Positions 1-64,000 of a DNA stretch of 64,000 bases are shown in pieces. A program made the translations under genes and the position numbers. Location of the stretch: the NCBI GenBank assembly GCA_051531975.1, contig JAOPTT010000005.1, positions 352,001-416,000 on the forward strand, read 5' to 3'. The number at the start of each line of letters is the position of its first letter. Position 1 is the stretch's first letter. The notes beneath the pieces are model-generated. The model saw nothing but the letters and a program-made list of their open reading frames with translations. It made no database searches and was not told the origin of the DNA. The DNA comes from Spirochaetaceae bacterium (lineage in GTDB: Bacteria; Spirochaetota; Spirochaetia; DSM-2461).

Positions 1-1230
1 AATATGTTCATTATTAACCTCATCCTCTTTAATAATATATGGTATTCTTGCCCTTACAGTAAAGCCACTATGTAATGTACTCGTTTCAAATGTTCCATTA
101 AGGCTATCTATTCTTTCTCTCATTCCCTGTAGACCAATACCTTCGTTTATCTTACTTGAGCCCCGTCCATTATCCCAGATACTTATAATTATTTCTCTGT
201 GAATTAAAGACATTATTATTGAAATACTAGTTGCTTTCCCATGACGGAAAGCATTGGTTAAACTCTCTTGGATAAGTCTATAAATTACTTCTTCTATCTT
301 TTTACCTAAAACATCTGGGACATTGCTGAAATCTATTTTTATGGTGATTCCTGTAATCTTCTCAAAAGTTTGTATTAGTTTATATAACCTTTTTACCCCA
401 ATTTCAGTTTCAGGAGAGAATGCTCTTAGTTTATAAAGTGCACTTCTTGCTTGTTCCATACCATCGTTCGTTTGTGTCTGGGATTGTAATAGTAGGGATT
501 TAATCTCTGGAGTGAGACCCTCTTTCATGGTTAATGCAGCTTGAATTATCATTAACTGATTTGTTAAAGTATAACCTATAATATCGTGCATTTCCCTTGA
601 TATTCTTTTACGTTCGTTCTCTATTGCATCGTGTTCTATAACAAAAGCATGGTTCTGAAAACCTAAGTTTATATCTGTTAACTCTTTTACAGCATTATCT
701 AATCTATTCAGATTAAAGGAACTATTTTGTACCTGTTTAAATAGCTTTTTCAGAAAAAGTGCCATAATAAGTATTAATAAAGATGTAAAAACAAAAAATA
801 GTAGCTGATTATTATCTGCTCTTCCATATTCAACTCCCCATGAGACAATATGTTTCTGGTTTAAAAATGTAATAATTGTAAACACTATTGATGGAATTGC
901 ACCATAATATTCAGGGATGTAATATATCGTTTCTAAAATTAAAGATGCTAATAATATAGTTTCAATATTTAAATAAGTCCCAAGAGGGTAACCTAATATT
1001 GATAATGCAATAAACTTTAAAATCAGAAGGAAAAGTCTTATTTTTTTTAGATAAATAATAAGTATAGATGTGATAAAAGAGAAAATTATTAACAAATAAC
1101 TTTGCATTTGCCAAGTATTAGGGTGGTCCCATGTTGTTATAAGAAATTTATAATCAAAAAAAACAAATAGGTGCACCGATATGGATATTCCTATAAGTAA
1201 TAGTGAAACATTCTTTTTCTCTCTAATCAT
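1..1230 (-). CDS. Membrane sensor histidine kinase, HisKA_3 (NarX/LiaS-like); 3' end runs off the window
   Basis: Not in the ORF track; translated by hand from ATG 1230 (MIREKKNVS). Hydrophobic N-terminus, H-box ERKRISREMHDIIGYTLT, N-box QESLTNAFRHG, G-box DNGRG...EGIGLQGMRERI. An overlapping ATG at 11 (MNI...) behind GAGG probably starts the cognate response regulator. Confidence 0.88.
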   Translation of the reverse strand, partial: MIREKKNVSLLLIGISISVHLFVFFDYKFLITTWDHPNTWQMQSYLLIIFSFITSILIIYLKKIRLFLLILKFIALSILGYPLGTYLNIETILLASLILETIYYIPEYYGAIPSIVFTIITFLNQKHIVSWGVEYGRADNNQLLFFVFTSLLILIMALFLKKLFKQVQNSSFNLNRLDNAVKELTDINLGFQNHAFVIEHDAIENERKRISREMHDIIGYTLTNQLMIIQAALTMKEGLTPEIKSLLLQSQTQTNDGMEQARSALYKLRAFSPETEIGVKRLYKLIQTFEKITGITIKIDFSNVPDVLGKKIEEVIYRLIQESLTNAFRHGKATSISIIMSLIHREIIISIWDNGRGSSKINEGIGLQGMRERIDSLNGTFETSTLHSGFTVRARIPYIIKEDEVNNEHI

Positions 1231-1371
1231 AGGTTATGATATATCAATTTATTCACATTAGGTATATTTTTTTAATCACTGCAAAAAACACTACTTATGT
1301 ACGCCTGAACTGGAAGGAATAAGCAAAATTGTCTATATAATAATAGGGTAATTAAATTAACATCAAATAAT

Positions 1372-1394
1372 ATGGGTGTTTGTTAGACACCCAT
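1372..1394 (-). terminator. Probable intrinsic terminator after the 615-aa gene
   Basis: Inverted repeat ATGGGTGT/ACACCCAT just past the stop at 1402, with an AT-rich tail. Confidence 0.55.
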
Positions 1395-1401
1395 TTCTAT
1401 A

Positions 1402-3249
1402 TTAACGGTCATACTCATAATATTTTGTAAAATAGTTAGCGGCCTCTTCCCACCCAATACCTGGGTATACATAGTTTTTAGGTTTTTTACCATTTTCATT
1501 TTTATAGATGTGAAGATAGTGTTCTCCATCAACTTCAACTCTAAGTCCTATATCTGGTATTCCATCTGGTTTATTTGAATTGCGACCTATAAAATCTGCA
1601 ACTCTCATAGATATTGGATTCCCGGTCGGAATACCTGGAATTTGTAGGTCAAATAGTTTCTCTTCTCCACTATAGATAGAAGATGGGTTAGCAAAAATAA
1701 ATTCATGGTAGCCATCTCCTGTCCAATCTACAGAGAACGCTGTATTCCCTGGGGAGAATAGCTTAAGAACTTCTCCATCTTGGTTAATTAGAGCCTGGGG
1801 ATTTCCATCTTGGTAGTGAACTTTTGTCATTAGCTGGAACTGATCCTTCAAATCCTTATCATTAGGAAAGAAATAACCACCAATTAGATATTCGAAGTGC
1901 TCACCAGTTACCTCCCAAATGTTATTTCCATTAACATCGTATAGTGCAACTCCGGAAGCATCACAATATGTTACACCTATGTTCCACTCTCCATTCTGTT
2001 TAATAGGTACAATTCCATCTATATGACCACCATACCACAATTTAACTGAGTTTGATTTAAGTGTTGTTCTTACAGTACCATCAGCATTTAAAATAGCTGC
2101 TCCAGTAATAATCTCGTCTATTCCATCGGAATCCAGATCGTAAGCTGCAATTCTATGAGCTAACATGAAACCTCCTGGGTCTCTCTCTTTCCATAATAGG
2201 TTTAAGTCTTTATCAAATGCCCAAATTGTATGATAGGCATCTTTTAATAGGAAATCTTTTTTACCATTTCCATCTAAATCCGCTAATATAAGACAGTCGC
2301 TGGAATCCACAGCTCCTACAGCAATTTTTTTCTCTATTTCACCAGTAAGACCGTTAAACTGACGTAAAAAACCGTCGGTAGCCATGTAGAGTTTCTGGTT
2401 AAAAACTACAAAAGCTGCAGATGAACCACGACCCATACCAATCTTTGACGGCCAATCTCTCTCATTTCTCCAACTCCATAAAACATTGCCCTCTAAGTCT
2501 TGCACTGCAAAAGTTGCAACTCTATTAATATCTGGCATCTCTACGTAGTATCTCATCGTGATTATCTCTACTACACCATCACCTGTTAAGTCTCCTGCAA
2601 TCCAGTAGATTCCTCCATCTTCTGTATCTAGTTTTATAGAGAGATCAGGTTTAATAGTTTTAGGTCCTGTAACTGGAAATTTAGGATTAGCACTGTGGTC
2701 ATAAACAGGAATATCTTTTTTTATTTTGTTGGCATAATATTTAGGACTTCTGACTGTGAATGCCATATAAGCCATACAAAGTACTGCTACAAAGAGCAGA
2801 CTATTACAGCTATAGATAATAATTTTACCTGGATTTAGATTGTTTTTATCTTTCTTAAGAGTAAAAAACAGTATAGCTCCCGAAATAAAAATAGAAACTA
2901 TTAACACTCCATTCTGAAGTAATTTAATAGGTAGTAGTTGCAGGTATAAACTTTGAACTTCTGGGTATATAATTGCAACTAGACCCCAATAAACAGCTAA
3001 CTGAAAACTCAGATAGATTGTTGTAAGTACTCGATTATATTTTTTACCCTTATGTATTCGAATTAGAGATATTATGGAAGTTATAAGCAGAAATAGAACA
3101 AATATATATGCTGCTAGAAATGAGTTATCTCCTAGGGGGATAGCTCCTTTTACAAATTTATTAATTAAGACCCATACTAACCTTAATGAGAATATCATAA
3201 AGACTGAAAATAGCCCGGATAGTGTTACAAATAGATTAAACTTTTTCAT
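1402..3249 (-). CDS. Membrane-anchored FG-GAP/beta-propeller protein, rhamnogalacturonan lyase (PL11)-like repeats
   Basis: About 5 N-terminal TM helices followed by repeated Ca-binding loops GDLTGDGVVEI, ADLDGNGKKDF, YDLDSDGIDEI, VDWTGDGYHEF and a GHIDG motif. Confidence 0.6.
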   Translation of the reverse strand: MKKFNLFVTLSGLFSVFMIFSLRLVWVLINKFVKGAIPLGDNSFLAAYIFVLFLLITSIISLIRIHKGKKYNRVLTTIYLSFQLAVYWGLVAIIYPEVQSLYLQLLPIKLLQNGVLIVSIFISGAILFFTLKKDKNNLNPGKIIIYSCNSLLFVAVLCMAYMAFTVRSPKYYANKIKKDIPVYDHSANPKFPVTGPKTIKPDLSIKLDTEDGGIYWIAGDLTGDGVVEIITMRYYVEMPDINRVATFAVQDLEGNVLWSWRNERDWPSKIGMGRGSSAAFVVFNQKLYMATDGFLRQFNGLTGEIEKKIAVGAVDSSDCLILADLDGNGKKDFLLKDAYHTIWAFDKDLNLLWKERDPGGFMLAHRIAAYDLDSDGIDEIITGAAILNADGTVRTTLKSNSVKLWYGGHIDGIVPIKQNGEWNIGVTYCDASGVALYDVNGNNIWEVTGEHFEYLIGGYFFPNDKDLKDQFQLMTKVHYQDGNPQALINQDGEVLKLFSPGNTAFSVDWTGDGYHEFIFANPSSIYSGEEKLFDLQIPGIPTGNPISMRVADFIGRNSNKPDGIPDIGLRVEVDGEHYLHIYKNENGKKPKNYVYPGIGWEEAANYFTKYYEYDR

Positions 3250-4520
3250 AATTTAGCATCCTTTCTCTTTAGTATAAATAGTGGGATAAGTGGTAATAGT
3301 CCAACTAAAGCTGAAACTTGGTAGATAACAGGTGTAGGAATAAATCCTTCTAAACCATTAATCACAGATGGAATACCCAATATTGTTATTAATTTTGCTC
3401 CAATTGCTGGCCCAATTATCATAGGTAACATAACCATAAAAATTAACCTAACACCCTGAAACTGGCCTCTAGCATCGGCCGGCATAAGGTTTCTAGACCA
3501 TGCTCCTAAAACAATAAACATTAAAAACCCAACATTTTTTAGGGCACCAAACACTCCTAAAAGTATTAAATTATCGGTAGTGGAAAATAGAAACTGGCCT
3601 AATGATGCAATAATAAATCCTACAACTACTACAGGGAATCCTTTACCTTTGTCTGTTAATATACCAATAGGTAGTGCAAATAAAATCAACACTGGAGCTA
3701 CTAAAGCTGTTAATATTCCAGCTATAGATTTTGATATTTCAAGGTAGTTATTTATATAAATCATCTCATAAGGTGCAATAATCTGGGTAGAGATTGAATA
3801 TATAGTTATGGTTAAAAAAACCAGATACAGACTGGTGTTATTTTTAATACTTTTTATAGTAAATATCTGGATTAACTCCTTGAAGTAGTTTTTGTCTGTT
3901 CCTACTGCAGATTTTTTTAGATTAGGGCTATCTTTTAAAAGTAATGAACCTGTAGTACCCATGATCAGAACCATAGACCCTAGAGATAGAAAAAATGGGA
4001 AATAACCAAACTTATCAATTATTAACCCAGATAACCCCATACCGATTATTACTGCAAAAACTGGAAGAATATTTAAAAGTGCTTCAACTTTACCTCTATT
4101 CCCTTTGTGGGTGATATCCGTAACCCAAGCATTAAAAGCTGCATCGTTCGCAGTTGATCCAAAAAATGTCATAACTGCATCTAGGGCTATAACTAAAATT
4201 ATAGCCAACTGAACCGACTTTGTCCAAGATGACATAGGGAATGCTATAGTTGATAGTGCCCATAATATATACCCTAAAAATATAAAGGGTTTACGACGAC
4301 CAATTCGATCACTTAAAGTTCCCATGAGTAGGGTTGTTATTGTTGCAACTATGGCACTAACTGCAACCATAATTGCTATTGGTTCCGGGTTTGGAGTTAT
4401 GGTGTCGTAAACAAATGTATTAAACCAAGAGTTCTCAACATTCCATGCGATAAATCCACTTAAACCTAATAAGGTCATAACGATCCAATTTTTTTTACTA
4501 ACTGTGTTAAATTCTTTCAT
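3246..4520 (-). CDS. MFS transporter, probable sugar/oligosaccharide permease
   Basis: About 12 TM segments; MFS motif A GTLSDRIGRRKP; 4-bp overlaps with both neighbours. Confidence 0.88.
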   Translation of the reverse strand: MKEFNTVSKKNWIVMTLLGLSGFIAWNVENSWFNTFVYDTITPNPEPIAIMVAVSAIVATITTLLMGTLSDRIGRRKPFIFLGYILWALSTIAFPMSSWTKSVQLAIILVIALDAVMTFFGSTANDAAFNAWVTDITHKGNRGKVEALLNILPVFAVIIGMGLSGLIIDKFGYFPFFLSLGSMVLIMGTTGSLLLKDSPNLKKSAVGTDKNYFKELIQIFTIKSIKNNTSLYLVFLTITIYSISTQIIAPYEMIYINNYLEISKSIAGILTALVAPVLILFALPIGILTDKGKGFPVVVVGFIIASLGQFLFSTTDNLILLGVFGALKNVGFLMFIVLGAWSRNLMPADARGQFQGVRLIFMVMLPMIIGPAIGAKLITILGIPSVINGLEGFIPTPVIYQVSALVGLLPLIPLFILKRKDAKL

Positions 4521-6331
4521 TTCTCCGTCCTTAATAAAAATTCGTTATATATTTTTTGATTTAGAGACCTAACAACATTGGTATCTATCTTCTGAACTTT
4601 CCTGTCATAACTAAAATAACCATTTGACTCAATTTCAACATCTGTTAACTGGGTATAAACCGCTACAGACAGGCCATTTTTTATTTTTGGTATTAACTGA
4701 TCCTCTATTAAATTAATATAAGCTTTCTCAAGACTGTTTTTATCTTTAAAAGATTTATATCCATACTTTTTATTTTCATTCCACATATGTCCTGGGACAT
4801 TTAGGTTATACCCCCCATATTCAGAAAGAAAGTATATTCTATCCTCTCTCTTTTTTTTGTTTTTAAGAGCAAAAGTGTAAGTATGAATACTAGAAAAATC
4901 TCCAACCCCTTGATCTATCCAACCAGATGCGTGGTCAATTAATCTTGTTGGGTCTTTAGCACCTATTTCTTTTGTAATTCGTACAGAATCATATTGTCCC
5001 CAGGCCTCGTTAAATGGAACCCATATAATTATGGATGGGTGGTTATGCAGATGTTCCATCATAGAATGTAGTTCGTTTTCAAAATCTTCTCTGGACTCTT
5101 TAGTATTACGTAGGGTTCTTTTATGTGCCTTTTTTGTAGAGTCATTAAATTTTACTCCAGCTATTATACTTGCAAAAAGAATTGGATTTTTAGTCCATTC
5201 ACTTCCTCCAGAAACAGCATCCTGAATCACTAACAGACCTAACCTATCCGCATGGTAATACCATCTTCTAGGCTCAATTTTTATATGTTTTCTAGTCATG
5301 TTAAAACCAAGCTCTATAGTTTTTTCTATATCAAAAAGAATTGCCTCTTCACATAATGGGGTCATTCCTGATTCTGGCCAATACCCCTGATCTAATGGTC
5401 CATGTAGAAAAATTGGTTTGTTGTTCAGCAGTACTCTCTTATGTCCATTTTTACAAATCTCACTTGAAATTTTACGCATTCCAAAATAACTATCTACAAA
5501 ATCAGGGGAACTTTTATTTGAGATAATCTCGATTTTAATTCCATATAAAATAGGCGTTTGTGGGGACCATAATTTATAGTCTTCAAAAGGCAATTTATAC
5601 ATTGTATTAGATTTGCATTCAGTTGTTTTTATAGTTTTATCACCTTCTGTAATAGTTACCCTTAACTTGGTATCTATTATTGTGGTAGTTGTTAATTCAA
5701 CTAAGTTTGTGTCTATATTGGGGGTTATTTTAATTGAAATAATACTGTTATCGACTGGTATGGGTTCAAGCCAAACCGTTTGCCAAATTCCACTTGTCGC
5801 CTCATAATAAATCCCAGTAGGATTAAGTACCTGTTTCCCACGTTGCTGAAACCCATTATCTGTACTATCTTCTACGGCTAAGATTATCTGGTTGTCTTTT
5901 GAATTTAACTTATCTGTAATATCAAAACAAAAAGGAATATATCCACCTTTATGCTCCCCAACCTTTACACCATTTACATAACAGATACAAAACCAGTCCA
6001 CAGCTTCAAAATTAAGAACTATTTTCTCCCCACTCCAGGACTCTGGTACTGTCACAGACCTTCTATACCATAGGGATTGCCCAGGTTTTAGAGGCTTAGT
6101 TACACCAGAGAGTTCTGTCTCTATTGCAAACGGTACTAATATATCACCTTCCCAATTAATTCCATCTTTCAAAGATATATTATTAATAGTTTTATCTATA
6201 ACAGCGTAATCCCAGATCCCATTTAAGTTTAGCCACCTATCTCTTAAAAGTTCAGGTCTAGGGTACTCATTTAATGGAAGTTCTCTATTTATAGTTTTAC
6301 TCCATGGTGTATTTAAATGTCTAGGTTTCAT
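4517..6331 (-). CDS. Glycoside hydrolase family 2
   Basis: YPRP-LNGIWDY, LNFEAVD, HKGGY, SGIWQTVWLE, LDQGYWP, RKHIK; acid/base PFNEAWGQ and nucleophile SEYGG. Confidence 0.92.
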   Translation of the reverse strand: MKPRHLNTPWSKTINRELPLNEYPRPELLRDRWLNLNGIWDYAVIDKTINNISLKDGINWEGDILVPFAIETELSGVTKPLKPGQSLWYRRSVTVPESWSGEKIVLNFEAVDWFCICYVNGVKVGEHKGGYIPFCFDITDKLNSKDNQIILAVEDSTDNGFQQRGKQVLNPTGIYYEATSGIWQTVWLEPIPVDNSIISIKITPNIDTNLVELTTTTIIDTKLRVTITEGDKTIKTTECKSNTMYKLPFEDYKLWSPQTPILYGIKIEIISNKSSPDFVDSYFGMRKISSEICKNGHKRVLLNNKPIFLHGPLDQGYWPESGMTPLCEEAILFDIEKTIELGFNMTRKHIKIEPRRWYYHADRLGLLVIQDAVSGGSEWTKNPILFASIIAGVKFNDSTKKAHKRTLRNTKESREDFENELHSMMEHLHNHPSIIIWVPFNEAWGQYDSVRITKEIGAKDPTRLIDHASGWIDQGVGDFSSIHTYTFALKNKKKREDRIYFLSEYGGYNLNVPGHMWNENKKYGYKSFKDKNSLEKAYINLIEDQLIPKIKNGLSVAVYTQLTDVEIESNGYFSYDRKVQKIDTNVVRSLNQKIYNEFLLRTEK

Positions 6332-6360
6332 TATATCCTCTTTGGTTTATGTTTTGTTAA

Positions 6361-6390
6361 AGTATATTATCACAAATATATAGTTGTCAA
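6361..6390 (-). promoter_or_regulatory. Putative sigma70 promoter of the GH2 operon
   Basis: TTGACA (6390-6385), 18-nt spacer, TATACT (6366-6361); GAGGA SD before ATG 6331. Confidence 0.55.
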
Positions 6391-6449
6391 ACAAAATCAG
6401 CTGTATTTACTTGGATTATATTACTTCCGCTTTTAGTAAACTAAATTGC

Positions 6450-6478
6450 TTGTTTCAATATATTAGACATGTTATAAT
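6450..6478 (+). promoter_or_regulatory. Putative extended -10 promoter for a leaderless regulator mRNA
   Basis: TTGTTT-17-TATAAT with TGn extension; the -10 ends at 6478, ATG is at 6485, no SD. Confidence 0.55.
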
Positions 6479-6484
6479 TAAAAT

Positions 6485-7387
6485 ATGAAAGATTTAGAGG
6501 TTCCCCCGTCCAATTTTAGAAAAGTAGCCAAAGCTCTAGCTGGTGAGATTAGAATTCAAATTTTAGAACTACTTACAAATGAGCAAAAAAACTTAAACGA
6601 GATAGCAACAGCTATAGATATACCCCTATCTACAGCTACAGTGAATGTACAAAAACTAGAGGATGCTGGTCTTATTTCTGCAAAACTTGAACCTGGGAAA
6701 AGGGGAACACAAAAAATTTGTTCACTAAATTTTAATAAAGTTATTTTTGATATTGGTAACAAACAGAATATGGTTCCATTTAAAGAAATAAGTATTCCAG
6801 TTGGACATTTTTCAAATGCAAAAGTTACACCTCCATGTGGTATCTGCACCGATATCCATAGGCTAGGTAAAGTTAACGATTTTAGATCCTACTACCTTCC
6901 TGAAAGGTTAAAAGCCCAACTAATTTGGTTTAATACTGGTTTTTTAGAGTATAATTTTCCTAAAAGTGAAGATATAGACCCTATAGAATCTTTAGAGATA
7001 ATTATGGAGATCTGTTCTGAGGTTCCATATTATAATAACAGTGCTAAATCTGATATCTCAGTATGGATAAATGATATTGATTTAGGTTTTTGGAGATCAC
7101 CTGGTGATTTCGGTGGTAAAAAAGGTCGTCTAACTCCTAAGTGGTGGGGTATACATAAGACACAGTACGGCTTATTAGTAACCTGGAAAATAACCAATAA
7201 TGGAACCTATTGTAATAATAATCTTGTATCTGAAGTTTGTCTAAAACATCTGCAACTAGGGGACAATGCTTTTATATCTGTTAAGATTGGTGTTAAAGAG
7301 GATGCTAAATATGCTAGGGGAATTAACCTCTTTGGTCAGAAATTTGGAAATCATCCTACAGATATTGTAATGAGATTTAATATATAA
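6485..7387 (+). CDS. ArsR-type HTH regulator with large C-terminal domain (COG4189-like, found beside sugar-utilisation genes)
   Basis: N-terminal wHTH (KALA..RIQILELL..LEDAGLI..GKRGTQKIC); conserved C-terminal W.SPGDFG...G.LTPKWW, QYGLL, GINLFG..FGN. Confidence 0.8.
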   Translation: MKDLEVPPSNFRKVAKALAGEIRIQILELLTNEQKNLNEIATAIDIPLSTATVNVQKLEDAGLISAKLEPGKRGTQKICSLNFNKVIFDIGNKQNMVPFKEISIPVGHFSNAKVTPPCGICTDIHRLGKVNDFRSYYLPERLKAQLIWFNTGFLEYNFPKSEDIDPIESLEIIMEICSEVPYYNNSAKSDISVWINDIDLGFWRSPGDFGGKKGRLTPKWWGIHKTQYGLLVTWKITNNGTYCNNNLVSEVCLKHLQLGDNAFISVKIGVKEDAKYARGINLFGQKFGNHPTDIVMRFNI

Positions 7388-7486
7388 AAAGATTCTTCAT
7401 ATATTCCTCTGTTTTTTGTTGACCTTAATGCAATCATGCCATAATATTCTTTCGGAACAAATTTTATTCATAAATAGAGGTTGTAT

Positions 7487-8530
7487 ATGCGAATTGAATC
7501 AGAAATTAAATTAGGTTTTAAAGATGTTATGTTTAGACCAAAAAGATCTACATTAAAAAGTAGAAGTCAGGTTGAATTAGTGAGAACATATAACTTTAGA
7601 AATGCAGACAATGGTAATGTCACATGGTCAGGTATTCCAGTAGTTGCTGCAAATATGGATACAGTTGGAACTTTTGAAATGGCAACAGCTATTAGTAAAC
7701 AGAAATTATTAACTGCTGTACATAAACACTATAGCCAAGAAGAGTGGAAAACATATCTAGATAAGTGTGATACACCTGAATATATTATGATTAGTACAGG
7801 AACAAGTGAACACGACTATACTAAACTGGTTAATATAGTAAATGAAAATCCAAAAATTACAATGATCTGTATTGATGTAGCAAATGGTTACTCTGAGCAC
7901 TTTGTAGCATTTGTTAAAAAAGTAAGAAATCAATTTCCAACTAAAGTTATTACAGCTGGTAATGTTGTAACAGGGGAGATGGTCGAAGAACTTATATTAG
8001 CCGGAGCAGATATTATTAAGGTTGGAATAGGACCTGGTTCAGTTTGTACTACACGGGTAAAAACAGGTGTTGGTTATCCACAAATTTCCGCAATTATTGA
8101 GTGTGCAGATGCTGCCCATGGTCTTGGTGGACATATTATTGCAGATGGTGGTTGTACATGTCCTGGAGATGTATCTAAAGCTTTTGGTGCTGGTGCAGAT
8201 TTTGTAATGTTAGGTGGAATGTTATCTGGTCACAAAGAGAGTGGTGGAGAAGTTACAGAACGAGATGGCCAAAAATATGTGAGTTTTTATGGAATGAGTA
8301 GTAAAGTGGCTATGGATAAACATGCTGGTGGAGTTGCTAATTATAGAGCTTCTGAAGGCAAAGCCGTTGAAGTTAAATATAGAGGTCCTGTAGACAATAC
8401 TCTTAACGATATATTAGGTGGAGTTAGATCTACATGTACTTATGTTGGTGCCGCAACTTTAAAAGAGTTAACTAAAAGAACTACATTTATTCGAGTTCAG
8501 GAACAAGAAAACCAAGTTTTTAACGGGTAA
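7487..8530 (+). CDS. guaC: GMP reductase (type 1, long form)
   Basis: [35 protein letters not shown], catalytic [27 protein letters not shown] 7487 fits the GAGG SD better than TTG 7481. Promoter TTGACC-17-TAATAT at 7419-7447. Confidence 0.97.
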
Positions 8531-8550
8531 TTATATTTAGTAAATTAAGG

Positions 8551-8587
8551 TCTTTCCGGATATGAAATTTTATCTGGAAAGATTTTC
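8551..8587 (+). terminator. Intrinsic terminator after guaC
   Basis: TCTTTCCGGATA/TATCTGGAAAGA stem followed by T-rich tail. Confidence 0.7.
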
Positions 8588-8634
8588 AACTTTGTAGATT
8601 TTAGCATTATAAAATGATATTATAAAAAGATAAC

Positions 8635-8973
8635 ATGTCAAAAAAAATACCTTTACTTTTTACTTTATATTTTCTCTTTTTATGGGGTGGTCAACTCTCA
8701 TCTGGAAAGGCATCTTTAGAACCTAATATTGTCAATTTATATCTGATTCCTCTCTATATATGTTTTTTTTCAAGGGCAATAATTTGGTTCATTATTTTAA
8801 AAAAAATGGATTTAATAAAAGCTTATACAATATCTAGTATTAACTATCTGATAATGCCATTACTCTCTTTTTTAGTTTTTGGGGAACTTTTTAAACCTAA
8901 ACATTTTATTGGTGGTTCTATAATAATTATAGGGATCTGGATTTACAAAATGGGGGAGAAAAAAACAGTATGA
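8635..8973 (+). CDS. SMR/EamA small membrane protein, ArnE/ArnF-like flippase subunit
   Basis: 112 aa, 4 TM; pattern W..ILKKMDL.KAY..SS.NY...S.LVFGE...GG.II..GI. Confidence 0.7.
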   Translation: MSKKIPLLFTLYFLFLWGGQLSSGKASLEPNIVNLYLIPLYICFFSRAIIWFIILKKMDLIKAYTISSINYLIMPLLSFLVFGELFKPKHFIGGSIIIIGIWIYKMGEKKTV

Positions 8974-9290
8974 CGTTAATCTATATGTTAATAATGTGCA
9001 TTTTAACCTCAAGTGGCCAGATTCTAGTAAAAAAAGGGATAAACAAGGGTAATAAAAGATATTATCTTGAGCCATATATCATAACCGGGGGATTATTAAT
9101 AGTTATCGCTCCAATGTTATACCTGAAAGTTCTAAGTAGAATTGGGCTTACTAATGCATACGGTTTAAATGGCTTAAGTTACCTTATTATATACTTTATG
9201 AGTATCGTCTTTTTGAAAGAGAAAGGCAGTGTTTTGCAAACTGTAGGAATTATTTGTATAACTATAGGGGTTCTTATTTGGTCGATCTAA
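8970..9290 (+). CDS. SMR/EamA small membrane protein, second flippase subunit
   Basis: 106 aa, 4 TM; SSGQILVKKG, AYGLNGLSY, FLKEK; ATGA overlap with the previous gene. Confidence 0.72.
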   Translation: MTLIYMLIMCILTSSGQILVKKGINKGNKRYYLEPYIITGGLLIVIAPMLYLKVLSRIGLTNAYGLNGLSYLIIYFMSIVFLKEKGSVLQTVGIICITIGVLIWSI

Positions 9291-10009
9291 CTATAATAAT
9301 CCCAGTGTATAATGGGTTGCAAAATATTGAACCACTTTTAAAAGAGTTAGTTCCAAAACTTGAAACTTTAAATAAAAATTGGAATATTCTTTTTATAGAT
9401 GACCATAGCACAGATAATGCCTTTGATTTTCTAATAGAGCAAAATTTTTTAGATTCAAGAATTTCTTGTATAAGATTAAAAGACAATAGGGGACAACAAA
9501 ATGCAGTTTTTTGTGGATTAGTTCAGTCAAAAGGCAGACATGTGATCACAATGGATGATGATCTTCAACACCCTATAAAAACAGTAGATAACTTATTAGA
9601 AAAAATAGAAGAGGGGTATGACCTGGTTTATGCTGTTAATAGAAGCTCTGATAGGAGACTTTCTCTAAGATTTGGTTCATGGATAAATGGCCTATTTTTC
9701 ACTTTTTTTTTAAAAAAACCATATAAAATTGAAATAGGTAGCTATCGCATATTTACAAGGGAATTAATAGATGAGATAAAAGTTTGTGATAATAGATTTA
9801 TATATGTCTCCGCACTTATATTTTCAAAAGTTAAAGATCCTAAGATTTTTTCTTTAACTTATACCCCAACTATTACAGGTAGTAAAATTAGTAGAATTAA
9901 TTTTAAAAGTAGATTGAAGTTATTCATTATGTTATTCAAAAATTACGGTCCCTTAAAGCGCTTTTTAAAAGTGATTGGTGAACCTTTTGAAATAGAGAAG
10001 GTTATATGA
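9278..10009 (+). CDS. GT2 polyprenyl-phosphate glycosyltransferase (ArnC/GtrB/DPM1-like)
   Basis: IIIPVYN, IDDHSTD, NRGQQNAV..GL, ITMDDDLQHP, GYDLVY. TTG 9278 behind AGGGG chosen over TTG 9254. Lacks the two long C-terminal TM helices of ArnC/GtrB. Confidence 0.85.
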   Translation: MVDLTIIIPVYNGLQNIEPLLKELVPKLETLNKNWNILFIDDHSTDNAFDFLIEQNFLDSRISCIRLKDNRGQQNAVFCGLVQSKGRHVITMDDDLQHPIKTVDNLLEKIEEGYDLVYAVNRSSDRRLSLRFGSWINGLFFTFFLKKPYKIEIGSYRIFTRELIDEIKVCDNRFIYVSALIFSKVKDPKIFSLTYTPTITGSKISRINFKSRLKLFIMLFKNYGPLKRFLKVIGEPFEIEKVI

Positions 10010-11253
10010 TTTTACATATGTTAGGTGGCGGGCCAGCCCAAGTTAGTGTTATTAAAAGATCAAAACAGAAGGGATTTAAAGTAATTGTTTCAGATCTAGA
10101 CCCTAAAGCTCCCGGGTTTGATTTTTCAGATTATAACTCTTTAGCCAGTACTTTTGATGGTGAGGCTGTTTTTAAAGATGCTAAAAGGTACAGATCTTCA
10201 TTTTTAATGACTACAGGAACAGATCAACCAGTTTTAACAGCTGCTAGAGTTTCAAAACAGTTAAATTTACCATATTTCCTTACACCAGATCAGGCTCTAA
10301 TTGTTACAAATAAAAAAACTATGAAAACTAAGATGGTGGATTGTGGTATACCAACTATGCCATTTGTACTTTTATATAAGGATTTTAAGGACAACGAATT
10401 AGATCCCCTGACCTTTCCTTTAGTTATAAAACCATTAGATAGCCAGGGGCAAAGAGGCATTTTAAAGGTATATTCGATAGAAGAAATACGTGATAATTTT
10501 GAAACAGTTCTTAGCTTTTCAAGGGAAGATCAGATCTTAGCCGAGGAGTATTATGAATCAGAGGAAATTACTGTAAGTGGATGGGTAGAAGATGGGAAAG
10601 CCATAACATTTATAATTACTGACAGAGTTACAATAGATAATGGACCACATCTAGGAGTCTGTATTTCTCACCGTTATCCATCTCTATTTCATGATAAAGA
10701 GGAAAAAATAAATAGTTTAGTGCAATCCATTACAGATATGATCGGTTTAAAATCAGGACCTATATATTTCCAAATACTTGCAGGGGATAAAGGTTTTATT
10801 GTAAATGAGATAGCTTGCAGATTAGGTGGAGCATACGAAGATGAATTTATACCAGCGATGTGCGGTATTCCACTAATGGATATTATGATTGAAATAACAG
10901 CTGGAATTAAATATAATCTATTAGAACAGAATCAAATAAACAATAATTTAAAAGGTAAAATTTTATCACTTCAGATGTTTTTTTCTAGACCAGGGATTCT
11001 ACACAAATTAGATGGTATGGATAAAATTCTAACTATAGATGGAGTTTTAAATGGTAGTTTTCTTCTAAAAAAAGGAACTGTTATAGGTTCTAGAGAAAAC
11101 TCTACACAACGGGTTGGATATTTTATTGTTATATCTTCAACTAAGGCTGAAGTAAACAGAATAATTTTAGAAGTTTATGATTCTCTTATTCTAGAAAATG
11201 AATCAGGTGATTCAATGTTACAAATTAATGAAAGGATGTTATTTCCAATATGA
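10006..11253 (+). CDS. ATP-grasp domain ligase of the type found in surface-glycan clusters
   Basis: LGGGPAQ...VIVSD Rossmann-like start, TNKKTMK, PLVIKPLDSQGQRGI, AEEYY, VNEIACRLGG. Confidence 0.85.
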   Translation: MILHMLGGGPAQVSVIKRSKQKGFKVIVSDLDPKAPGFDFSDYNSLASTFDGEAVFKDAKRYRSSFLMTTGTDQPVLTAARVSKQLNLPYFLTPDQALIVTNKKTMKTKMVDCGIPTMPFVLLYKDFKDNELDPLTFPLVIKPLDSQGQRGILKVYSIEEIRDNFETVLSFSREDQILAEEYYESEEITVSGWVEDGKAITFIITDRVTIDNGPHLGVCISHRYPSLFHDKEEKINSLVQSITDMIGLKSGPIYFQILAGDKGFIVNEIACRLGGAYEDEFIPAMCGIPLMDIMIEITAGIKYNLLEQNQINNNLKGKILSLQMFFSRPGILHKLDGMDKILTIDGVLNGSFLLKKGTVIGSRENSTQRVGYFIVISSTKAEVNRIILEVYDSLILENESGDSMLQINERMLFPI

Positions 11254-12182
11254 AAAAAATTATTATGTTACTATTAGCTATAAGTTTGCTTCTAATGGGT
11301 TCATGTTCAAAAAACTATGGAGAAGATAAAACCATTAGCGTAGCAGTACAATATGGACTTGCATATTCACCTCTACACATAATGAAAGAAAAAGGCTTTT
11401 TAGAAGAGTTAAGACCAGATGTAGAAGTTAAATGGTTAAAACTTGGAAATACTGCTTCAATTAGAGAAGCTATGTTATCAGGGGATTTAGATGCAGGATT
11501 TATGGGAATACCTCCTTTTTTAATTGGTAGGGATAAAGGTATGGAATGGAAAATAGCTACTGGATTATCTAGTTCACCATTAGGGTTAGTAATTCCTGTT
11601 GGTTCTTATTCGTCACTATCTGATTTTGATAAAAACTCTAAAATTGCGTTACCACAACCAGGAAGTATACAGCATATACTATTATCAATGGCAGCAGAAA
11701 AGCAGCTTGGAAATGCAACAATACTAGATAACAATTTAATTGCACTTAAACATCCAGATGGGTTAAACGCTCTACTATCTGGTTCTGTTAATGCTCATTT
11801 TACTTCTCCTCCATATCTTTTTAAAGAAGCTGATAATAAGGACTTTGAAATCCTAATAACAGGGGATGATGCAATGGGAGAACCTTTCACTTTTATAGTA
11901 GGGGTTGTTACAGAGAAGTTTAAAAAAGATAATCCTGGTTTATATAAGGATTACCTAAAGGCTTTAGACAAATCTATGGATTTTATTAGTAATAATCAAA
12001 AGGAATCAGTAGAGATCTTAGCAGAAGCTTTCTCTATGGAACCCGATCTGTTAAAAGAGTATTTATATCGACCTGGGATGTTATTTAATAACTCTGTTAA
12101 AGGGCTTGATCGTTTTATATCATTTATGACCACAGAGGGATATTTAAAAAATGAATTAACATCGGAAAGTATTAGCTTTTGA
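11250..12182 (+). CDS. ABC transporter substrate-binding lipoprotein, NitT/TauT (SsuA/TauA-like) family
   Basis: Lipobox LMGSC; REAMLSGDLDAGFMG, IALPQPGSIQH, HFTSPPY. Confidence 0.85.
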   Translation: MKKIIMLLLAISLLLMGSCSKNYGEDKTISVAVQYGLAYSPLHIMKEKGFLEELRPDVEVKWLKLGNTASIREAMLSGDLDAGFMGIPPFLIGRDKGMEWKIATGLSSSPLGLVIPVGSYSSLSDFDKNSKIALPQPGSIQHILLSMAAEKQLGNATILDNNLIALKHPDGLNALLSGSVNAHFTSPPYLFKEADNKDFEILITGDDAMGEPFTFIVGVVTEKFKKDNPGLYKDYLKALDKSMDFISNNQKESVEILAEAFSMEPDLLKEYLYRPGMLFNNSVKGLDRFISFMTTEGYLKNELTSESISF

Positions 12183-12949
12183 AACTGCTAAAATATTGGT
12201 GGTTATTATTAATAATACTACTCTGGCAAATAATATACTCACTTAATTTAGTGCCAGCTTTAGTATTCCCATCATTAACAGAGATAGTTTATGTACTCTA
12301 TTCAGATATTGTTTCAGGGGTTTTAATAAAAGCAGTTTTATTCTCTCTCTTAGTAATTATATGTGCATTTATTCCATCTATGTTTTTAGGTTTTGTAATG
12401 GCATTTTTATCATATCGTTTTAAATCCGTAGATAAGGTCACAGAAAAATTATCATCTATAGCACATCCTCTACCTGGTATAGCCCTATTGCCACTTCTAA
12501 TAATTTGGACAGGTCTTGGAATACATGTAATTGTTTTAATTGTAATACACTCAGTTTTGTGGCCGTTTTATGTAAATATTCGAAGTGGTTTTAATCAGGT
12601 ACCCCAGTTATGGATAGATTTGGGACGTAATAATAGAATAAATAAAAGGGATGAGTTTTTACATATTTTATTACCTGCAGCTTTCCCAAGTATTCTCTCC
12701 GGTCTGAAAATAGCCTGGGCTAGGGCTTGGAGAGCTGTAATAAGCGCAGAGATGATCTACGGAACAATTGGTGGTGCTGGAGGTCTTGGTTGGTTTATTT
12801 ATAATAAACGTATTTTTATGGATACTCCAGGACTGTACGGTGGGATATTCTTGTTAATGATTATAGGTCTTTTAGTTGAGAAAGTTTTTTTTAGTAAACT
12901 TGAGAGGAAAACAAACCTATACTGGGGAGATTCTAATGGATCTAATTAA
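12179..12949 (+). CDS. ABC transporter permease, NitT/TauT family
   Basis: 6 TM; HPLPGIALLPL, LPAAFPSILSGLKIAWARAWRAVISAEM, GGLGW. Confidence 0.9.
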   Translation: MKLLKYWWLLLIILLWQIIYSLNLVPALVFPSLTEIVYVLYSDIVSGVLIKAVLFSLLVIICAFIPSMFLGFVMAFLSYRFKSVDKVTEKLSSIAHPLPGIALLPLLIIWTGLGIHVIVLIVIHSVLWPFYVNIRSGFNQVPQLWIDLGRNNRINKRDEFLHILLPAAFPSILSGLKIAWARAWRAVISAEMIYGTIGGAGGLGWFIYNKRIFMDTPGLYGGIFLLMIIGLLVEKVFFSKLERKTNLYWGDSNGSN

Positions 12950-13736
12950 TGTTAAAAAAATATCATTCTCTTATATAAAAGATAATACAAAGTACCAGAT
13001 ATTTAAAGATTTTGACTTAAATTTAAAAAGGGGTTCATTTACAACAATTTTAGGGCCATCTGGCTGTGGAAAGAGTACACTTTTAGGTCTACTTTCAGGC
13101 TTTAAGAGACCAGATACTGGAGAAATACTTTTTAATGGAAATAAAATCGACTCTCCATTTCCCGAGGGGCAAGTTATATTTCAAGATACTGGACAGTTAT
13201 TACCTTGGCTTACTGTTAAAAAAAACATCATGTTTCCCAGGTATAGAAATAGTTTGTTAAGTAAAAAAAACAGACTAACAGAGAGTGATTTTAACCTATT
13301 AAATAACCTATTAGAATCTACTGGGTTATTAGAATATGAGGAGTATCATCCAAATCAGTTATCCGGTGGACTAAAACAGAGAGTATCACTGGTGAGGTCA
13401 ATTTTTGCAAAGTCAGAAATCATATTTATGGATGAACCATTTGTTAGTTTAGATGCTCCTTCTAGGTTTGAACTACAGAAGTTATTATTAAAATTGTGGA
13501 AATCCCAGGGAAAAACTGTCCTGTTTGTGACTCATGATATTTCAGAAGCACTACTGTTATCCGATCAGATTTTAATATTTTCCGGGGATAATAAAAGCAT
13601 AGATTTGGTAGATAATAAAATTAACAGACCTCGAAATAGAGATGATCAGGAATTTATTGATGAAAAATTACGAATTTACTCTTTAATAGATAGTATCGGT
13701 AACTCCGATACTATCGGAGTTACCGATACAATCTGA
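12936..13736 (+). CDS. ABC transporter ATP-binding protein, NitT/TauT family
   Basis: Walker A GPSGCGKS, LLPWLTV, LSGGLKQR, MDEPF, FVTHD; ATG 12936 follows a GGAG SD. Confidence 0.92.
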   Translation: MDLINVKKISFSYIKDNTKYQIFKDFDLNLKRGSFTTILGPSGCGKSTLLGLLSGFKRPDTGEILFNGNKIDSPFPEGQVIFQDTGQLLPWLTVKKNIMFPRYRNSLLSKKNRLTESDFNLLNNLLESTGLLEYEEYHPNQLSGGLKQRVSLVRSIFAKSEIIFMDEPFVSLDAPSRFELQKLLLKLWKSQGKTVLFVTHDISEALLLSDQILIFSGDNKSIDLVDNKINRPRNRDDQEFIDEKLRIYSLIDSIGNSDTIGVTDTI

Positions 13737-15253
13737 TCTACTCTGTATATTTTTACATTCCACTGCTTTAAATACCTTAAAGCAACGATACGATTACCAT
13801 ATCCAGGACTATTAAATTGATTTATTAATTCACAGTTATTCTCTATAAAAGTATTAAGTCTAGGAAACCAATCCGATGTATTACCATATAATACATTCCA
13901 ATAAGGTCTATTTTTGTAAATATAATATAGCTCATCTGGGATTATAATATATTCAATGTCTCTATCAGTTATATATTTCCTAAGGGTTAAATTATTTTCT
14001 TTTAAATAATGAAGGTTTCTCCAGTCATAAATATTCCCATCGGCAAATCCATAATCGTTAATAATTCCACATAGAACATTGGAATCTGAGGGAATGATTT
14101 TTGTAATTTGATTAAGATAACTATGATAACTCTCTTTTTCTCTGTTTATCTCTATAATAGAAAAAAACAGAGTTAAGAAAAGTAGGGGAGTCATAAATAG
14201 TAATTTAAACTTTTTACTTTCTATTAATATATCTATAAATATGGCGACTGAAATATAGTAAAATGGTGTTAACAACCCTATCGATGGCTGACTATATTTT
14301 CCAATAATAAATAGTCCAATATTAAACCCAAAAAAACCAATAATACTTATTATATTCCTCCTTTTTAAGATTGGAAAAAGTAGGAATATAGGGAACAGTA
14401 ACATTTGCATTTTAATATTTGGATTGTGATATGTTCCACTAATCTGATTAAATATTTTACTATAAAAATTAGGTAACTTTAATAGTTTAACATCGGTTGT
14501 ATCTAATACTCCTAATGGTTTTCCATATGTTAAATAATCTTGTATAAAATTTGGATTAAAACTAAAACTTAAAGCTACAAAAATAGATGTCATAAAAAGA
14601 GTCGAGAATATAAAAATAACTCCTTCAGATAGTTGTCTACGACCTCTAAATATTTCTATTAAAAAGTAGAGTCCAATAGGCCAAGCTATAATAAAACTAT
14701 TTGGATGGAAGCCAACAGATAGTCCTAAAATTAAACCTGTTAATAATCCTCTCTGTTTAGGTTTTATAGATCTGTTTAATAGTATATTTAACATTAATAA
14801 TGTAAAAAAAATTAAGAATATTTCTTGTCTACCTAAGTGTGATAAGTATAAAAATAGTGTATCTACCGAGCAGATAACCATAACAAAGAGTGCTATTAAA
14901 GACTTTTTATCTGTTTTGAATACTTTTAATATAACTTTATATAGTAGAAGTAAGCAGAATATTCCTGTTACAAGAGACAAAAGTCTAATAGTAAAAATAG
15001 AGTAAGAAAATATTTTAATAAAACTTATTTGTAATAGATGGAATAAAGTTTTTATTCCATGGGGATGTCGTTCATATAAGTCAAAAAAATCTTCAGTACT
15101 GTTTACTGAATTATTAGAGATCATTGATCTGCTTAAACCACTTAACCACGGTTCATCTGAATGAACAGATGGATACCTAGTTAAAAAAAGTAAATTTATT
15201 ACAAACCATAGTGGAAGATAGACATAAACTAGATAATGTACTTTGATTTTCAT
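13676..15253 (-). CDS. GT-C fold polyprenyl-phosphate-sugar transferase (ArnT/PMT-like)
   Basis: DE motif in the first external loop (HSDEPWL), RLLSL, GRQE, FHPN; about 12 TM plus a soluble C-terminal domain. Confidence 0.8.
   Translation of the reverse strand: MKIKVHYLVYVYLPLWFVINLLFLTRYPSVHSDEPWLSGLSRSMISNNSVNSTEDFFDLYERHPHGIKTLFHLLQISFIKIFSYSIFTIRLLSLVTGIFCLLLLYKVILKVFKTDKKSLIALFVMVICSVDTLFLYLSHLGRQEIFLIFFTLLMLNILLNRSIKPKQRGLLTGLILGLSVGFHPNSFIIAWPIGLYFLIEIFRGRRQLSEGVIFIFSTLFMTSIFVALSFSFNPNFIQDYLTYGKPLGVLDTTDVKLLKLPNFYSKIFNQISGTYHNPNIKMQMLLFPIFLLFPILKRRNIISIIGFFGFNIGLFIIGKYSQPSIGLLTPFYYISVAIFIDILIESKKFKLLFMTPLLFLTLFFSIIEINREKESYHSYLNQITKIIPSDSNVLCGIINDYGFADGNIYDWRNLHYLKENNLTLRKYITDRDIEYIIIPDELYYIYKNRPYWNVLYGNTSDWFPRLNTFIENNCELINQFNSPGYGNRIVALRYLKQWNVKIYRVDQIVSVTPIVSELPILSIKE
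13688..13734. repeat. Palindrome with perfect 18-bp arms and a 1-nt centre, inside a convergent gene overlap
   Basis: GTATCGGTAACTCCGATA (13693-13710), C, TATCGGAGTTACCGATAC (13712-13729); extends to 23 bp with one mismatch. Confidence 0.95.
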
Positions 15254-15264
15254 GTTGATAAGTA

Positions 15265-15298
15265 TATTAGTTGCTCTAACTTAATAGAGCAACTAATA
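15265..15298 (-). terminator. Hairpin closing the sulfur-transfer operon
   Basis: Perfect 14-bp arms TATTAGTTGCTCTA/TAGAGCAACTAATA, 6-nt loop, immediately after the stop at 15302. Confidence 0.7.
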
Positions 15299-15301
15299 AT
15301 A

Positions 15302-16180
15302 TTAAATTGTTGGTAAACCTTCGTTTGACCAACCAGAAGTTCCTGTTCCAGGAGTTCCCATACCACTTTTAACAGATACTGCGTCGTATCCAAGTAGTCT
15401 TAATATACCTACAGTCTGACCTGCAGTTTGACCAGAATAACAGTAAACATATACTTTTTTATCTTTTGGAAGATCAGTGAAGTTTACTTGCATTCCAGCA
15501 CCAAAAGGAATGTTAATTGCACTTTCAATGTGTGATTCAGCATAAGCATCAGGTTTTCTGATTGAAACAATAGCCATATCTTCGTCTGCGTCTAACATCT
15601 CTTTAAGTTTTGCAGCTGCAATTATGTTGCTACCAGTTTCAGGGATAGCATTAAAGTAAGCTTCTACAGCAGCTTTAACATCAGCATCGTATGAAACACC
15701 AGATGCATCAGGACTCATATTCATATCAAGTTCTGTGTAAGATTGGTAACCTTCTGTTTTAGCAATACCAAGTTTCCAACCATACTTAATAGATTGTGCC
15801 TGGATTCCAGCTACATTAAGAGCCGCAACTGCTTGACCAGCAGTTTGACCTGAGTAACAATTTACATAAACTGGTTTATCGTCTGGTAACCACTCAAGTG
15901 CTTTAGCAATTGCAGGTCCCCAAGGAGCATTTACAGCGCCTTTTAAGTGTCCTGCATCGTAATCTACAGACTTTCTGATATCAAGGATTAAGAAGTCTTT
16001 TTTAGCATCCATTGCTTCAAATACTTTAGCCGCAGGAATTATTCTTGCTCCAGGGTAATCTGCAAAGTAATCATTAGCTGCATCTTGTACAGCACTCGAT
16101 GTTACCTCTTTTTGTCCTTCTGCTACTAACACCATAGTTGTTAGTGATAGAATCATAAGTAGTGTAATGATTTTTTTCAT
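15302..16180 (-). CDS. Exported tandem rhodanese-domain sulfurtransferase
   Basis: Signal peptide ending VAEGQKE; two domains, each with (D/S)IRK..Y..(G/S)H..A.N.P and the active loop CYSGQTAG. Confidence 0.88.
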   Translation of the reverse strand: MKKIITLLMILSLTTMVLVAEGQKEVTSSAVQDAANDYFADYPGARIIPAAKVFEAMDAKKDFLILDIRKSVDYDAGHLKGAVNAPWGPAIAKALEWLPDDKPVYVNCYSGQTAGQAVAALNVAGIQAQSIKYGWKLGIAKTEGYQSYTELDMNMSPDASGVSYDADVKAAVEAYFNAIPETGSNIIAAAKLKEMLDADEDMAIVSIRKPDAYAESHIESAINIPFGAGMQVNFTDLPKDKKVYVYCYSGQTAGQTVGILRLLGYDAVSVKSGMGTPGTGTSGWSNEGLPTI

Positions 16181-16202
16181 ATATTGTCTCCTTTTAAAAT
16201 AA

Positions 16203-17105
16203 TTATGAATTATCTTGTTGTGTAATTGTTACGGCAACTTCTGTTTCCGGAACATATACTGGCATTTTATCTTTTGTCCACTGAAGCCATGCTCCATCGT
16301 AGATTTTTAAATTTCTGTAACCGGCATTATATAGGGCTACATAACTGTTAGTAGCTCTTATTGAACTTTTACAAAACATAACAATGTTGTCATCTGGCAT
16401 TATGCCGTTCTCTTTGTAAAGTATTCTAATTTGTTGTACCGATCTAAATGAAAAGTCGTTAAATAGATTGTCTTCATGATTAATATGTATTGATCCAGGA
16501 ATTGTTCCTGCACTAAACTCATCATCAGATCTTACATCTATCAATTTAAAATTATCATCTGGATTATCAATCATAGATTCAACGGTGTTTGTAGTAGTTA
16601 TAGAGTCTTTATTAAACCTAGTTGTTTTATATTTTGTAATTTTAACTAGCTCTACTTTTTTAGAAACTTCTAAACCAGCATCTTTTAACTCTGTTAAACC
16701 ACCTGCAACAATAAGAATGTCACCTGTATGTCCATAGTTTTTAAGTGTCCAAAACAGTCTAGATGAATCCATGTTTTTATTATCATCATAGATAATGATA
16801 TTAGTTTCAGTTGTTAATCCAATACTTCCTGCAACTTCTGATATTACAGATGCTGGTGCTACACTATTTGGAACAGGTTCTTTAATATTGATACTATTTC
16901 GTTCAATATTCAGAGCGCCAATAATATGTCCTTTCCCATAAGAAGTTGCTTTCCCAGCATCAACGAAAGTGTAACCAGCAGCTATTTTTTTTATTGCAGT
17001 TTTTGCATTAATAATAACCCCATCTGATTCATCATACTTAGTAAAAGAGCAGGATATTATTAATAAAATAACTGAAGCTATAATAACTATTTTTTTTAAG
17101 TTCAT
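16203..17105 (-). CDS. Two-domain thiosulfate/3-mercaptopyruvate sulfurtransferase-like lipoprotein
   Basis: Lipobox IISC; IIIYDD...SRLFWTL..YGH; DVRS..EF..GTIPGS; active site FCKSSIRA; signature YDGAWLQW. Confidence 0.88.
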   Translation of the reverse strand: MNLKKIVIIASVILLIISCSFTKYDESDGVIINAKTAIKKIAAGYTFVDAGKATSYGKGHIIGALNIERNSINIKEPVPNSVAPASVISEVAGSIGLTTETNIIIYDDNKNMDSSRLFWTLKNYGHTGDILIVAGGLTELKDAGLEVSKKVELVKITKYKTTRFNKDSITTTNTVESMIDNPDDNFKLIDVRSDDEFSAGTIPGSIHINHEDNLFNDFSFRSVQQIRILYKENGIMPDDNIVMFCKSSIRATNSYVALYNAGYRNLKIYDGAWLQWTKDKMPVYVPETEVAVTITQQDNS

Positions 17106-17115
17106 AAATGTTTCC

Positions 17116-18339
17116 TTAAGAAAAGTAGTTGATCAATGTATTATATGAAAAATCACAATCAAGAACATCAACAACTTTTTTATCTTTAATAACAACAAGA
17201 CTTGGGTGTTTATCAACTCCCAAACGATTTGCTATACCCTTAGATTTATATACATCAACCTTGGTTACATTAAATCTATCTCCAGCAATCTCTTCTACAG
17301 TATCAAGGTCAGCTAATCTACAGTGGCTATTTTGATCAGATGCATCGTAGATAAATACAACTCCATCTTTACCAAGAATCTGAGTATTATATGCCTCTGT
17401 TTCAGCTATAAAACGTTCAGCTGCAACACCTGCAATAGCACCATCGCCAACTGCTGTAGCAACTTGTTTCAGAATCTTCTCTGTTACGTCACCGATAGAA
17501 AATACACCTTCGATATTAGTCTCTTTTTGCTCATTAACTAATACATAACCTCTATCTGTAAGATCAACTTGACCCTTAAATATCTCTGTATTTGGTATGT
17601 AACCAATAAACTCAAAACATGTTGGTACTTTTATATTTATAAGTTCACTATTTTTTAGGTTTTTAAGTACAACATTTTCAAGGTGCTCTTCACCCTCAAA
17701 TTTATGAACTATTGAGTTCCAGACAAATTCCATTTTAGGATTAGCTAATGCTTCCGCTTTTGCAATTTCATTACAATCCATTTTTCCTTCATCGTGAATA
17801 ACTGAAACATAAACTTTATCAGCAAACTTTGTTAAGAACATTCCTTCTTCTATTGCAGCATCTCCACTACCAATAATAAGAACTTCTTTTCCAGAGTTAG
17901 AAGCAGCATCACAAGTTGCACAGAAGGATATTCCTTTATCAAAAAGATACTTCTCTTCATCTATTGCACCAGTAACTCTTGGTCGCCCTCCAGAGGAGAT
18001 AATTACAGATTTTGCTTTGTATGTAGTTCTAAAAGTTTCAACTGTTTTAATTTCACCTTCTAGATCTACAGATTTAACATCTGTTCCTTTAAATTTAACA
18101 CCAAAGTTTTTAGCTTGTTTCTGAAATAAATTCATTAAATCTAACCCTGTAGTCCCATCTGGGAAACCAGGATAATTTTCTATCTCATTAGTATAGGTCG
18201 CAAGACCACCTACAAGTGATTTTTCAATAATTAATGTTTTTAATCTTGCTCTACCACAGTAGATTCCAGCAGTTAAACCACCAGCACCTGCTCCAATAAT
18301 AACAACATCATATTCTTCTACTTTCTTTTCTCTAGCCAT
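17116..18339 (-). CDS. Thioredoxin reductase-family flavoprotein with a C-terminal degenerate thioredoxin-fold domain
   Basis: GAGAGG FAD motif, IENYPGF, redox CATC, GSGDAAIEEG, TNIEGVFSIGD; extra ~85-aa tail (KVDVYKSKGIANRLGV...PSLVVIKDKK) without CxxC. Confidence 0.88.
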   Translation of the reverse strand: MAREKKVEEYDVVIIGAGAGGLTAGIYCGRARLKTLIIEKSLVGGLATYTNEIENYPGFPDGTTGLDLMNLFQKQAKNFGVKFKGTDVKSVDLEGEIKTVETFRTTYKAKSVIISSGGRPRVTGAIDEEKYLFDKGISFCATCDAASNSGKEVLIIGSGDAAIEEGMFLTKFADKVYVSVIHDEGKMDCNEIAKAEALANPKMEFVWNSIVHKFEGEEHLENVVLKNLKNSELINIKVPTCFEFIGYIPNTEIFKGQVDLTDRGYVLVNEQKETNIEGVFSIGDVTEKILKQVATAVGDGAIAGVAAERFIAETEAYNTQILGKDGVVFIYDASDQNSHCRLADLDTVEEIAGDRFNVTKVDVYKSKGIANRLGVDKHPSLVVIKDKKVVDVLDCDFSYNTLINYFS

Positions 18340-18356
18340 TTATATAACCCCCAATA

Positions 18357-18890
18357 CTACATGAAAAATTTAACAAGTAATTTACTACCGATCCAGGCTC
18401 CGATAAACAAAAAGAGTCCATAAACCCATCCCGATAATGAGAAGGAAGCTATACCACTAAATAGAGCTCCGATGTTACATCCAAAACCAATTCTTGCACC
18501 ATAACCCATAAGTAAACCACCTAGGATTGCTGCAAAAATTTGTTTAGCTGATTTTATCTTTTTTATTTTGAATTGTGACGCCATCAGTGAAGCAAAAAAG
18601 GCACCAAAAATAATACCTAGGTTCCTATATGTTCCAGCGTGATTCAAAACTCCATTTTTAAGTACAGCCTGTGCACCATCTGAAGAGAAGTAGTACCACT
18701 TATCTACATTTCCACCAAATAGTTCATATAACCAAGCTCCCCAGTTCGCTAAAACTCCAGAAACACCCCAAGGATTACCGGTAGCTGCTAAAGTAAATAT
18801 CTGAAAAATAGATAGGAGTACAGCTCCAGTCAGGTAAGGCCATGCCTGTTTAAACCAAACTTTGTAATATTTATTATCTTTTAATGCCAT
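18357..18890 (-). CDS. YeeE/YedE thiosulfate transporter, C-terminal half
   Basis: PWGVSG, GGLLMGYGARIGFGCNIGALFSG sulfur-transport motif. Confidence 0.88.
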   Translation of the reverse strand: MALKDNKYYKVWFKQAWPYLTGAVLLSIFQIFTLAATGNPWGVSGVLANWGAWLYELFGGNVDKWYYFSSDGAQAVLKNGVLNHAGTYRNLGIIFGAFFASLMASQFKIKKIKSAKQIFAAILGGLLMGYGARIGFGCNIGALFSGIASFSLSGWVYGLFLFIGAWIGSKLLVKFFM

Positions 18891-18905
18891 GTTTTTATAC
18901 CTTAT

Positions 18906-19133
18906 TTACTGTTTTTCTATTATAACTTCCCACTCACCGTCATCAACTTCTTCTAATTCAACGTTATGACCCTCTTTTCTTGCCCATTCAGGAACATTTT
19001 TCATAGCACAGCTATGGTCAATTTGAATAATAAGAACATCACCTTTATCCATTTTCTCTAACGCTTTCTCAGCTTTAACTAAAGGGATTGGACAAGCTTC
19101 TCCCATACAATCTAATTCAACTTCTTTTGACAT
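18906..19133 (-). CDS. TusA/YeeD-family sulfur carrier protein
   Basis: LDCMGEACPIPL (CPxP), NVPEWA..EGH; 75 aa. Confidence 0.92.
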   Translation of the reverse strand: MSKEVELDCMGEACPIPLVKAEKALEKMDKGDVLIIQIDHSCAMKNVPEWARKEGHNVELEEVDDGEWEVIIEKQ

Positions 19134-19154
19134 AATATATCTCCTTAATGTTTT

Positions 19155-19850
19155 TTATTTTTCTTCTTGTTTATTACCTTTGTTTTCCCATTTATCTGCT
19201 GCGATAAATAGAAGTACAATTATCATAAGTTGTACAAATATTGCTCCACCCCAGCCAAAAACATCTGGGAGAAATACTGCTTTACCATTACTAATAGTAT
19301 TTAATTTCCACCAACCAAAATCGTGGGCACCCCACAGAGAACCAATTATAAAGAATAGTAGAGATAATACTTGCATGTAAAATCCTTCACCAACTCTCAT
19401 AAGTGTTCCAGAAGCACACCCTCCTGCGATTACCATACCAATTCCAAACATTAATGCACCAATTACAGTCGCAAAACTTATAGGAACGACATATGATTGA
19501 CCAGGTATTGGAAGGCCTTTAACAAATGCTCCATATTTAATAGCCCAGAAACCTATAGATGTAATTGCAAATGCAATTAATACAGCTCTAGTAACAGTTG
19601 TACTTCCAGTCATGGCTGGATCTCTTAATGATGCTGTAAAACAAAACCGTGATCTTTGTAAAATAAAACCAAATATATTACCAGTAAACCAAAATAGACT
19701 TAGTTGCTGATTTATAAACCCAGCAATTATACCAATTACAATTACCATCGCACCTAATACGATACCCATCGGGATTTGGTTCTTCTTTTTTTTCCTTGTT
19801 CTAGTCGATGACCTAGGTGACCGTCTGATTTTTGATTCGGTTTCACTCAT
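19155..19850 (-). CDS. YeeE/YedE thiosulfate transporter, N-terminal half
   Basis: FGFILQRSRFCFTASLRD and FGIGMVIAGGCASGTLMRVGEG motifs; GGAG SD. Confidence 0.9.
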   Translation of the reverse strand: MSETESKIRRSPRSSTRTRKKKKNQIPMGIVLGAMVIVIGIIAGFINQQLSLFWFTGNIFGFILQRSRFCFTASLRDPAMTGSTTVTRAVLIAFAITSIGFWAIKYGAFVKGLPIPGQSYVVPISFATVIGALMFGIGMVIAGGCASGTLMRVGEGFYMQVLSLLFFIIGSLWGAHDFGWWKLNTISNGKAVFLPDVFGWGGAIFVQLMIIVLLFIAADKWENKGNKQEEK

Positions 19851-19895
19851 TATAAACTACTCCAATAACTGTTTTTCTTAATATAGCTTAAAATC

Positions 19896-19925
19896 AATAT
19901 AACCACTAAAAACATATGCTGTCAA
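19896..19925 (-). promoter_or_regulatory. Putative sigma70 promoter of the sulfur-transfer operon
   Basis: TTGACA (19925-19920)-18-TATATT (19901-19896). Confidence 0.5.
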
Positions 19926-20427
19926 TAAAATTTTATAGTATAAAAATGGTCAAAAAACGTACAAATATTTGTGTGGGTACTACCTTGTTTTAGGTTAATT
20001 ATTCAAATATATATTTTTTTGTAAAAAAAATAATTATCAATAAAATTAATAATTTTGCTGATTTAATACATAATAATAATTGCAAGAAAAATTGTCTTTA
20101 TACCCCTAATTACATATTAAATTTGATAATCCCCACCTACTGGCTCTGTTTTATGGTTTTTTACATTTTTTTAATATTTTGTGACAAAAGTCATTTATGG
20201 GTTATTTTTGTAATATTTGTTTAAATCTAGGCTATATAATCAGTTAAAGTTTTAATAAAAATCATATATATTATATTTAATAATCCGACTTTCTAGATGG
20301 GGCATTAAATCCAATAGTACAATTTTTATCTATTGTTTTGAGATTATATAAAAGAGTGATTTGGCTGTGAAATTCAGATGTGGAAGTGGAATTATTTGGG
20401 TGAAAAAAAAGATGTTTATTAAAGCTG

Positions 20428-20462
20428 TTAGGGCTCATTTCTTATAATATAATGAGCCCTAA
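20428..20462. terminator. Hairpin/terminator downstream of the 248-aa lipoprotein
   Basis: Perfect 12-bp arms TTAGGGCTCATT/AATGAGCCCTAA. Confidence 0.6.
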
Positions 20463-20537
20463 TTAATCATGACTTTTACCAAATTTTAGCTACGATTTTA
20501 TTATTTTTATCAATTTATTTAATAAAAAATAATTTAA

Positions 20538-21284
20538 TTATTCCGCTATTTCTAAAAGATTAGCCATAAATTCTGCATATGTTAGGTCATAAAAAGGAAG
20601 AGGTTCACTATCATCGTTAAACTTATATGAAAGATTCTCGTTCTGCATTGGTTGAGTTACATAGTCTCTCCACTGTTTAACATCCGCAACTATGAAGTGG
20701 GAAAAGATTAAATTCATATTAGAAGTTTTGTAGATTGAAGTCTCATAATGGTGCTCAACATATCTTTTTTCAGTAACGATTATATAATCCACACCCATAT
20801 TTTTAATTAACTCTTTTAAAGTTTCTTTTAGTTCTGAATAGTGCTTGGCTCTTTGATTTTCAATTACTAAATCATCAACTTCGTATAAACTAGTAATTAA
20901 AGTATCAACATCCATACTTGAAGAACTATCTTCAGGCCCTTTATTTTGAGATGTAATTTTTTTAACAATTGAAGTATCTTTTTTATCTACATTAACTTTG
21001 CTTAATGAATCCTTATCTATCATGGAGTATAGATCTAGCTGTCTTACATTAAGACCTTTTTCCTGTAATGCTGCAGATATAAAAAAAGTATTATTAACAC
21101 CTGAATTAATAATTCCTACTGTTGAACCTATTGGTATAGTTTCTTTTTGGAAAAACCTATTAATGTAGAATCCATTAGTATCTGCAGCAGCTTTTACTGT
21201 TACAGGTGCAGTTACACAACTAGTTAAACTTACTATTAACGTTATTAGTATTAATAGATACTTTTTAATTTCATTTTTTGACAT
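20538..21284 (-). CDS. Hypothetical lipoprotein
   Basis: Lipobox SLTSC, AGGAG SD; no recognised domain. Confidence 0.7.
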   Translation of the reverse strand: MSKNEIKKYLLILITLIVSLTSCVTAPVTVKAAADTNGFYINRFFQKETIPIGSTVGIINSGVNNTFFISAALQEKGLNVRQLDLYSMIDKDSLSKVNVDKKDTSIVKKITSQNKGPEDSSSSMDVDTLITSLYEVDDLVIENQRAKHYSELKETLKELIKNMGVDYIIVTEKRYVEHHYETSIYKTSNMNLIFSHFIVADVKQWRDYVTQPMQNENLSYKFNDDSEPLPFYDLTYAEFMANLLEIAE

Positions 21285-21394
21285 TTTATCTCCTGACTTT
21301 TGGAGTATTTTAACTAGTTGTTCTACCTTTATTCAATTACTTTTTTATTTGAGGCTGTTATTTGTCTTTAATTAGGTATAAATCCTATAATGAT

Positions 21395-22405
21395 TTACAA
21401 AGTTCTAATTGATTTTCGGTCCACAAATGTCTGTTTAATTTTAAGTACATGTGGAATTTGATTCCCTTTACCTAATCTTTCTATCATCATATCTGTTGCA
21501 TAATTACCCATTAATTTATTGTCTATTCTCATAGTTGAAATTCTTGGAGTTTCTAGTAAGTCGTAATTCTGGGTATCTCCAGGAGCTATAATTGATATAT
21601 CTTCAGGGATTTTTATATCCAATTTATTAAGAATGTAAATTAGTTTACAAGCTAGAATATCATCGTGGATGAATAGTGCTGTAGGTTTTATTTTTATATT
21701 CATAAAGAATTCTCTGACTTTATTATCAAGTTCTATATTGTCATATAAATTTACTGTTAGTCTTGATTCATCAGTGATTGGTATATTATGCTCATCTAAT
21801 GCTTTCCTGTATCCATAAAAACGGTCAGCGACTACTCCAGGTAGATCCTCTCTTGTAAAATCTATACAACAAATATCTTTGTGACCAGCATCTATTAGTT
21901 TTAAGGTCCCTTCATAAGCACCTTGGAAGTCATCTACACATATAGTATATAGCTCGTTTTGGTAGGATGAATTATTAATAAGAACACATGGTATGTTCAT
22001 TGCTTCAAGTCTGGCAAATAGAGGAATACTAACATAGTGAAATGAAAATACAGATGAAGCATTCATTTCCATAAGGTCGGAAAATATATCTTCGTCATTA
22101 ATCTTTCCACTAAATGGAAGTATTGAAAGAGTATAACCCTTTTCCTTAGCAGACTTTTGGACTTGTCTTATTATAGCATTGTAAAAGTATGAAAGATTAT
22201 CAGTGTTTTTTTGCATTTCTAATAAAAGTACCCAGTGTTTATGATTCTTATATGTATTTTTCTTTTTTTTATAACCAATTTTTTCTGCAGCATTTAGAAC
22301 TTTTAATCTAACTTCTTCAGAAATCCTACCTTTTCCAGATAATGCCATTGATGCTGTTGTTACAGATACATCGGCTTCTTTTGCTACATCTATTAATTTT
22401 ACCAT
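21395..22405 (-). CDS. LacI-family transcriptional regulator
   Basis: HTH KLIDVAKEADVSVTTASMALSGKGRIS; sugar-binding fold motifs DDFQGAY, DRFYGY, KIPEDISII. Confidence 0.95.
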   Translation of the reverse strand: MVKLIDVAKEADVSVTTASMALSGKGRISEEVRLKVLNAAEKIGYKKKKNTYKNHKHWVLLLEMQKNTDNLSYFYNAIIRQVQKSAKEKGYTLSILPFSGKINDEDIFSDLMEMNASSVFSFHYVSIPLFARLEAMNIPCVLINNSSYQNELYTICVDDFQGAYEGTLKLIDAGHKDICCIDFTREDLPGVVADRFYGYRKALDEHNIPITDESRLTVNLYDNIELDNKVREFFMNIKIKPTALFIHDDILACKLIYILNKLDIKIPEDISIIAPGDTQNYDLLETPRISTMRIDNKLMGNYATDMMIERLGKGNQIPHVLKIKQTFVDRKSIRTL

Positions 22406-22447
22406 ATAACTGATAATGATATATATTGATCTGTTTTGTCAATTACT

Positions 22448-22487
22448 TGGTAAAATTTTAGCAGTACGATGATAAAATGTTTTAGCA
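22448..22487. promoter_or_regulatory. Two palindromic candidate operator sites between the LacI gene and the mutarotase operon
   Basis: TGGTAAAATTTTAGCA (22448-22463) and TGATAAAATGTTTTAGCA (22470-22487). Confidence 0.45.
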
Positions 22488-22587
22488 TACTTTTTATGTG
22501 ACACTATTAAAATGATGTTTATCCACTGTATAACATGGCTTTATAGCGGTATTTTACAATTTTAAAGTATTTATTTACAATTATAAG

Positions 22588-22615
22588 TTGACATATGGTA
22601 AAGTCATGGTAAAGT
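22588..22615 (+). promoter_or_regulatory. Putative promoter of the mutarotase operon
   Basis: TTGACA-16-TAAAGT with TGn extension; contains direct repeat ATGGTAAAGT x2. Confidence 0.55.
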
Positions 22616-22647
22616 TAGATAGTTAATTTTACTAAAGAGGTGATAAA

Positions 22648-22971
22648 ATGATTCGATACGGTCAGCTAATAGGTTTAAATCCAGAAGATCTTGAACGATA
22701 TAAAAAATATCATCAAAGTGTTTGGCCAGAAGTCTTAGAAAAGATTAAAGATTGTAATATTACAAATTATTCAATATTTAATTTAGGAGATAAACTTTTT
22801 GCATATTTTGAATACATAGGATCAAATTTTAAAAAAGATATGGAAGATATGTCCAAGGATGAAATGACTCAAAATTGGTGGAAGCTAATGAGTCCTATGC
22901 AGATTCCAGTTAAAGAAAAAAAAGAAGGAGAGTGGTGGGCGAATATGACAGAAGTTTTCCACCAGGAGTAG
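22648..22971 (+). CDS. rhaM: L-rhamnose mutarotase family protein
   Basis: YKKYHQSVWPEV...NITNYSIF..LFAYFEY...WW..M...EVFH. Confidence 0.85.
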   Translation: MIRYGQLIGLNPEDLERYKKYHQSVWPEVLEKIKDCNITNYSIFNLGDKLFAYFEYIGSNFKKDMEDMSKDEMTQNWWKLMSPMQIPVKEKKEGEWWANMTEVFHQE

Positions 22972-22974
22972 AAT

Positions 22975-24225
22975 ATGACATCAAGAGAGAGAATTTTAGC
23001 AACTTTAGACCATAAAGTTCCAGATAGGGTTCCAATAGATTTAGGAGCAACGCCTAGTTCGGGAATTTCAGCAGAGGCACATAGTAATTTAATAAATCAT
23101 TTAGAGTTAGATGAACCAACACTTATATACGATGTTGTTCAGCAACTAGCTCAACCTAGTGATAAGTTGGTAGATCTTTTAGGGGTAGATATATTAGATA
23201 TTGGAAGAACCTTTAATGACTTCCCTAATGACTGGTCAAAAATGAATCTTCAAAATGGAAATCCCGCATGGTCTCCGGCCTGGTTTAAACCTAAACAGAA
23301 TAAAAAAGGTGACTGGGAAGTTTATCATGATAGTGGAAAAATGATTGCTTATATGCCTGAGGGGGCTACTTTTTACGATCAGACTTTTTTCCCATGGGAA
23401 AACGGATATCCAGTTGGACGTAAAGCGATGTCTGAAGCATTGGATGAAGCTATGGATCATGTTTTATGGTCAAAATTAGTTCATAGTCCATGGGATCATT
23501 CAGGCAAAGGCGATTTTTATAAGATATTACGGGAGAATACATTAAAACTAAGAGCAAGTTCTGATAAGGCACTTCTTGTAGTTAATGGGTGTAATTTATT
23601 TGAGTGGGGAACATTTTTAAGAAGAATGGACAACTTCTTAATGGATTTATACATAGATAAAGAGAATGTTGCAATGCTTATGGAACTACTTATGGAAAAG
23701 CATATGAAAAGTCTAAAAGATACATGTGATGCAGTTGGTGATATTGTTGATGTAATTAGATTTGGTGATGACCTTGGTATGGATTCAGGACCTTTTATGG
23801 GCCTAGATGTTTATACCGAACTATTCCATGACCATAGAAAAAAACTTTGTTCATATGTTCATGAAAACAGTAATATGAAAACTTTTATACACTCCTGTGG
23901 ATCAATGGAACAATATATTCCTTCGTTAATAGACGAGGGTATGGATATCATAAATCCCGTACAAACAAATTGCAGAGATATGGACCCTATAGGTTTAAAA
24001 AAGAAATATGGAAAAGATATTGTTTTTTGGGGTGGGGGAATGGATCCAAGAGCTATTTTAAATAGAGGTAATCCAGAAGAAGTAAGAGTTGAAGTTCGAC
24101 GTAGAATGGAGATCTTTGCTCCCGAAGGCGGATTTGTTTTTAATAATATCCATAACATCATGCCAGATGTACCACCGGAAAATATAGTAGCTATGTTTGA
24201 TGAAGCACTAAAATTTAAATTATAG
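22975..24225 (+). CDS. URO-D/MtaA-CmuA superfamily protein, putative Zn/corrinoid-dependent methyltransferase
   Basis: MTSRERILATLDHKVPDRVPID start, FGDDLG, Zn-type HSCG motif, INPVQ, GGFVFNNIHNIMPDVPPENI end. Confidence 0.82.
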   Translation: MTSRERILATLDHKVPDRVPIDLGATPSSGISAEAHSNLINHLELDEPTLIYDVVQQLAQPSDKLVDLLGVDILDIGRTFNDFPNDWSKMNLQNGNPAWSPAWFKPKQNKKGDWEVYHDSGKMIAYMPEGATFYDQTFFPWENGYPVGRKAMSEALDEAMDHVLWSKLVHSPWDHSGKGDFYKILRENTLKLRASSDKALLVVNGCNLFEWGTFLRRMDNFLMDLYIDKENVAMLMELLMEKHMKSLKDTCDAVGDIVDVIRFGDDLGMDSGPFMGLDVYTELFHDHRKKLCSYVHENSNMKTFIHSCGSMEQYIPSLIDEGMDIINPVQTNCRDMDPIGLKKKYGKDIVFWGGGMDPRAILNRGNPEEVRVEVRRRMEIFAPEGGFVFNNIHNIMPDVPPENIVAMFDEALKFKL

Positions 24226-24248
24226 ATTAACTTAAATAGGAGAAAAAT

Positions 24249-25262
24249 ATGCAGAAAACTGAAGAGACAGTTTTAGGTCAAAATGATTTACACAATAATA
24301 TACTAAATAATATTTTAGGCAGGAGAGAAGTTGGAATTGTTGCTCCTGCACTAATGTTATTTATATTCTTTTCTATTTTTTCAGATAACTTTTTATCTGA
24401 ATATAACATGTTTAATATTTCTAGAAATCTTTCGTTTAATATTTTTATTGCATTAGGGCAAGCAGTTGTAATTGCAATTGGAGGAATGAATCTTTCAGTT
24501 GGAGCTATAGGAGGTATGTCAACAATTGTTGTTGGACATATGTTAGTAAATATGGGTATGCCTGCTGGAGTTGCGGTTATTTGTGGACTTGCTATAGGTG
24601 TTATTGCTGGATTATTAAATGGGCTTATCATAACTAAACTTAAGTTAAACTCATTCATTGTTACTTTATCGACCTCATTTTTATTCACTGGTTTAGTGTA
24701 TGGAGTCTCTAAGGGATATCCTTATACAAACATACCAAAAAGTTTTACAACTTTTGGCCGAGGAAGCTTTTTAGGTCTTCCAATAGTTTTATGGTTATTA
24801 TCTATTACTTTAATCTGCCTTTATTACTTATATAAACATACAGTTCTTGGTAGAAGACTTTTAGCGACTGGTGGTAATGAAAATGCTGCTCGTTTATCAG
24901 GAATTAATACAAATAGAATGATTGTTATTGCAAATATGTTATCTGGATTTTTTGCAGCATTAACAGGTGTTTTATATGTATCTAGAATGGGTTCTGCGCA
25001 ACCTGCTACAGGGCAAAACTGGATGGTAATATCATTTGCTGTTGCAATAATTGGTGGAACAAAATTAGGTGGTGGAGTAATTACATCAGGAGGGCTTCTA
25101 GCCGGTGGAATTATAATGGTTTTAATCAAAAATGGATTAATTTTAATGGAAGCAAATGTGTATTTTGAGCAAGCATTTTTAGGGTTGATTATCCTATTTA
25201 CTGTATCACTAGACAGCATTAAGGGTCTTATTAAGTCCCATAAAAATAAAAGAAGAAATTAG
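24249..25262 (+). CDS. Monosaccharide ABC transporter permease (RbsC-like)
   Basis: GGMNLSVG, SFIVTL, GRRLLATGGNENAARLSGIN, IIGGT.L.GG. Confidence 0.92.
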   Translation: MQKTEETVLGQNDLHNNILNNILGRREVGIVAPALMLFIFFSIFSDNFLSEYNMFNISRNLSFNIFIALGQAVVIAIGGMNLSVGAIGGMSTIVVGHMLVNMGMPAGVAVICGLAIGVIAGLLNGLIITKLKLNSFIVTLSTSFLFTGLVYGVSKGYPYTNIPKSFTTFGRGSFLGLPIVLWLLSITLICLYYLYKHTVLGRRLLATGGNENAARLSGINTNRMIVIANMLSGFFAALTGVLYVSRMGSAQPATGQNWMVISFAVAIIGGTKLGGGVITSGGLLAGGIIMVLIKNGLILMEANVYFEQAFLGLIILFTVSLDSIKGLIKSHKNKRRN

Positions 25263-25270
25263 GAGAGATT

Positions 25271-26281
25271 ATGAAGAAATTATTAGTATTATTACTAGCG
25301 TTTATGGTTGCAGGTTCTATATTTGCAAATGGAAACAAAGAGGATAAGCCACAAGTGAAAAAGATTGTTTGGTATGCCTCTGCAGTACACCCTTATTTTG
25401 ACTCTGTTCAAAAAGGTGTAGAAGCATTTTCAGAAGCAACAGGTATTGAAGTAAAAACTCAAATTGGTCCTGACTGGACACAAGATAGTCAGACTCAAAA
25501 TGTTGAAGCGTTAGCAGCAAATGGATACAATGGTTTTTCAATATATCCTTCTGATCCTAGTGGAGCAAATGGTCTATACGAAGAGTTAACAGCACGGGGA
25601 AACTTTGTAGTAAACTTTGGTACATCTACTGTACAACCTACAACAGCATCATTTGCGATTGCTACAGATGTTAAATATGCAGCAATGGTTGCCACAGAAA
25701 AACTAATTGAGTTAATGGGTGGTAAAGGTAATATTCTTAATGTTTTAGAAGTTGTAACAGATGCAAATACAGTTTTAAGAAAAGAGGGTATTGAAGAAGT
25801 TGTTGCTAAATACCCAGACGTTAATATTGTTCAAGAGATCGGAGATATGACAAGTATTGAAGAGGGAATGGAAAAAATAGAAAATGCAATGGCTGCAAAC
25901 CTAGATGTATTAGACGGTGTTATATGTACAGGATATACAACTACAGTTGCTGCTACTGCAATTTTATCACCATACAATCAGAATAATTCTAAAAGAATAT
26001 CATTTGTTGGAATAGATGATGATCCAGCTGTATTAGAAGCTATTAGAAATGGATCAATAGATGCAACAATTGCACAAAACCCATATGGACATGGTTATTT
26101 AAGTTGTCAGATTATTTCACTGTTATTAGATGGTTATACACCTAGAGCTAATCAATACTTTATTAATGCTGGGTTAGCAGTTGTAACTAAAGAAAATATT
26201 GATACTTTTTCTTATGACTTAAGTAAAGTAACTACTGAAATAGTAGCAACACTTACAGAGGTTTATTTAGAAAAAAAATAG
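25271..26281 (+). CDS. Monosaccharide ABC transporter substrate-binding protein (RbsB-like)
   Basis: Signal peptide ending FANGNKE; HPYF, VGIDD, ATIAQNPYGHGY. Confidence 0.9.
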   Translation: MKKLLVLLLAFMVAGSIFANGNKEDKPQVKKIVWYASAVHPYFDSVQKGVEAFSEATGIEVKTQIGPDWTQDSQTQNVEALAANGYNGFSIYPSDPSGANGLYEELTARGNFVVNFGTSTVQPTTASFAIATDVKYAAMVATEKLIELMGGKGNILNVLEVVTDANTVLRKEGIEEVVAKYPDVNIVQEIGDMTSIEEGMEKIENAMAANLDVLDGVICTGYTTTVAATAILSPYNQNNSKRISFVGIDDDPAVLEAIRNGSIDATIAQNPYGHGYLSCQIISLLLDGYTPRANQYFINAGLAVVTKENIDTFSYDLSKVTTEIVATLTEVYLEKK

Positions 26282-26308
26282 TTAATTAGTTAGGACTTGG
26301 AGGACTTA

Positions 26309-27817
26309 ATGCTGGAATTAAAAAATATTACTAAGACATTCCCAGGTACCAAAGCTTTGGATGATGTAAGTCTAAATTTTCATCCAGGAGAGATTCATGC
26401 TCTCTTGGGAGAAAATGGAGCTGGGAAGAGTACACTTATAAATATCATTTGTGGAATATATTCAGAATATGAAGGAAAAGTATTACTAAATGGTGAACAA
26501 CTAGAATTAAAAAGTTATCAGGATGCATTAAATCATGGAATCAGTATTGTAAATCAAGAGATTCAAACTATTCCTGATAGTACAGTAGCTGAGAATATTA
26601 TGCTTGATAAACTTGAAAGGTTCCAAAAACATGGACGTATAAATTGGAAAGAGTTAAATAAAACTGCAGAGAAATATATAGATATGGTTCACTTAGACAT
26701 AGACTCAAATGAAAAAGTTGAGCTACTAAGTACTGCACAAAAACAGCTCATTCAAATTGCTAAAGCTTTAGCATCTGAAACTCCTGTTTTGTTACTTGAT
26801 GAACCAACCTCTGCATTAACAGAACATGAAACTAAAGTTCTTTTTGTTTTACTTCGTGAACTTAAAGAGCAGGGGAAAAACCTTATATTTGTTTCTCATA
26901 AATTAGAAGAGATTTTTAGTCTGTGTGATAAAGTTAGTGTTATTAGAGATGGTAGGTGGATTGGAACAAACAGTATTGAAGATTTAGATACTGAGGGCAT
27001 TATTAAAATGATGATTGGGCGTGAATCCACGGATGAATATTTAGGAGATTTAAATCCTGATATAAATAATGTTGTTTTAGAAGTTAAAAATCTAACTTTA
27101 AAAAACAAAGTTGATAATACATCTTTCAAACTTAAAAAAGGGGAGATCCTAGGGTTTTATGGTCTTGTTGGATCTGGTAGAACAGAACTTGCTAAGGTAC
27201 TAATTGGTGAAGATCATCCTGAAAGTGGAGAAGTTTTTGTTCATGGAGAATTAGCTCATATCCGCTCCACCTCTGATGCTCTAAATAAATATAGCATTGG
27301 TTATGTCTCTGAAAACCGTAAGGAAGAGGGGTTAATATTAGATTTTCCAGTTGTAACAAATATCGGTATTACTATTTGGAATAAAATCCAACATAAAATA
27401 TCTAGGAGAATCAATACAAAGAAACATAATGGTATTGTTTTGCCATTAATAGGTAAGTTATCCATAAAAGTATCTGACCCAATGCAAGAAGTTCAATCTT
27501 TAAGTGGTGGAAATCAGCAGAAAGTTAGTATTGCTAAATGGTTAGCAGCGGATTGTGATATTTTAATTATTGATGAACCAAGTATAGGTGTTGATATTGG
27601 AGCAAAAGAGTATATACATGAATTAATTTGGGATTTAGCAAAAAATCAGGGTAAATCTATAATATTAATATCTTCGGATCTTCCTGAAATGTTAAAACTT
27701 TCAAGGAGAATCAGTGTATTTCAAAACAAGAAAATTATGGGAACAATTGATAATCTAACAGGTAAACCTAAAGATAATGAAGAAGTCAGTTTAAAGATAG
27801 GTAAATTAATGGTTTAG
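26309..27817 (+). CDS. Monosaccharide ABC transporter ATPase, two domains (RbsA-like)
   Basis: GENGAGKS, LDEPT, GLVGSGRTE, LSGGNQQK; ATG 26309 follows GGAGG. Confidence 0.94.
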   Translation: MLELKNITKTFPGTKALDDVSLNFHPGEIHALLGENGAGKSTLINIICGIYSEYEGKVLLNGEQLELKSYQDALNHGISIVNQEIQTIPDSTVAENIMLDKLERFQKHGRINWKELNKTAEKYIDMVHLDIDSNEKVELLSTAQKQLIQIAKALASETPVLLLDEPTSALTEHETKVLFVLLRELKEQGKNLIFVSHKLEEIFSLCDKVSVIRDGRWIGTNSIEDLDTEGIIKMMIGRESTDEYLGDLNPDINNVVLEVKNLTLKNKVDNTSFKLKKGEILGFYGLVGSGRTELAKVLIGEDHPESGEVFVHGELAHIRSTSDALNKYSIGYVSENRKEEGLILDFPVVTNIGITIWNKIQHKISRRINTKKHNGIVLPLIGKLSIKVSDPMQEVQSLSGGNQQKVSIAKWLAADCDILIIDEPSIGVDIGAKEYIHELIWDLAKNQGKSIILISSDLPEMLKLSRRISVFQNKKIMGTIDNLTGKPKDNEEVSLKIGKLMV

Positions 27818-27836
27818 TAAAAAGGGTATGAATCTT

Positions 27837-29114
27837 TCATACCTTTTTTTTATTACCATCTCTATATTTCCCAGGTGAAATTCCCGTTAATTTTTTAAAT
27901 ACTTTGCTAAAGTAACTTTGATCTTCGTACCCAACTAATTCAGCTATCAGTGTAAGTTGAATATTTTTGTTCGAAAGAAGATCTTTACTTTTATCAATTC
28001 GAAGTGTATTTAGATAATTAGGAAAGGATACTTTCATCTGCTCTCTAAATATCTTTCCAAAATATGAAGAACTTAAACCAACTTCTTTAGCAACTATATC
28101 TAGTGTTAATTTTTCAGTATAGTGGGCATATAGATACTGCTTTGTCTTATTTATAGTATCAGAATATTTTACTTTCTCTATATCAAAAACATAATCGACA
28201 AATCTAACCACAATTTTTGTTAACCACTCACATAGAGTATCAATACTGTTAAACTGATTTATCTCTTTTAAATAATTAAAGTTTAAACCAAATATATGTT
28301 CTATGTTGGCACCACCATCCATTGCGGCTCTAGATAGTAGTACAACAAGTTCTAAAATCCTGGATTTAATAATATCAAAGTTCTGATCTGTTGAGAAAAA
28401 AACTTCTCCTAAAAACTCATTAAGAAGTGCCTGGGCTCCCTTTTTATCTGCTATTGTTATTAATCTAAGAAGTTCTTTCTCTTTTTCTATTGGATATTCT
28501 TTGGTCTCTTTACCACCCATACTATTAAGATGATGCATGTAATCAGAGATATGAGACTGCTCTGAAGTTTGTAATTGTTCTTTTGTATATATATCGATTT
28601 TTACATCACTTATTATAGATGAGGTATACATCAATAATTGGGATAATGAAGTTAGACGCTCTGGACTAATTTGTGGGATTTTATTTAATGCAGTTTTAAC
28701 TTTTTCTAGATCAGTTTTATTTAATGTATAATTATTTAAGATTTCATTTTGAATGTAATCGTCCCTATCTATTAACAATACTGGACCACCGACCAATGCT
28801 CCCTTAACTACACCATCTTCTAATAATGGAGAGGTAAAGTGTGTAAGAGATAGAGGACAAAAATAAATATATTTACCACCATATCTAATAGCATTATCAC
28901 TACCATAAAGGTGAGTCTGTCGACAATTGATAATCTCCCCAGTAAATTTTGTTAATATTTTACAAAAGGAACAGGCATTAGAATCATTAACACTATCTAA
29001 GGATATAGTTTCTCCATTTTCATCTGTTATAAAGCATTTTATTCCTGTTGATAGTTCAAAATCTTTTGCTGCATTAAAGGCTGTCTTTAAATCTATATCT
29101 TTACTTAGGTTCAT
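27837..29114 (-). CDS. PocR sensor domain-AraC family transcriptional regulator
   Basis: N-terminal CSFC...C...YIYFCPLSL PocR pattern; C-terminal AraC double HTH (LVGYEDQSYFSKVFKKLTGISPGKYR). Confidence 0.88.
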   Translation of the reverse strand: MNLSKDIDLKTAFNAAKDFELSTGIKCFITDENGETISLDSVNDSNACSFCKILTKFTGEIINCRQTHLYGSDNAIRYGGKYIYFCPLSLTHFTSPLLEDGVVKGALVGGPVLLIDRDDYIQNEILNNYTLNKTDLEKVKTALNKIPQISPERLTSLSQLLMYTSSIISDVKIDIYTKEQLQTSEQSHISDYMHHLNSMGGKETKEYPIEKEKELLRLITIADKKGAQALLNEFLGEVFFSTDQNFDIIKSRILELVVLLSRAAMDGGANIEHIFGLNFNYLKEINQFNSIDTLCEWLTKIVVRFVDYVFDIEKVKYSDTINKTKQYLYAHYTEKLTLDIVAKEVGLSSSYFGKIFREQMKVSFPNYLNTLRIDKSKDLLSNKNIQLTLIAELVGYEDQSYFSKVFKKLTGISPGKYRDGNKKKV

Positions 29115-29180
29115 TAATATATAATATCTTATTCATTAGGTTTTACAAAGGGTATAACATAAATAGAAGGAGTTAAGTTC

Positions 29181-29504
29181 ATGGATAAAAATAACAAAGT
29201 ATATAACAAACTAGTTAGAGATAAGATTCCAGAAATTATATTAAATGTTAATAAAAAACCTATAACAAGAGTTTTATCTACTAAAGAATACGAATTTGAA
29301 CTAACTAGAAAGTTACAAGAAGAGCTTAATGAGTTTAAAGAGGATAGTAGTATAGAAGAACTTGCAGACCTACAGACAGTAATAAATGCCATTTTAATAC
29401 ATAGAAACATTGATAGGCCACAATTTGATAAGCTAATAGAAAAAAAGAACTACGAAAGAGGTGGATTTGAGAAGAGGATATTTTTGGAAACTGTTGAGGT
29501 ATAA
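29181..29504 (+). CDS. MazG-like nucleoside triphosphate pyrophosphohydrolase
   Basis: YNKLVRDKIPEII, KLQEELNEF, EELADL, ERGGFEKRIFL. Confidence 0.85.
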   Translation: MDKNNKVYNKLVRDKIPEIILNVNKKPITRVLSTKEYEFELTRKLQEELNEFKEDSSIEELADLQTVINAILIHRNIDRPQFDKLIEKKNYERGGFEKRIFLETVEV

Positions 29505-29516
29505 TTTATTTTGGGC

Positions 29517-29549
29517 AAAAAAAATACTGGCAGTGCCCAGTATTTTTTT
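29517..29549. terminator. Bidirectional intrinsic terminator
   Basis: A-tract-TACTGG/CCAGTA-T-tract between convergent genes. Confidence 0.75.
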
Positions 29550-29574
29550 AATTTTTTGAACCAACTTATATTTA

Positions 29575-30303
29575 TCAGTAAGTATGTTCAGCACCACTAA
29601 ACTCATCAAAGTCTCTTGTAAGTGTATAACTTTGTGTTAATAATACCTCATAATAAACAAAAGTATGTGAACTTGATCCATTAGCACCACTACCCATTAC
29701 AATATCTCCTGTACTAATAGTTCCATCATTATCTTCATCTACACAATATGTATATCCAAAATATTTTGTCCGGTCAAATGCAGCAGTAACTGATACTGAA
29801 ACACTACTACTTGTTGGTATTACAAAAATAGTTGATTCTACTAAATCTCCAACTATAGAATCTGAAGCTAAAACATAAGGAACTTCAAAAAACACTACTA
29901 GAAGTTGTTTATTTGGGTGTCCAGTGAAGTCACCTCCTACTGTTAACATTATCATTGGCATATTACCATCAGTAGCATCAGATGAAGATGAGTTATAGTC
30001 ACTAGCTGTAGCTTGAACCATATATCTATAGGTTAGAGTTTCATCTAAAGAATCATCAGTATATGAAGTTTCTGTTGTTTCAACAAAACTGGAAGATGTA
30101 GTTGGTTCTGTACCATCAGAAGTATAAAAGATATTATAAGATTGTGCATTTGCTACAGCACTCCAGCTTAAATCTAAACACTCTCCACCTTCTACTACAG
30201 TTACAGCACCCATGCTGCCAAGATCTTCATTTCCACCTAAATTGTCACAAGATACAATAGCTAATAACGCTATCATGCTTACAAAGAGTTTTACTAATTT
30301 CAT
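29575..30303 (-). CDS. Acidic lipoprotein with a fibronectin type III domain
   Basis: ATG 30303 after AGGAG; lipobox IVSC; FnIII pattern LSWSAVANAQSYNIFY...YTD..L....YRYMVQA; Ca-loop-like DEDNDGTISTGD. Confidence 0.75.
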   Translation of the reverse strand: MKLVKLFVSMIALLAIVSCDNLGGNEDLGSMGAVTVVEGGECLDLSWSAVANAQSYNIFYTSDGTEPTTSSSFVETTETSYTDDSLDETLTYRYMVQATASDYNSSSSDATDGNMPMIMLTVGGDFTGHPNKQLLVVFFEVPYVLASDSIVGDLVESTIFVIPTSSSVSVSVTAAFDRTKYFGYTYCVDEDNDGTISTGDIVMGSGANGSSSHTFVYYEVLLTQSYTLTRDFDEFSGAEHTY

Positions 30304-30445
30304 TTTGTCTCCTAGATTTTGAATTGTATACAAAGTACATATATTTTATTATGTCACGATTGTAACCTAGGTTATTTCATAAAGCAAGTAATAGTTTTTA
30401 TATGCAACTATTGCTCTGATAAAAAAATAGAACAAAAGTTTATAT

Positions 30446-33199
30446 CTAGTTTTTCCAACTATCTACAATATCTGACTTTTGTAAAAATGTAGAAGATAAG
30501 GAATTAGACCTAGCTCTTATTAACTCTTTTCTACCATTGCTGTTTCTAGTGTAATAAAGTTTAGATTTTCCCATATGTCTATTCCAATATTTATGAAATA
30601 TTTGTGCTTTAATCTTATTATATGCAAAAACCGATGGAACAGAGTGATAGTCTAAAGTATGTATTATAAACTTTTGTTCCCTTGTAATTAAGTATCTAGG
30701 GGTTTCTACCTGGCCAACAATCTCTGCCATAGCTTTAAGAAAGATAGATTGTTCATATACTGAGCAGTTTTTTATTTTACAGCTAATAACACCTTGGTTA
30801 TCAGAGGTAGTTTCTAAAACTACCTTTGTTGGAGATTCAAACATATCTAAAACCTTCATTGTATCTAATACGGTCAGTGCAATCTGTTTGAAACTAGACG
30901 ATATGGAACCATGTTTAAACAGAAGAATAATTGCTTTTACTGTAGGTACTAAAAATGTTAACAGGCCTATAACCCCAGAATAGGTAACTACAGTCATAAA
31001 GTTTCTAAATGAGGTATTATCACTTTTTAACATAAAAGTAATACCCTCTTGAAAGAAACTTCCAATAGTAAATAGAGCAGTGAATAGACTCTGAATTATT
31101 AAATACTTTATGGTTTTATTGAATATAAACTGTCTTTGTAATACTTTCCTTGGTGATTTAATCTCTTTTACTAAACTTCCCCCTTTTTGAGTATTAATAG
31201 CACTAAACCATCTGTCATATAACTCTTGTCTATTATTTCCTCGACATGTAACAATACTATTTAACTCTTCTGCTTTTATATTTTGAATATTAGGCAGATT
31301 TAATCTATTAATTCCGTTTGAAATTTGATTTTTTTTTGAATCTAATCCTATAAAACATTTGAATCGATTAGTTAATAATTCATAGTCATCATTATTTTCT
31401 CTATTTACAGGATCAAAACACATTAAGTGCCAAATATTAGATGTTTTATGTGGATTCGTTATATCAGTTCTAATAGCCCTACCTCTTATCTGGTTAGAGA
31501 ACATATAGGAACCAACAAAGGTTGCCATAATTAGTGAATTTATAGCTGGGCAATCCCATCCTTCCCCTAACAGAGACTTGGTACCAATTATTATGTTTAA
31601 TATACCATTTGTGAACAGGTCAGTAATAATATTTACTATTCTATTTTTTTTACTGGAAGTCAAAATGACTTCAGAAAAGTGTTCTAGGGTAGGTTTAGGT
31701 TGGAATGTAATATCAGATTCTAAAACTTTATATTTTTTAGCTGTCCTGATAAAACTATCTTTTGCAGAATTTGGAATTACAGTTATAGTTCCACTTAAAA
31801 CAACGATTTTATCAGTATAGTTAAATGATGAGTCTTTATTAGAGTTATATAAGTATTTAAAAATAGGTACAACACCAAACTTATCAATATCACTATTATG
31901 GGTTAAGACATCTTTTCTAACATAATCAGATAATACTACTAACCTTAAGTCTGATTGTAGGTTTTCATATTCACTGTCTATAATCTCTCTTATGCTTCGA
32001 AATTTCGATAAACTACTACATAAAAGCTTCTTAAATCCATCTTTTTTAGTTAATACAACCCTCTTTTTTTCAATTACCCCTGATTTTTTTAAATCAAATT
32101 TAACAGATTTTATTAGATCATGGTCTTTTAAAACAGTATCTTTAAAAATGGCATTAGATAATAGAACCTCAAACCATTTAGCAGAGAATATTGGAATATT
32201 CTTTTTATCCATACCAATAAACTTTTGTAATTTTGTATAATTTAAGTTGTTTTTGTAATTCAAAAAAACTATAAAGCTTGCATAATATTCGATATTATCA
32301 AAAATTTGTTCACTATAAACCTCAGGATCTAAAATAGCAGGATGATTAATAATCATATCTTCAAAACTTTGATTATTTAATATCTCATTAATAACTGCAT
32401 CTACTTTAGTATAAAAGTTATTTAAAATAACACCTTCATTATTTGTTGGTTCTGAAAAGTAAATTAGATCTTGGTGTGGGCAGAGGCTTTTTTCTTTAAC
32501 TAGTTCAGGTACAGAAATTTCAGCATCTATTGGTCCACAAAGTTCTAAATATCTTTGCCATTCTAGAGCAGAACTATCGTAGGGAGGTGTCGCAGTTAAG
32601 GATACTATTTTAATATTAACTAAACCTTTTACTACCTTCATTAAACTTTTCCACCAGGCAGTTTTTAAGTGATGTGCCTCGTCTAAAACTAGGACCTCAA
32701 TTTTATTATCTATTAGTGTTTTAATTAGATTAAAATTATTAGTGCCAGTCTCCTCGGTTACGCTTAACAAGCCTTCCTGATCGTCGGCTTGATCCTGATC
32801 GTCGGCTTGATCCTGATCGTCGGCTTGATCTTCGTCGGCGATTTCATCTAACAAGCCTTCCTCGCCGTCGGCTTGATGCACTGAGTGTAGAGACTGATAT
32901 GTGGTAGATGTAATATATTTAGGCTCTTTTAACAGTAGGGAGTAGTCAGAAAAATTGCCATCACAAAATAATTCTACAAACCTATCAATCCACTGATTAC
33001 GTATAGTAATTGTAGGAGATAATATTAGTGTTGGTCTATTTAATTTTCTAACCACTTCTAATCCAAGAACTGTTTTACCTGAACCAGGTGGTGCAATAAT
33101 ATGTAGTTTATCATCAACTAGATGTTTATCAATCTCATCTAATACTCTCTTCTGATAAGATCTCCAGCTGTATTTAAACTTTATATCCTTATTAAACAA
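30446..33199 (-). CDS. Superfamily 2 DEAH helicase (ResIII/XPB-like) with C-terminal hydrophobic helices
   Basis: WRSYQ, Walker A APPGSGKT, DEAH, TATP, LLGEGWDCP, QIRGRAIR; TTG start overlaps the upstream gene by 8 nt. Confidence 0.9.
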   Translation of the reverse strand: MFNKDIKFKYSWRSYQKRVLDEIDKHLVDDKLHIIAPPGSGKTVLGLEVVRKLNRPTLILSPTITIRNQWIDRFVELFCDGNFSDYSLLLKEPKYITSTTYQSLHSVHQADGEEGLLDEIADEDQADDQDQADDQDQADDQEGLLSVTEETGTNNFNLIKTLIDNKIEVLVLDEAHHLKTAWWKSLMKVVKGLVNIKIVSLTATPPYDSSALEWQRYLELCGPIDAEISVPELVKEKSLCPHQDLIYFSEPTNNEGVILNNFYTKVDAVINEILNNQSFEDMIINHPAILDPEVYSEQIFDNIEYYASFIVFLNYKNNLNYTKLQKFIGMDKKNIPIFSAKWFEVLLSNAIFKDTVLKDHDLIKSVKFDLKKSGVIEKKRVVLTKKDGFKKLLCSSLSKFRSIREIIDSEYENLQSDLRLVVLSDYVRKDVLTHNSDIDKFGVVPIFKYLYNSNKDSSFNYTDKIVVLSGTITVIPNSAKDSFIRTAKKYKVLESDITFQPKPTLEHFSEVILTSSKKNRIVNIITDLFTNGILNIIIGTKSLLGEGWDCPAINSLIMATFVGSYMFSNQIRGRAIRTDITNPHKTSNIWHLMCFDPVNRENNDDYELLTNRFKCFIGLDSKKNQISNGINRLNLPNIQNIKAEELNSIVTCRGNNRQELYDRWFSAINTQKGGSLVKEIKSPRKVLQRQFIFNKTIKYLIIQSLFTALFTIGSFFQEGITFMLKSDNTSFRNFMTVVTYSGVIGLLTFLVPTVKAIILLFKHGSISSSFKQIALTVLDTMKVLDMFESPTKVVLETTSDNQGVISCKIKNCSVYEQSIFLKAMAEIVGQVETPRYLITREQKFIIHTLDYHSVPSVFAYNKIKAQIFHKYWNRHMGKSKLYYTRNSNGRKELIRARSNSLSSTFLQKSDIVDSWKN
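32765..32877. repeat. GC-rich in-frame tandem repeat: 3 x 18 bp plus an imperfect 29-bp direct repeat
   Basis: TCCTGATCGTCGGCTTGA at 32775, 32793 and 32811; TAACAAGCCTTCCT-NNN-CGTCGGCTTGAT at 32765 and 32849. Encodes DQADDQ repeats and EGLL twice. Confidence 0.95.
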
Positions 33200-34139
33200 C
33201 TTCTATATAACCAAAATTATTTAAGATCTCAATTTTTTCAATAGCCAATATAGCTTTCCACCAGTTTTCACTTATGGCAAATTCTTTACTGTATTTTTTT
33301 TGGTTATCATACCAGCTCCATGTAATACCCCAGACGCTATTTTTGGGTAGTGTAGTCACTAAATATTCTAGCTCTTTATCTAAAATCTCTCTGTTTGCCT
33401 CATAAAATATACTCTGAGGGGAAGTTATATATTTAGTTGGTCTAACACCGTAAACAGCCCATTTAGATATATCGTATTCTATAGATTCTGTGACTAAACT
33501 AGCTAATTTTTTATTTAACAATGTATAAGTATTATTATGTACAATATTTTTGTTTTTTATAGAATCTAACAGTGATGAAAACCCACCTATAGCCATTTCT
33601 CCTAGTTTTGTCTGCTTATCAAGTTTTGATAATAAACCCTTTGTTAATTCCTCTGCCAAAATATATAGTTCATCTTGCTTACCTAGACTATCTAGAAGAA
33701 ATGAACACAGTTCAGCAGTTAAACCAATATTTTCTGTCTCATTACTTTTAGAATCAAAACCCCACCAAGGAGCGTGGGGAGCATTATCATTAGATTTCAC
33801 ACTAAAGTTCCATCCATTTTTTACTGTGAACTCAGATCTACGACCTAAATATTTTAATATATCTTGGTACATAGGGTGTTTATAATCTTTAAAACCGATC
33901 TTATTTAATATTGAAATTGCATGGTAAGTTGTATAGGGAGTAGAACTACTGTTCCAACTATCTGGTTCTAAACAGTTACCAAATCCACCATCAGAGTTCT
34001 GATAATGTCCTAACTCTGAAATAACACTCTCTTTAGTTCCATTTTCAAAAAGACATAACCATATAGACATCTCTAAAGGTCTACTGTTTAAGTGCATCCA
34101 TGTTTTAACTTCCTGATAGTTCGTTGTACTTAGTTTCAT
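33192..34139 (-). CDS. Conserved hypothetical protein, prenyltransferase/squalene-cyclase-like repeat
   Basis: YQNSDGGFGNCLEPD and HAPWW motifs. Confidence 0.6.
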   Translation of the reverse strand: MKLSTTNYQEVKTWMHLNSRPLEMSIWLCLFENGTKESVISELGHYQNSDGGFGNCLEPDSWNSSSTPYTTYHAISILNKIGFKDYKHPMYQDILKYLGRRSEFTVKNGWNFSVKSNDNAPHAPWWGFDSKSNETENIGLTAELCSFLLDSLGKQDELYILAEELTKGLLSKLDKQTKLGEMAIGGFSSLLDSIKNKNIVHNNTYTLLNKKLASLVTESIEYDISKWAVYGVRPTKYITSPQSIFYEANREILDKELEYLVTTLPKNSVWGITWSWYDNQKKYSKEFAISENWWKAILAIEKIEILNNFGYIEVV

Positions 34140-34159
34140 AATCTCTCCATTTTTATACT

Positions 34160-34870
34160 TTAATTATCTTTAACCCACCATAAAGTATCAAAATAACTAA
34201 ACATAATTAATTTATCTCTGAATAATAAACATGGTAATGTGAATTCCCTGGTGGAATCTTCTAGTAGATTAGTATTAAAATTTAATTCTTTAGTATATAT
34301 AAATGTAACATTGATACCATCGATAGTAATAGTTCCCTCAGAATCAATTGCACCATCTTGATATCCTACAAATACGTTATCTGTAAATATAAATCCAGTA
34401 AGAGGATCTGAAGACTGATCAACCCATATCCATGTACCTTCAAATGATAGATCTCCATTATCCCAAACATTGTCAGTACCTTCTTTTTTTAGAAAAAAGG
34501 CAGTTTCAGAAGTTTCGTCAGATAATATTAAATTATTATTATTAACAAAATAATCAAATGATCCACCAAGTTCAACCAAAGTTAAATAATTTTCATTTCT
34601 TGTTAAAGTGCCTTCATATGTATCTGAATCTGTTTCAGTATTCGAAGAATCATAATCTTTCATAGTCATTATATAAGTGGTTTCAGTAAATACAATATTA
34701 GTATGTTCAGTTGTATTATCATCATTCGTTTTTATTTGGCTCCAAGTACCAATATAGGCTACAGTCTGATCAACGGTGTTTTGATCATCTGAATCTTGAT
34801 CATCCCATATAAAATTGTCACATGATGTAAATAGGACAATAGTCATTAGTATTAATATAAGTTTTTTCAA
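34160..34870 (-). CDS. Hypothetical acidic lipoprotein with two lipocalin-like (GTW) modules
   Basis: TTG 34870 behind GGAGG gives MKKLILILMTIVLFTSC (lipobox); internal repeat YIGTW...F.E..Y / FEGTW...F.D..F. Confidence 0.68.
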   Translation of the reverse strand: MKKLILILMTIVLFTSCDNFIWDDQDSDDQNTVDQTVAYIGTWSQIKTNDDNTTEHTNIVFTETTYIMTMKDYDSSNTETDSDTYEGTLTRNENYLTLVELGGSFDYFVNNNNLILSDETSETAFFLKKEGTDNVWDNGDLSFEGTWIWVDQSSDPLTGFIFTDNVFVGYQDGAIDSEGTITIDGINVTFIYTKELNFNTNLLEDSTREFTLPCLLFRDKLIMFSYFDTLWWVKDN

Positions 34871-35007
34871 TATATCCTCCAATATAAAGTTATAGTCGCA
34901 TTGTAATTGTGAATATGGATTAAGTAAATTCAAATAATTTTTGTAATATTGTTTAAATCTAACTAATTATTCAGTGTTACAACCTAAATTCATTATATTC
35001 ACATGTA

Positions 35008-35790
35008 TTACGAACTAATTACCTCTTCTATTAAACTTATAGAATCCTTTAAAAACCTAATTGCTTCTTCATCAGATGTTACCTTGTTTCTTGTGGGGTT
35101 CTCAAAGTCATATTCTAGGGTTATGGGATATAAATAGTTATCATCCTTTAGTGTCTGTATAAACTCTTTAATAGGTAAAACCCCATGACCTAATACCTTA
35201 TGCTCATTACCATTAGAGAAGTCACTTAGATGAATATTTCTAATGTGGTTTTTAAACAAGTTATACTCATCAATTATACTTTTATTGTATGTTGCTGTAT
35301 GGGTAGTATCGTAAGTCATATAGCAGTTGTTTTCTGATAAAAACTTAATTAACTCTTCTGGATTTTGGTGCTTAGTTTTTAGCTCCATTACAGGTAGGTT
35401 TTCTGTACAAATAAACTTCTTAGAAGATTTACTAAAGGTTACCATATTATTGAAATGGCTATCATCATTATGAGTTTTATCATCTTTTTTATAAAAAAAG
35501 TGACTTACTAGAATGTTAGTATCTAATACATTTGCGTATTCTATCCCTTTCTTTATCCAATACTCCTCAGTTTCACCTCTGTCATAGGCGATAAATGTTA
35601 AGGGTAAGTGTATTGAAGTTACTTTTAGATCTCGTTTTTTTATCTCTTTTTCTATTTCTGAAATATCCACATCTATAAATGCCTGATTCAAGAAAAGCTC
35701 AATATTTTTACAACCTGTTGCAGCTATAATATCTAATATTTCGATATGATTTTTTTTGTAATATAGTCCTGTTGATATTGATATTTCCAT
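35008..35790 (-). CDS. Sugar phosphate isomerase/epimerase family TIM barrel
   Basis: IEL, SIHLP, TENLP, TYDTTH, NIHLSD, H..LG.G, ITLE metal-binding motifs. Confidence 0.82.
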   Translation of the reverse strand: MEISISTGLYYKKNHIEILDIIAATGCKNIELFLNQAFIDVDISEIEKEIKKRDLKVTSIHLPLTFIAYDRGETEEYWIKKGIEYANVLDTNILVSHFFYKKDDKTHNDDSHFNNMVTFSKSSKKFICTENLPVMELKTKHQNPEELIKFLSENNCYMTYDTTHTATYNKSIIDEYNLFKNHIRNIHLSDFSNGNEHKVLGHGVLPIKEFIQTLKDDNYLYPITLEYDFENPTRNKVTSDEEAIRFLKDSISLIEEVISS

Positions 35791-35918
35791 TATACTTCCT
35801 TACTTTTTAAAAGAATAAGATATAAAGAGAATTCTTACAATTAAATATTTTTTTGAAGATCTTTTACTAAAGTTATAATAAATTGTAATATTACTAAAAA
35901 TAAAAATATGAGGTAAAA

Positions 35919-36899
35919 ATGGAACTATTAAAACCAGGAGATTGCATAGGAATCTTCTCCCCATCGTCTGCAACTACAGCAAGTGCTCCAAACAGATTTA
36001 AAAGAGGTAAAGCTTATTTAGAATCAAAGGGATTTAAGGTTAAAGAGGGAAGTTTAACTGGTAAAAGTGACTATTATAGATCTGGTTCCATAAAAGAGAG
36101 GGTTCAAGAACTAAATGACTTAATAAACGACCCTGAAGTTAAATGTATTATGTCTACTAGTGGTGGTATGAACTCTAATTCCCTATTACCTTATATTGAT
36201 TATGAAGCTTTAAAAAAGAATCCAAAAATGATAATTGGATATTCAGATGTAACTGCAATATTATTAGCTATATATGAAAAAACTGGGATAACAACATATT
36301 ATGGTCCTGCGTTGGTTGCATCTTTTGGTGAGTTACCAGCTTTTGTTGATTCTACTTATAAATATTTTGAAGATGTTTTAGTTCATGGCTTAAACAGTCC
36401 CCATATTCTACCAACTCCAGAACATTGGACTGATGAATTTATAAACTGGGAAGAGCAGGATAGGTCAAAATCCAAAACTGAGAACAAACTATTAACAGTT
36501 TACCCAGGTAAAGTTACTGGAAGGTTAATAGGTGGAAACCTAAATACAATCCAAGGTCTATGGGGTAGTGAATATATGCCAGAAATCAGAGATGGTGATA
36601 TTCTTTTCATAGAAGATTCACTAAAAGAACCTGCAACTTTAGAGAGAAGTTTCTCCTTGTTAAAGGTAAACGAGATATTTGATAAAATATCAGGGATTAT
36701 TCTAGGAAAACATGAACTATTTAACGACATGGGAACAGGTAAAAAACCTTATGAAATACTACTTGAAGTATTAAATGGGCAAGAAATGCCTTTCTTAGCA
36801 GAGTTTGACTGTTGTCATACACATCCAATGTTAACTATTCCAATAGGTTGTAATGTAGAACTAGATGCCACTAATAAAACTGTTACTGTATTAAGTTAG
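35919..36899 (+). CDS. S66 peptidase, MccF-like (LD-carboxypeptidase/microcin C7 immunity family)
   Basis: GGMNSNSLLPY, catalytic GYSD, GGNL, LFIED, DCCHTHP. Confidence 0.9.
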   Translation: MELLKPGDCIGIFSPSSATTASAPNRFKRGKAYLESKGFKVKEGSLTGKSDYYRSGSIKERVQELNDLINDPEVKCIMSTSGGMNSNSLLPYIDYEALKKNPKMIIGYSDVTAILLAIYEKTGITTYYGPALVASFGELPAFVDSTYKYFEDVLVHGLNSPHILPTPEHWTDEFINWEEQDRSKSKTENKLLTVYPGKVTGRLIGGNLNTIQGLWGSEYMPEIRDGDILFIEDSLKEPATLERSFSLLKVNEIFDKISGIILGKHELFNDMGTGKKPYEILLEVLNGQEMPFLAEFDCCHTHPMLTIPIGCNVELDATNKTVTVLS

Positions 36900-37088
36900 T
36901 TTAGATATTTAAAATAGATAATAATTAGAAGCTCAAAGATATGTAATTAATTTGAAGATATTATCAATTTATACCGGTTTTTAAAATTTGTATATAGTTT
37001 TTTTTACTCAAATAAATTGTGTTAATTACCTATATAAAGAACCTCCTATTAATACATAAAATACTTATAAACAGATAGGAGGTTTAAG

Positions 37089-37958
37089 ATGATTCAGAAA
37101 GTAATAATAAATATTATTTGTGATAATAACTCAGTAATTGGGGAACAGTTTGGTAATAGTGGTTACTCAGTGATAATAGAGTGTAAAACAACTAATAATA
37201 ACGTTACAAAATATCTATTTGATACTGGGGTAAGTGCAGATGTTTTACAAAGAAACTTAACAGAGTTAAAGATAGACCTATCTGATGTAAAACATATAAT
37301 TCTAAGCCATGGGCATTTCGATCACACTGGTGGATTAACTCATGCGTTAAAACAGTGCCATAAAGATGTAATTGTTTATTGTCACCCTGATACCTTAATC
37401 GAAAAAGTATTAAATCCAAATAAAGAAAATGAAATGTCTGTTGGTATAACAGCAACTAACGATATAGAAGAGTTAACTAAAAAATATAGTTTTATTACAT
37501 CGGTAGATAAGTTTAATATAGATGAAAATATTTGGTTAACTGGGCAGATAGACAAAACTAATAACTTAGAAAAGATTTCAGGGCATCTACTATCTGTAGT
37601 TAAAAAAGTTAATCACTGTGAAGTTTTTGATAACATATCAGAAGATATTTCTTTGGTAATTAATATGGTTAACAATGAAAAAATTATAATCTGTGGCTGT
37701 TGTCATTCCGGTATAGTCAATACTACTGACCATGTAAAAAAGATATCTGACAATAATATAGTAGGCATTGTAGGTGGTTTACAACTTCATCAAGCATCAA
37801 AAGAGTTACTGTTATTTACAAACAGAGAACTTAATAAGTTACCATTAAAAATTATATACCCATTACACAGTTCTGGAGATCTTGGATTTAACAGTTTAAA
37901 TGAAGAGATGCCAAAGATATGTAACAGTGGTGGGGTAGGTACTCAAATTAACATATAA
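37089..37958 (+). CDS. Metallo-beta-lactamase-fold hydrolase
   Basis: LFDTG, LSHGHFDHTGGL (HxHxDH), GCCHSG.VN. Confidence 0.85.
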   Translation: MIQKVIINIICDNNSVIGEQFGNSGYSVIIECKTTNNNVTKYLFDTGVSADVLQRNLTELKIDLSDVKHIILSHGHFDHTGGLTHALKQCHKDVIVYCHPDTLIEKVLNPNKENEMSVGITATNDIEELTKKYSFITSVDKFNIDENIWLTGQIDKTNNLEKISGHLLSVVKKVNHCEVFDNISEDISLVINMVNNEKIIICGCCHSGIVNTTDHVKKISDNNIVGIVGGLQLHQASKELLLFTNRELNKLPLKIIYPLHSSGDLGFNSLNEEMPKICNSGGVGTQINI

Positions 37959-38014
37959 TTGACTTTAACAGGCTATAAGCGTATAAATATACGGTATTTA
38001 TGATATTTTATACG
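37959..38014 (+). promoter_or_regulatory. argC promoter with tandem ARG-box-like sites
   Basis: TTGACT-17-TATAAA; palindromic CGTATAAATATACG at 37980 and TGATATTTTATACG at 38001, 21 bp apart. Confidence 0.55.
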
Positions 38015-38024
38015 CGGAGTTAGT

Positions 38025-38963
38025 ATGAAACAGAAGTTAGTATTTATCGATGGGCAATTTGGAACTGTAGGTTTACAGATAAGAAATCGTCTAAAAAATA
38101 GAAAAGAGTTAAAACTGATTGAAATATCAGAATCACTAAAAAAAGATATCACCGAGAAAAAGAGAATATTAAACAGTGTAGATATCGTCTTTTTATGTCT
38201 ACCAGATGAGGCATCTAAACAGTCTGTCTCTTTAATTACAAATATTGATGTTATTGTACTTGATGGTAGCACAGCTTTTAGAACAGACGCTGATTGGGTA
38301 TATGGTATTCCTGAACTACATAAAAAACAGAGAGGTAACATTAAAAGATCTAAAAGGATATCAGTTCCGGGTTGTTATGCAACAGGATTTAATACTCTAC
38401 TTCATCCTTTAGTAAAATCAAAAATATTAGATCCTGATTATCCAGTAACTTCCTATTCTATAACTGGTTATAGTGGAGGAGGAACTTCTATGATAAAGGA
38501 GTATGAAGAAAACAGTAATAACGATCTATACTCAGCTAGACCTAAAAACTTAGACCTTAATCATAAACATCTTCCTGAAATGCAGAAATATTCACTATTA
38601 AATAACAGACCAATTTTTACACCTATAGTTGGGAAGTTCTATAATGGTATGCTTGTATTTATTCCTATATATAAGAAACTTTTGTTAAATAAAAATATAG
38701 ATCTAATAGACTTTTATACTACCTATTATAAAGACGAAAACTTTATTAATGTATTACAACATAAAGAAATTCAGGATATAAATTCCGACTTTATTTCACC
38801 CTTAGAATGTAACGGAACCAATAGATTGGATATTTTAACATTTGAAACAGAGGATCAAATTTTACTGGTAGCCAGATTAGATAACCTTGGTAAAGGTGCA
38901 TCAGGAGCAGCTGTACAATGTCTAAATATAGTATTAGGTATTGATGAAGAAACTGGTTTGTAA
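38025..38963 (+). CDS. argC: N-acetyl-gamma-glutamyl-phosphate reductase, type 2
   Basis: VFIDGQFGTVGLQI, FLCLPD, STAFRT..WVYGIPEL, PGCYATG, HKHLPEM, LDNLGKGASGAAVQ. Confidence 0.95.
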   Translation: MKQKLVFIDGQFGTVGLQIRNRLKNRKELKLIEISESLKKDITEKKRILNSVDIVFLCLPDEASKQSVSLITNIDVIVLDGSTAFRTDADWVYGIPELHKKQRGNIKRSKRISVPGCYATGFNTLLHPLVKSKILDPDYPVTSYSITGYSGGGTSMIKEYEENSNNDLYSARPKNLDLNHKHLPEMQKYSLLNNRPIFTPIVGKFYNGMLVFIPIYKKLLLNKNIDLIDFYTTYYKDENFINVLQHKEIQDINSDFISPLECNGTNRLDILTFETEDQILLVARLDNLGKGASGAAVQCLNIVLGIDEETGL

Positions 38964-38973
38964 TTTGTAGTCA

Positions 38974-39882
38974 TCATTTTATTAAATCCATAATTATCTC
39001 TTTTGAATCAACTGTTTTAGTAATAAACGATTTTACGGCTGGAGATACCGGATTAATCCTATATTGTATCTCTGTTGATATAGTCTCTTCATGGTTTTTA
39101 ATTGAAATAAATTTACATCCCTCTGTATATAATCTTTTTATGCAGCCAGGAACTATAGATATTCCTAATTCAGATGCAACTTCAGTAATTACGGTTTGCA
39201 TCGTTTTAGGTTGGCTTATAATGTTAGGTATAAAATTATGTTTTAAACACTCTGTAAATATTTTGTGGTAGATTACAGGAGCTTCAAACCTATCAAATAG
39301 TATGAATTCTTCTTCTGATAACAGATCTAAATCCAATTCATTATACCCTGCCATTGGATGAGATGATGAAACAACGATATATAATTTATCCATATATAAC
39401 TCCTGGGAAGCTATATTAAGAATTAATTTTTCTGGTAAAGTCCTGGATATTCCTATATCTATGTCCTCGTTTTCAAAAGCTTCTATCTGTTCTTGAACTG
39501 ACATTTCAAATAATCTAATGTTTACATCTGGATACTCTTTGGAATAAGTTCTTATTAACTCAGGTAAAAAAGTGAAACACGCAGAGCTTAAATATCCAAT
39601 ATTTATATTCCCTATCTGTCCCGATGCAGCTTTTTTAACATTATCTACTGCTCGGTTTTCCTGTTCTAAAATAACTAATGAATCTTTTAATAGAGATTGT
39701 CCTGCAGCTGTAACTTTAACTTCCCTGGTATTCCTCCATAACAGACTTACTCCAAGTTCTTCTTCTAAATCAGAGATGTGTCTACTAATAGCAGGTTGTA
39801 CTGTATTTAGCTCTCTAGCTGCAGCTGAAAAGCTTTTTAATGTAGCAACACTAATAAAACTTCTTAATAATTTAATTTCCAT
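38974..39882 (-). CDS. LysR-family transcriptional regulator
   Basis: SFSAAARELNTVQPAISRHISDLEEELGV HTH plus substrate-binding domain. Confidence 0.95.
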   Translation of the reverse strand: MEIKLLRSFISVATLKSFSAAARELNTVQPAISRHISDLEEELGVSLLWRNTREVKVTAAGQSLLKDSLVILEQENRAVDNVKKAASGQIGNINIGYLSSACFTFLPELIRTYSKEYPDVNIRLFEMSVQEQIEAFENEDIDIGISRTLPEKLILNIASQELYMDKLYIVVSSSHPMAGYNELDLDLLSEEEFILFDRFEAPVIYHKIFTECLKHNFIPNIISQPKTMQTVITEVASELGISIVPGCIKRLYTEGCKFISIKNHEETISTEIQYRINPVSPAVKSFITKTVDSKEIIMDLIK

Positions 39883-39891
39883 GAATTATTT

Positions 39892-39906
39892 ATACCATAT
39901 TTGTAT
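39892..39906. promoter_or_regulatory. LysR recognition box
   Basis: ATAC-N7-GTAT (T-N11-A) next to the LysR start in the divergent intergenic region. Confidence 0.6.
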
Positions 39907-39984
39907 AAGTGTGATCAAATTATATTATTTCTAATATAAATGAAATCTTAGTATCATAACATTATTGGATAAAGGAGATGTTAA

Positions 39985-40569
39985 ATGGAAGAAATTGATA
40001 GGGTATTAAATTTTATTGTAGAGATTGAGAAATTAAAAAATGTGCTTAGGAAATCTAAACCAGTAGGTTGTAACAGGTTTGAGAACTCAGCGGAACATAG
40101 TTGGCATGTTTGTTTATCGGCATTGATGTTAAAAGACTATGCCAATGAGGATATAAACATAGATCGAGTAATCAAGATGTTATTAATTCATGACTTAGGT
40201 GAAATTGATTCTGGGGATAAAATTATATATGAAAGTGAAACCCTAGATAATAAGGAAGTAGAAGCTAATGGTGTAAAAAGATTATTAAACATGTTACCAG
40301 AAGGCATGGCGGATATATATGTTCCTTTGTGGTATGAGTTTGAAGAGGGTAAAACTATAGATTCAAAGTATGCAAAAGCAATAGATAGGGTACCACCACT
40401 TTTTCATAATCTATTAGGTAATGGCCATACATGGAAGGAACATAACATTTCTAAAACTCAAGTTTATACTTTAAATGAAAGAATAAGTTTAGGCAGTAAG
40501 AAGTTATGGGAAGTTATTAAAGTTAAATTGGATTTAGGGGTTAAACAAGGTTTACTTAAGGATGAATAA
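39985..40569 (+). CDS. HD-domain phosphohydrolase (HDDC2/YfbR-like)
   Basis: ENSAEHSW, MLLIHDLGEIDSGD, LWYEFE, AIDR. Confidence 0.9.
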   Translation: MEEIDRVLNFIVEIEKLKNVLRKSKPVGCNRFENSAEHSWHVCLSALMLKDYANEDINIDRVIKMLLIHDLGEIDSGDKIIYESETLDNKEVEANGVKRLLNMLPEGMADIYVPLWYEFEEGKTIDSKYAKAIDRVPPLFHNLLGNGHTWKEHNISKTQVYTLNERISLGSKKLWEVIKVKLDLGVKQGLLKDE

Positions 40570-41074
40570 AAATATAGCAAAACGAATCAATAGTGTATCT
40601 AAATTAGAGGGGAGCTACACATTAAGATCTGGTAGTAAAAGTAATACTTATTTCGATAAATATCAGTTTGAATCTAATCCAGAACTTCTAAAAGATATTG
40701 CCACTTTGATGTTACAGTTAATTCCAAAGGGTACAGATGTTTTAGCTGGCTTAGAAATGGGTGGTGTTCCATTAGTTACAATGTTAAGTCAGTTAACAAA
40801 TCTACCATGTGCATTTATTAGAAAAAAAGCCAAAGACTATGGTACATGTAGGTATTCTGAAGGGACTAACTTATTAAATAAGAAAATCATAATCATAGAA
40901 GATGTAGTTTCTAGTGGGGGAGCTATTATTGATGCTGTTTTAAAACTACGAGCTGATGGTATTAAAGTAGATACAGCTATATGTGTTATTGATAGGGAAA
41001 CAGGTGGCAAAGAGAAGCTTAAAGATATTGGAATTAACTTATTAAGTTTAATAAATAAAACTGAATTAGGCTGA
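40562..41074 (+). CDS. pyrE: Orotate phosphoribosyltransferase (short form)
   Basis: TLRSG..S.TYFDKY, GLEMGG, IRKKAKDYGT, PRPP motif IIEDVVSSGG. Confidence 0.88.
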   Translation: MNKNIAKRINSVSKLEGSYTLRSGSKSNTYFDKYQFESNPELLKDIATLMLQLIPKGTDVLAGLEMGGVPLVTMLSQLTNLPCAFIRKKAKDYGTCRYSEGTNLLNKKIIIIEDVVSSGGAIIDAVLKLRADGIKVDTAICVIDRETGGKEKLKDIGINLLSLINKTELG

Positions 41075-41078
41075 ACTT

Positions 41079-41402
41079 TTAAAGCCTAGATACAATGTAT
41101 TGATTAATTGAAACTCTTTCTTCCAGGGATTTCAGTACTAAGGCTTTATGAAGTTCTGGAGGTACTCTTAATGTAAGATTTCCCTTGTATTTTCTAGCAC
41201 TTAAAGGTTCTGGAATAGTCTCACCATCTTCTAACATCCATGAAATAGTTTCACTTACAACAATTTCTATCTCTTTTAATGCTTCTTGTGCTGTATTTCC
41301 ATGGGTTAATAAAGATGGGAACTCTAGACATTTGGCTATATGGGTATTATCCTCCACTGACCATTCAATTCTATAAGTGTATTTTTCAACTAAATTATCC
41401 AT
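41079..41402 (-). CDS. hicB: HicB antitoxin
   Basis: YTYRIEWS.ED...CLEFPSL..HG.T..EAL; C-terminal RHH YKGNLTLRVPPELH...SINQY. Confidence 0.9.
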   Translation of the reverse strand: MDNLVEKYTYRIEWSVEDNTHIAKCLEFPSLLTHGNTAQEALKEIEIVVSETISWMLEDGETIPEPLSARKYKGNLTLRVPPELHKALVLKSLEERVSINQYIVSRL

Positions 41403-41625
41403 TTATCTCCTCCATTTTCTTAATAGCTTTAATTACTGCTTTAACTTGGTAAATTTTAGCCATTTTTCCATCCTTTTGAATATTAATTCTTGGATCACCC
41501 TGCCATGGCATTTTAAAAATATGATGACTACCTCTAATTCTGGGCTCACCAAAGTATTTAATACTTATCTTGAGTAAGTCTTTTAATTTAACACTTTTTT
41601 TATGTTCTAATTCTTCGATAGTCAC
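41395..41625 (-). CDS. hicA: HicA toxin (mRNA interferase)
   Basis: FGEPRIRGSHHIFKMPWQGDPRINIQ...KIYQVK; GTG 41625 preferred because it lies at the predicted transcription start. Confidence 0.85.
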   Translation of the reverse strand: MTIEELEHKKSVKLKDLLKISIKYFGEPRIRGSHHIFKMPWQGDPRINIQKDGKMAKIYQVKAVIKAIKKMEEING

Positions 41626-41630
41626 TTTAA

Positions 41631-41659
41631 ATGATAGCGTATATGATAGCACAGGTCAA
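41631..41659 (-). promoter_or_regulatory. hicAB promoter with direct-repeat operator
   Basis: TTGACC-17-TATCAT; GCTATCAT repeated at 41650-41643 and 41638-41631. Confidence 0.65.
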
Positions 41660-41778
41660 TTTAATAGTTATAATATTAGTAAATATTTCTACCTAAAAGA
41701 AGTCTAATACTTTTTTAAACTTCCCTAAGTGAATTAACAACAAAAATAGACTAAATGGCTAGTATTAAAAAAAAAGAG

Positions 41779-41816
41779 TTGCAATAATCCAGACTCAACT
41801 GTACTATATAAGTATA
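41779..41816 (+). promoter_or_regulatory. Promoter with overlapping YtrA-type operator
   Basis: TTGCAA-17-TACTAT; imperfect palindrome TGTACT-N5-AGTATA (41800-41816) covers the -10. Confidence 0.6.
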
Positions 41817-41829
41817 ACGGTGGTACGGA

Positions 41830-42204
41830 ATGAGTGAACAAAAAGAATTAACAGTAGATTACAAATCCATTATTCCGGTATACGAGCAGATTAAACAGTT
41901 TTTTAAATTGCAAATATTAAACGGTCATAAATCTGCAGACGAAAAGATAACATCTGTTAGGGAGTTGGCAAGAACAATAATGGTTAACCAAAATACTATT
42001 GTAAAAGCCTATTACCAGTTAGAACAGGAAGGATTTATCTATTCAAAACCGGGACGTGGTTATTTTGTAAAAGAAGTAGTTAAAAACAGGGAGAGTGAAA
42101 AGCTGGAACTATTAAACTACATAACAAAGGATTACCTAGAAAAGGTAACAGAGATGGGCTTCTCGGTTGATGACGTATTAACCCTGATGAAAAAATTAAA
42201 ATAA
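41830..42204 (+). CDS. GntR-family regulator, YtrA subfamily
   Basis: 124 aa; PVYEQI, SVRELA....VNQNTIVKAYYQLEQEG.I....GRGYFV; short helical C-terminus. Confidence 0.92.
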   Translation: MSEQKELTVDYKSIIPVYEQIKQFFKLQILNGHKSADEKITSVRELARTIMVNQNTIVKAYYQLEQEGFIYSKPGRGYFVKEVVKNRESEKLELLNYITKDYLEKVTEMGFSVDDVLTLMKKLK

Positions 42205-42213
42205 AAGGAGAGA

Positions 42214-42672
42214 GTGATGATTGAGAGTATATCCCCAGTAACACTTTGGTTAATTGTTGGAATAGTTTTCATTATTTTAGAGATGTTTTTACCAGGGTTT
42301 ATTATTGGATTTTTTGGTATTGGAGCAATTATAACATGTCTAACTACACTAATAGGAATCACCCCTAATTTTACAAGTCAGATGATTACATTTTTTATAG
42401 TTTCTGTAGTACTTCTTTTACTATTCCAAAAGGTTTTAAAAAGGAAACTTTTTGGTATTAAAGAAGAGACTACAAACTTTAATATCCAAATTGGAAAAAT
42501 TGTACCAGTAACAGAATTTATAGATCCTACGGAAGGCACTGGTAAAGTAAAATATCAGGGAGCAATCTGGAGTGCAAGTTCTGAAGATAAAATTGCACCA
42601 GGAGAAAAAGCAAGATTAGTAGGGTGTGACAATTTAACACTTATAGTTAAAAAAGGAAAAGAGGAGAAATAA
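42214..42672 (+). CDS. NfeD-family membrane protein (short form)
   Basis: W...G......EMFLPGF; C-terminal OB fold GKVKYQGAIWSA; start may be ATG 42217. Confidence 0.9.
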   Translation: MMIESISPVTLWLIVGIVFIILEMFLPGFIIGFFGIGAIITCLTTLIGITPNFTSQMITFFIVSVVLLLLFQKVLKRKLFGIKEETTNFNIQIGKIVPVTEFIDPTEGTGKVKYQGAIWSASSEDKIAPGEKARLVGCDNLTLIVKKGKEEK

Positions 42673-42674
42673 AA

Positions 42675-43613
42675 ATGATTTTAAATACAATAATTTTAGT
42701 AGTTTTAGGTTTACTTTTAATTTACATTATATTCAGTATTGTAAGAATTGTTCCAACACAAAAAGCATTTGTTGTAGAGAGACTAGGAAAATATAATAAA
42801 ACCTTAGAAGCTGGGTTTAATGTACTTGCCCCTTTTATTGATAAAGTAGCTTACAAGCAGTCTTTAAAAGAGAGAGCAGTAGATGTTCCTCCCCAGACAT
42901 GTATCACTAAGGATAATATCTCTGTATCCATTGATGGAATTCTATTTTATAGAATTGTAGACCCAGTAAAAGCAAGTTATGGAATAGATGACCACTCATT
43001 CGCTATTAACCAGATTGCCCAAACGACAATGAGATCAGAGATTGGTTCTATTGAGTTAGATGTTACATTTGAGTCTAGGGATAATATTAATAGTGCAATT
43101 GTAGCCGCAGTAGATGAAGCTTCTGATCCTTGGGGTATAAAAGTAACTAGGTATGAAATTAAAAATATCGAGACACCTAGAACAATTAGAGATGCAATGG
43201 AAAAACAGATGAGAGCAGAGCGAGAGAAACGTGAGCAGATTGCTCTATCTGAAGGTGATAAACTCGCTAAAATTAACCGTGCAGAGGGTATTAAAGAGGA
43301 AGCAATTAAAATTTCAGAAGGTGAAAGAATTAAAAGAGAAAACGAAGCAAGAGGTCAGGCTACAGCTATTCTAGAAATTGCAAAAGCGACTGCCTTAGGT
43401 ATAGACGAAGTATCTAAAGCTGTTAACCAGCCAGGTGGTTCAGAAGCTCTTTCTATGAAGATTGCAGGAGATTGGTTTAAATCCTTCGAAAAGCTTGCTA
43501 AAGAGACAAATACAATGATAATCCCAACCAATATGACTGAAATTGCAAGTGTTTCAGCAGTATTAAAAAGTGCTTTAAACTTTACAAAACCACCAGTAGA
43601 ATTAAAGAAATAA
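42675..43613 (+). CDS. SPFH/stomatin-like protein (QmcA-like)
   Basis: VVERLGKY, ITKDNISV, QTTMRSEIG, WGIKVTRYEIK, MEKQMRAEREKR. Confidence 0.94.
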   Translation: MILNTIILVVLGLLLIYIIFSIVRIVPTQKAFVVERLGKYNKTLEAGFNVLAPFIDKVAYKQSLKERAVDVPPQTCITKDNISVSIDGILFYRIVDPVKASYGIDDHSFAINQIAQTTMRSEIGSIELDVTFESRDNINSAIVAAVDEASDPWGIKVTRYEIKNIETPRTIRDAMEKQMRAEREKREQIALSEGDKLAKINRAEGIKEEAIKISEGERIKRENEARGQATAILEIAKATALGIDEVSKAVNQPGGSEALSMKIAGDWFKSFEKLAKETNTMIIPTNMTEIASVSAVLKSALNFTKPPVELKK

Positions 43614-43624
43614 TTAGACTTAAT

Positions 43625-43646
43625 ATCCCGGTAGTAATATCGGGAT
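43625..43646 (+). terminator. Probable terminator after SPFH gene
   Basis: ATCCCGGTA/TATCGGGAT stem. Confidence 0.55.
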
Positions 43647-43672
43647 CTATTTAAAAAATAAAAGGAAATATA

Positions 43673-44788
43673 ATGAAAAAAGTTATTTTAATGTTTTGTA
43701 TAAGTACTCTATTTTTACTAACCGGTTGCAAAACTTCAGATATCAGCTATGAGGATGTAGATAAACCTGTATCTATGTTTTATAGATCTGAAAAAAATAA
43801 CTTCCCTGGTTGTTTAATTTTAGTATCTTCAAATGGTAAGATCATATACAAAGAAGCATTTGGAATGCAGAATTTAGAAAACAATGTATTAGCATCTTCT
43901 GATACTACTTTTAGAATTGGATCAATAACTAAACAATTTACTTCAACTGCGGTTCTACTACTAAAAGAGCGTGGTCTGTTATCCTTAACTGATAAACTAT
44001 CAAAGTATATTCCAGATTTTCCAAAGGCAGATGAAGTTTCCATATATCAACTATTAACCCACACCTCTGGTATAAAAAGTTATACAGATGAAGAAGATTT
44101 TGTTGAAAATGTAGTTAATTATATTTCAACTAGGGACCTTATTAATCAAATTAAAGAATCAGGATACGATTTTGAACCTGGTACTGAATTCAGATATAAT
44201 AACTCTGGATATTTTATTCTTGGATACATAATAGAACTTATTTCTGGGGAAAGTTATGGTGATTTTTTAGAAAACAACATTTTTAAACCTCTTAAAATGA
44301 AAAATACAGGAGTATATAAAAAAGGTTTAGGTCTGCCTAACGAAGGTATAGGTTATTCATATAAAAGAGGTGAAATTAAAGAGGAGTTAAATTGGGATAT
44401 GTCATATGCAGGAGGTGCTGGTAATCTATACTCAGATGTTTATGATCTTTATTTATGGAATGAAGCTCTGTTTAACGGTAAGGTTCTGTCTAAACAATCC
44501 TTAGACGAAGCTTTCTCACCAGCACTTTTACTTAATGGAGAAAATGCTTTAGAACACCCTATTTTTAATTATGGATTAGGTTGGGCTTTAAACTATTTAT
44601 TTGACACTGATGTAGTAGAACATAGTGGAGTATTACATGGATTTACAGCATCTATTTCAAGAATGGTAGAAGAAGATATATCTATAATTATTTTAACCAA
44701 TAAGAGTTACGACTCATTTGGAGTAAAAGTTGATATCTTAAAGACAAGAATAATGACTTCAATAATAACTAAACTAAAGCAAGAGTAG
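43673..44788 (+). CDS. Serine hydrolase lipoprotein, beta-lactamase class C/S12 family
   Basis: Lipobox LTGC; SITK (SxxK), LLTHTSG, YNN (YxN), HSG. Confidence 0.9.
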   Translation: MKKVILMFCISTLFLLTGCKTSDISYEDVDKPVSMFYRSEKNNFPGCLILVSSNGKIIYKEAFGMQNLENNVLASSDTTFRIGSITKQFTSTAVLLLKERGLLSLTDKLSKYIPDFPKADEVSIYQLLTHTSGIKSYTDEEDFVENVVNYISTRDLINQIKESGYDFEPGTEFRYNNSGYFILGYIIELISGESYGDFLENNIFKPLKMKNTGVYKKGLGLPNEGIGYSYKRGEIKEELNWDMSYAGGAGNLYSDVYDLYLWNEALFNGKVLSKQSLDEAFSPALLLNGENALEHPIFNYGLGWALNYLFDTDVVEHSGVLHGFTASISRMVEEDISIIILTNKSYDSFGVKVDILKTRIMTSIITKLKQE

Positions 44789-44814
44789 TTTGCTTTAGCA
44801 CATAGGATCTTAAA

Positions 44815-46059
44815 ATGAAAAAAACTATTATATTCATAATTTCAATATGCCTGCTTTTAGGCTGTACAAGAGATATAACAAAAAGTCTAACTAAGTCTCA
44901 GGATATTGTTATCACCAGCTCATTTGATTCCAAAAAAGATAATAAAATTAATTTAGTATTAGAAATTAAACAACCGGTAGACCACAAAAACCCTAACAGT
45001 GAGCTGTTTACGCAGGAGTTTTATCTATCACATAGGGGTTTTGATAGACCAGTCGTCGTCGTAACTGATGGTTATTCATCAACAAACAACTTTAATTATG
45101 AGGTAGCTGAAATACTAGATGCTAATTTAATAGTAATTAATCATCGATATTGCAATAATGCCCTACCAAATAACCCAGATTATAAATACCTAACAATAGA
45201 ACAGGCTGCTGCTGATCATCACTCTATTGTAGAGCAATTTAAAGATATCTATAACAACTCTAAATGGATTTCTAGTGGAATAAGTAAAGGTGGTATGGCG
45301 GCTATTTATTTTAAAAGGTTTTACCCAAATGATGTTGATGTTGTTGTTCCACTTGTAGCACCTACATATATTGGGAATGAGGACAAAAGAGGTCAAGAAT
45401 ATTTTGAAGATGAAGTTAGAGTAGATAAAGTAAAACAAATAACTCAATTTCAAGAATATGTATTAGAGCACAGAGATGAAATATCTCCACTAATTAGTTC
45501 ATTTATTCCTAGAAGTTATGATATACGGCAGAATTTAACTAATGATGAGATCTTAGAACTACTACTACGGAATTACTTTTTTAACTTTTGGAAAAATGGT
45601 GATGTTGAAAATAAGATTATACCAACAACTGAGGATTCACATAGATTAATGGTTAAATCCCTTATATTTGAAGTCGAGGGTGAACTTATGTCAACAAAAA
45701 TTCCTGATGGTAAAGCAACTTATTATCTTGTTTCATCAATTGGGGGCTTTTATCTGGAGACAAAGGTAAACTATATATACGATCCAATAAAAATTGCCAT
45801 GAAGTTATATGAATTTGATAATAAACCAGAATTTCAAAGTAGTATATTAGAGGATATAAATAGTTGGGTAATAGAAAATGGAAACAACATTATTTATGTT
45901 TATGCAGAAGAAGATCCATTTTCATATTATCAGTTTAATATAGGTGCAAAGACTAATGCTGTAAAGTTTATGGTGGAAAATGAAGCACATCTTTTTAGTT
46001 TGAAAAAGATGAACAATTATGAACTATTCATTGAAACTTTAATGGATAGAATTAACTAG
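44815..46059 (+). CDS. Alpha/beta-hydrolase serine peptidase lipoprotein (S37/S28-like)
   Basis: Lipobox LLGC; QPVDH, YLTIEQAAADHH, nucleophile GISKGG, EDPF, EAH. Confidence 0.82.
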   Translation: MKKTIIFIISICLLLGCTRDITKSLTKSQDIVITSSFDSKKDNKINLVLEIKQPVDHKNPNSELFTQEFYLSHRGFDRPVVVVTDGYSSTNNFNYEVAEILDANLIVINHRYCNNALPNNPDYKYLTIEQAAADHHSIVEQFKDIYNNSKWISSGISKGGMAAIYFKRFYPNDVDVVVPLVAPTYIGNEDKRGQEYFEDEVRVDKVKQITQFQEYVLEHRDEISPLISSFIPRSYDIRQNLTNDEILELLLRNYFFNFWKNGDVENKIIPTTEDSHRLMVKSLIFEVEGELMSTKIPDGKATYYLVSSIGGFYLETKVNYIYDPIKIAMKLYEFDNKPEFQSSILEDINSWVIENGNNIIYVYAEEDPFSYYQFNIGAKTNAVKFMVENEAHLFSLKKMNNYELFIETLMDRIN

Positions 46060-46064
46060 ACTCG

Positions 46065-46090
46065 TGACCGGGGTAAAGTCCCGGTAATTA
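46065..46090. terminator. Hairpin between convergent genes
   Basis: ACCGGG/CCCGGT GC-rich stem. Confidence 0.5.
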
Positions 46091-46105
46091 GTTTAATAAT
46101 CCTGG

Positions 46106-46840
46106 TCATAATATAATCTTAAGGATAGTTATTAATCCAACTATGGCTAATAGTATTAACACGATCCCTCTGAAATGATGATCTTTGATTTTTTTTGCCA
46201 CAGTTATTCCTAACATTGAACCTATTAATATAGTTACTATATTGGCTCCCATGATTCCAGCCATTTGGGTAGTTAATAATCTATTAAATATAAAAACAAA
46301 AATAGTTATTATGTTTGTAATTGTTGCATAAATTGCTAAGTTCGCTCTAAATTCATTTTTATCATAACCTTCGTTACTTAAAAACAGTACAATTGGAGGG
46401 CCACTCATAGATAGACTTCCATTTAGTATTCCACTTATAAAACCAGTTAAACCATAGGACAGTTTCTGTCTTTTAAAATGTACTTTATATCCCTTAAACA
46501 TAAATATAGAAGTTAAAATAATTAATATACCAATAATACCTTTTAGAATCTCAGGGTTTATGTTTTTTAATCCATAAACTCCAATTGGGATACCAATTAT
46601 TCCACAAATAATCATAATCCATATACGTTTTAAATTAATATGTTTAATAGCCCATGATACAACAACAATATTATTAACCAAGCTATAACAAACGACCATA
46701 GGTACTACTGTTTTAACTGGAATTACAAAACTTAATAATGGCACAGCAATTAAAGAAAAACCAAATCCTACTGTTCCTTGTACAGTACTTGCAATAAGGA
46801 CAATAACACAAGAAAATATAATACTTTCTATACCACTCAT
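46106..46840 (-). CDS. TauE/SafE family sulfite exporter-like membrane protein
   Basis: QGTVGFGFSLIAVPLL, SGILNG...SGPPIV; about 8 TM. Confidence 0.88.
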   Translation of the reverse strand: MSGIESIIFSCVIVLIASTVQGTVGFGFSLIAVPLLSFVIPVKTVVPMVVCYSLVNNIVVVSWAIKHINLKRIWIMIICGIIGIPIGVYGLKNINPEILKGIIGILIILTSIFMFKGYKVHFKRQKLSYGLTGFISGILNGSLSMSGPPIVLFLSNEGYDKNEFRANLAIYATITNIITIFVFIFNRLLTTQMAGIMGANIVTILIGSMLGITVAKKIKDHHFRGIVLILLAIVGLITILKIIL

Positions 46841-46926
46841 CTACACTTGCCTCCTTTTCATCAAGAACGAATTATATGTCAAAATAAGTGATATATACAA
46901 TTAATTTATATAAATAAATTTAAATA

Positions 46927-46942
46927 TGACATAACGGTGTCA
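46927..46942. promoter_or_regulatory. Palindromic operator upstream of the GyrI-like/WYL pair
   Basis: TGACA-N6-TGTCA. Confidence 0.55.
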
Positions 46943-46979
46943 CAACCTTCTGTTAATCTTATTTTGTAAGGAGATAAAT

Positions 46980-47585
46980 ATGAAAATATTTTTAATTGTA
47001 GTAGTTTGTTTAGTTTTATTAGTTGGGTTGTTTTACATCTTCTCAGTAGTTACTGGTCCTAAAAAAAAGGATTTTGTAGAATTTATTGAACCAAGAATAA
47101 TCGATAAACCTGATATGTTGGCTATAGTTGTAGATTTTGATGGTGACGCAGATAAAGTAATAAAAGAAGCATTTGGTCGAATGTTTAAAAAGTACTTCAG
47201 CTTAAAAGGTGTACCAAAAGGTGGTAAGCAACCTGCTCCGATAGCAAGATACAGTAACTTTGATAATGTTTCAGAACTATCACAGGAAGAGCTTAAAAAA
47301 ATGGACTGGACCGGTTTTACAGCGATAAAAGTTCCATCAGGCACAGCAAGTTTTCAAGATGAGTATGTTCGTTTAGAAACTGTAGAGTATGGGAAGGTAG
47401 CAGAAATAGTTCATTTTGGATCATATGAGTCCGAAGTAGAAAATATTACAAAACTGAAAGAGTTTATTAAAAAATCAGGTTATGAAATATCAGGTCTCCA
47501 CGAAGAGGAGTACATTGTAGGTCCAGGTCTAATATATAGATCTCCTAAAAGTTATATAACAATTATTCGATATCAGATAAAATAA
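46980..47585 (+). CDS. GyrI-like small-molecule-binding protein with N-terminal membrane anchor
   Basis: VAEIVHFGSYESE, GLHEEEYIVGPG, TIIRY; hydrophobic first ~25 aa. Confidence 0.8.
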   Translation: MKIFLIVVVCLVLLVGLFYIFSVVTGPKKKDFVEFIEPRIIDKPDMLAIVVDFDGDADKVIKEAFGRMFKKYFSLKGVPKGGKQPAPIARYSNFDNVSELSQEELKKMDWTGFTAIKVPSGTASFQDEYVRLETVEYGKVAEIVHFGSYESEVENITKLKEFIKKSGYEISGLHEEEYIVGPGLIYRSPKSYITIIRYQIK

Positions 47586-47589
47586 TTAA

Positions 47590-48507
47590 ATGCGTATAGA
47601 TAGAATGCTCTCTATTACTATTATTTTATTAGGTAGAGAGCGAGTTAGTGCTAAAGAGTTATCAAAAAGATTCGAAGTATCAAGTAGAACCATTTATAGG
47701 GATATCGAAGCTATTAATTTAGCTGGAATCCCAATTATATCCCTACAGGGTAGGGATGGAGGTTTTGGTATTATGGAAGGTTTTAAACTAGATAAACAGA
47801 TATTTACCACAAGAGATATGGCCTCTATTTTATCTAGCTTAGAAGGTATAAACAGAGGTTTAGAGTCTAATGAAATTAAAAATGTTGTAGAAAAGCTACA
47901 CTCTCTAATTCCTAATAATCAAAAAGAAGAAGTAACTAAAAGAGCTAGTAAATTATTAATTGATATTACTCCATGGGGAGACTCAGAAAAGAGAAAAAAG
48001 AGATACAAAGAGATAGATTTAGCAATAGAGAGACAAAAGGTACTAGAGATTAAATATATAAATCCTAATGGAGAAGAATCTATTAGAAATATTGAACCGA
48101 TGACTCTCGTATATAAAAACTTCACCTGGTATATTTGGAGTTTCTGTCAAAAACGTAATGACTTTCGAATATTTAAAATGAATAGAATAATAGAACTTAA
48201 AACCTTAGATACTTCATTTATAAATAAGGGTGTAATATACAAAGAAAATAGTGATTATAAACTAGAACTAATAAATATAAAACTTAAAGCTGACCTATCT
48301 TTTAAGGGACAAGCTATAGAGAAGTTTGGTGTAGAATTTATTACTGAATATCCAACTTATTTAGAAATTAATACAACTTTTCCAGAAGGTGCATGGATTC
48401 ATGAATTTATATTATCCCTTGGAAGTAGTGTCGAAGTTTTATACCCATTAGGATTACGTAATAAAATGATAAGTTTATTAAATAATATGAACAATCTATA
48501 TAAGTAA
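47590..48507 (+). CDS. YafY-family HTH-WYL transcriptional regulator
   Basis: AKELSKRFEVSSRTIYRDIE, QGRDGG, IEP..L.....WYIWSFC..RNDFRIFKMNRI, VEVLYP. Confidence 0.93.
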   Translation: MRIDRMLSITIILLGRERVSAKELSKRFEVSSRTIYRDIEAINLAGIPIISLQGRDGGFGIMEGFKLDKQIFTTRDMASILSSLEGINRGLESNEIKNVVEKLHSLIPNNQKEEVTKRASKLLIDITPWGDSEKRKKRYKEIDLAIERQKVLEIKYINPNGEESIRNIEPMTLVYKNFTWYIWSFCQKRNDFRIFKMNRIIELKTLDTSFINKGVIYKENSDYKLELINIKLKADLSFKGQAIEKFGVEFITEYPTYLEINTTFPEGAWIHEFILSLGSSVEVLYPLGLRNKMISLLNNMNNLYK

Positions 48508-48514
48508 AAAAATG

Positions 48515-48548
48515 TTCTCTGAAATTAATATAAATCACTTTCAGAGAA
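48515..48548. terminator. Hairpin between convergent WYL and MATE genes
   Basis: TTCTCTGAAA/TTTCAGAGAA 10-bp arms. Confidence 0.6.
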
Positions 48549-48565
48549 GACCTATACTGGATATT

Positions 48566-49915
48566 TTATTCAGGGTTTTTCATTTTTTTTATAGCTTTGT
48601 AAGCAAATGTCCCTGCGATTAGTAAAGTTAAAAACTCTGAGATTGGAAATGCTATCCACACTCCTGTTAAATTCCATATTCTACTTAATCCAAAAGAAAT
48701 AGGTAATAAAAAGATGATCTGCCTTAAAAATGAGATTATTAAACTTATCTTTGCATTACCTAGAGGCATAAAAAATACTGTTAAAATGATTCCAGCTCCA
48801 GAGAAGACAAAACCAGAACTAATTATTCTTAGACACTGTATTCCTATCCCATACATTTCATCTGTGCTACTAAATAGTGTTAAAAGCTGCCTTGGAAACA
48901 GTTGAAAAAGAATCGTTCCAATACACATTATTATTGTAGCATAAATTGCACTATATTTTATTGCATCAAAAACTCTTTTATTGTTTTTTGCACCATAATT
49001 GAATCCAATAACTGGCATCATACCTTGGGTTAAACCAAAAATAGGCATGTAGATAAATGATTGTAATTTAAAATATGCACCAAAAACTGCTACTGAAGTT
49101 CCAGAAAATCCTGCTAGGATTAAGTTTATTACTGTTATCATAACTGATGCTAATAGCTGCATAAACATAGAAGGGATCGCAACTTTAAATATTTCGCTAG
49201 TTATTTTTTTACTAAAGTGAAACTTGGATATATTTAATTGAATACCATCTTTGTTTTTTAAAACCAAGGTTAATGCATATAACATTGCAACTAACTGGCC
49301 TATTACTGTAGCAATAGCTGCACCTACAACTCCAAGCTCTGGGAAAAAGAATAGTCCAAAAATTAGAAAGGGATCAAGAATTATGTTTATACAAGCACCT
49401 AAAAGTTGAATTTTCATAGAGCTTATCATATCTCCAGTTGCTCTTAAGATATTCATGCAAACTGCTGTTAATATGTTACCAAAAGAGAAGAACATAATTA
49501 TCCTTGTATATTGTATTGCATATTCAAGAACAACTACGTCATCTGTAAACATTTTAAAAAATAACTGGGGAAGAAAAAATGAACTTATTGCTAACAAACT
49601 CCATATTAAAATACCAATAATTAAGCCGTGTTCAGCTGTATTTTCAGCTTCATCTTTATTTCCCTCTCCAAGTTTCCTGGACATAAATGAGTTTATACCA
49701 ATTCCTAATCCAACAAAAATCGCGATAATAATCATCTGAATTGGGAATGCAAGTGATAGGGCAGTAAGAGCTTTCTCTGATATTCTAGCAACAAACATAC
49801 TATCCACAATATTGTAAAGTGCCTGAACAATCATAGATATCATTGCTGGTAGGGACATTTGTATTATTAGCTTTTTTACATCCATATTAGCAAGTTTTTT
49901 CATATTTTCTTTCAT
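48566..49915 (-). CDS. MATE family efflux transporter
   Basis: ALYNIVDS, NIILDPFLIFG, GAAIATVIGQ, GFNYGAKN; 12 TM. Confidence 0.94.
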   Translation of the reverse strand: MKENMKKLANMDVKKLIIQMSLPAMISMIVQALYNIVDSMFVARISEKALTALSLAFPIQMIIIAIFVGLGIGINSFMSRKLGEGNKDEAENTAEHGLIIGILIWSLLAISSFFLPQLFFKMFTDDVVVLEYAIQYTRIIMFFSFGNILTAVCMNILRATGDMISSMKIQLLGACINIILDPFLIFGLFFFPELGVVGAAIATVIGQLVAMLYALTLVLKNKDGIQLNISKFHFSKKITSEIFKVAIPSMFMQLLASVMITVINLILAGFSGTSVAVFGAYFKLQSFIYMPIFGLTQGMMPVIGFNYGAKNNKRVFDAIKYSAIYATIIMCIGTILFQLFPRQLLTLFSSTDEMYGIGIQCLRIISSGFVFSGAGIILTVFFMPLGNAKISLIISFLRQIIFLLPISFGLSRIWNLTGVWIAFPISEFLTLLIAGTFAYKAIKKMKNPE

Positions 49916-49981
49916 TTTGTTTCCTCTTTTATATTAACAATATTATCCATAATATTGAGATATCTATTCTTATAAATGTAC

Positions 49982-50479
49982 TTACTCGTTTTCTAAACAA
50001 TAAATAATGACCTGATCTTTTGATCCATCAAAAAAGATATCTTTTATCCCAAACTCTGTAAATACAAAATTGTTTTTTTCAAGTACTCTCTTAGAACTAA
50101 TATTTCTAGAAGCAACAGGAGCAATAATTTTTTTAAGTCCCATTTCATTAAAAGCTATATTTATTACTTCTTTAATAACAAATGTAGCGATTCCATTGCC
50201 TGTATATTGTGAATCGATAACATATGCTAAATTTGCTTTGCACTTACTTATTCCTGTTAAATCAATAATACCTACCATTTCTGACCTATCATCAATATCA
50301 ATTAGTATTTTCCAGATTATACTTTTAGAACTATTAACTAATTTATTATAAAAGTTTTCAGTATCTTTTATAGATTTATGAGGTTCAATTGGGAGGAATT
50401 TTACAGTATCTACATTTGATAGTATTTTATTTAGATGAATAATATCTTTTTTATTAAATGATTCTAATCGTATTGTCAT
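49982..50479 (-). CDS. GNAT acetyltransferase, RimJ/RimL type
   Basis: LAYVI...YTGNGIAT, NISSKRVLEKNNF. Confidence 0.85.
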   Translation of the reverse strand: MTIRLESFNKKDIIHLNKILSNVDTVKFLPIEPHKSIKDTENFYNKLVNSSKSIIWKILIDIDDRSEMVGIIDLTGISKCKANLAYVIDSQYTGNGIATFVIKEVINIAFNEMGLKKIIAPVASRNISSKRVLEKNNFVFTEFGIKDIFFDGSKDQVIIYCLENE

Positions 50480-50534
50480 GTACTACCCTCAAATATAAGT
50501 TATACCATAAATAAGTCTAATACTTTATACAAAA

Positions 50535-51479
50535 TTAAAATGCCTTCCAACTGAACTCTACATTAACCTTATCTGCTTCAGATAGTGCTAAATTAGTTGA
50601 GTGTGCAATTACTTCACATTGATCATAATCTGAATTAATTAATTTTACTTTTATTTCTATATGATGTCCTTGGAAACACGTCTCTATAACTTCTCCATTT
50701 AATTCACCATCTACATTAATATCTACATCTTCTGGTCTCACAAAACCTTCAATACTGTCTTTTGTTAAAATATTAACTTTACCAAGAAATGATGCAGTGT
50801 ATTCAGATTTTGGTTTTGAATATACATCTATAGGAGTTCCTATTTGTTGTATGGCACCTTTATTCATTATTGCCAGTCTATCTGATAGATAATAAGCTTC
50901 ATCTTTATGATGTGTAACAAACAGTGCAGTTATGTTTTTTGTTTTAATAATTCTTTTTACATCTTTTAATAGGGATTCTTTTAATAATACGTCTAAATTA
51001 TTAAAAGGTTCATCTAATAATAGAATATCCGGATTCCCAGCTATAGCTCTAGCAAGGGCTACTCTCTGCATTTCTCCCCCAGATATTTGATGTGGGAAAC
51101 GCTTTTCAAGGCCTTCAAGTTTACATAGATTTAATAACTCTTCTAATTCTTTTTTATCATTTTTTTTATCCATACCAAATAGTATGTTTTTCTCTACATT
51201 CATATGTGGAAATAGCGCTAGATCTTGGAATACTAGGCCTACAGATCTCTCTTCAGGTTGAATAAATGTCTTTTGGTCTGAAATAGTTTTATCCCCAAAT
51301 ATTATCTTTCCATCAGTAGGAGTTTCAAAACCTGCAATCATTCTTAAGACTGTTGTTTTTCCTGAACCACTGGAGCCTAAAATAGTAAAAATTTCACCTT
51401 TTTCAATATCAAGGCTTATATTATCTACCGCTCGATTATTTCCAAAAAATTTATTTATATTGTTAAGACTTAGCTTCAC
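50535..51479 (-). CDS. fbpC: Fe3+ ABC transporter ATP-binding protein (FbpC-like)
   Basis: GSSGSGKT, VFQDLALFPH, ISGGEMQR, LDEPF; in operon with the Fe3+ permease and binding protein. Confidence 0.88.
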   Translation of the reverse strand: MKLSLNNINKFFGNNRAVDNISLDIEKGEIFTILGSSGSGKTTVLRMIAGFETPTDGKIIFGDKTISDQKTFIQPEERSVGLVFQDLALFPHMNVEKNILFGMDKKNDKKELEELLNLCKLEGLEKRFPHQISGGEMQRVALARAIAGNPDILLLDEPFNNLDVLLKESLLKDVKRIIKTKNITALFVTHHKDEAYYLSDRLAIMNKGAIQQIGTPIDVYSKPKSEYTASFLGKVNILTKDSIEGFVRPEDVDINVDGELNGEVIETCFQGHHIEIKVKLINSDYDQCEVIAHSTNLALSEADKVNVEFSWKAF

Positions 51480-53082
51480 TGTTTTTCTCCGATAACCTGT
51501 TTAGTATATAGATTGGAATAACTCCGGTAATTATTAGAACAAGAGCTGGAACGGCTGATTCTGGTATCTGTTCATCTATTGCAAGTTCATATATTTTTGT
51601 TGCTAATGTATCAAAATTAAATGGTCTTAAAATCATTGTTAGTGGTAACTCTTTTAGCAGATCCACAAATAACAGTATAGAAGATACTAAAAAGCTTCTC
51701 TTTAATAGTGCAAGGTCCACTTGGAATAGGGTTTTTATTTTAGAAACTCCTAGGGATCTTGATGCCTCTCTATATTTTGAATTTATAGTAACGAGACCTG
51801 CATTAATAGGTCTGTATGCCACAGCCATAAACCTTATGTTGTATGCATAGATTAGTGCAAAAAATGTTCCACTGAATATCAATACATTTTGCATCATATC
51901 TATCTTTCCAAAAAGAACCATAATTCCTACAGCTATTACTGTTCCTGGTATTGCGTACCCAACTGTAATAAGATTAAAAACTTTTCTAAGCCAGTTAGGA
52001 AGTTTACTATTGTTTATTATTGCTGCAGTTGAGCTAAATATTAAGGAGACTACAACTGCTGTACCTGCTATTGTAAAACTATTTAATGTCAGTTTAAAAA
52101 ATTCTAAGGATAAAATAGATTCATAGGATTTCATAAACCATGATATTAATTGAATAACAGGTATTAAAAATCCTAATAAAAAAGGGGTTAGGCAGAAACA
52201 TAAAATAAATATACCTTTTAGCCCTTTTGCTTTAACTCTTTTTACAGGTCTAAGAACTCTGTTGGAGAAGTTAAACTTTCTATTTTTAAGGGCAATTTTC
52301 TCAGTTGTTATTGCAACTATTGCAAATATTAAAAGATAGGAAGAGAGTTTCATTGCTGCATTTAGATCTCCTAAGGAGAACCAAGCTCTAAATATACCAG
52401 TTTGAAATACCTGAACTCCAAAATAATTTACTACACCAAAATCATTTAATACTTCCATTAATACAAGAGAAGCTCCACCTAATATTGCTGGAATTGATAT
52501 CGGAAGTATTACAGTAAAAAACCAGTTCCTTTTTCCTGATGAAATTGCAGGTTCTACATAACTTAATGCGTAGCTATTTAATGCATTTTTTACTGGGACA
52601 TATATATAGGGGTATAATGTTATGGATATTATAAATATAGCTCCATTTAAATTCATAATGTCAAATATTTTCCATGTTCCTATCTGTATATTAAAAGTAT
52701 TTCTAAAAAACGATTGTATAGGTCCTGTATAATCAAGTATTCCTGAATATACTATTGCTGCAACATATCCTGGAATAGCCATAGGAAGTATTAATAAAAA
52801 ATCCAGAAGATTTCTTAAAGGAAAGTCGTATCTACTAATATAATATGCAGTTCCAATTCCTATAAAAAGAGTTACTCCTACAACTGAAAATGTTAATATT
52901 AATGTATCTTTTATATACGTTGGTAGAAGAACTGTTTTTATATGATCCCAGGTGGAACTTGTTGGCTCAAAAAGTGAGAGCACTACAATTCCACAGGGTA
53001 TTAAGATTGTAAGTAGTAGAATAATAGAGACCAGGTTTTTAACAACCTGTGACTCTTTTTTATTTCCAGCCGGCTTCATCAA
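51463..53082 (-). CDS. fbpB: Fe3+ ABC transporter permease (FbpB-like)
   Basis: Duplicated permease; LPMAIPGYV, MEVLNDFG, GYAIPGTVIAVG, KELPLT.ILRPFNFDTLA. Confidence 0.9.
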   Translation of the reverse strand: MMKPAGNKKESQVVKNLVSIILLLTILIPCGIVVLSLFEPTSSTWDHIKTVLLPTYIKDTLILTFSVVGVTLFIGIGTAYYISRYDFPLRNLLDFLLILPMAIPGYVAAIVYSGILDYTGPIQSFFRNTFNIQIGTWKIFDIMNLNGAIFIISITLYPYIYVPVKNALNSYALSYVEPAISSGKRNWFFTVILPISIPAILGGASLVLMEVLNDFGVVNYFGVQVFQTGIFRAWFSLGDLNAAMKLSSYLLIFAIVAITTEKIALKNRKFNFSNRVLRPVKRVKAKGLKGIFILCFCLTPFLLGFLIPVIQLISWFMKSYESILSLEFFKLTLNSFTIAGTAVVVSLIFSSTAAIINNSKLPNWLRKVFNLITVGYAIPGTVIAVGIMVLFGKIDMMQNVLIFSGTFFALIYAYNIRFMAVAYRPINAGLVTINSKYREASRSLGVSKIKTLFQVDLALLKRSFLVSSILLFVDLLKELPLTMILRPFNFDTLATKIYELAIDEQIPESAVPALVLIITGVIPIYILNRLSEKNSEAKS

Positions 53083-54094
53083 ATACCTTAACTGCAGCTG
53101 TATTATTCTCTCCTAAAAGAGAAAGGTTAATTGTATCTTCTTTAAACTTACCCCAGCTATTTACTAGATCTGAAACCTTAGCGTTTGGATTTACTGGATA
53201 CTCAAAGTTTCCTTTAGCAAATTTTTCCTGAGCTTCAACAGATAAAAGAAACTCTATTAAAAGTTCAGCATTTGCTCTATTTTTTCCATGTTTTGTAAGA
53301 CCAGCTCCACTTATATTTATATGTGCACCTCTGCCTTCCTGGTTTGGAAAGAATATGCCCATCTGTTTACCAACTTTTACTTCTTCTTCAGAAGATGATG
53401 TTAGAAGTTTACCAAGATAATATGTATTTACGACTGCAACATCGGCAATTCCTGCAGCAATAGCTTTCATCTGATCCCTATCGTTACCTTTAGGCTCTCT
53501 TGCCATATTCTTAACCATGTTTTGAGCCCATATTTTAGCTTCCTCTTCACCATCAATTGCAATAATAGATGCTAGTAAACTTTGATTATATAAGTTTGAA
53601 GAAGACCTAATAACAACTCTACCTCTCCATTTATCATCTGTTAAAGCACTATATGTTGATAGCTCTTTAGGATCTACTTTATCTTTGTTATATGCGAAGA
53701 CTCTTGCTCTTTTAGTTAATGCAAACCATTTGTTATCTGAATCTTTTAGGTGTTTTGGTACATTTTTTAATAAAGATGGAGAAATAGATGATAAAAGGTC
53801 CAACTCTTTTGCTTTATATAGTCTACCTGCATCTGCTGTTATTAAAATATCTGCAGGACTATTAACACCTTCGTTTTTTAGTCGTTCAATCAGTTGGTCA
53901 GCATCTGCTTTAACCACATTAACAACAATACCTGTTTCTTTAGTAAATTGCTCAAATAGTTGTTTATCAATGTCGTAATGTCTATGGGTATAAACATTAA
54001 CCTCATTTTTATCTGTGTTACTTTCTTTTGCAGATTTTCCAAATAGAGTTACTGATAATAGTAACATTGATATTAATATAATTTTATTAGTCAT
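53060..54094 (-). CDS. fbpA: Fe3+ ABC transporter substrate-binding protein (FutA/FbpA-like)
   Basis: VNVYTHRHY, YNQSL, KGNDRDQ, iron-binding tyrosines NTYY, HINISG, NFEYP. Confidence 0.93.
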   Translation of the reverse strand: MTNKIILISMLLLSVTLFGKSAKESNTDKNEVNVYTHRHYDIDKQLFEQFTKETGIVVNVVKADADQLIERLKNEGVNSPADILITADAGRLYKAKELDLLSSISPSLLKNVPKHLKDSDNKWFALTKRARVFAYNKDKVDPKELSTYSALTDDKWRGRVVIRSSSNLYNQSLLASIIAIDGEEEAKIWAQNMVKNMAREPKGNDRDQMKAIAAGIADVAVVNTYYLGKLLTSSSEEEVKVGKQMGIFFPNQEGRGAHINISGAGLTKHGKNRANAELLIEFLLSVEAQEKFAKGNFEYPVNPNAKVSDLVNSWGKFKEDTINLSLLGENNTAAVKVFDEAGWK

Positions 54095-54120
54095 AATGTC
54101 TCCTTAAGTAATATAGGCAT

Positions 54121-54150
54121 AATATAGTTTATTAGTCTAAGCTAAGTCAA
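54121..54150 (-). promoter_or_regulatory. Promoter of the Fe3+ operon with a palindrome in the spacer
   Basis: TTGACT-18-TATATT; TTAG-N6-CTAA at 54132-54145. Confidence 0.55.
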
Positions 54151-54205
54151 TAAAGAAAACAAATATATTTTATGTTTCTAAATGTTTTATCGTATATTAG
54201 TATTT

Positions 54206-54242
54206 CACCTCAGTGATAAAATTGTAAATTCTCACTGAGGTG
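54206..54242 (-). terminator. Hairpin after the 86-aa gene
   Basis: Perfect 11-bp arms CACCTCAGTGA/TCACTGAGGTG. Confidence 0.6.
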
Positions 54243-54258
54243 CATTGGAGACTAATTG

Positions 54259-54519
54259 TTAAGTAGATTTAATTTTTTCTAGTTCATTTAAAGCTTTATC
54301 GGAAAAATGGACGGTGTATTTTGTAGAATTCATACTACCTATATCTAGAGAAATGAACTTTAAATAATCTCCATCGATTAAATCATGTATAGATGAAAAC
54401 TTAATATCTTCTTCTATCTCTTCAAATGGCTCTTTATTCAAGAGATCACTGTATTCCTTTGAATCGTACTTTTTCACTAGGTTTTCATTAAAACCTAAAA
54501 ATTTATCAACTATTGTCAT
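54259..54519 (-). CDS. Small hypothetical protein
   Basis: 86-aa ORF with AGGA SD and its own downstream hairpin; no motif recognised. Confidence 0.55.
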   Translation of the reverse strand: MTIVDKFLGFNENLVKKYDSKEYSDLLNKEPFEEIEEDIKFSSIHDLIDGDYLKFISLDIGSMNSTKYTVHFSDKALNELEKIKST

Positions 54520-54742
54520 TGTATATCCTACACTTTTATATTTTTAATTATGGACATATTAACATAGATTTTGAAATATGAATATAAATTCATAAGTTAT
54601 TTGTGACTAATCAAGTATGACAAAAGTCCAAATGATTTACTTTCAGTGATTAATTATCTAATATATCTTTGTGTAATAAATAGTTTTAACCAGTAAAAAC
54701 CTGATTTTGGTCATAAATCATAAATAATAATGGAGATTTAAC

Positions 54743-55219
54743 GTGAAAAATGCACTTGGTACGATTAATACATATAAAGAAGAACATAAAATTGAAGTAG
54801 ATCATTTAATAAAAATATCTTTTGAACCTCTTAGAGAAATATATGTAATAAGCAACACCAACAGTGTTAAAACATTAGATTTCAAGACTTTAGTTTATCA
54901 GATAGAAGATATAATAGTTGGAACAATATCTTATTATTATGAGGATGATAAAGTTAGGATTTTTAGACTAGCAGTAGATCCTAGTTTTAGAGGAAGAGGT
55001 ATAGCTAAATCACTACTGAATTATTTAGAAAAAAGTCTGATATCCACAAAATATAATAAAATAGGACTATATACAATTAAAGAAACTGGTAATGGAGAAC
55101 TGTTTATTAAGTTTGGATTTAGAATCATATCTGAAGATATTGCAACCTTAGCGACTTCACCATTAGGTTATCCAGTTATCGAATTAGATATGGTAAAAAA
55201 CAGATCTTTGGCAAGGTGA
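54743..55219 (+). CDS. GNAT acetyltransferase
   Basis: RLAVDPSFRGRGIAKSLL acetyl-CoA motif; F.KFGF; GTG start after GGAG. Confidence 0.85.
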   Translation: MKNALGTINTYKEEHKIEVDHLIKISFEPLREIYVISNTNSVKTLDFKTLVYQIEDIIVGTISYYYEDDKVRIFRLAVDPSFRGRGIAKSLLNYLEKSLISTKYNKIGLYTIKETGNGELFIKFGFRIISEDIATLATSPLGYPVIELDMVKNRSLAR

Positions 55220-55297
55220 TATAAAAAATAATAGTAATTATCGTCTAATGTTAGTAATATCAAAATAACAAGAAATCAATTATATAAAGGTTAACTA

Positions 55298-56383
55298 ATG
55301 AACAAATATACTCTTATATCCGTTTTAGTATTATTATTTTTTATAATTGGATGCAAAAGATCTGAAGTAATGATTAATTCAGAACAAATTATCTCTTTAG
55401 ATAAAGATATTATAGGTTGGAGACAATCTGATCTATTTAATGGTGCAGTATTAATGTCCCAAAATGATGAAATAATGTTTATGAAGACATATGGATATAC
55501 TGATTATACTCATACTAAAAAATTAACACTACAATCTTCATTTAGACTGGCCTCTGTATCAAAGCAGTTTACAGCAGCAGGTATAATGATTTTGAAAGAT
55601 AACAACAAATTGGATTTTGATGATGATATTACTAAATATTTACCAGAATTAAAATTAATTTATAAAGGTATAACAATACGAAATCTATTAAACCATACAT
55701 CTGGACTTCAAGATTATGTAACTCTAGCTGAAAAACACAGAGGTGATATAGAAATTTTGACTATACCAGTTGTTCTTAATATGTTTAAAGAACATGGAAC
55801 AAAATTAAGAGTTCCTCCAGGAAGTAAGTTTGAATATAGTAATACAGGATATATCTTTTTATCAGAAATAATTACTAGGGTTTCAGGTCTTTCATTTGAA
55901 GATTTTCTAAAAAAAGGAATATTTGAACCTCTAAATATGAAAAATAGTAGTGTCGTTAATTTATTATCTAAGGACAATGTACTTCCAAATAGAACTAAAG
56001 GATTTATTGGAGACTTAGATAATAGTTATCATTGGGCTGATGGTGTTTCAGGGGACGGAAGTGTCTTTTTAAGTATTGAAGATTTTTTACTATGGGAAAA
56101 TGCAATTAGAGAAAACAGTATAATTTCAGAATCAAGTTGGAGTGAAGCTATCTCTCCAGTAACATTAAATAACGGTAAAACGTCTTATTATGGGTTTGGT
56201 TGGTTTCTTTCGGAAGATAGTAGTTTTATAGAACATGGAGGCTCTTGGCTTGGAGCTAGGACATATATAAAAATGGATCTAAAAAACAGAGGGTTAATAG
56301 TAGTATTAGACTCATCGTCCAACGATTATGTATTGCATCTTGCAGATCGAATGAAAAAAATATATAACTCATTATTAGAATAA
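55298..56383 (+). CDS. Serine hydrolase lipoprotein, beta-lactamase class C/S12 family
   Basis: Lipobox IIGC; SVSK, LLNHTSG, YSN, HGG. Confidence 0.9.
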   Translation: MNKYTLISVLVLLFFIIGCKRSEVMINSEQIISLDKDIIGWRQSDLFNGAVLMSQNDEIMFMKTYGYTDYTHTKKLTLQSSFRLASVSKQFTAAGIMILKDNNKLDFDDDITKYLPELKLIYKGITIRNLLNHTSGLQDYVTLAEKHRGDIEILTIPVVLNMFKEHGTKLRVPPGSKFEYSNTGYIFLSEIITRVSGLSFEDFLKKGIFEPLNMKNSSVVNLLSKDNVLPNRTKGFIGDLDNSYHWADGVSGDGSVFLSIEDFLLWENAIRENSIISESSWSEAISPVTLNNGKTSYYGFGWFLSEDSSFIEHGGSWLGARTYIKMDLKNRGLIVVLDSSSNDYVLHLADRMKKIYNSLLE

Positions 56384-56488
56384 TAATAGAAAGTTAAAAT
56401 ACAAATAAATACTGCTATGTGATATACCAATTCTATAATTCTAAAGAGGTTTGGGGTAAGAGCTGGTAAAGGATATATGATTTGTAAA

Positions 56489-59400
56489 TTATCTAAATAA
56501 ATCTGCCAATAATTGACTTAATTCACTTATCTGATATGGTTTCTGAATGAATCCTGATAATCCAGCATCTTTCATCTCTTTAATGTTATCATCCTTTGTA
56601 AAACCGGATGAGATAATTATTTTACAATCTTTATCAATTTTTTTTATTTTAAAAAATGCTTCTTGACCACTAACTTTTGGCATTATCATATCCATGATTA
56701 TTACATCAATTATATCAATATTTAATTTATAAACTTCTAAGGCTTCCTCTCCATCCATAGCAGTTATGATCGTATAACCTAAATCCTCAAGCATAGCTTT
56801 CCCAGTTACTCTTATTAATTCTTCATCATCTACAAGAAGTATGGTACCATGTCCCAATATGATGTGTTGTTCATTTTCAGCTAAGTATATATCACTCTCA
56901 GAACAGGGCAATTTGATGTGAAATGATGTTCCAGTACCTTCTTCACTATATGCATTTATTACACCATGATGATCCTTTATAGTCCCATAAACTACTGACA
57001 ATCCTAAACCTGTTCCCTCCCCAAGTTTTTTTGTTGTATAAAATGGATCAAATATTTTGGTTATTTTCTCTGCTGGAATACCAAATCCTGTATCTTGGAT
57101 TTCTATATCACAATACATTCCAGGAGTTATATCAAACTGTGATGCATTACAATAATTTTCATCTAGTATTATATCTTTGGTTGTAATTTTAATTTCTCCA
57201 CCATCAGGCATTGCATGACTGGAATTAATTCCTAAGTTGAGTAAAATATTTTGCAACCCAGAACTATCACCAATAATATTAAAATATTTTGATTGCTTAT
57301 TTACTATAATTCTTATTTTTTTATCAATTGTTCTATTAAAAATTTCAACTGTTTCATCAATTATTTCATGTATATTAAGTATCGAATAATTCAATTCGCC
57401 TTTCCGGCTGAATGCCAGTAGTTTAGATATTAAATCAGCAGCCCTTACAGATGCTTTCATAATCATATCAACAAGTGTCAATCCATGTTTATCAATTTTT
57501 CTTTTAGGATTTTTCAATAAGTGGACTGCGTTTAATATCCCAGTTAACATATTATTAAAATCATGTGCCATACCACCAGCAAGTTGTCCAATTGCATCCA
57601 TTTTACTACTCTGATTTAACTCATCCATTAACTTATGTTTTTTAGTAACATCATCGATTCTAATTACAGCACCTTCTTTATCACTTTCCTGTAGTGGATA
57701 AATTGTAATATCAACAAATAAGTCATCATCCATTTCCACTTTAATATTCAGATCACTAATTATATCCCCGGTTTGAATACTTTCTATAATACGATTCATA
57801 TCCAAGTTAAAATCAGGTAATAAAACATCCAAAATATTCCCTTTAGCATCTTCAGACGATATAGATGTTTTCTCTACCGCTGTTCTATTCCATAATGTAA
57901 CAACTCCCGTTTTATCTATACCGGCAATTAAGGATGGCATAGAATCTAAAACTTCTGCCTGGTATTTTTTTAGATGTAATATATCAGCCTCGGATTTTTT
58001 CTGATTTTTAAGTGCATCATTTAGTTTGTATATATAAAATAAAATAATTATAGCCAGAGCCCAGCATGCAATAGTTATAAGAATCCTAAATAAAAGAGTG
58101 TCTCTAAATAGTGGGATAATATGAATTTTTATCGAATGACCTATTTCGTTCCAGATACCATCACTATTTGATGCTATTACTCTGAATATATAATCACCAC
58201 CATCTAAATGTGTATAACTGGCATACCTTCGTTTACTAGATACCTCTATCCAATCCTTATCAAATCCTTCGAGTTTATATTTGTATTTGTTTTTTGATGG
58301 ATTAGAATAATCTAAAGCGGCAAATTCAAATGAGAAAAAGTTGTCATCGTATTCCAACTCAATAAAATCCAGATTTGATGTAGAACCCAGACTTGTTACC
58401 TCTTTATTAAAAATTTTAAATGACGTAATAACCACAGGAGGAAGTACTTCATTTTCTTTTATACTATCTGGATAGAAATGAACCAGTCCATTAAAAGACC
58501 CAAAAAAGAGCTCTCCACTGTTTGTTTTTAAAGTTGAACTTCGGTTAAAGGGATTAATATCATAGTTTTTGAAACTATCTGCATATTCTGAATATACCGA
58601 AAGACCCCTCGATGTACTAATCCATAAGTTTCCATTGTCTTCTAACACTAGACCTGAAATGGAATCATCAACAAGTCCATTTTTTGTTGTATAAAAAGTC
58701 AGTTTACCGGTTGATATCTCTTTTTTTATAAGTTTAGTAGAAGTTCCAATCCATAAGTTATTATTTTGATCTTCTTTTATATCTGTAATTAATAGTCCTA
58801 AATATGAACCTGGATTTTCAGGATCTTCTAATGTCTGAGTAAAAGAGTCATTGTTAGAATTATATTTAAACATACCCCTAATACTGCCATGCCATATATT
58901 TTGTGAAGAGTCTTCGAAAATAGGGGAACTAAATGCTTCCTTTACTGGATAATGGATGAATAGTTTCGTATCATAAGAGTACCTTATCACTCCACTTAAT
59001 TGGGTACCGATCCATACATTGTTTTTTGAATCAACCATTACAGATCTGATTATTTTTTCACTGAAAAACCGGGTAAAATCATCTGTTTTCCTATTATATC
59101 TATTTAATCCTGATACTGTTGCAATCCAAATATTCCGTTCCTGATCTTCTGCGATCATAGTTATAGAGTTATTAGATATACTTTTTGGATTATTTTGATT
59201 GGAAGTATAAATAGTATATTTATCATCCTCTGGATTATATCTATTTAGACCTCCGTTAGCCGTTCCAATCCACAACTCTCCAAATGAATCTTCAAATACT
59301 GATTTAACATCGTCATCACTAAGACTGTTTATGTCTTCCGGATTGTTTTTTATAAAAGAAAACCGTTCGTCCTTACTGTCATATCGGTTAAGTCCTGCGC

Positions 59401-60412
59401 CATATGTACCAGCCCAAAGAACCCCAGTACTGTCTTCAAATAGCCCCCAAACATCGTTGGAACTGATTGACTTGGAGTTTCCAATCTTCTTTTTATATGA
59501 GTTAAATTTATTGTTTTCAGAATTATATATGTTTAGACCTCCACCCCAGGTTGAGACCCATATAGTTCCCTCATTATCTTCTATAACACGGATGGCCGAT
59601 TTATGACTAATACTTCCAGTATCATTTTCATCATAATTGAAATGTGAATAGTTTTCTGATGATTTATTATATCTATAAATACCATTACCAATTGTAGGCA
59701 TCCAAATATCGCCATTTGAAGTTTCCGTAATACTTACACTTTGTGTCATATCGGTTAAATCAACAGTATAGTTACTGTTTTGTATATCATATCTATTTAA
59801 TATTCCGATGAAAGTAGTGATCCATAATACATTATCATTATCTATTAATATTGCTCCAATTCTATCGGTACTAAGACTATTAATATCATCTGGATCATGT
59901 CTGAAGTGAGTAAAATTACCAGTTTTTTCATCCAGTCTATTTATACCTTTATCAATGGTGGATACCCAGATATTTCCATCAAGGTCTTCTGTAATACTGT
60001 ATGTACTGTTACTAGATAGAGAGTTCTCATTATCCGGGTCATTAATATAAGGTAAAAAATTATCACTTTCTTCGTTATATAAAAATAATCCACCGTTAAC
60101 AACAGCAATCCATAATCTATCACTACTATCAATAAAGACATCAACTGCAGGACCACTTCCTATTGAATTGGGAGAATCTTCATCGGGTAAATAATTTACA
60201 AAATCATAACCATCAAAACGGCTAATACCATTTCCAGTTCCTAACCAGATAAAACCTTTTGAATCCTGTACAATGTCGTAAACAACCAGATTTGATAGAC
60301 CCTCATCTGCACCATAACTTTCAAAATTAATTTCTTTGGGAGCCGTATCAGCAAAAAGATCAGCCAATAAAAAAAATATTAGGATATATAACAGTGTTTT
60401 TTTTGTGTCCAT
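56489..60412 (-). CDS. Hybrid histidine kinase: beta-propeller (Reg_prop)/Y_Y_Y sensor, TM, PAS, HisKA, HATPase, receiver
   Basis: About 14 D..G..W.GT..G..RY repeats; YKYKLEGFDKDW...YTHLDGGDY; LAGGMAHDFNNML; FDPFYTTK..GEGTGLGL; receiver VDDE...MDMIMP...QKP. Confidence 0.93.
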   Translation of the reverse strand: MDTKKTLLYILIFFLLADLFADTAPKEINFESYGADEGLSNLVVYDIVQDSKGFIWLGTGNGISRFDGYDFVNYLPDEDSPNSIGSGPAVDVFIDSSDRLWIAVVNGGLFLYNEESDNFLPYINDPDNENSLSSNSTYSITEDLDGNIWVSTIDKGINRLDEKTGNFTHFRHDPDDINSLSTDRIGAILIDNDNVLWITTFIGILNRYDIQNSNYTVDLTDMTQSVSITETSNGDIWMPTIGNGIYRYNKSSENYSHFNYDENDTGSISHKSAIRVIEDNEGTIWVSTWGGGLNIYNSENNKFNSYKKKIGNSKSISSNDVWGLFEDSTGVLWAGTYGAGLNRYDSKDERFSFIKNNPEDINSLSDDDVKSVFEDSFGELWIGTANGGLNRYNPEDDKYTIYTSNQNNPKSISNNSITMIAEDQERNIWIATVSGLNRYNRKTDDFTRFFSEKIIRSVMVDSKNNVWIGTQLSGVIRYSYDTKLFIHYPVKEAFSSPIFEDSSQNIWHGSIRGMFKYNSNNDSFTQTLEDPENPGSYLGLLITDIKEDQNNNLWIGTSTKLIKKEISTGKLTFYTTKNGLVDDSISGLVLEDNGNLWISTSRGLSVYSEYADSFKNYDINPFNRSSTLKTNSGELFFGSFNGLVHFYPDSIKENEVLPPVVITSFKIFNKEVTSLGSTSNLDFIELEYDDNFFSFEFAALDYSNPSKNKYKYKLEGFDKDWIEVSSKRRYASYTHLDGGDYIFRVIASNSDGIWNEIGHSIKIHIIPLFRDTLLFRILITIACWALAIIILFYIYKLNDALKNQKKSEADILHLKKYQAEVLDSMPSLIAGIDKTGVVTLWNRTAVEKTSISSEDAKGNILDVLLPDFNLDMNRIIESIQTGDIISDLNIKVEMDDDLFVDITIYPLQESDKEGAVIRIDDVTKKHKLMDELNQSSKMDAIGQLAGGMAHDFNNMLTGILNAVHLLKNPKRKIDKHGLTLVDMIMKASVRAADLISKLLAFSRKGELNYSILNIHEIIDETVEIFNRTIDKKIRIIVNKQSKYFNIIGDSSGLQNILLNLGINSSHAMPDGGEIKITTKDIILDENYCNASQFDITPGMYCDIEIQDTGFGIPAEKITKIFDPFYTTKKLGEGTGLGLSVVYGTIKDHHGVINAYSEEGTGTSFHIKLPCSESDIYLAENEQHIILGHGTILLVDDEELIRVTGKAMLEDLGYTIITAMDGEEALEVYKLNIDIIDVIIMDMIMPKVSGQEAFFKIKKIDKDCKIIISSGFTKDDNIKEMKDAGLSGFIQKPYQISELSQLLADLFR

Positions 60413-60492
60413 CAGTAATATTATATAACAAAAATATTATAATTACGAATTAAGCTTGGTATGTCACTATCAGAATATAAAGATCCTGATTA

Positions 60493-61926
60493 TTAACACT
60501 TCTTAACTGATATCCTATTACGGCCACTTTTTTTAGCTATATATAATTGATTATCGGCTATTGTAACCCAGTTTCCAAGGGTATCGTTTCTCTTTGGTAC
60601 TCCAGTACATATACCACAACTTATTGTTATAGGGTTAATAATACCTTCATGTTTTATTAGTTCAACATTTTTTCTAATTCGTTCTGTAACAACAGTAGCT
60701 TCATCTAAATCAGTATTAGGCATTAATAGTAAAAACTCTTCTCCACCATATCTTGTAAGTAGGTCAGTTTCCCTAATATCATTTTGGAAACTATTAGCTA
60801 ATTTTTTTAATACATTATCACCAACATCATGACCGTATAAATCATTCACATTTTTAAAAAAGTCTATATCAATCATTACAACAGATATACTGTTTTTACC
60901 TCTAATTGCCGCTTCAAATAATAATCGACCTTCAATTTGTAATCGATGTCTACTACCAAGCCCTGTTAATGCATCCTCCATTGCCATCTTATAAGCTTTT
61001 TCATGGGATAAAGCATTCTCTAATGCTATTGCAATATTGTCTCCTATAATTTCTGACAATTCTAAATGTCGTTTTGAAAAATGATTTTTTGTATAACCAT
61101 CCAGGGTTAATAAGCCAACTATTTCCCCTCCAGATATCAATGGGATTCCTATCCACGATTCTATAGGTCGTTCTGCTCCTGGTCTGGAAAATGTTGGAAA
61201 ATCTCTATGGATGTCATTTGATAATAAAGGTCTGTTATTTTGAAGTACATAGGTATTCATACTGCCTTTAATAGGATATTTGAATTTTAATTTTAATATA
61301 GCACTGTTGTCTTTAAAACCTACAGCACCAATTGGCCTAGAGTAACCATCCTTTAGAGTCTGAATAGTTGCTGTCTCATAGGGGATTAATTGGCTAATCT
61401 CAATTAAGATTTTACGCACGGTCTCTTTTAACTCTAAGGATGAACTAATAACCTTTACAATTTCTCCTATAGTTTCAAGTTCTTCAGATCTTTGTCTCTC
61501 TTCTTCGATACTTTTTCTAAGTTTTTGTTCAACCTCTTTTAAGTCAGAAATATCAAAATCACACCCGACAAAAATAACAGGTTTTCCATCTTCTGTTTTC
61601 TTTGCTATTTTACCTAATGAGTGTATCCATTTATATGAGTTGTCACTGTTTTTAAGTCTGTATATTTCATGAAAAAGGTCAAGTTTACCTAAGCGAATAT
61701 TCTTTAAAGCATCAGTAACTCTTTTCCTATCATCTTGATGAATATAGGATAAGTAGGATTCTTCAATATCTTTTTTAGGGGTGAAGTTACTAGGTATAGC
61801 CTTCCACTCATTACTGAGTAGAAAATCTCCTGTTATATAATTGGAAATATATAATCCTAGACTAGCCAATGTTTCTAATACATCGGCATCATCCATTGAA
61901 AAACTCTCATATAGACTTTTTTCCAT
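60493..61926 (-). CDS. PAS-GAF-GGDEF diguanylate cyclase
   Basis: PAS_3 IHQDD...YKWI; GAF SWIGIPL; DIDFFKNVND.YGH; I-site RETD; active site GGEEF. Confidence 0.93.
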   Translation of the reverse strand: MEKSLYESFSMDDADVLETLASLGLYISNYITGDFLLSNEWKAIPSNFTPKKDIEESYLSYIHQDDRKRVTDALKNIRLGKLDLFHEIYRLKNSDNSYKWIHSLGKIAKKTEDGKPVIFVGCDFDISDLKEVEQKLRKSIEEERQRSEELETIGEIVKVISSSLELKETVRKILIEISQLIPYETATIQTLKDGYSRPIGAVGFKDNSAILKLKFKYPIKGSMNTYVLQNNRPLLSNDIHRDFPTFSRPGAERPIESWIGIPLISGGEIVGLLTLDGYTKNHFSKRHLELSEIIGDNIAIALENALSHEKAYKMAMEDALTGLGSRHRLQIEGRLLFEAAIRGKNSISVVMIDIDFFKNVNDLYGHDVGDNVLKKLANSFQNDIRETDLLTRYGGEEFLLLMPNTDLDEATVVTERIRKNVELIKHEGIINPITISCGICTGVPKRNDTLGNWVTIADNQLYIAKKSGRNRISVKKC

Positions 61927-61993
61927 CAGTTTATTCTCCGTTCATATTCTATCATGAAAAAATTAATAACTAAATTATACTCTAAACAATATC

Positions 61994-64000
61994 CTAAAGT
62001 TTCAATAGAGAAGTTAAATCTTCACTATGTTTAACATTTGTTTTAAATAATCGTTCAATTGAAAATATATTCTCTTTAAGCTTAATAATCTGATTTTCCT
62101 GGTTATCTATAAGAGAAAAAGTGGATTCTAACATGGATTTAAAATCTTCAAGACTATGCTGAACATCATCATTAATATTTTTATTCGATTCAGAAAGTTC
62201 TTTTATCGTTGAACTATCTTTTATTAATGCTTTTATGGATTCTAGAAGTAGTGTTGTTTCAGAATACTGACCTTCGATATTCTCTCTGGTTTTATCCATT
62301 AGTTTTGAACTGTTTATTGCCTCATCAATAATTGTAAAAAGTCCATTTTCTACTTCTACAGATAATCTGGAAGTTTCTGAAATAGCAAGTTCCATAGCCT
62401 CCAACTTTAAACTACTAGCTTTTACCTGTGTCCGTGTTTGGGATGAGAGGTTCCTCACTTCATTTGCAACGACTGCGAATCCTTTGCCGGCTTCTCCTGC
62501 ATGAGCAGACTCTATTGCTGCATTAACCGCAAGAAGGTCTGTTCTCTCTGAAATGTCCATAATTCCGGTTAGGACATCATTAATAACCTGTGCATGCTCC
62601 TGAATCGATTTTACGGCCTTTGTAGAGTTTGTAATTGTAGCTCTATTATCTTGGGCAATTTCACTAAGATATTTTGATTTTGTATGGGTATCAGTAATGT
62701 TATTCTGGTTATTCATCATTTTATTTGTAACACTAGATAATGTCTCTTCAATCTGATTGGCAAAAAGAGTCTGGTTTGTAACAGCTTCTAGGATTTCATT
62801 GATAGATTTTGATAGATCTATTTTAATCTTAGGAATAGTACTCTCAATATTTGTAACCTGGGACTTAATCTCTTCTGATACTTTTTTGTTAGCAGCACTA
62901 TTCTCAACTATAATTTCACTGGATAGATCAATTTTTTCTTTTAGTAAATTACCAGAGTCCTTAAGACTTGAAGCTACCGATGTTATTCCCTTTATCATCT
63001 CTTGTTGGTCTTTGTTGATTTCCGCAATAGATTCTGCCTGTAATATACTCTTTTTAGCAATTGAATTTTGCTGATTAGATAAAATGATGAACATAGCAAG
63101 AATGTAAAAAAGAAATCCGTATGGAACCATATAAGCATCAGGAATAACATTGGAACTTACATAGACTAGGTCATGTATAATAAATCCAAGAAAAATTAAA
63201 AATGCTAATAAAAGTATCAATGTATCATTGTTTCTATTTTTTATAAATGAGACCACTGTTATGTAAAGTGTAGTCACTATTATAAAAGGGAAATAATATG
63301 ATGTCATAAAGTTAAGTACTATATCTACTCCATGTCTGGAACTTTTAGTAAATACTAATATTGTAAGAATTATTGCAGGAATAATTGTCATAGTTAACAA
63401 ACTTTTCCGGAACTTTTTAGTTTTTGTAAACTCCAATACAAAACTCAGAAGTGCTGAGTGCGCAAGTATAAAACCTAATACACTGGCTTTCATTATAGGT
63501 AGTTCATAACCAAAATCAGATGAAAGACTTATTTCTAGATAGGCCATAGTTACAGACATCGATAATAAAGAAAACAGTAAATACCGTCTGTCACTAATTA
63601 CACTAGTAAAAAAAAGATAAATAAAATAGAGAGATATTAGAAAGCAAACTAAACTTATTCCCCTTATCAGATAAGAACTAAGAAAGTATATACCAAATTT
63701 ATCTTTGGATATCTGTTTATAGGTTGAAATATGCATATTAACCAATGGGTTCATATAACCATGGGGGTAAATTTCAACTCTTATGTCATTATTTGATTTC
63801 TTTAATAGCTCAGGTGCTAATATGGTTTTAATAGAAGTAAATCCATTTGCAACGACCTTTTCTCCAATATCTCCAGAAATTGCTACTAGTTGGTTATTCA
63901 GATAAATCTTTATAGGATATGGTGTGAAGGGGAGGGATAGTCCTAAAACCTCATCTTTTAAATCCGAGGGGATATTAAATGTAGTTGCTAAAGTAACCAT
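61994..64000 (-). CDS. Methyl-accepting chemotaxis protein with 7TM-DISM-like sensor; 5' end probably outside the window
   Basis: Seven hydrophobic helices, then signalling hairpin [33 protein letters not shown]. Confidence 0.88.

Follow-up and report, generated by a model that had tools for sequence, protein, structure and literature searches.

The Arn pathway (PmrHFIJKLM) uses an amino-sugar that is N-acylated ahead of loading, an ArnC-like GT2 transferase, an SMR pair and a GT-C transferase, and each of these is seen or predicted in the locus described here. GtrABC serotype conversion shares with it a GtrB-like GT2, a flippase and a GT-C. Actinobacterial Ppm1/Pmt O-mannosylation and streptococcal Pgf use a polyprenol-phosphate monosaccharide donor and a PMT_2 GT-C acting outside the cell, features with probable counterparts here, where the candidate acceptor is likewise a Ser on a Pro/Ala/Thr-rich lipoprotein linker. 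Reactive groups are also carried on protein arms, as by phosphopantetheine on the Asp-Ser site of carrier proteins and by the Cys arm of SoxY. For sulfur, rdlA is reportedly linked to rhodanese-dependent thiosulfate reduction in Halanaerobium, from the 2005 work of Ravot. YeeE(TsuA)-YeeD(TsuB) uptake and Halanaerobium thiosulfate reduction, in the portions of the two articles available (PMC5497025, PMC9431562), involve YeeE, a TusA-like carrier and rhodaneses, all of which occur at our locus.

Gene order and conservation of the locus

In the window, that is the whole stretch of 64,000 nucleotides that was analysed, the preliminary description had placed seven genes overlapping head to tail and a GT-C gene converging on them, and all eight open reading frames were found there. 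On the plus strand lie an SMR/EamA half that is ArnE-like and likely a flippase subunit (8635-8973; PF00892 over its cut-off), a second half, ArnF-like (8970-9290), a GT2 polyprenol-phosphate glycosyltransferase matching ArnC/GtrB/DPMS profiles (9278-10009), an ATP-grasp enzyme assigned as an amide ligase akin to L-amino-acid ligases (10006-11253; PF13535 and PF18603), an NMT1-like, NitT/TauT-type substrate-binding lipoprotein, assigned by family and structure model (SBP; 11250-12182), an ABC permease (12179-12949; PF00528, BPD_transp_1) and an ABC ATPase (12936-13736; PF00005, ABC_tran). Genes are joined by ATGA overlaps at 8970-8973, 10006-10009 and 11250-11253 and a TTGA overlap at 12179-12182, and by overlaps of 13-14 nt at the SMR2/GT2 and permease/ATPase junctions; the likely starts are TTG 9278 for the GT2 (alternative TTG 9254) and ATG 12936 for the ATPase. 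The GT-C glycosyltransferase (PMT_2; PF13231), a candidate protein O-glycosyltransferase, lies on the minus strand (13676-15253). It shares 61 nt with the ATPase gene, and a stretch of this overlap (13688-13734) forms a 23-bp inverted repeat, likely a terminator. A sulfur relay (15302-19850, minus strand) adjoins this sugar module, with a 14-bp perfect inverted repeat (15265-15298) between its first gene, RhdA, and the GT-C. The upstream guaC gene (7481-8530) was considered as a part of the system and rejected: the conserved neighbours do not include it, and a hairpin lies after it. A promoter scan was uninformative, with 49 sites against 46.5 expected. In one metatranscriptome of the same sample, three short contigs fell on RhdA, TrxB and TusA; gaps in coverage elsewhere say nothing about expression.

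We compared 80 genome loci and one plasmid-collection locus (n=81), all chosen by their ATP-grasp gene only. The GT-C was present in 75/81 and the SBP in 73/81, immediately 3' of the ATP-grasp gene in 72, so that the ABC genes are syntenic with the glycosyltransferase and ATP-grasp genes elsewhere, as the preliminary description required. The 5' neighbour of the GT-C was a sulfur-module gene in 64/69 loci, and RhdA and the ATP-grasp ortholog had 21 of 23 spirochaete genomes in common. This gene association is far beyond chance; the genomes are related and hence not independent, for which reason Fisher tests are not relied on, and ortholog thresholds were chosen after the score gaps had been seen. 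The system is present in spirochaetes, Halanaerobiales and monoderm Clostridia, and also in Desulfitobacterium.

Predicted sugar loading, amide ligation and import

The best solved relatives of the GT2 profile were ArnC (E 1e-53), GtrB (1e-42) and Dol-P-Man synthase (DPMS; 4e-34), in keeping with the load-flip-transfer logic first proposed for the cluster. The protein is ~80 residues shorter than ArnC, with a match that stops at ArnC residue 229, and it scores 81.7 bits with the ArnC family model (cut-off 529) and 78.5 bits with the PgfS model (cut-off 500); D93-D94-D95 is invariant. The SMR halves reach ~30 bits with the ArnE and ArnF models (cut-offs 92 and 99). The SMR pair was found in 18/81 loci and never alongside the aminotransferase gene WecE. 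We rejected a reading of the two as mutual replacements, since their exclusivity follows the tree (a quick tree only) and is hence no evidence. WecE-type loci lack a flippase gene, which counts against the explanation that we prefer below.

The ATP-grasp enzyme carries ATP-grasp_4 and LAL_C2 domains, the set of L-amino-acid-ligase-type enzymes. Its closest structures are 4DIM, 3VOT, BacD and RizA, with TM 0.70-0.79 to the last three, and C219, H222, Q256, N267, E268 and R272 are invariant. Many relatives have GT2 and ATP-grasp fused, which agrees with the coupling of the two suggested earlier; these fusions and the WecE context argue for a ligase acting on a sugar amine and not on two free L-amino acids. 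PurT-like formylation was rejected (18 bits against a cut-off of 339, with PurT ranked under the amino-acid ligases). More distant ATP-grasp kin adjoin DegT-family aminotransferases in three capsule loci. A homologue in a sequence atlas bears automatic names only.

The apparent absence of sugar-synthesis genes holds within the window and does not extend to the relatives, where WecE was found in 54/81 loci, RmlB in 26/81 and RmlA in 9/81. The relatives' WecE scores 520 bits against a cut-off of 375, and the same aminotransferase 206 bits against ArnB (cut-off 631). WecE passed its cut-off in only 4/61 spirochaete genomes, which again counts against our preferred explanation, and the donor proposed from these genes would apply to relatives with WecE; SMR-type loci, this one included, fall outside it. 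A second locus in the same genome has the order WecE-WecD(GNAT)-GT2-SMR-GT-C, with an acetyltransferase in the place of the ATP-grasp enzyme.

The structure model of the SBP (pLDDT 93.7) shares the fold of SsuA and TauA, with TM 0.71-0.77 at 16-20% identity. Its scores are under the family cut-offs for SsuA (87/163.5 bits), TauA (24.8/304) and SaoX (30.7/300), and we rejected naming a ligand from the structure, where a fold match at this identity is all there is to go by. Of six distant SBP kin (~30%), two have fumarate hydratase/SDH-like genes as neighbours and two a threonine-synthase-like gene, in one case together with a malate/lactate/sulfolactate-type dehydrogenase; the remaining two adjoin CoA-transferase/PrpD and a metallophosphoesterase, respectively. 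This is a weak hint that small organic acids may be the ligand. We infer that the imported solute is the substrate of the ATP-grasp enzyme. Six genomes with the sugar genes yielded no SBP; this counts against our preferred explanation, and it does not support the dependence on scavenging that the preliminary description had inferred.

The sulfur relay and the Asp-x-Ser tail of RhdB

The relay encodes RhdA, an exported tandem rhodanese with Cys at the catalytic positions C108 and C247 (15302-16180), RhdB, an exported MST-type rhodanese lipoprotein (16203-17105), a TrxB-like flavin reductase extended by ~95 residues at its C-terminus (17116-18339), and a TusA/YeeD-like sulfur carrier (18906-19133) between two YeeE/YedE half-genes (18357-18890 and 19155-19850). 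The reductase scores 308.8 bits with TIGR01292 (cut-off 343), in a match that covers residues 10-311. Both YeeE halves and TusA are under their cut-offs and neither TsuA nor TsuB is matched at full length, so that the likeness to TsuA/TsuB thiosulfate uptake may be one of working principle. A selenoprotein reading was rejected, there being no in-frame stop in RhdA or in the cluster's RhdB matches (best 35 of one RhdB search). No conserved N-glycosylation sequon was found in RhdA or the SBP, and the one present in 37/51 RhdB lies inside the rhodanese core. In published proteomics of Halanaerobium WG8, as far as the available portions of the article go (PMC5497025), the strain's rhodaneses include RhdA and RhdB, which both rise with thiosulfate; with a mapping of labels that is in part deduced, rhodanese levels are high and increase when thiosulfate is present, the sugar genes stay at an enzyme-like low level without such a rise, and the SBP has 3-5 spectra against 80-136 for RhdA.

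RhdB ends in a linker rich in Pro/Ala/Thr and the motif Asp298-x-Ser300 (16206-16277, minus strand), the predicted acceptor site. Every full-length RhdB in the ATP-grasp-selected loci (49/49) ends in D-x-S after 21-99 variable residues, as do 118/120 homologues, 21/22 in spirochaetes, 29/30 read in a second order and 10/10 in a third, in sets that overlap in part; the background in the same genome is 12/3964 open reading frames. The motif is absent from 5/5 distant MST rhodaneses of spirochaetes without the cluster and from 11/11 rhodaneses of a paralogous YeeE-TusA-rhodanese island, which has a different pair of sugar transferases (TIGR04282/TIGR04283) together with an ABC importer. Four of 63 RhdA are tailed, all in loci with GT-C and without RhdB, and in G283 a tailed RhdA occurs with GT-C and no RhdB match; in two lineages the tail has thus moved to RhdA beside GT-C where RhdB is missing. 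In G083, the one genome that serves as a control for tail loss, the whole sulfur operon is kept, no GT-C, ATP-grasp or SBP was found, and RhdB ends without the motif.

Co-occurrence of RhdB and GT-C was 22/22, 34/35 and 10/10 in three sets, and the two lie together, distant from GT2/ATP-grasp, in three genomes. The GT-C scores 36.5 bits with PF13231 (cut-off 26.1). H31, D33 and E34 are invariant, D33-E34 across 66 sequences; this acidic pair occupies the first outer loop, as in PMT_2 enzymes of the Pmt/Pgf type, and such a pair has a catalytic role. A PDB search with the GT-C profile (E<=1) turned up neither ArnT nor any other GT-C, and NCBIfam gave no ArnT match. Against RhdB as acceptor stand ~10 genomes where GT-C was found without a tailed rhodanese: L094, L099, L101, L113 and W01 had none among 30 loci read of 40 rhodanese matches, G095 and G116 keep GT-C with none at their loci, and G015, G016 and G024 have GT-C and no RhdB match. 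All 30 invariant GT-C residues are kept in L094, L099, L101 and L113. RhdB also stands apart from GT-C in G022 and G034, which counts against the same reading.

Candidate functions and comparison with known systems

Our best explanation, which we hold about as readily as we would doubt it, is that the conserved polyprenol-phosphate sugar line and the rhodanese-YeeE-TusA relay likely form a dedicated system for protein O-glycosylation of RhdB. A nucleotide 4-amino-4,6-dideoxyhexose would be made, which gene content suggests to be dTDP-Fuc4N via RmlA, RmlB and WecE in most relatives, and the ATP-grasp enzyme would N-acylate the sugar amine with a small acid, which cells unable to make it would likely take up through the ABC importer. 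The GT2, by its likeness to ArnC and GtrB, would load undecaprenyl phosphate with the sugar, flipping it outward would fall to the SMR pair or to a flippase from another locus, and the GT-C is predicted from the distribution of the tail to move it to the terminal Ser of Asp-x-Ser on the flexible arm of the rhodanese. A sugar on Ser is predicted by comparison, from the observed genes with their synteny and co-occurrence and from a tail that passes between rhodanese scaffolds and is lost in G083. The generic envelope decoration proposed in the preliminary description gives way to a module tied to the sulfur relay and a portable Asp-x-Ser tail.

A bolder and rather doubtful reading makes the sugar thiol-bearing, e.g. 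a cysteinyl- or mercaptoacyl-fucosamine with its acid taken up by the ABC importer, so that the terminal Ser would bear a swinging arm for persulfide sulfur. By analogy with carrier proteins, in which a reactive group moves from one active site to another on a conserved Ser adjoining Asp or on a flexible C-terminal arm, this would be an extracellular sugar-based prosthetic group, a counterpart of phosphopantetheine, which could pick up persulfide sulfur at the rhodanese active site and hand it to a partner rhodanese or the YeeE channel for thiosulfate reduction.

Four other explanations have to be weighed. The acylated amino-sugar might go to a membrane glycolipid or wall polymer, with the tail as a docking motif recruiting the rhodanese to GT-C or its product; lipid-modifying systems have the same GT2/SMR/GT-C layout, and the genomes with intact GT-C and no tailed rhodanese would be accounted for. 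We consider this unlikely: the invariant terminal Ser, the linker of variable length, the hopping between scaffolds and the loss with the sugar genes fit a chemical site at least equally. Lipid A is not known from Clostridia and Desulfitobacterium, and is thus an unlikely acceptor common to spirochaetes, Halanaerobiales and monoderm Clostridia. That the ATP-grasp enzyme activates the C-terminal carboxylate of the rhodanese and joins it to the amino-sugar as a GPI-like anchor or tag would suit a motif placed exactly at the free C-terminus, and action on protein C-termini is known for ATP-grasp enzymes, as LysX activates the C-terminal carboxylate of LysW. Its prospects are slim, as the enzyme has no signal peptide whereas RhdB is exported as a lipoprotein, it is GT-C and not ATP-grasp that keeps its place next to RhdB, and no role is left for GT-C and the importer.

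It is distinctly improbable, too, that sulfur or selenium enters a sugar conjugate, a lipid-anchored or soluble thio-sugar carrier that rhodanese would load outside and the ABC importer would return for reduction. ABC genes do adjoin TusA or TrxB in split clusters (G067; L258, L260, L264-L266), Cys219 is invariant in the ATP-grasp enzyme, and the paralogous sulfur island is wired to its own TIGR04282/TIGR04283 pair and ABC importer; the Asp-x-Ser tail is nevertheless left unexplained, and an SBP missing in six genomes and as scarce as the available part of the WG8 data indicates (PMC5497025) would make a poor bulk shuttle. Two unrelated modules hitch-hiking on one island would explain the sulfur operon alone in G083 and RhdA by itself in G025 and G048, and is very improbable given a link that outlasts many rearrangements in two phyla and a tail that tracks the sugar genes.

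Judged by titles and the opening of abstracts, the literature that we found does not describe the system; work outside it, in subscription papers such as Ravot 2005 and in bioRxiv supplements, may bear on novelty. Should RhdB be glycosylated as proposed, thiosulfate-handling proteins in many anaerobic bacteria would carry a modification not described before, and this would be a dedicated one-site protein glycosylation linked to energy metabolism rather than surface camouflage. The terminal Ser of RhdB becomes a candidate residue for the route of sulfane sulfur from an exported rhodanese into the cell, and a substrate would be assigned to the large, uncharacterised family of this ATP-grasp enzyme and to the orphan NitT/TauT clade of the SBP; if the sugar bears a thiol, the modification would count as a prosthetic group of a new class. 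Souring and corrosion of shale wells are caused by fermentative thiosulfate reducers, Halanaerobium among them, and their rhodaneses are thought to start the process, according to the available part of PMC5497025.

The cluster is not an Arn system. ArnA, ArnB and ArnD are absent from the window, and no formyltransferase or deformylase was found among the conserved clusters; in their stead are WecE for ArnB and an ATP-grasp enzyme for the ArnA formyltransferase, with no ArnD, a shorter GT2, monoderm hosts, and ties to rhodaneses and an importer. Unlike GtrABC, the conserved cluster genes include no GtrA-family member, the sugar is predicted to be an acylated amino-sugar, and no link to O-antigen was seen. 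Compared with Ppm1/Pmt and Pgf, there is likely one dedicated site at the extreme C-terminus, and the acylated amino-deoxysugar would come with its own ligase and importer. The TsuA/TsuB and Halanaerobium systems, as the available portions of their descriptions present them (PMC5497025, PMC9431562), differ from the relay seen here in its split YeeE, its own reductase and its added glycosylation module. Finally, in contrast to the arms of carrier proteins, the group carried here would be a sugar, installed by the GT-C outside the cell.

Genes and enzyme families of the sugar module

Reading of the ORFs recovered the seven plus-strand genes (an SMR pair, GT2, ATP-grasp, substrate-binding protein (SBP), permease and ATPase; 8635–13736) and the converging GT-C gene (13676–15253, minus strand) of the preliminary description, in which the GT2 likely starts at TTG 9278 and the ABC ATPase at ATG 12936. 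Family scans identified two EamA/ArnE-F-like halves, a GT2, an ATP-grasp with LAL_C2, an NMT1-like SBP, a permease, an ATPase and a PMT_2 GT-C; among the matches listed, none of the eight proteins reached the cut-off of a named NCBIfam model, and their closest named homologues came from Spirochaetaceae. Solved matches of the GT2 profile were ArnC (E 1e-53), GtrB and Dol-P-Man synthase. The SBP folds like SsuA/TauA and has no close relative of known structure, and a sequence search with the GT-C against solved structures found no significant relative. Elsewhere in the window, 1402–7387 holds a sugar-catabolism block (by ORF reading a 615-residue membrane-anchored protein, an MFS-like transporter, a glycoside-hydrolase-like protein and a divergent regulator) and then the GMP reductase gene guaC, unrelated to the sugar module or the sulfur relay.

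The predicted model of the ATP-grasp (pLDDT 94.3) was nearest to 4DIM and L-amino-acid ligases, and Cys219 and His222 were invariant. DegT-family transaminases lie near its distant kin in three capsule loci. According to PMC13419641, TupA-like ATP-grasps are predicted to attach amino acids to polysaccharides of the cell surface, and a list in PMC7685785 includes O-antigen sugars with amide-linked amino acids. A distant paralogue in the source genome (C6:111481–112584; ~28% identity, reading frame of at least 500 residues) has similarly strong matches in most spirochaete genomes searched.

Conservation and association with a sulfur relay

We searched the genome collection with a 30-sequence ATP-grasp alignment; the best 80 of 269 relatives (Spirochaetota, Bacillota and one Calditrichota) and one plasmid-collection locus gave 81 loci. 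Counts from clustering of locus ORFs are lower bounds, as contig ends cut many loci. The sugar genes were represented by GT2 in at least 77 loci (plus fusions), permease and GT-C in at least 75 each, SBP in at least 73 and the SMR pair in at least 18, and the sulfur genes by RhdA in at least 60, YeeE 53, RhdB 49, TusA 41, TrxB 25 and CoA-disulfide reductase 23; LysR occurred in at least 50. Sugar-synthesis genes were also found, with RmlB in at least 26 loci, RmlA in at least 9 and a DegT-family enzyme in at least 55 (54 once one unrelated enzyme was removed), identified as WecE (520 bits, cut-off 375). The SMR pair and WecE never shared a locus, a split that follows the phylogeny in a quick tree. 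Fusion of ATP-grasp to GT2 was common among relatives, while the single ATP-grasp–SBP fusion (protein P0251) may reflect a lost stop.

Only four of 61 spirochaete genomes had WecE over the cut-off. The source-genome copy lies outside this cluster, as part of another locus (WecE-WecD-GT2-SMR-GT-C), and shares 37–49% identity with the cluster WecEs. This second Arn/Gtr-like line sits within a polysaccharide locus on contig C2 (L125:6488–12253; WecD-WecE-GT2-acetyltransferase-SMR and a GT-C-like membrane protein).

On the minus strand, the GT-C gene lies directly downstream of genes for a split YeeE, TusA, a TrxB-like reductase and the rhodaneses RhdB and RhdA (15302–19850). Orthologs of the ATP-grasp (E < 1e-45) and RhdA (E < 1e-60) were each present in 23 of the 61 spirochaete genomes, 21 having both. 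Among the exceptions, a contig end truncates the same cluster in G020, the G016 cluster adjoins a second sulfur module, the GT-C of G051 adjoins RhdB, and G025 has RhdA alone. The SBP occurred in 23 of the 61, every time with the ATP-grasp in the same genome, one being a decayed cluster. The 5′ neighbour of GT-C, in 69 loci, was RhdB (37), RhdA (19), YeeE (4), a second ABC ATPase (4), RmlB (1) or none (4). The ABC genes were relocated beside TusA or TrxB in G067 and five further loci, so that the importer is linked as closely to the sulfur genes as to the ligase. No SBP match was obtained in genomes G061–G065, nor in G066, which is represented by a complete chromosome.

Several variant loci were observed. 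In G037 the cluster is decaying (L134:7382–11436), its GT-C, ATP-grasp and SMR genes being fragmented and its ABC genes intact; neither RhdA nor RhdB was found in that genome. Loci L081, L099, L115, L122 and L254 retain SBP and permease and lack the ATPase gene, and a doubled RhdA of ~590–610 residues occurs in L081, L100, L114, L122 and several of L249–L268. Often the island also takes in the second sulfur module, made up of full-length YeeE, a CoA-disulfide reductase carrying a rhodanese domain and a TauA-like ABC system (L045, L049, L059, L089, L103, L119 and others); only the reductase of this module is left in the source genome, standing alone on C2 near 211700–213400. A paralogous island in Bacillota (L270–L273, L275; e.g. 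L272:1670–18772) combines split YeeE, TusA and LysR with two or three tailless rhodanese lipoproteins, an ABC importer (SBP 505 bits on NF008633, PRK11622), a TIGR04283/TIGR04282 ‘arsenosugar’ transferase pair over cut-off, a nucleoside-hydrolase-like gene and an Fe-S flavin oxidoreductase. In this island, too, a sulfur relay is coupled to sugar chemistry.

The C-terminal Asp-x-Ser tail of RhdB

In all 49 full-length cluster RhdB proteins, a linker rich in Pro/Ala/Thr/Gln (21–99 residues, median 24) leads to a terminal Asp-x-Ser, followed by the stop. The tail was present in 118 of 120 RhdB homologues, the other two having Ser at the end; as background, 12 of 3964 source-genome ORFs (>=150 residues) end this way, RhdB among them. 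Four Desulfitobacterium/Peptococcaceae-type loci have no RhdB, and there the tail is found, on a new linker, on the product of the RhdA-type gene adjoining GT-C; the other 59 RhdA proteins lack it, as did rhodaneses outside the system (5/5 and 11/11 in two separate sets).

In both order-wide samples only 4–11 candidates were scored per genome, and misses are possible. The order of G066 was sampled with 201 genomes, of which 36 had a GT-C match, 35 an RhdB ortholog (E < 1e-75) and 34 both. The exception, G083, has an intact YeeE-TusA-YeeE-TrxB-RhdB-RhdA, and GT-C, ATP-grasp and SBP were not found; among the best 30 matches read, only its RhdB lacked the motif. This protein (L232/L269:9602–10507) ends in Gly-Gly, the C-terminal end of thiocarboxylate sulfur carriers, which may be chance or substitute chemistry. 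In the order of G068, RhdB occurred in 10 of 288 scored genomes (13 unscored) and GT-C in 11 of 283 (18 unscored); all ten RhdB were tailed, and the eleventh GT-C genome, G283, has the tail on RhdA. In G236, G255 and G273, GT-C stays together with RhdB and WecE-GT2-ATP-grasp-ABC lies elsewhere in the genome.

Proposed pathway, alternatives and known systems

In the proposed pathway, the ATP-grasp would N-acylate an NDP-4-amino-4,6-dideoxyhexose, the GT2 would load the acylated sugar on polyprenol-phosphate and, once flipped, it would be transferred by the GT-C. The predicted acceptor, with about an even chance, is the Ser that ends the rhodanese arm. A thiol on the acyl group, with the arm shuttling persulfide, is a speculative possibility of low probability.

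Other results bear against the tail as acceptor. Loci L094, L099, L101 and L113 keep an intact GT-C, and the 30 loci read out of 40 rhodanese matches showed no tailed rhodanese in their genomes or in genome W01; none was seen at the G095 and G116 loci either. GT-C was present and RhdB not matched in G015, G016 and G024, and RhdB lies apart from GT-C in G022 and G034. Against the pathway more broadly stand the small number of spirochaete genomes with WecE and the six genomes in which no SBP turned up. A GT-C without a tailed rhodanese implies that it has other acceptors, that it lingers, or that the tail is not its substrate. Decoration of a lipid or the wall, in which the tail would serve for docking, is an unlikely reading; a thio-sugar carrier is quite unlikely, and ligation by the ATP-grasp at the C-terminus itself very unlikely. 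Hitch-hiking of two modules is highly improbable.

Protein levels in Halanaerobium WG8 come from PMC5497025. In its supplementary file 7, sheet 2, the sequence column is apparently offset from the protein labels by a constant row number, so sequence look-ups return wrong counts. Table S2 lists gene 11115 as a 307-residue MST-type sulfurtransferase, taken as RhdB, and 11116 as a 301-residue rhodanese, taken as RhdA; we assigned the remaining labels by gene order, which the missing permease in both lists supports. Spectra without and with thiosulfate were 41/47/39 and 68/74/64 for RhdB and 87/97/80 and 126/136/118 for RhdA. By gene-order label, they were 2/1/2 and 1/1/1 for the ATP-grasp, 3/3/5 and 4/5/3 for the SBP, 1/1/2 and none for the GT-C, and 57/52/49 and 70/71/61 for a second SBP. 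The second sulfur module is abundant in this dataset. These counts indicate that the sugar module is made at a low level and is not induced by thiosulfate, as would suit enzymes that modify an abundant target but not an importer working in bulk.

The rhodanese side is a known marker of thiosulfate-reducing anaerobes, according to portions of PMC5497025, PMC3035371 and PMC9431562, and a full-text literature search gave no match for its combination with a sugar-transfer line. The module had been described as an Arn-like line; membership fails on ArnA/B/D and ArnT, but the sugar module works like the Arn, Gtr and Ppm1/Pmt lines.
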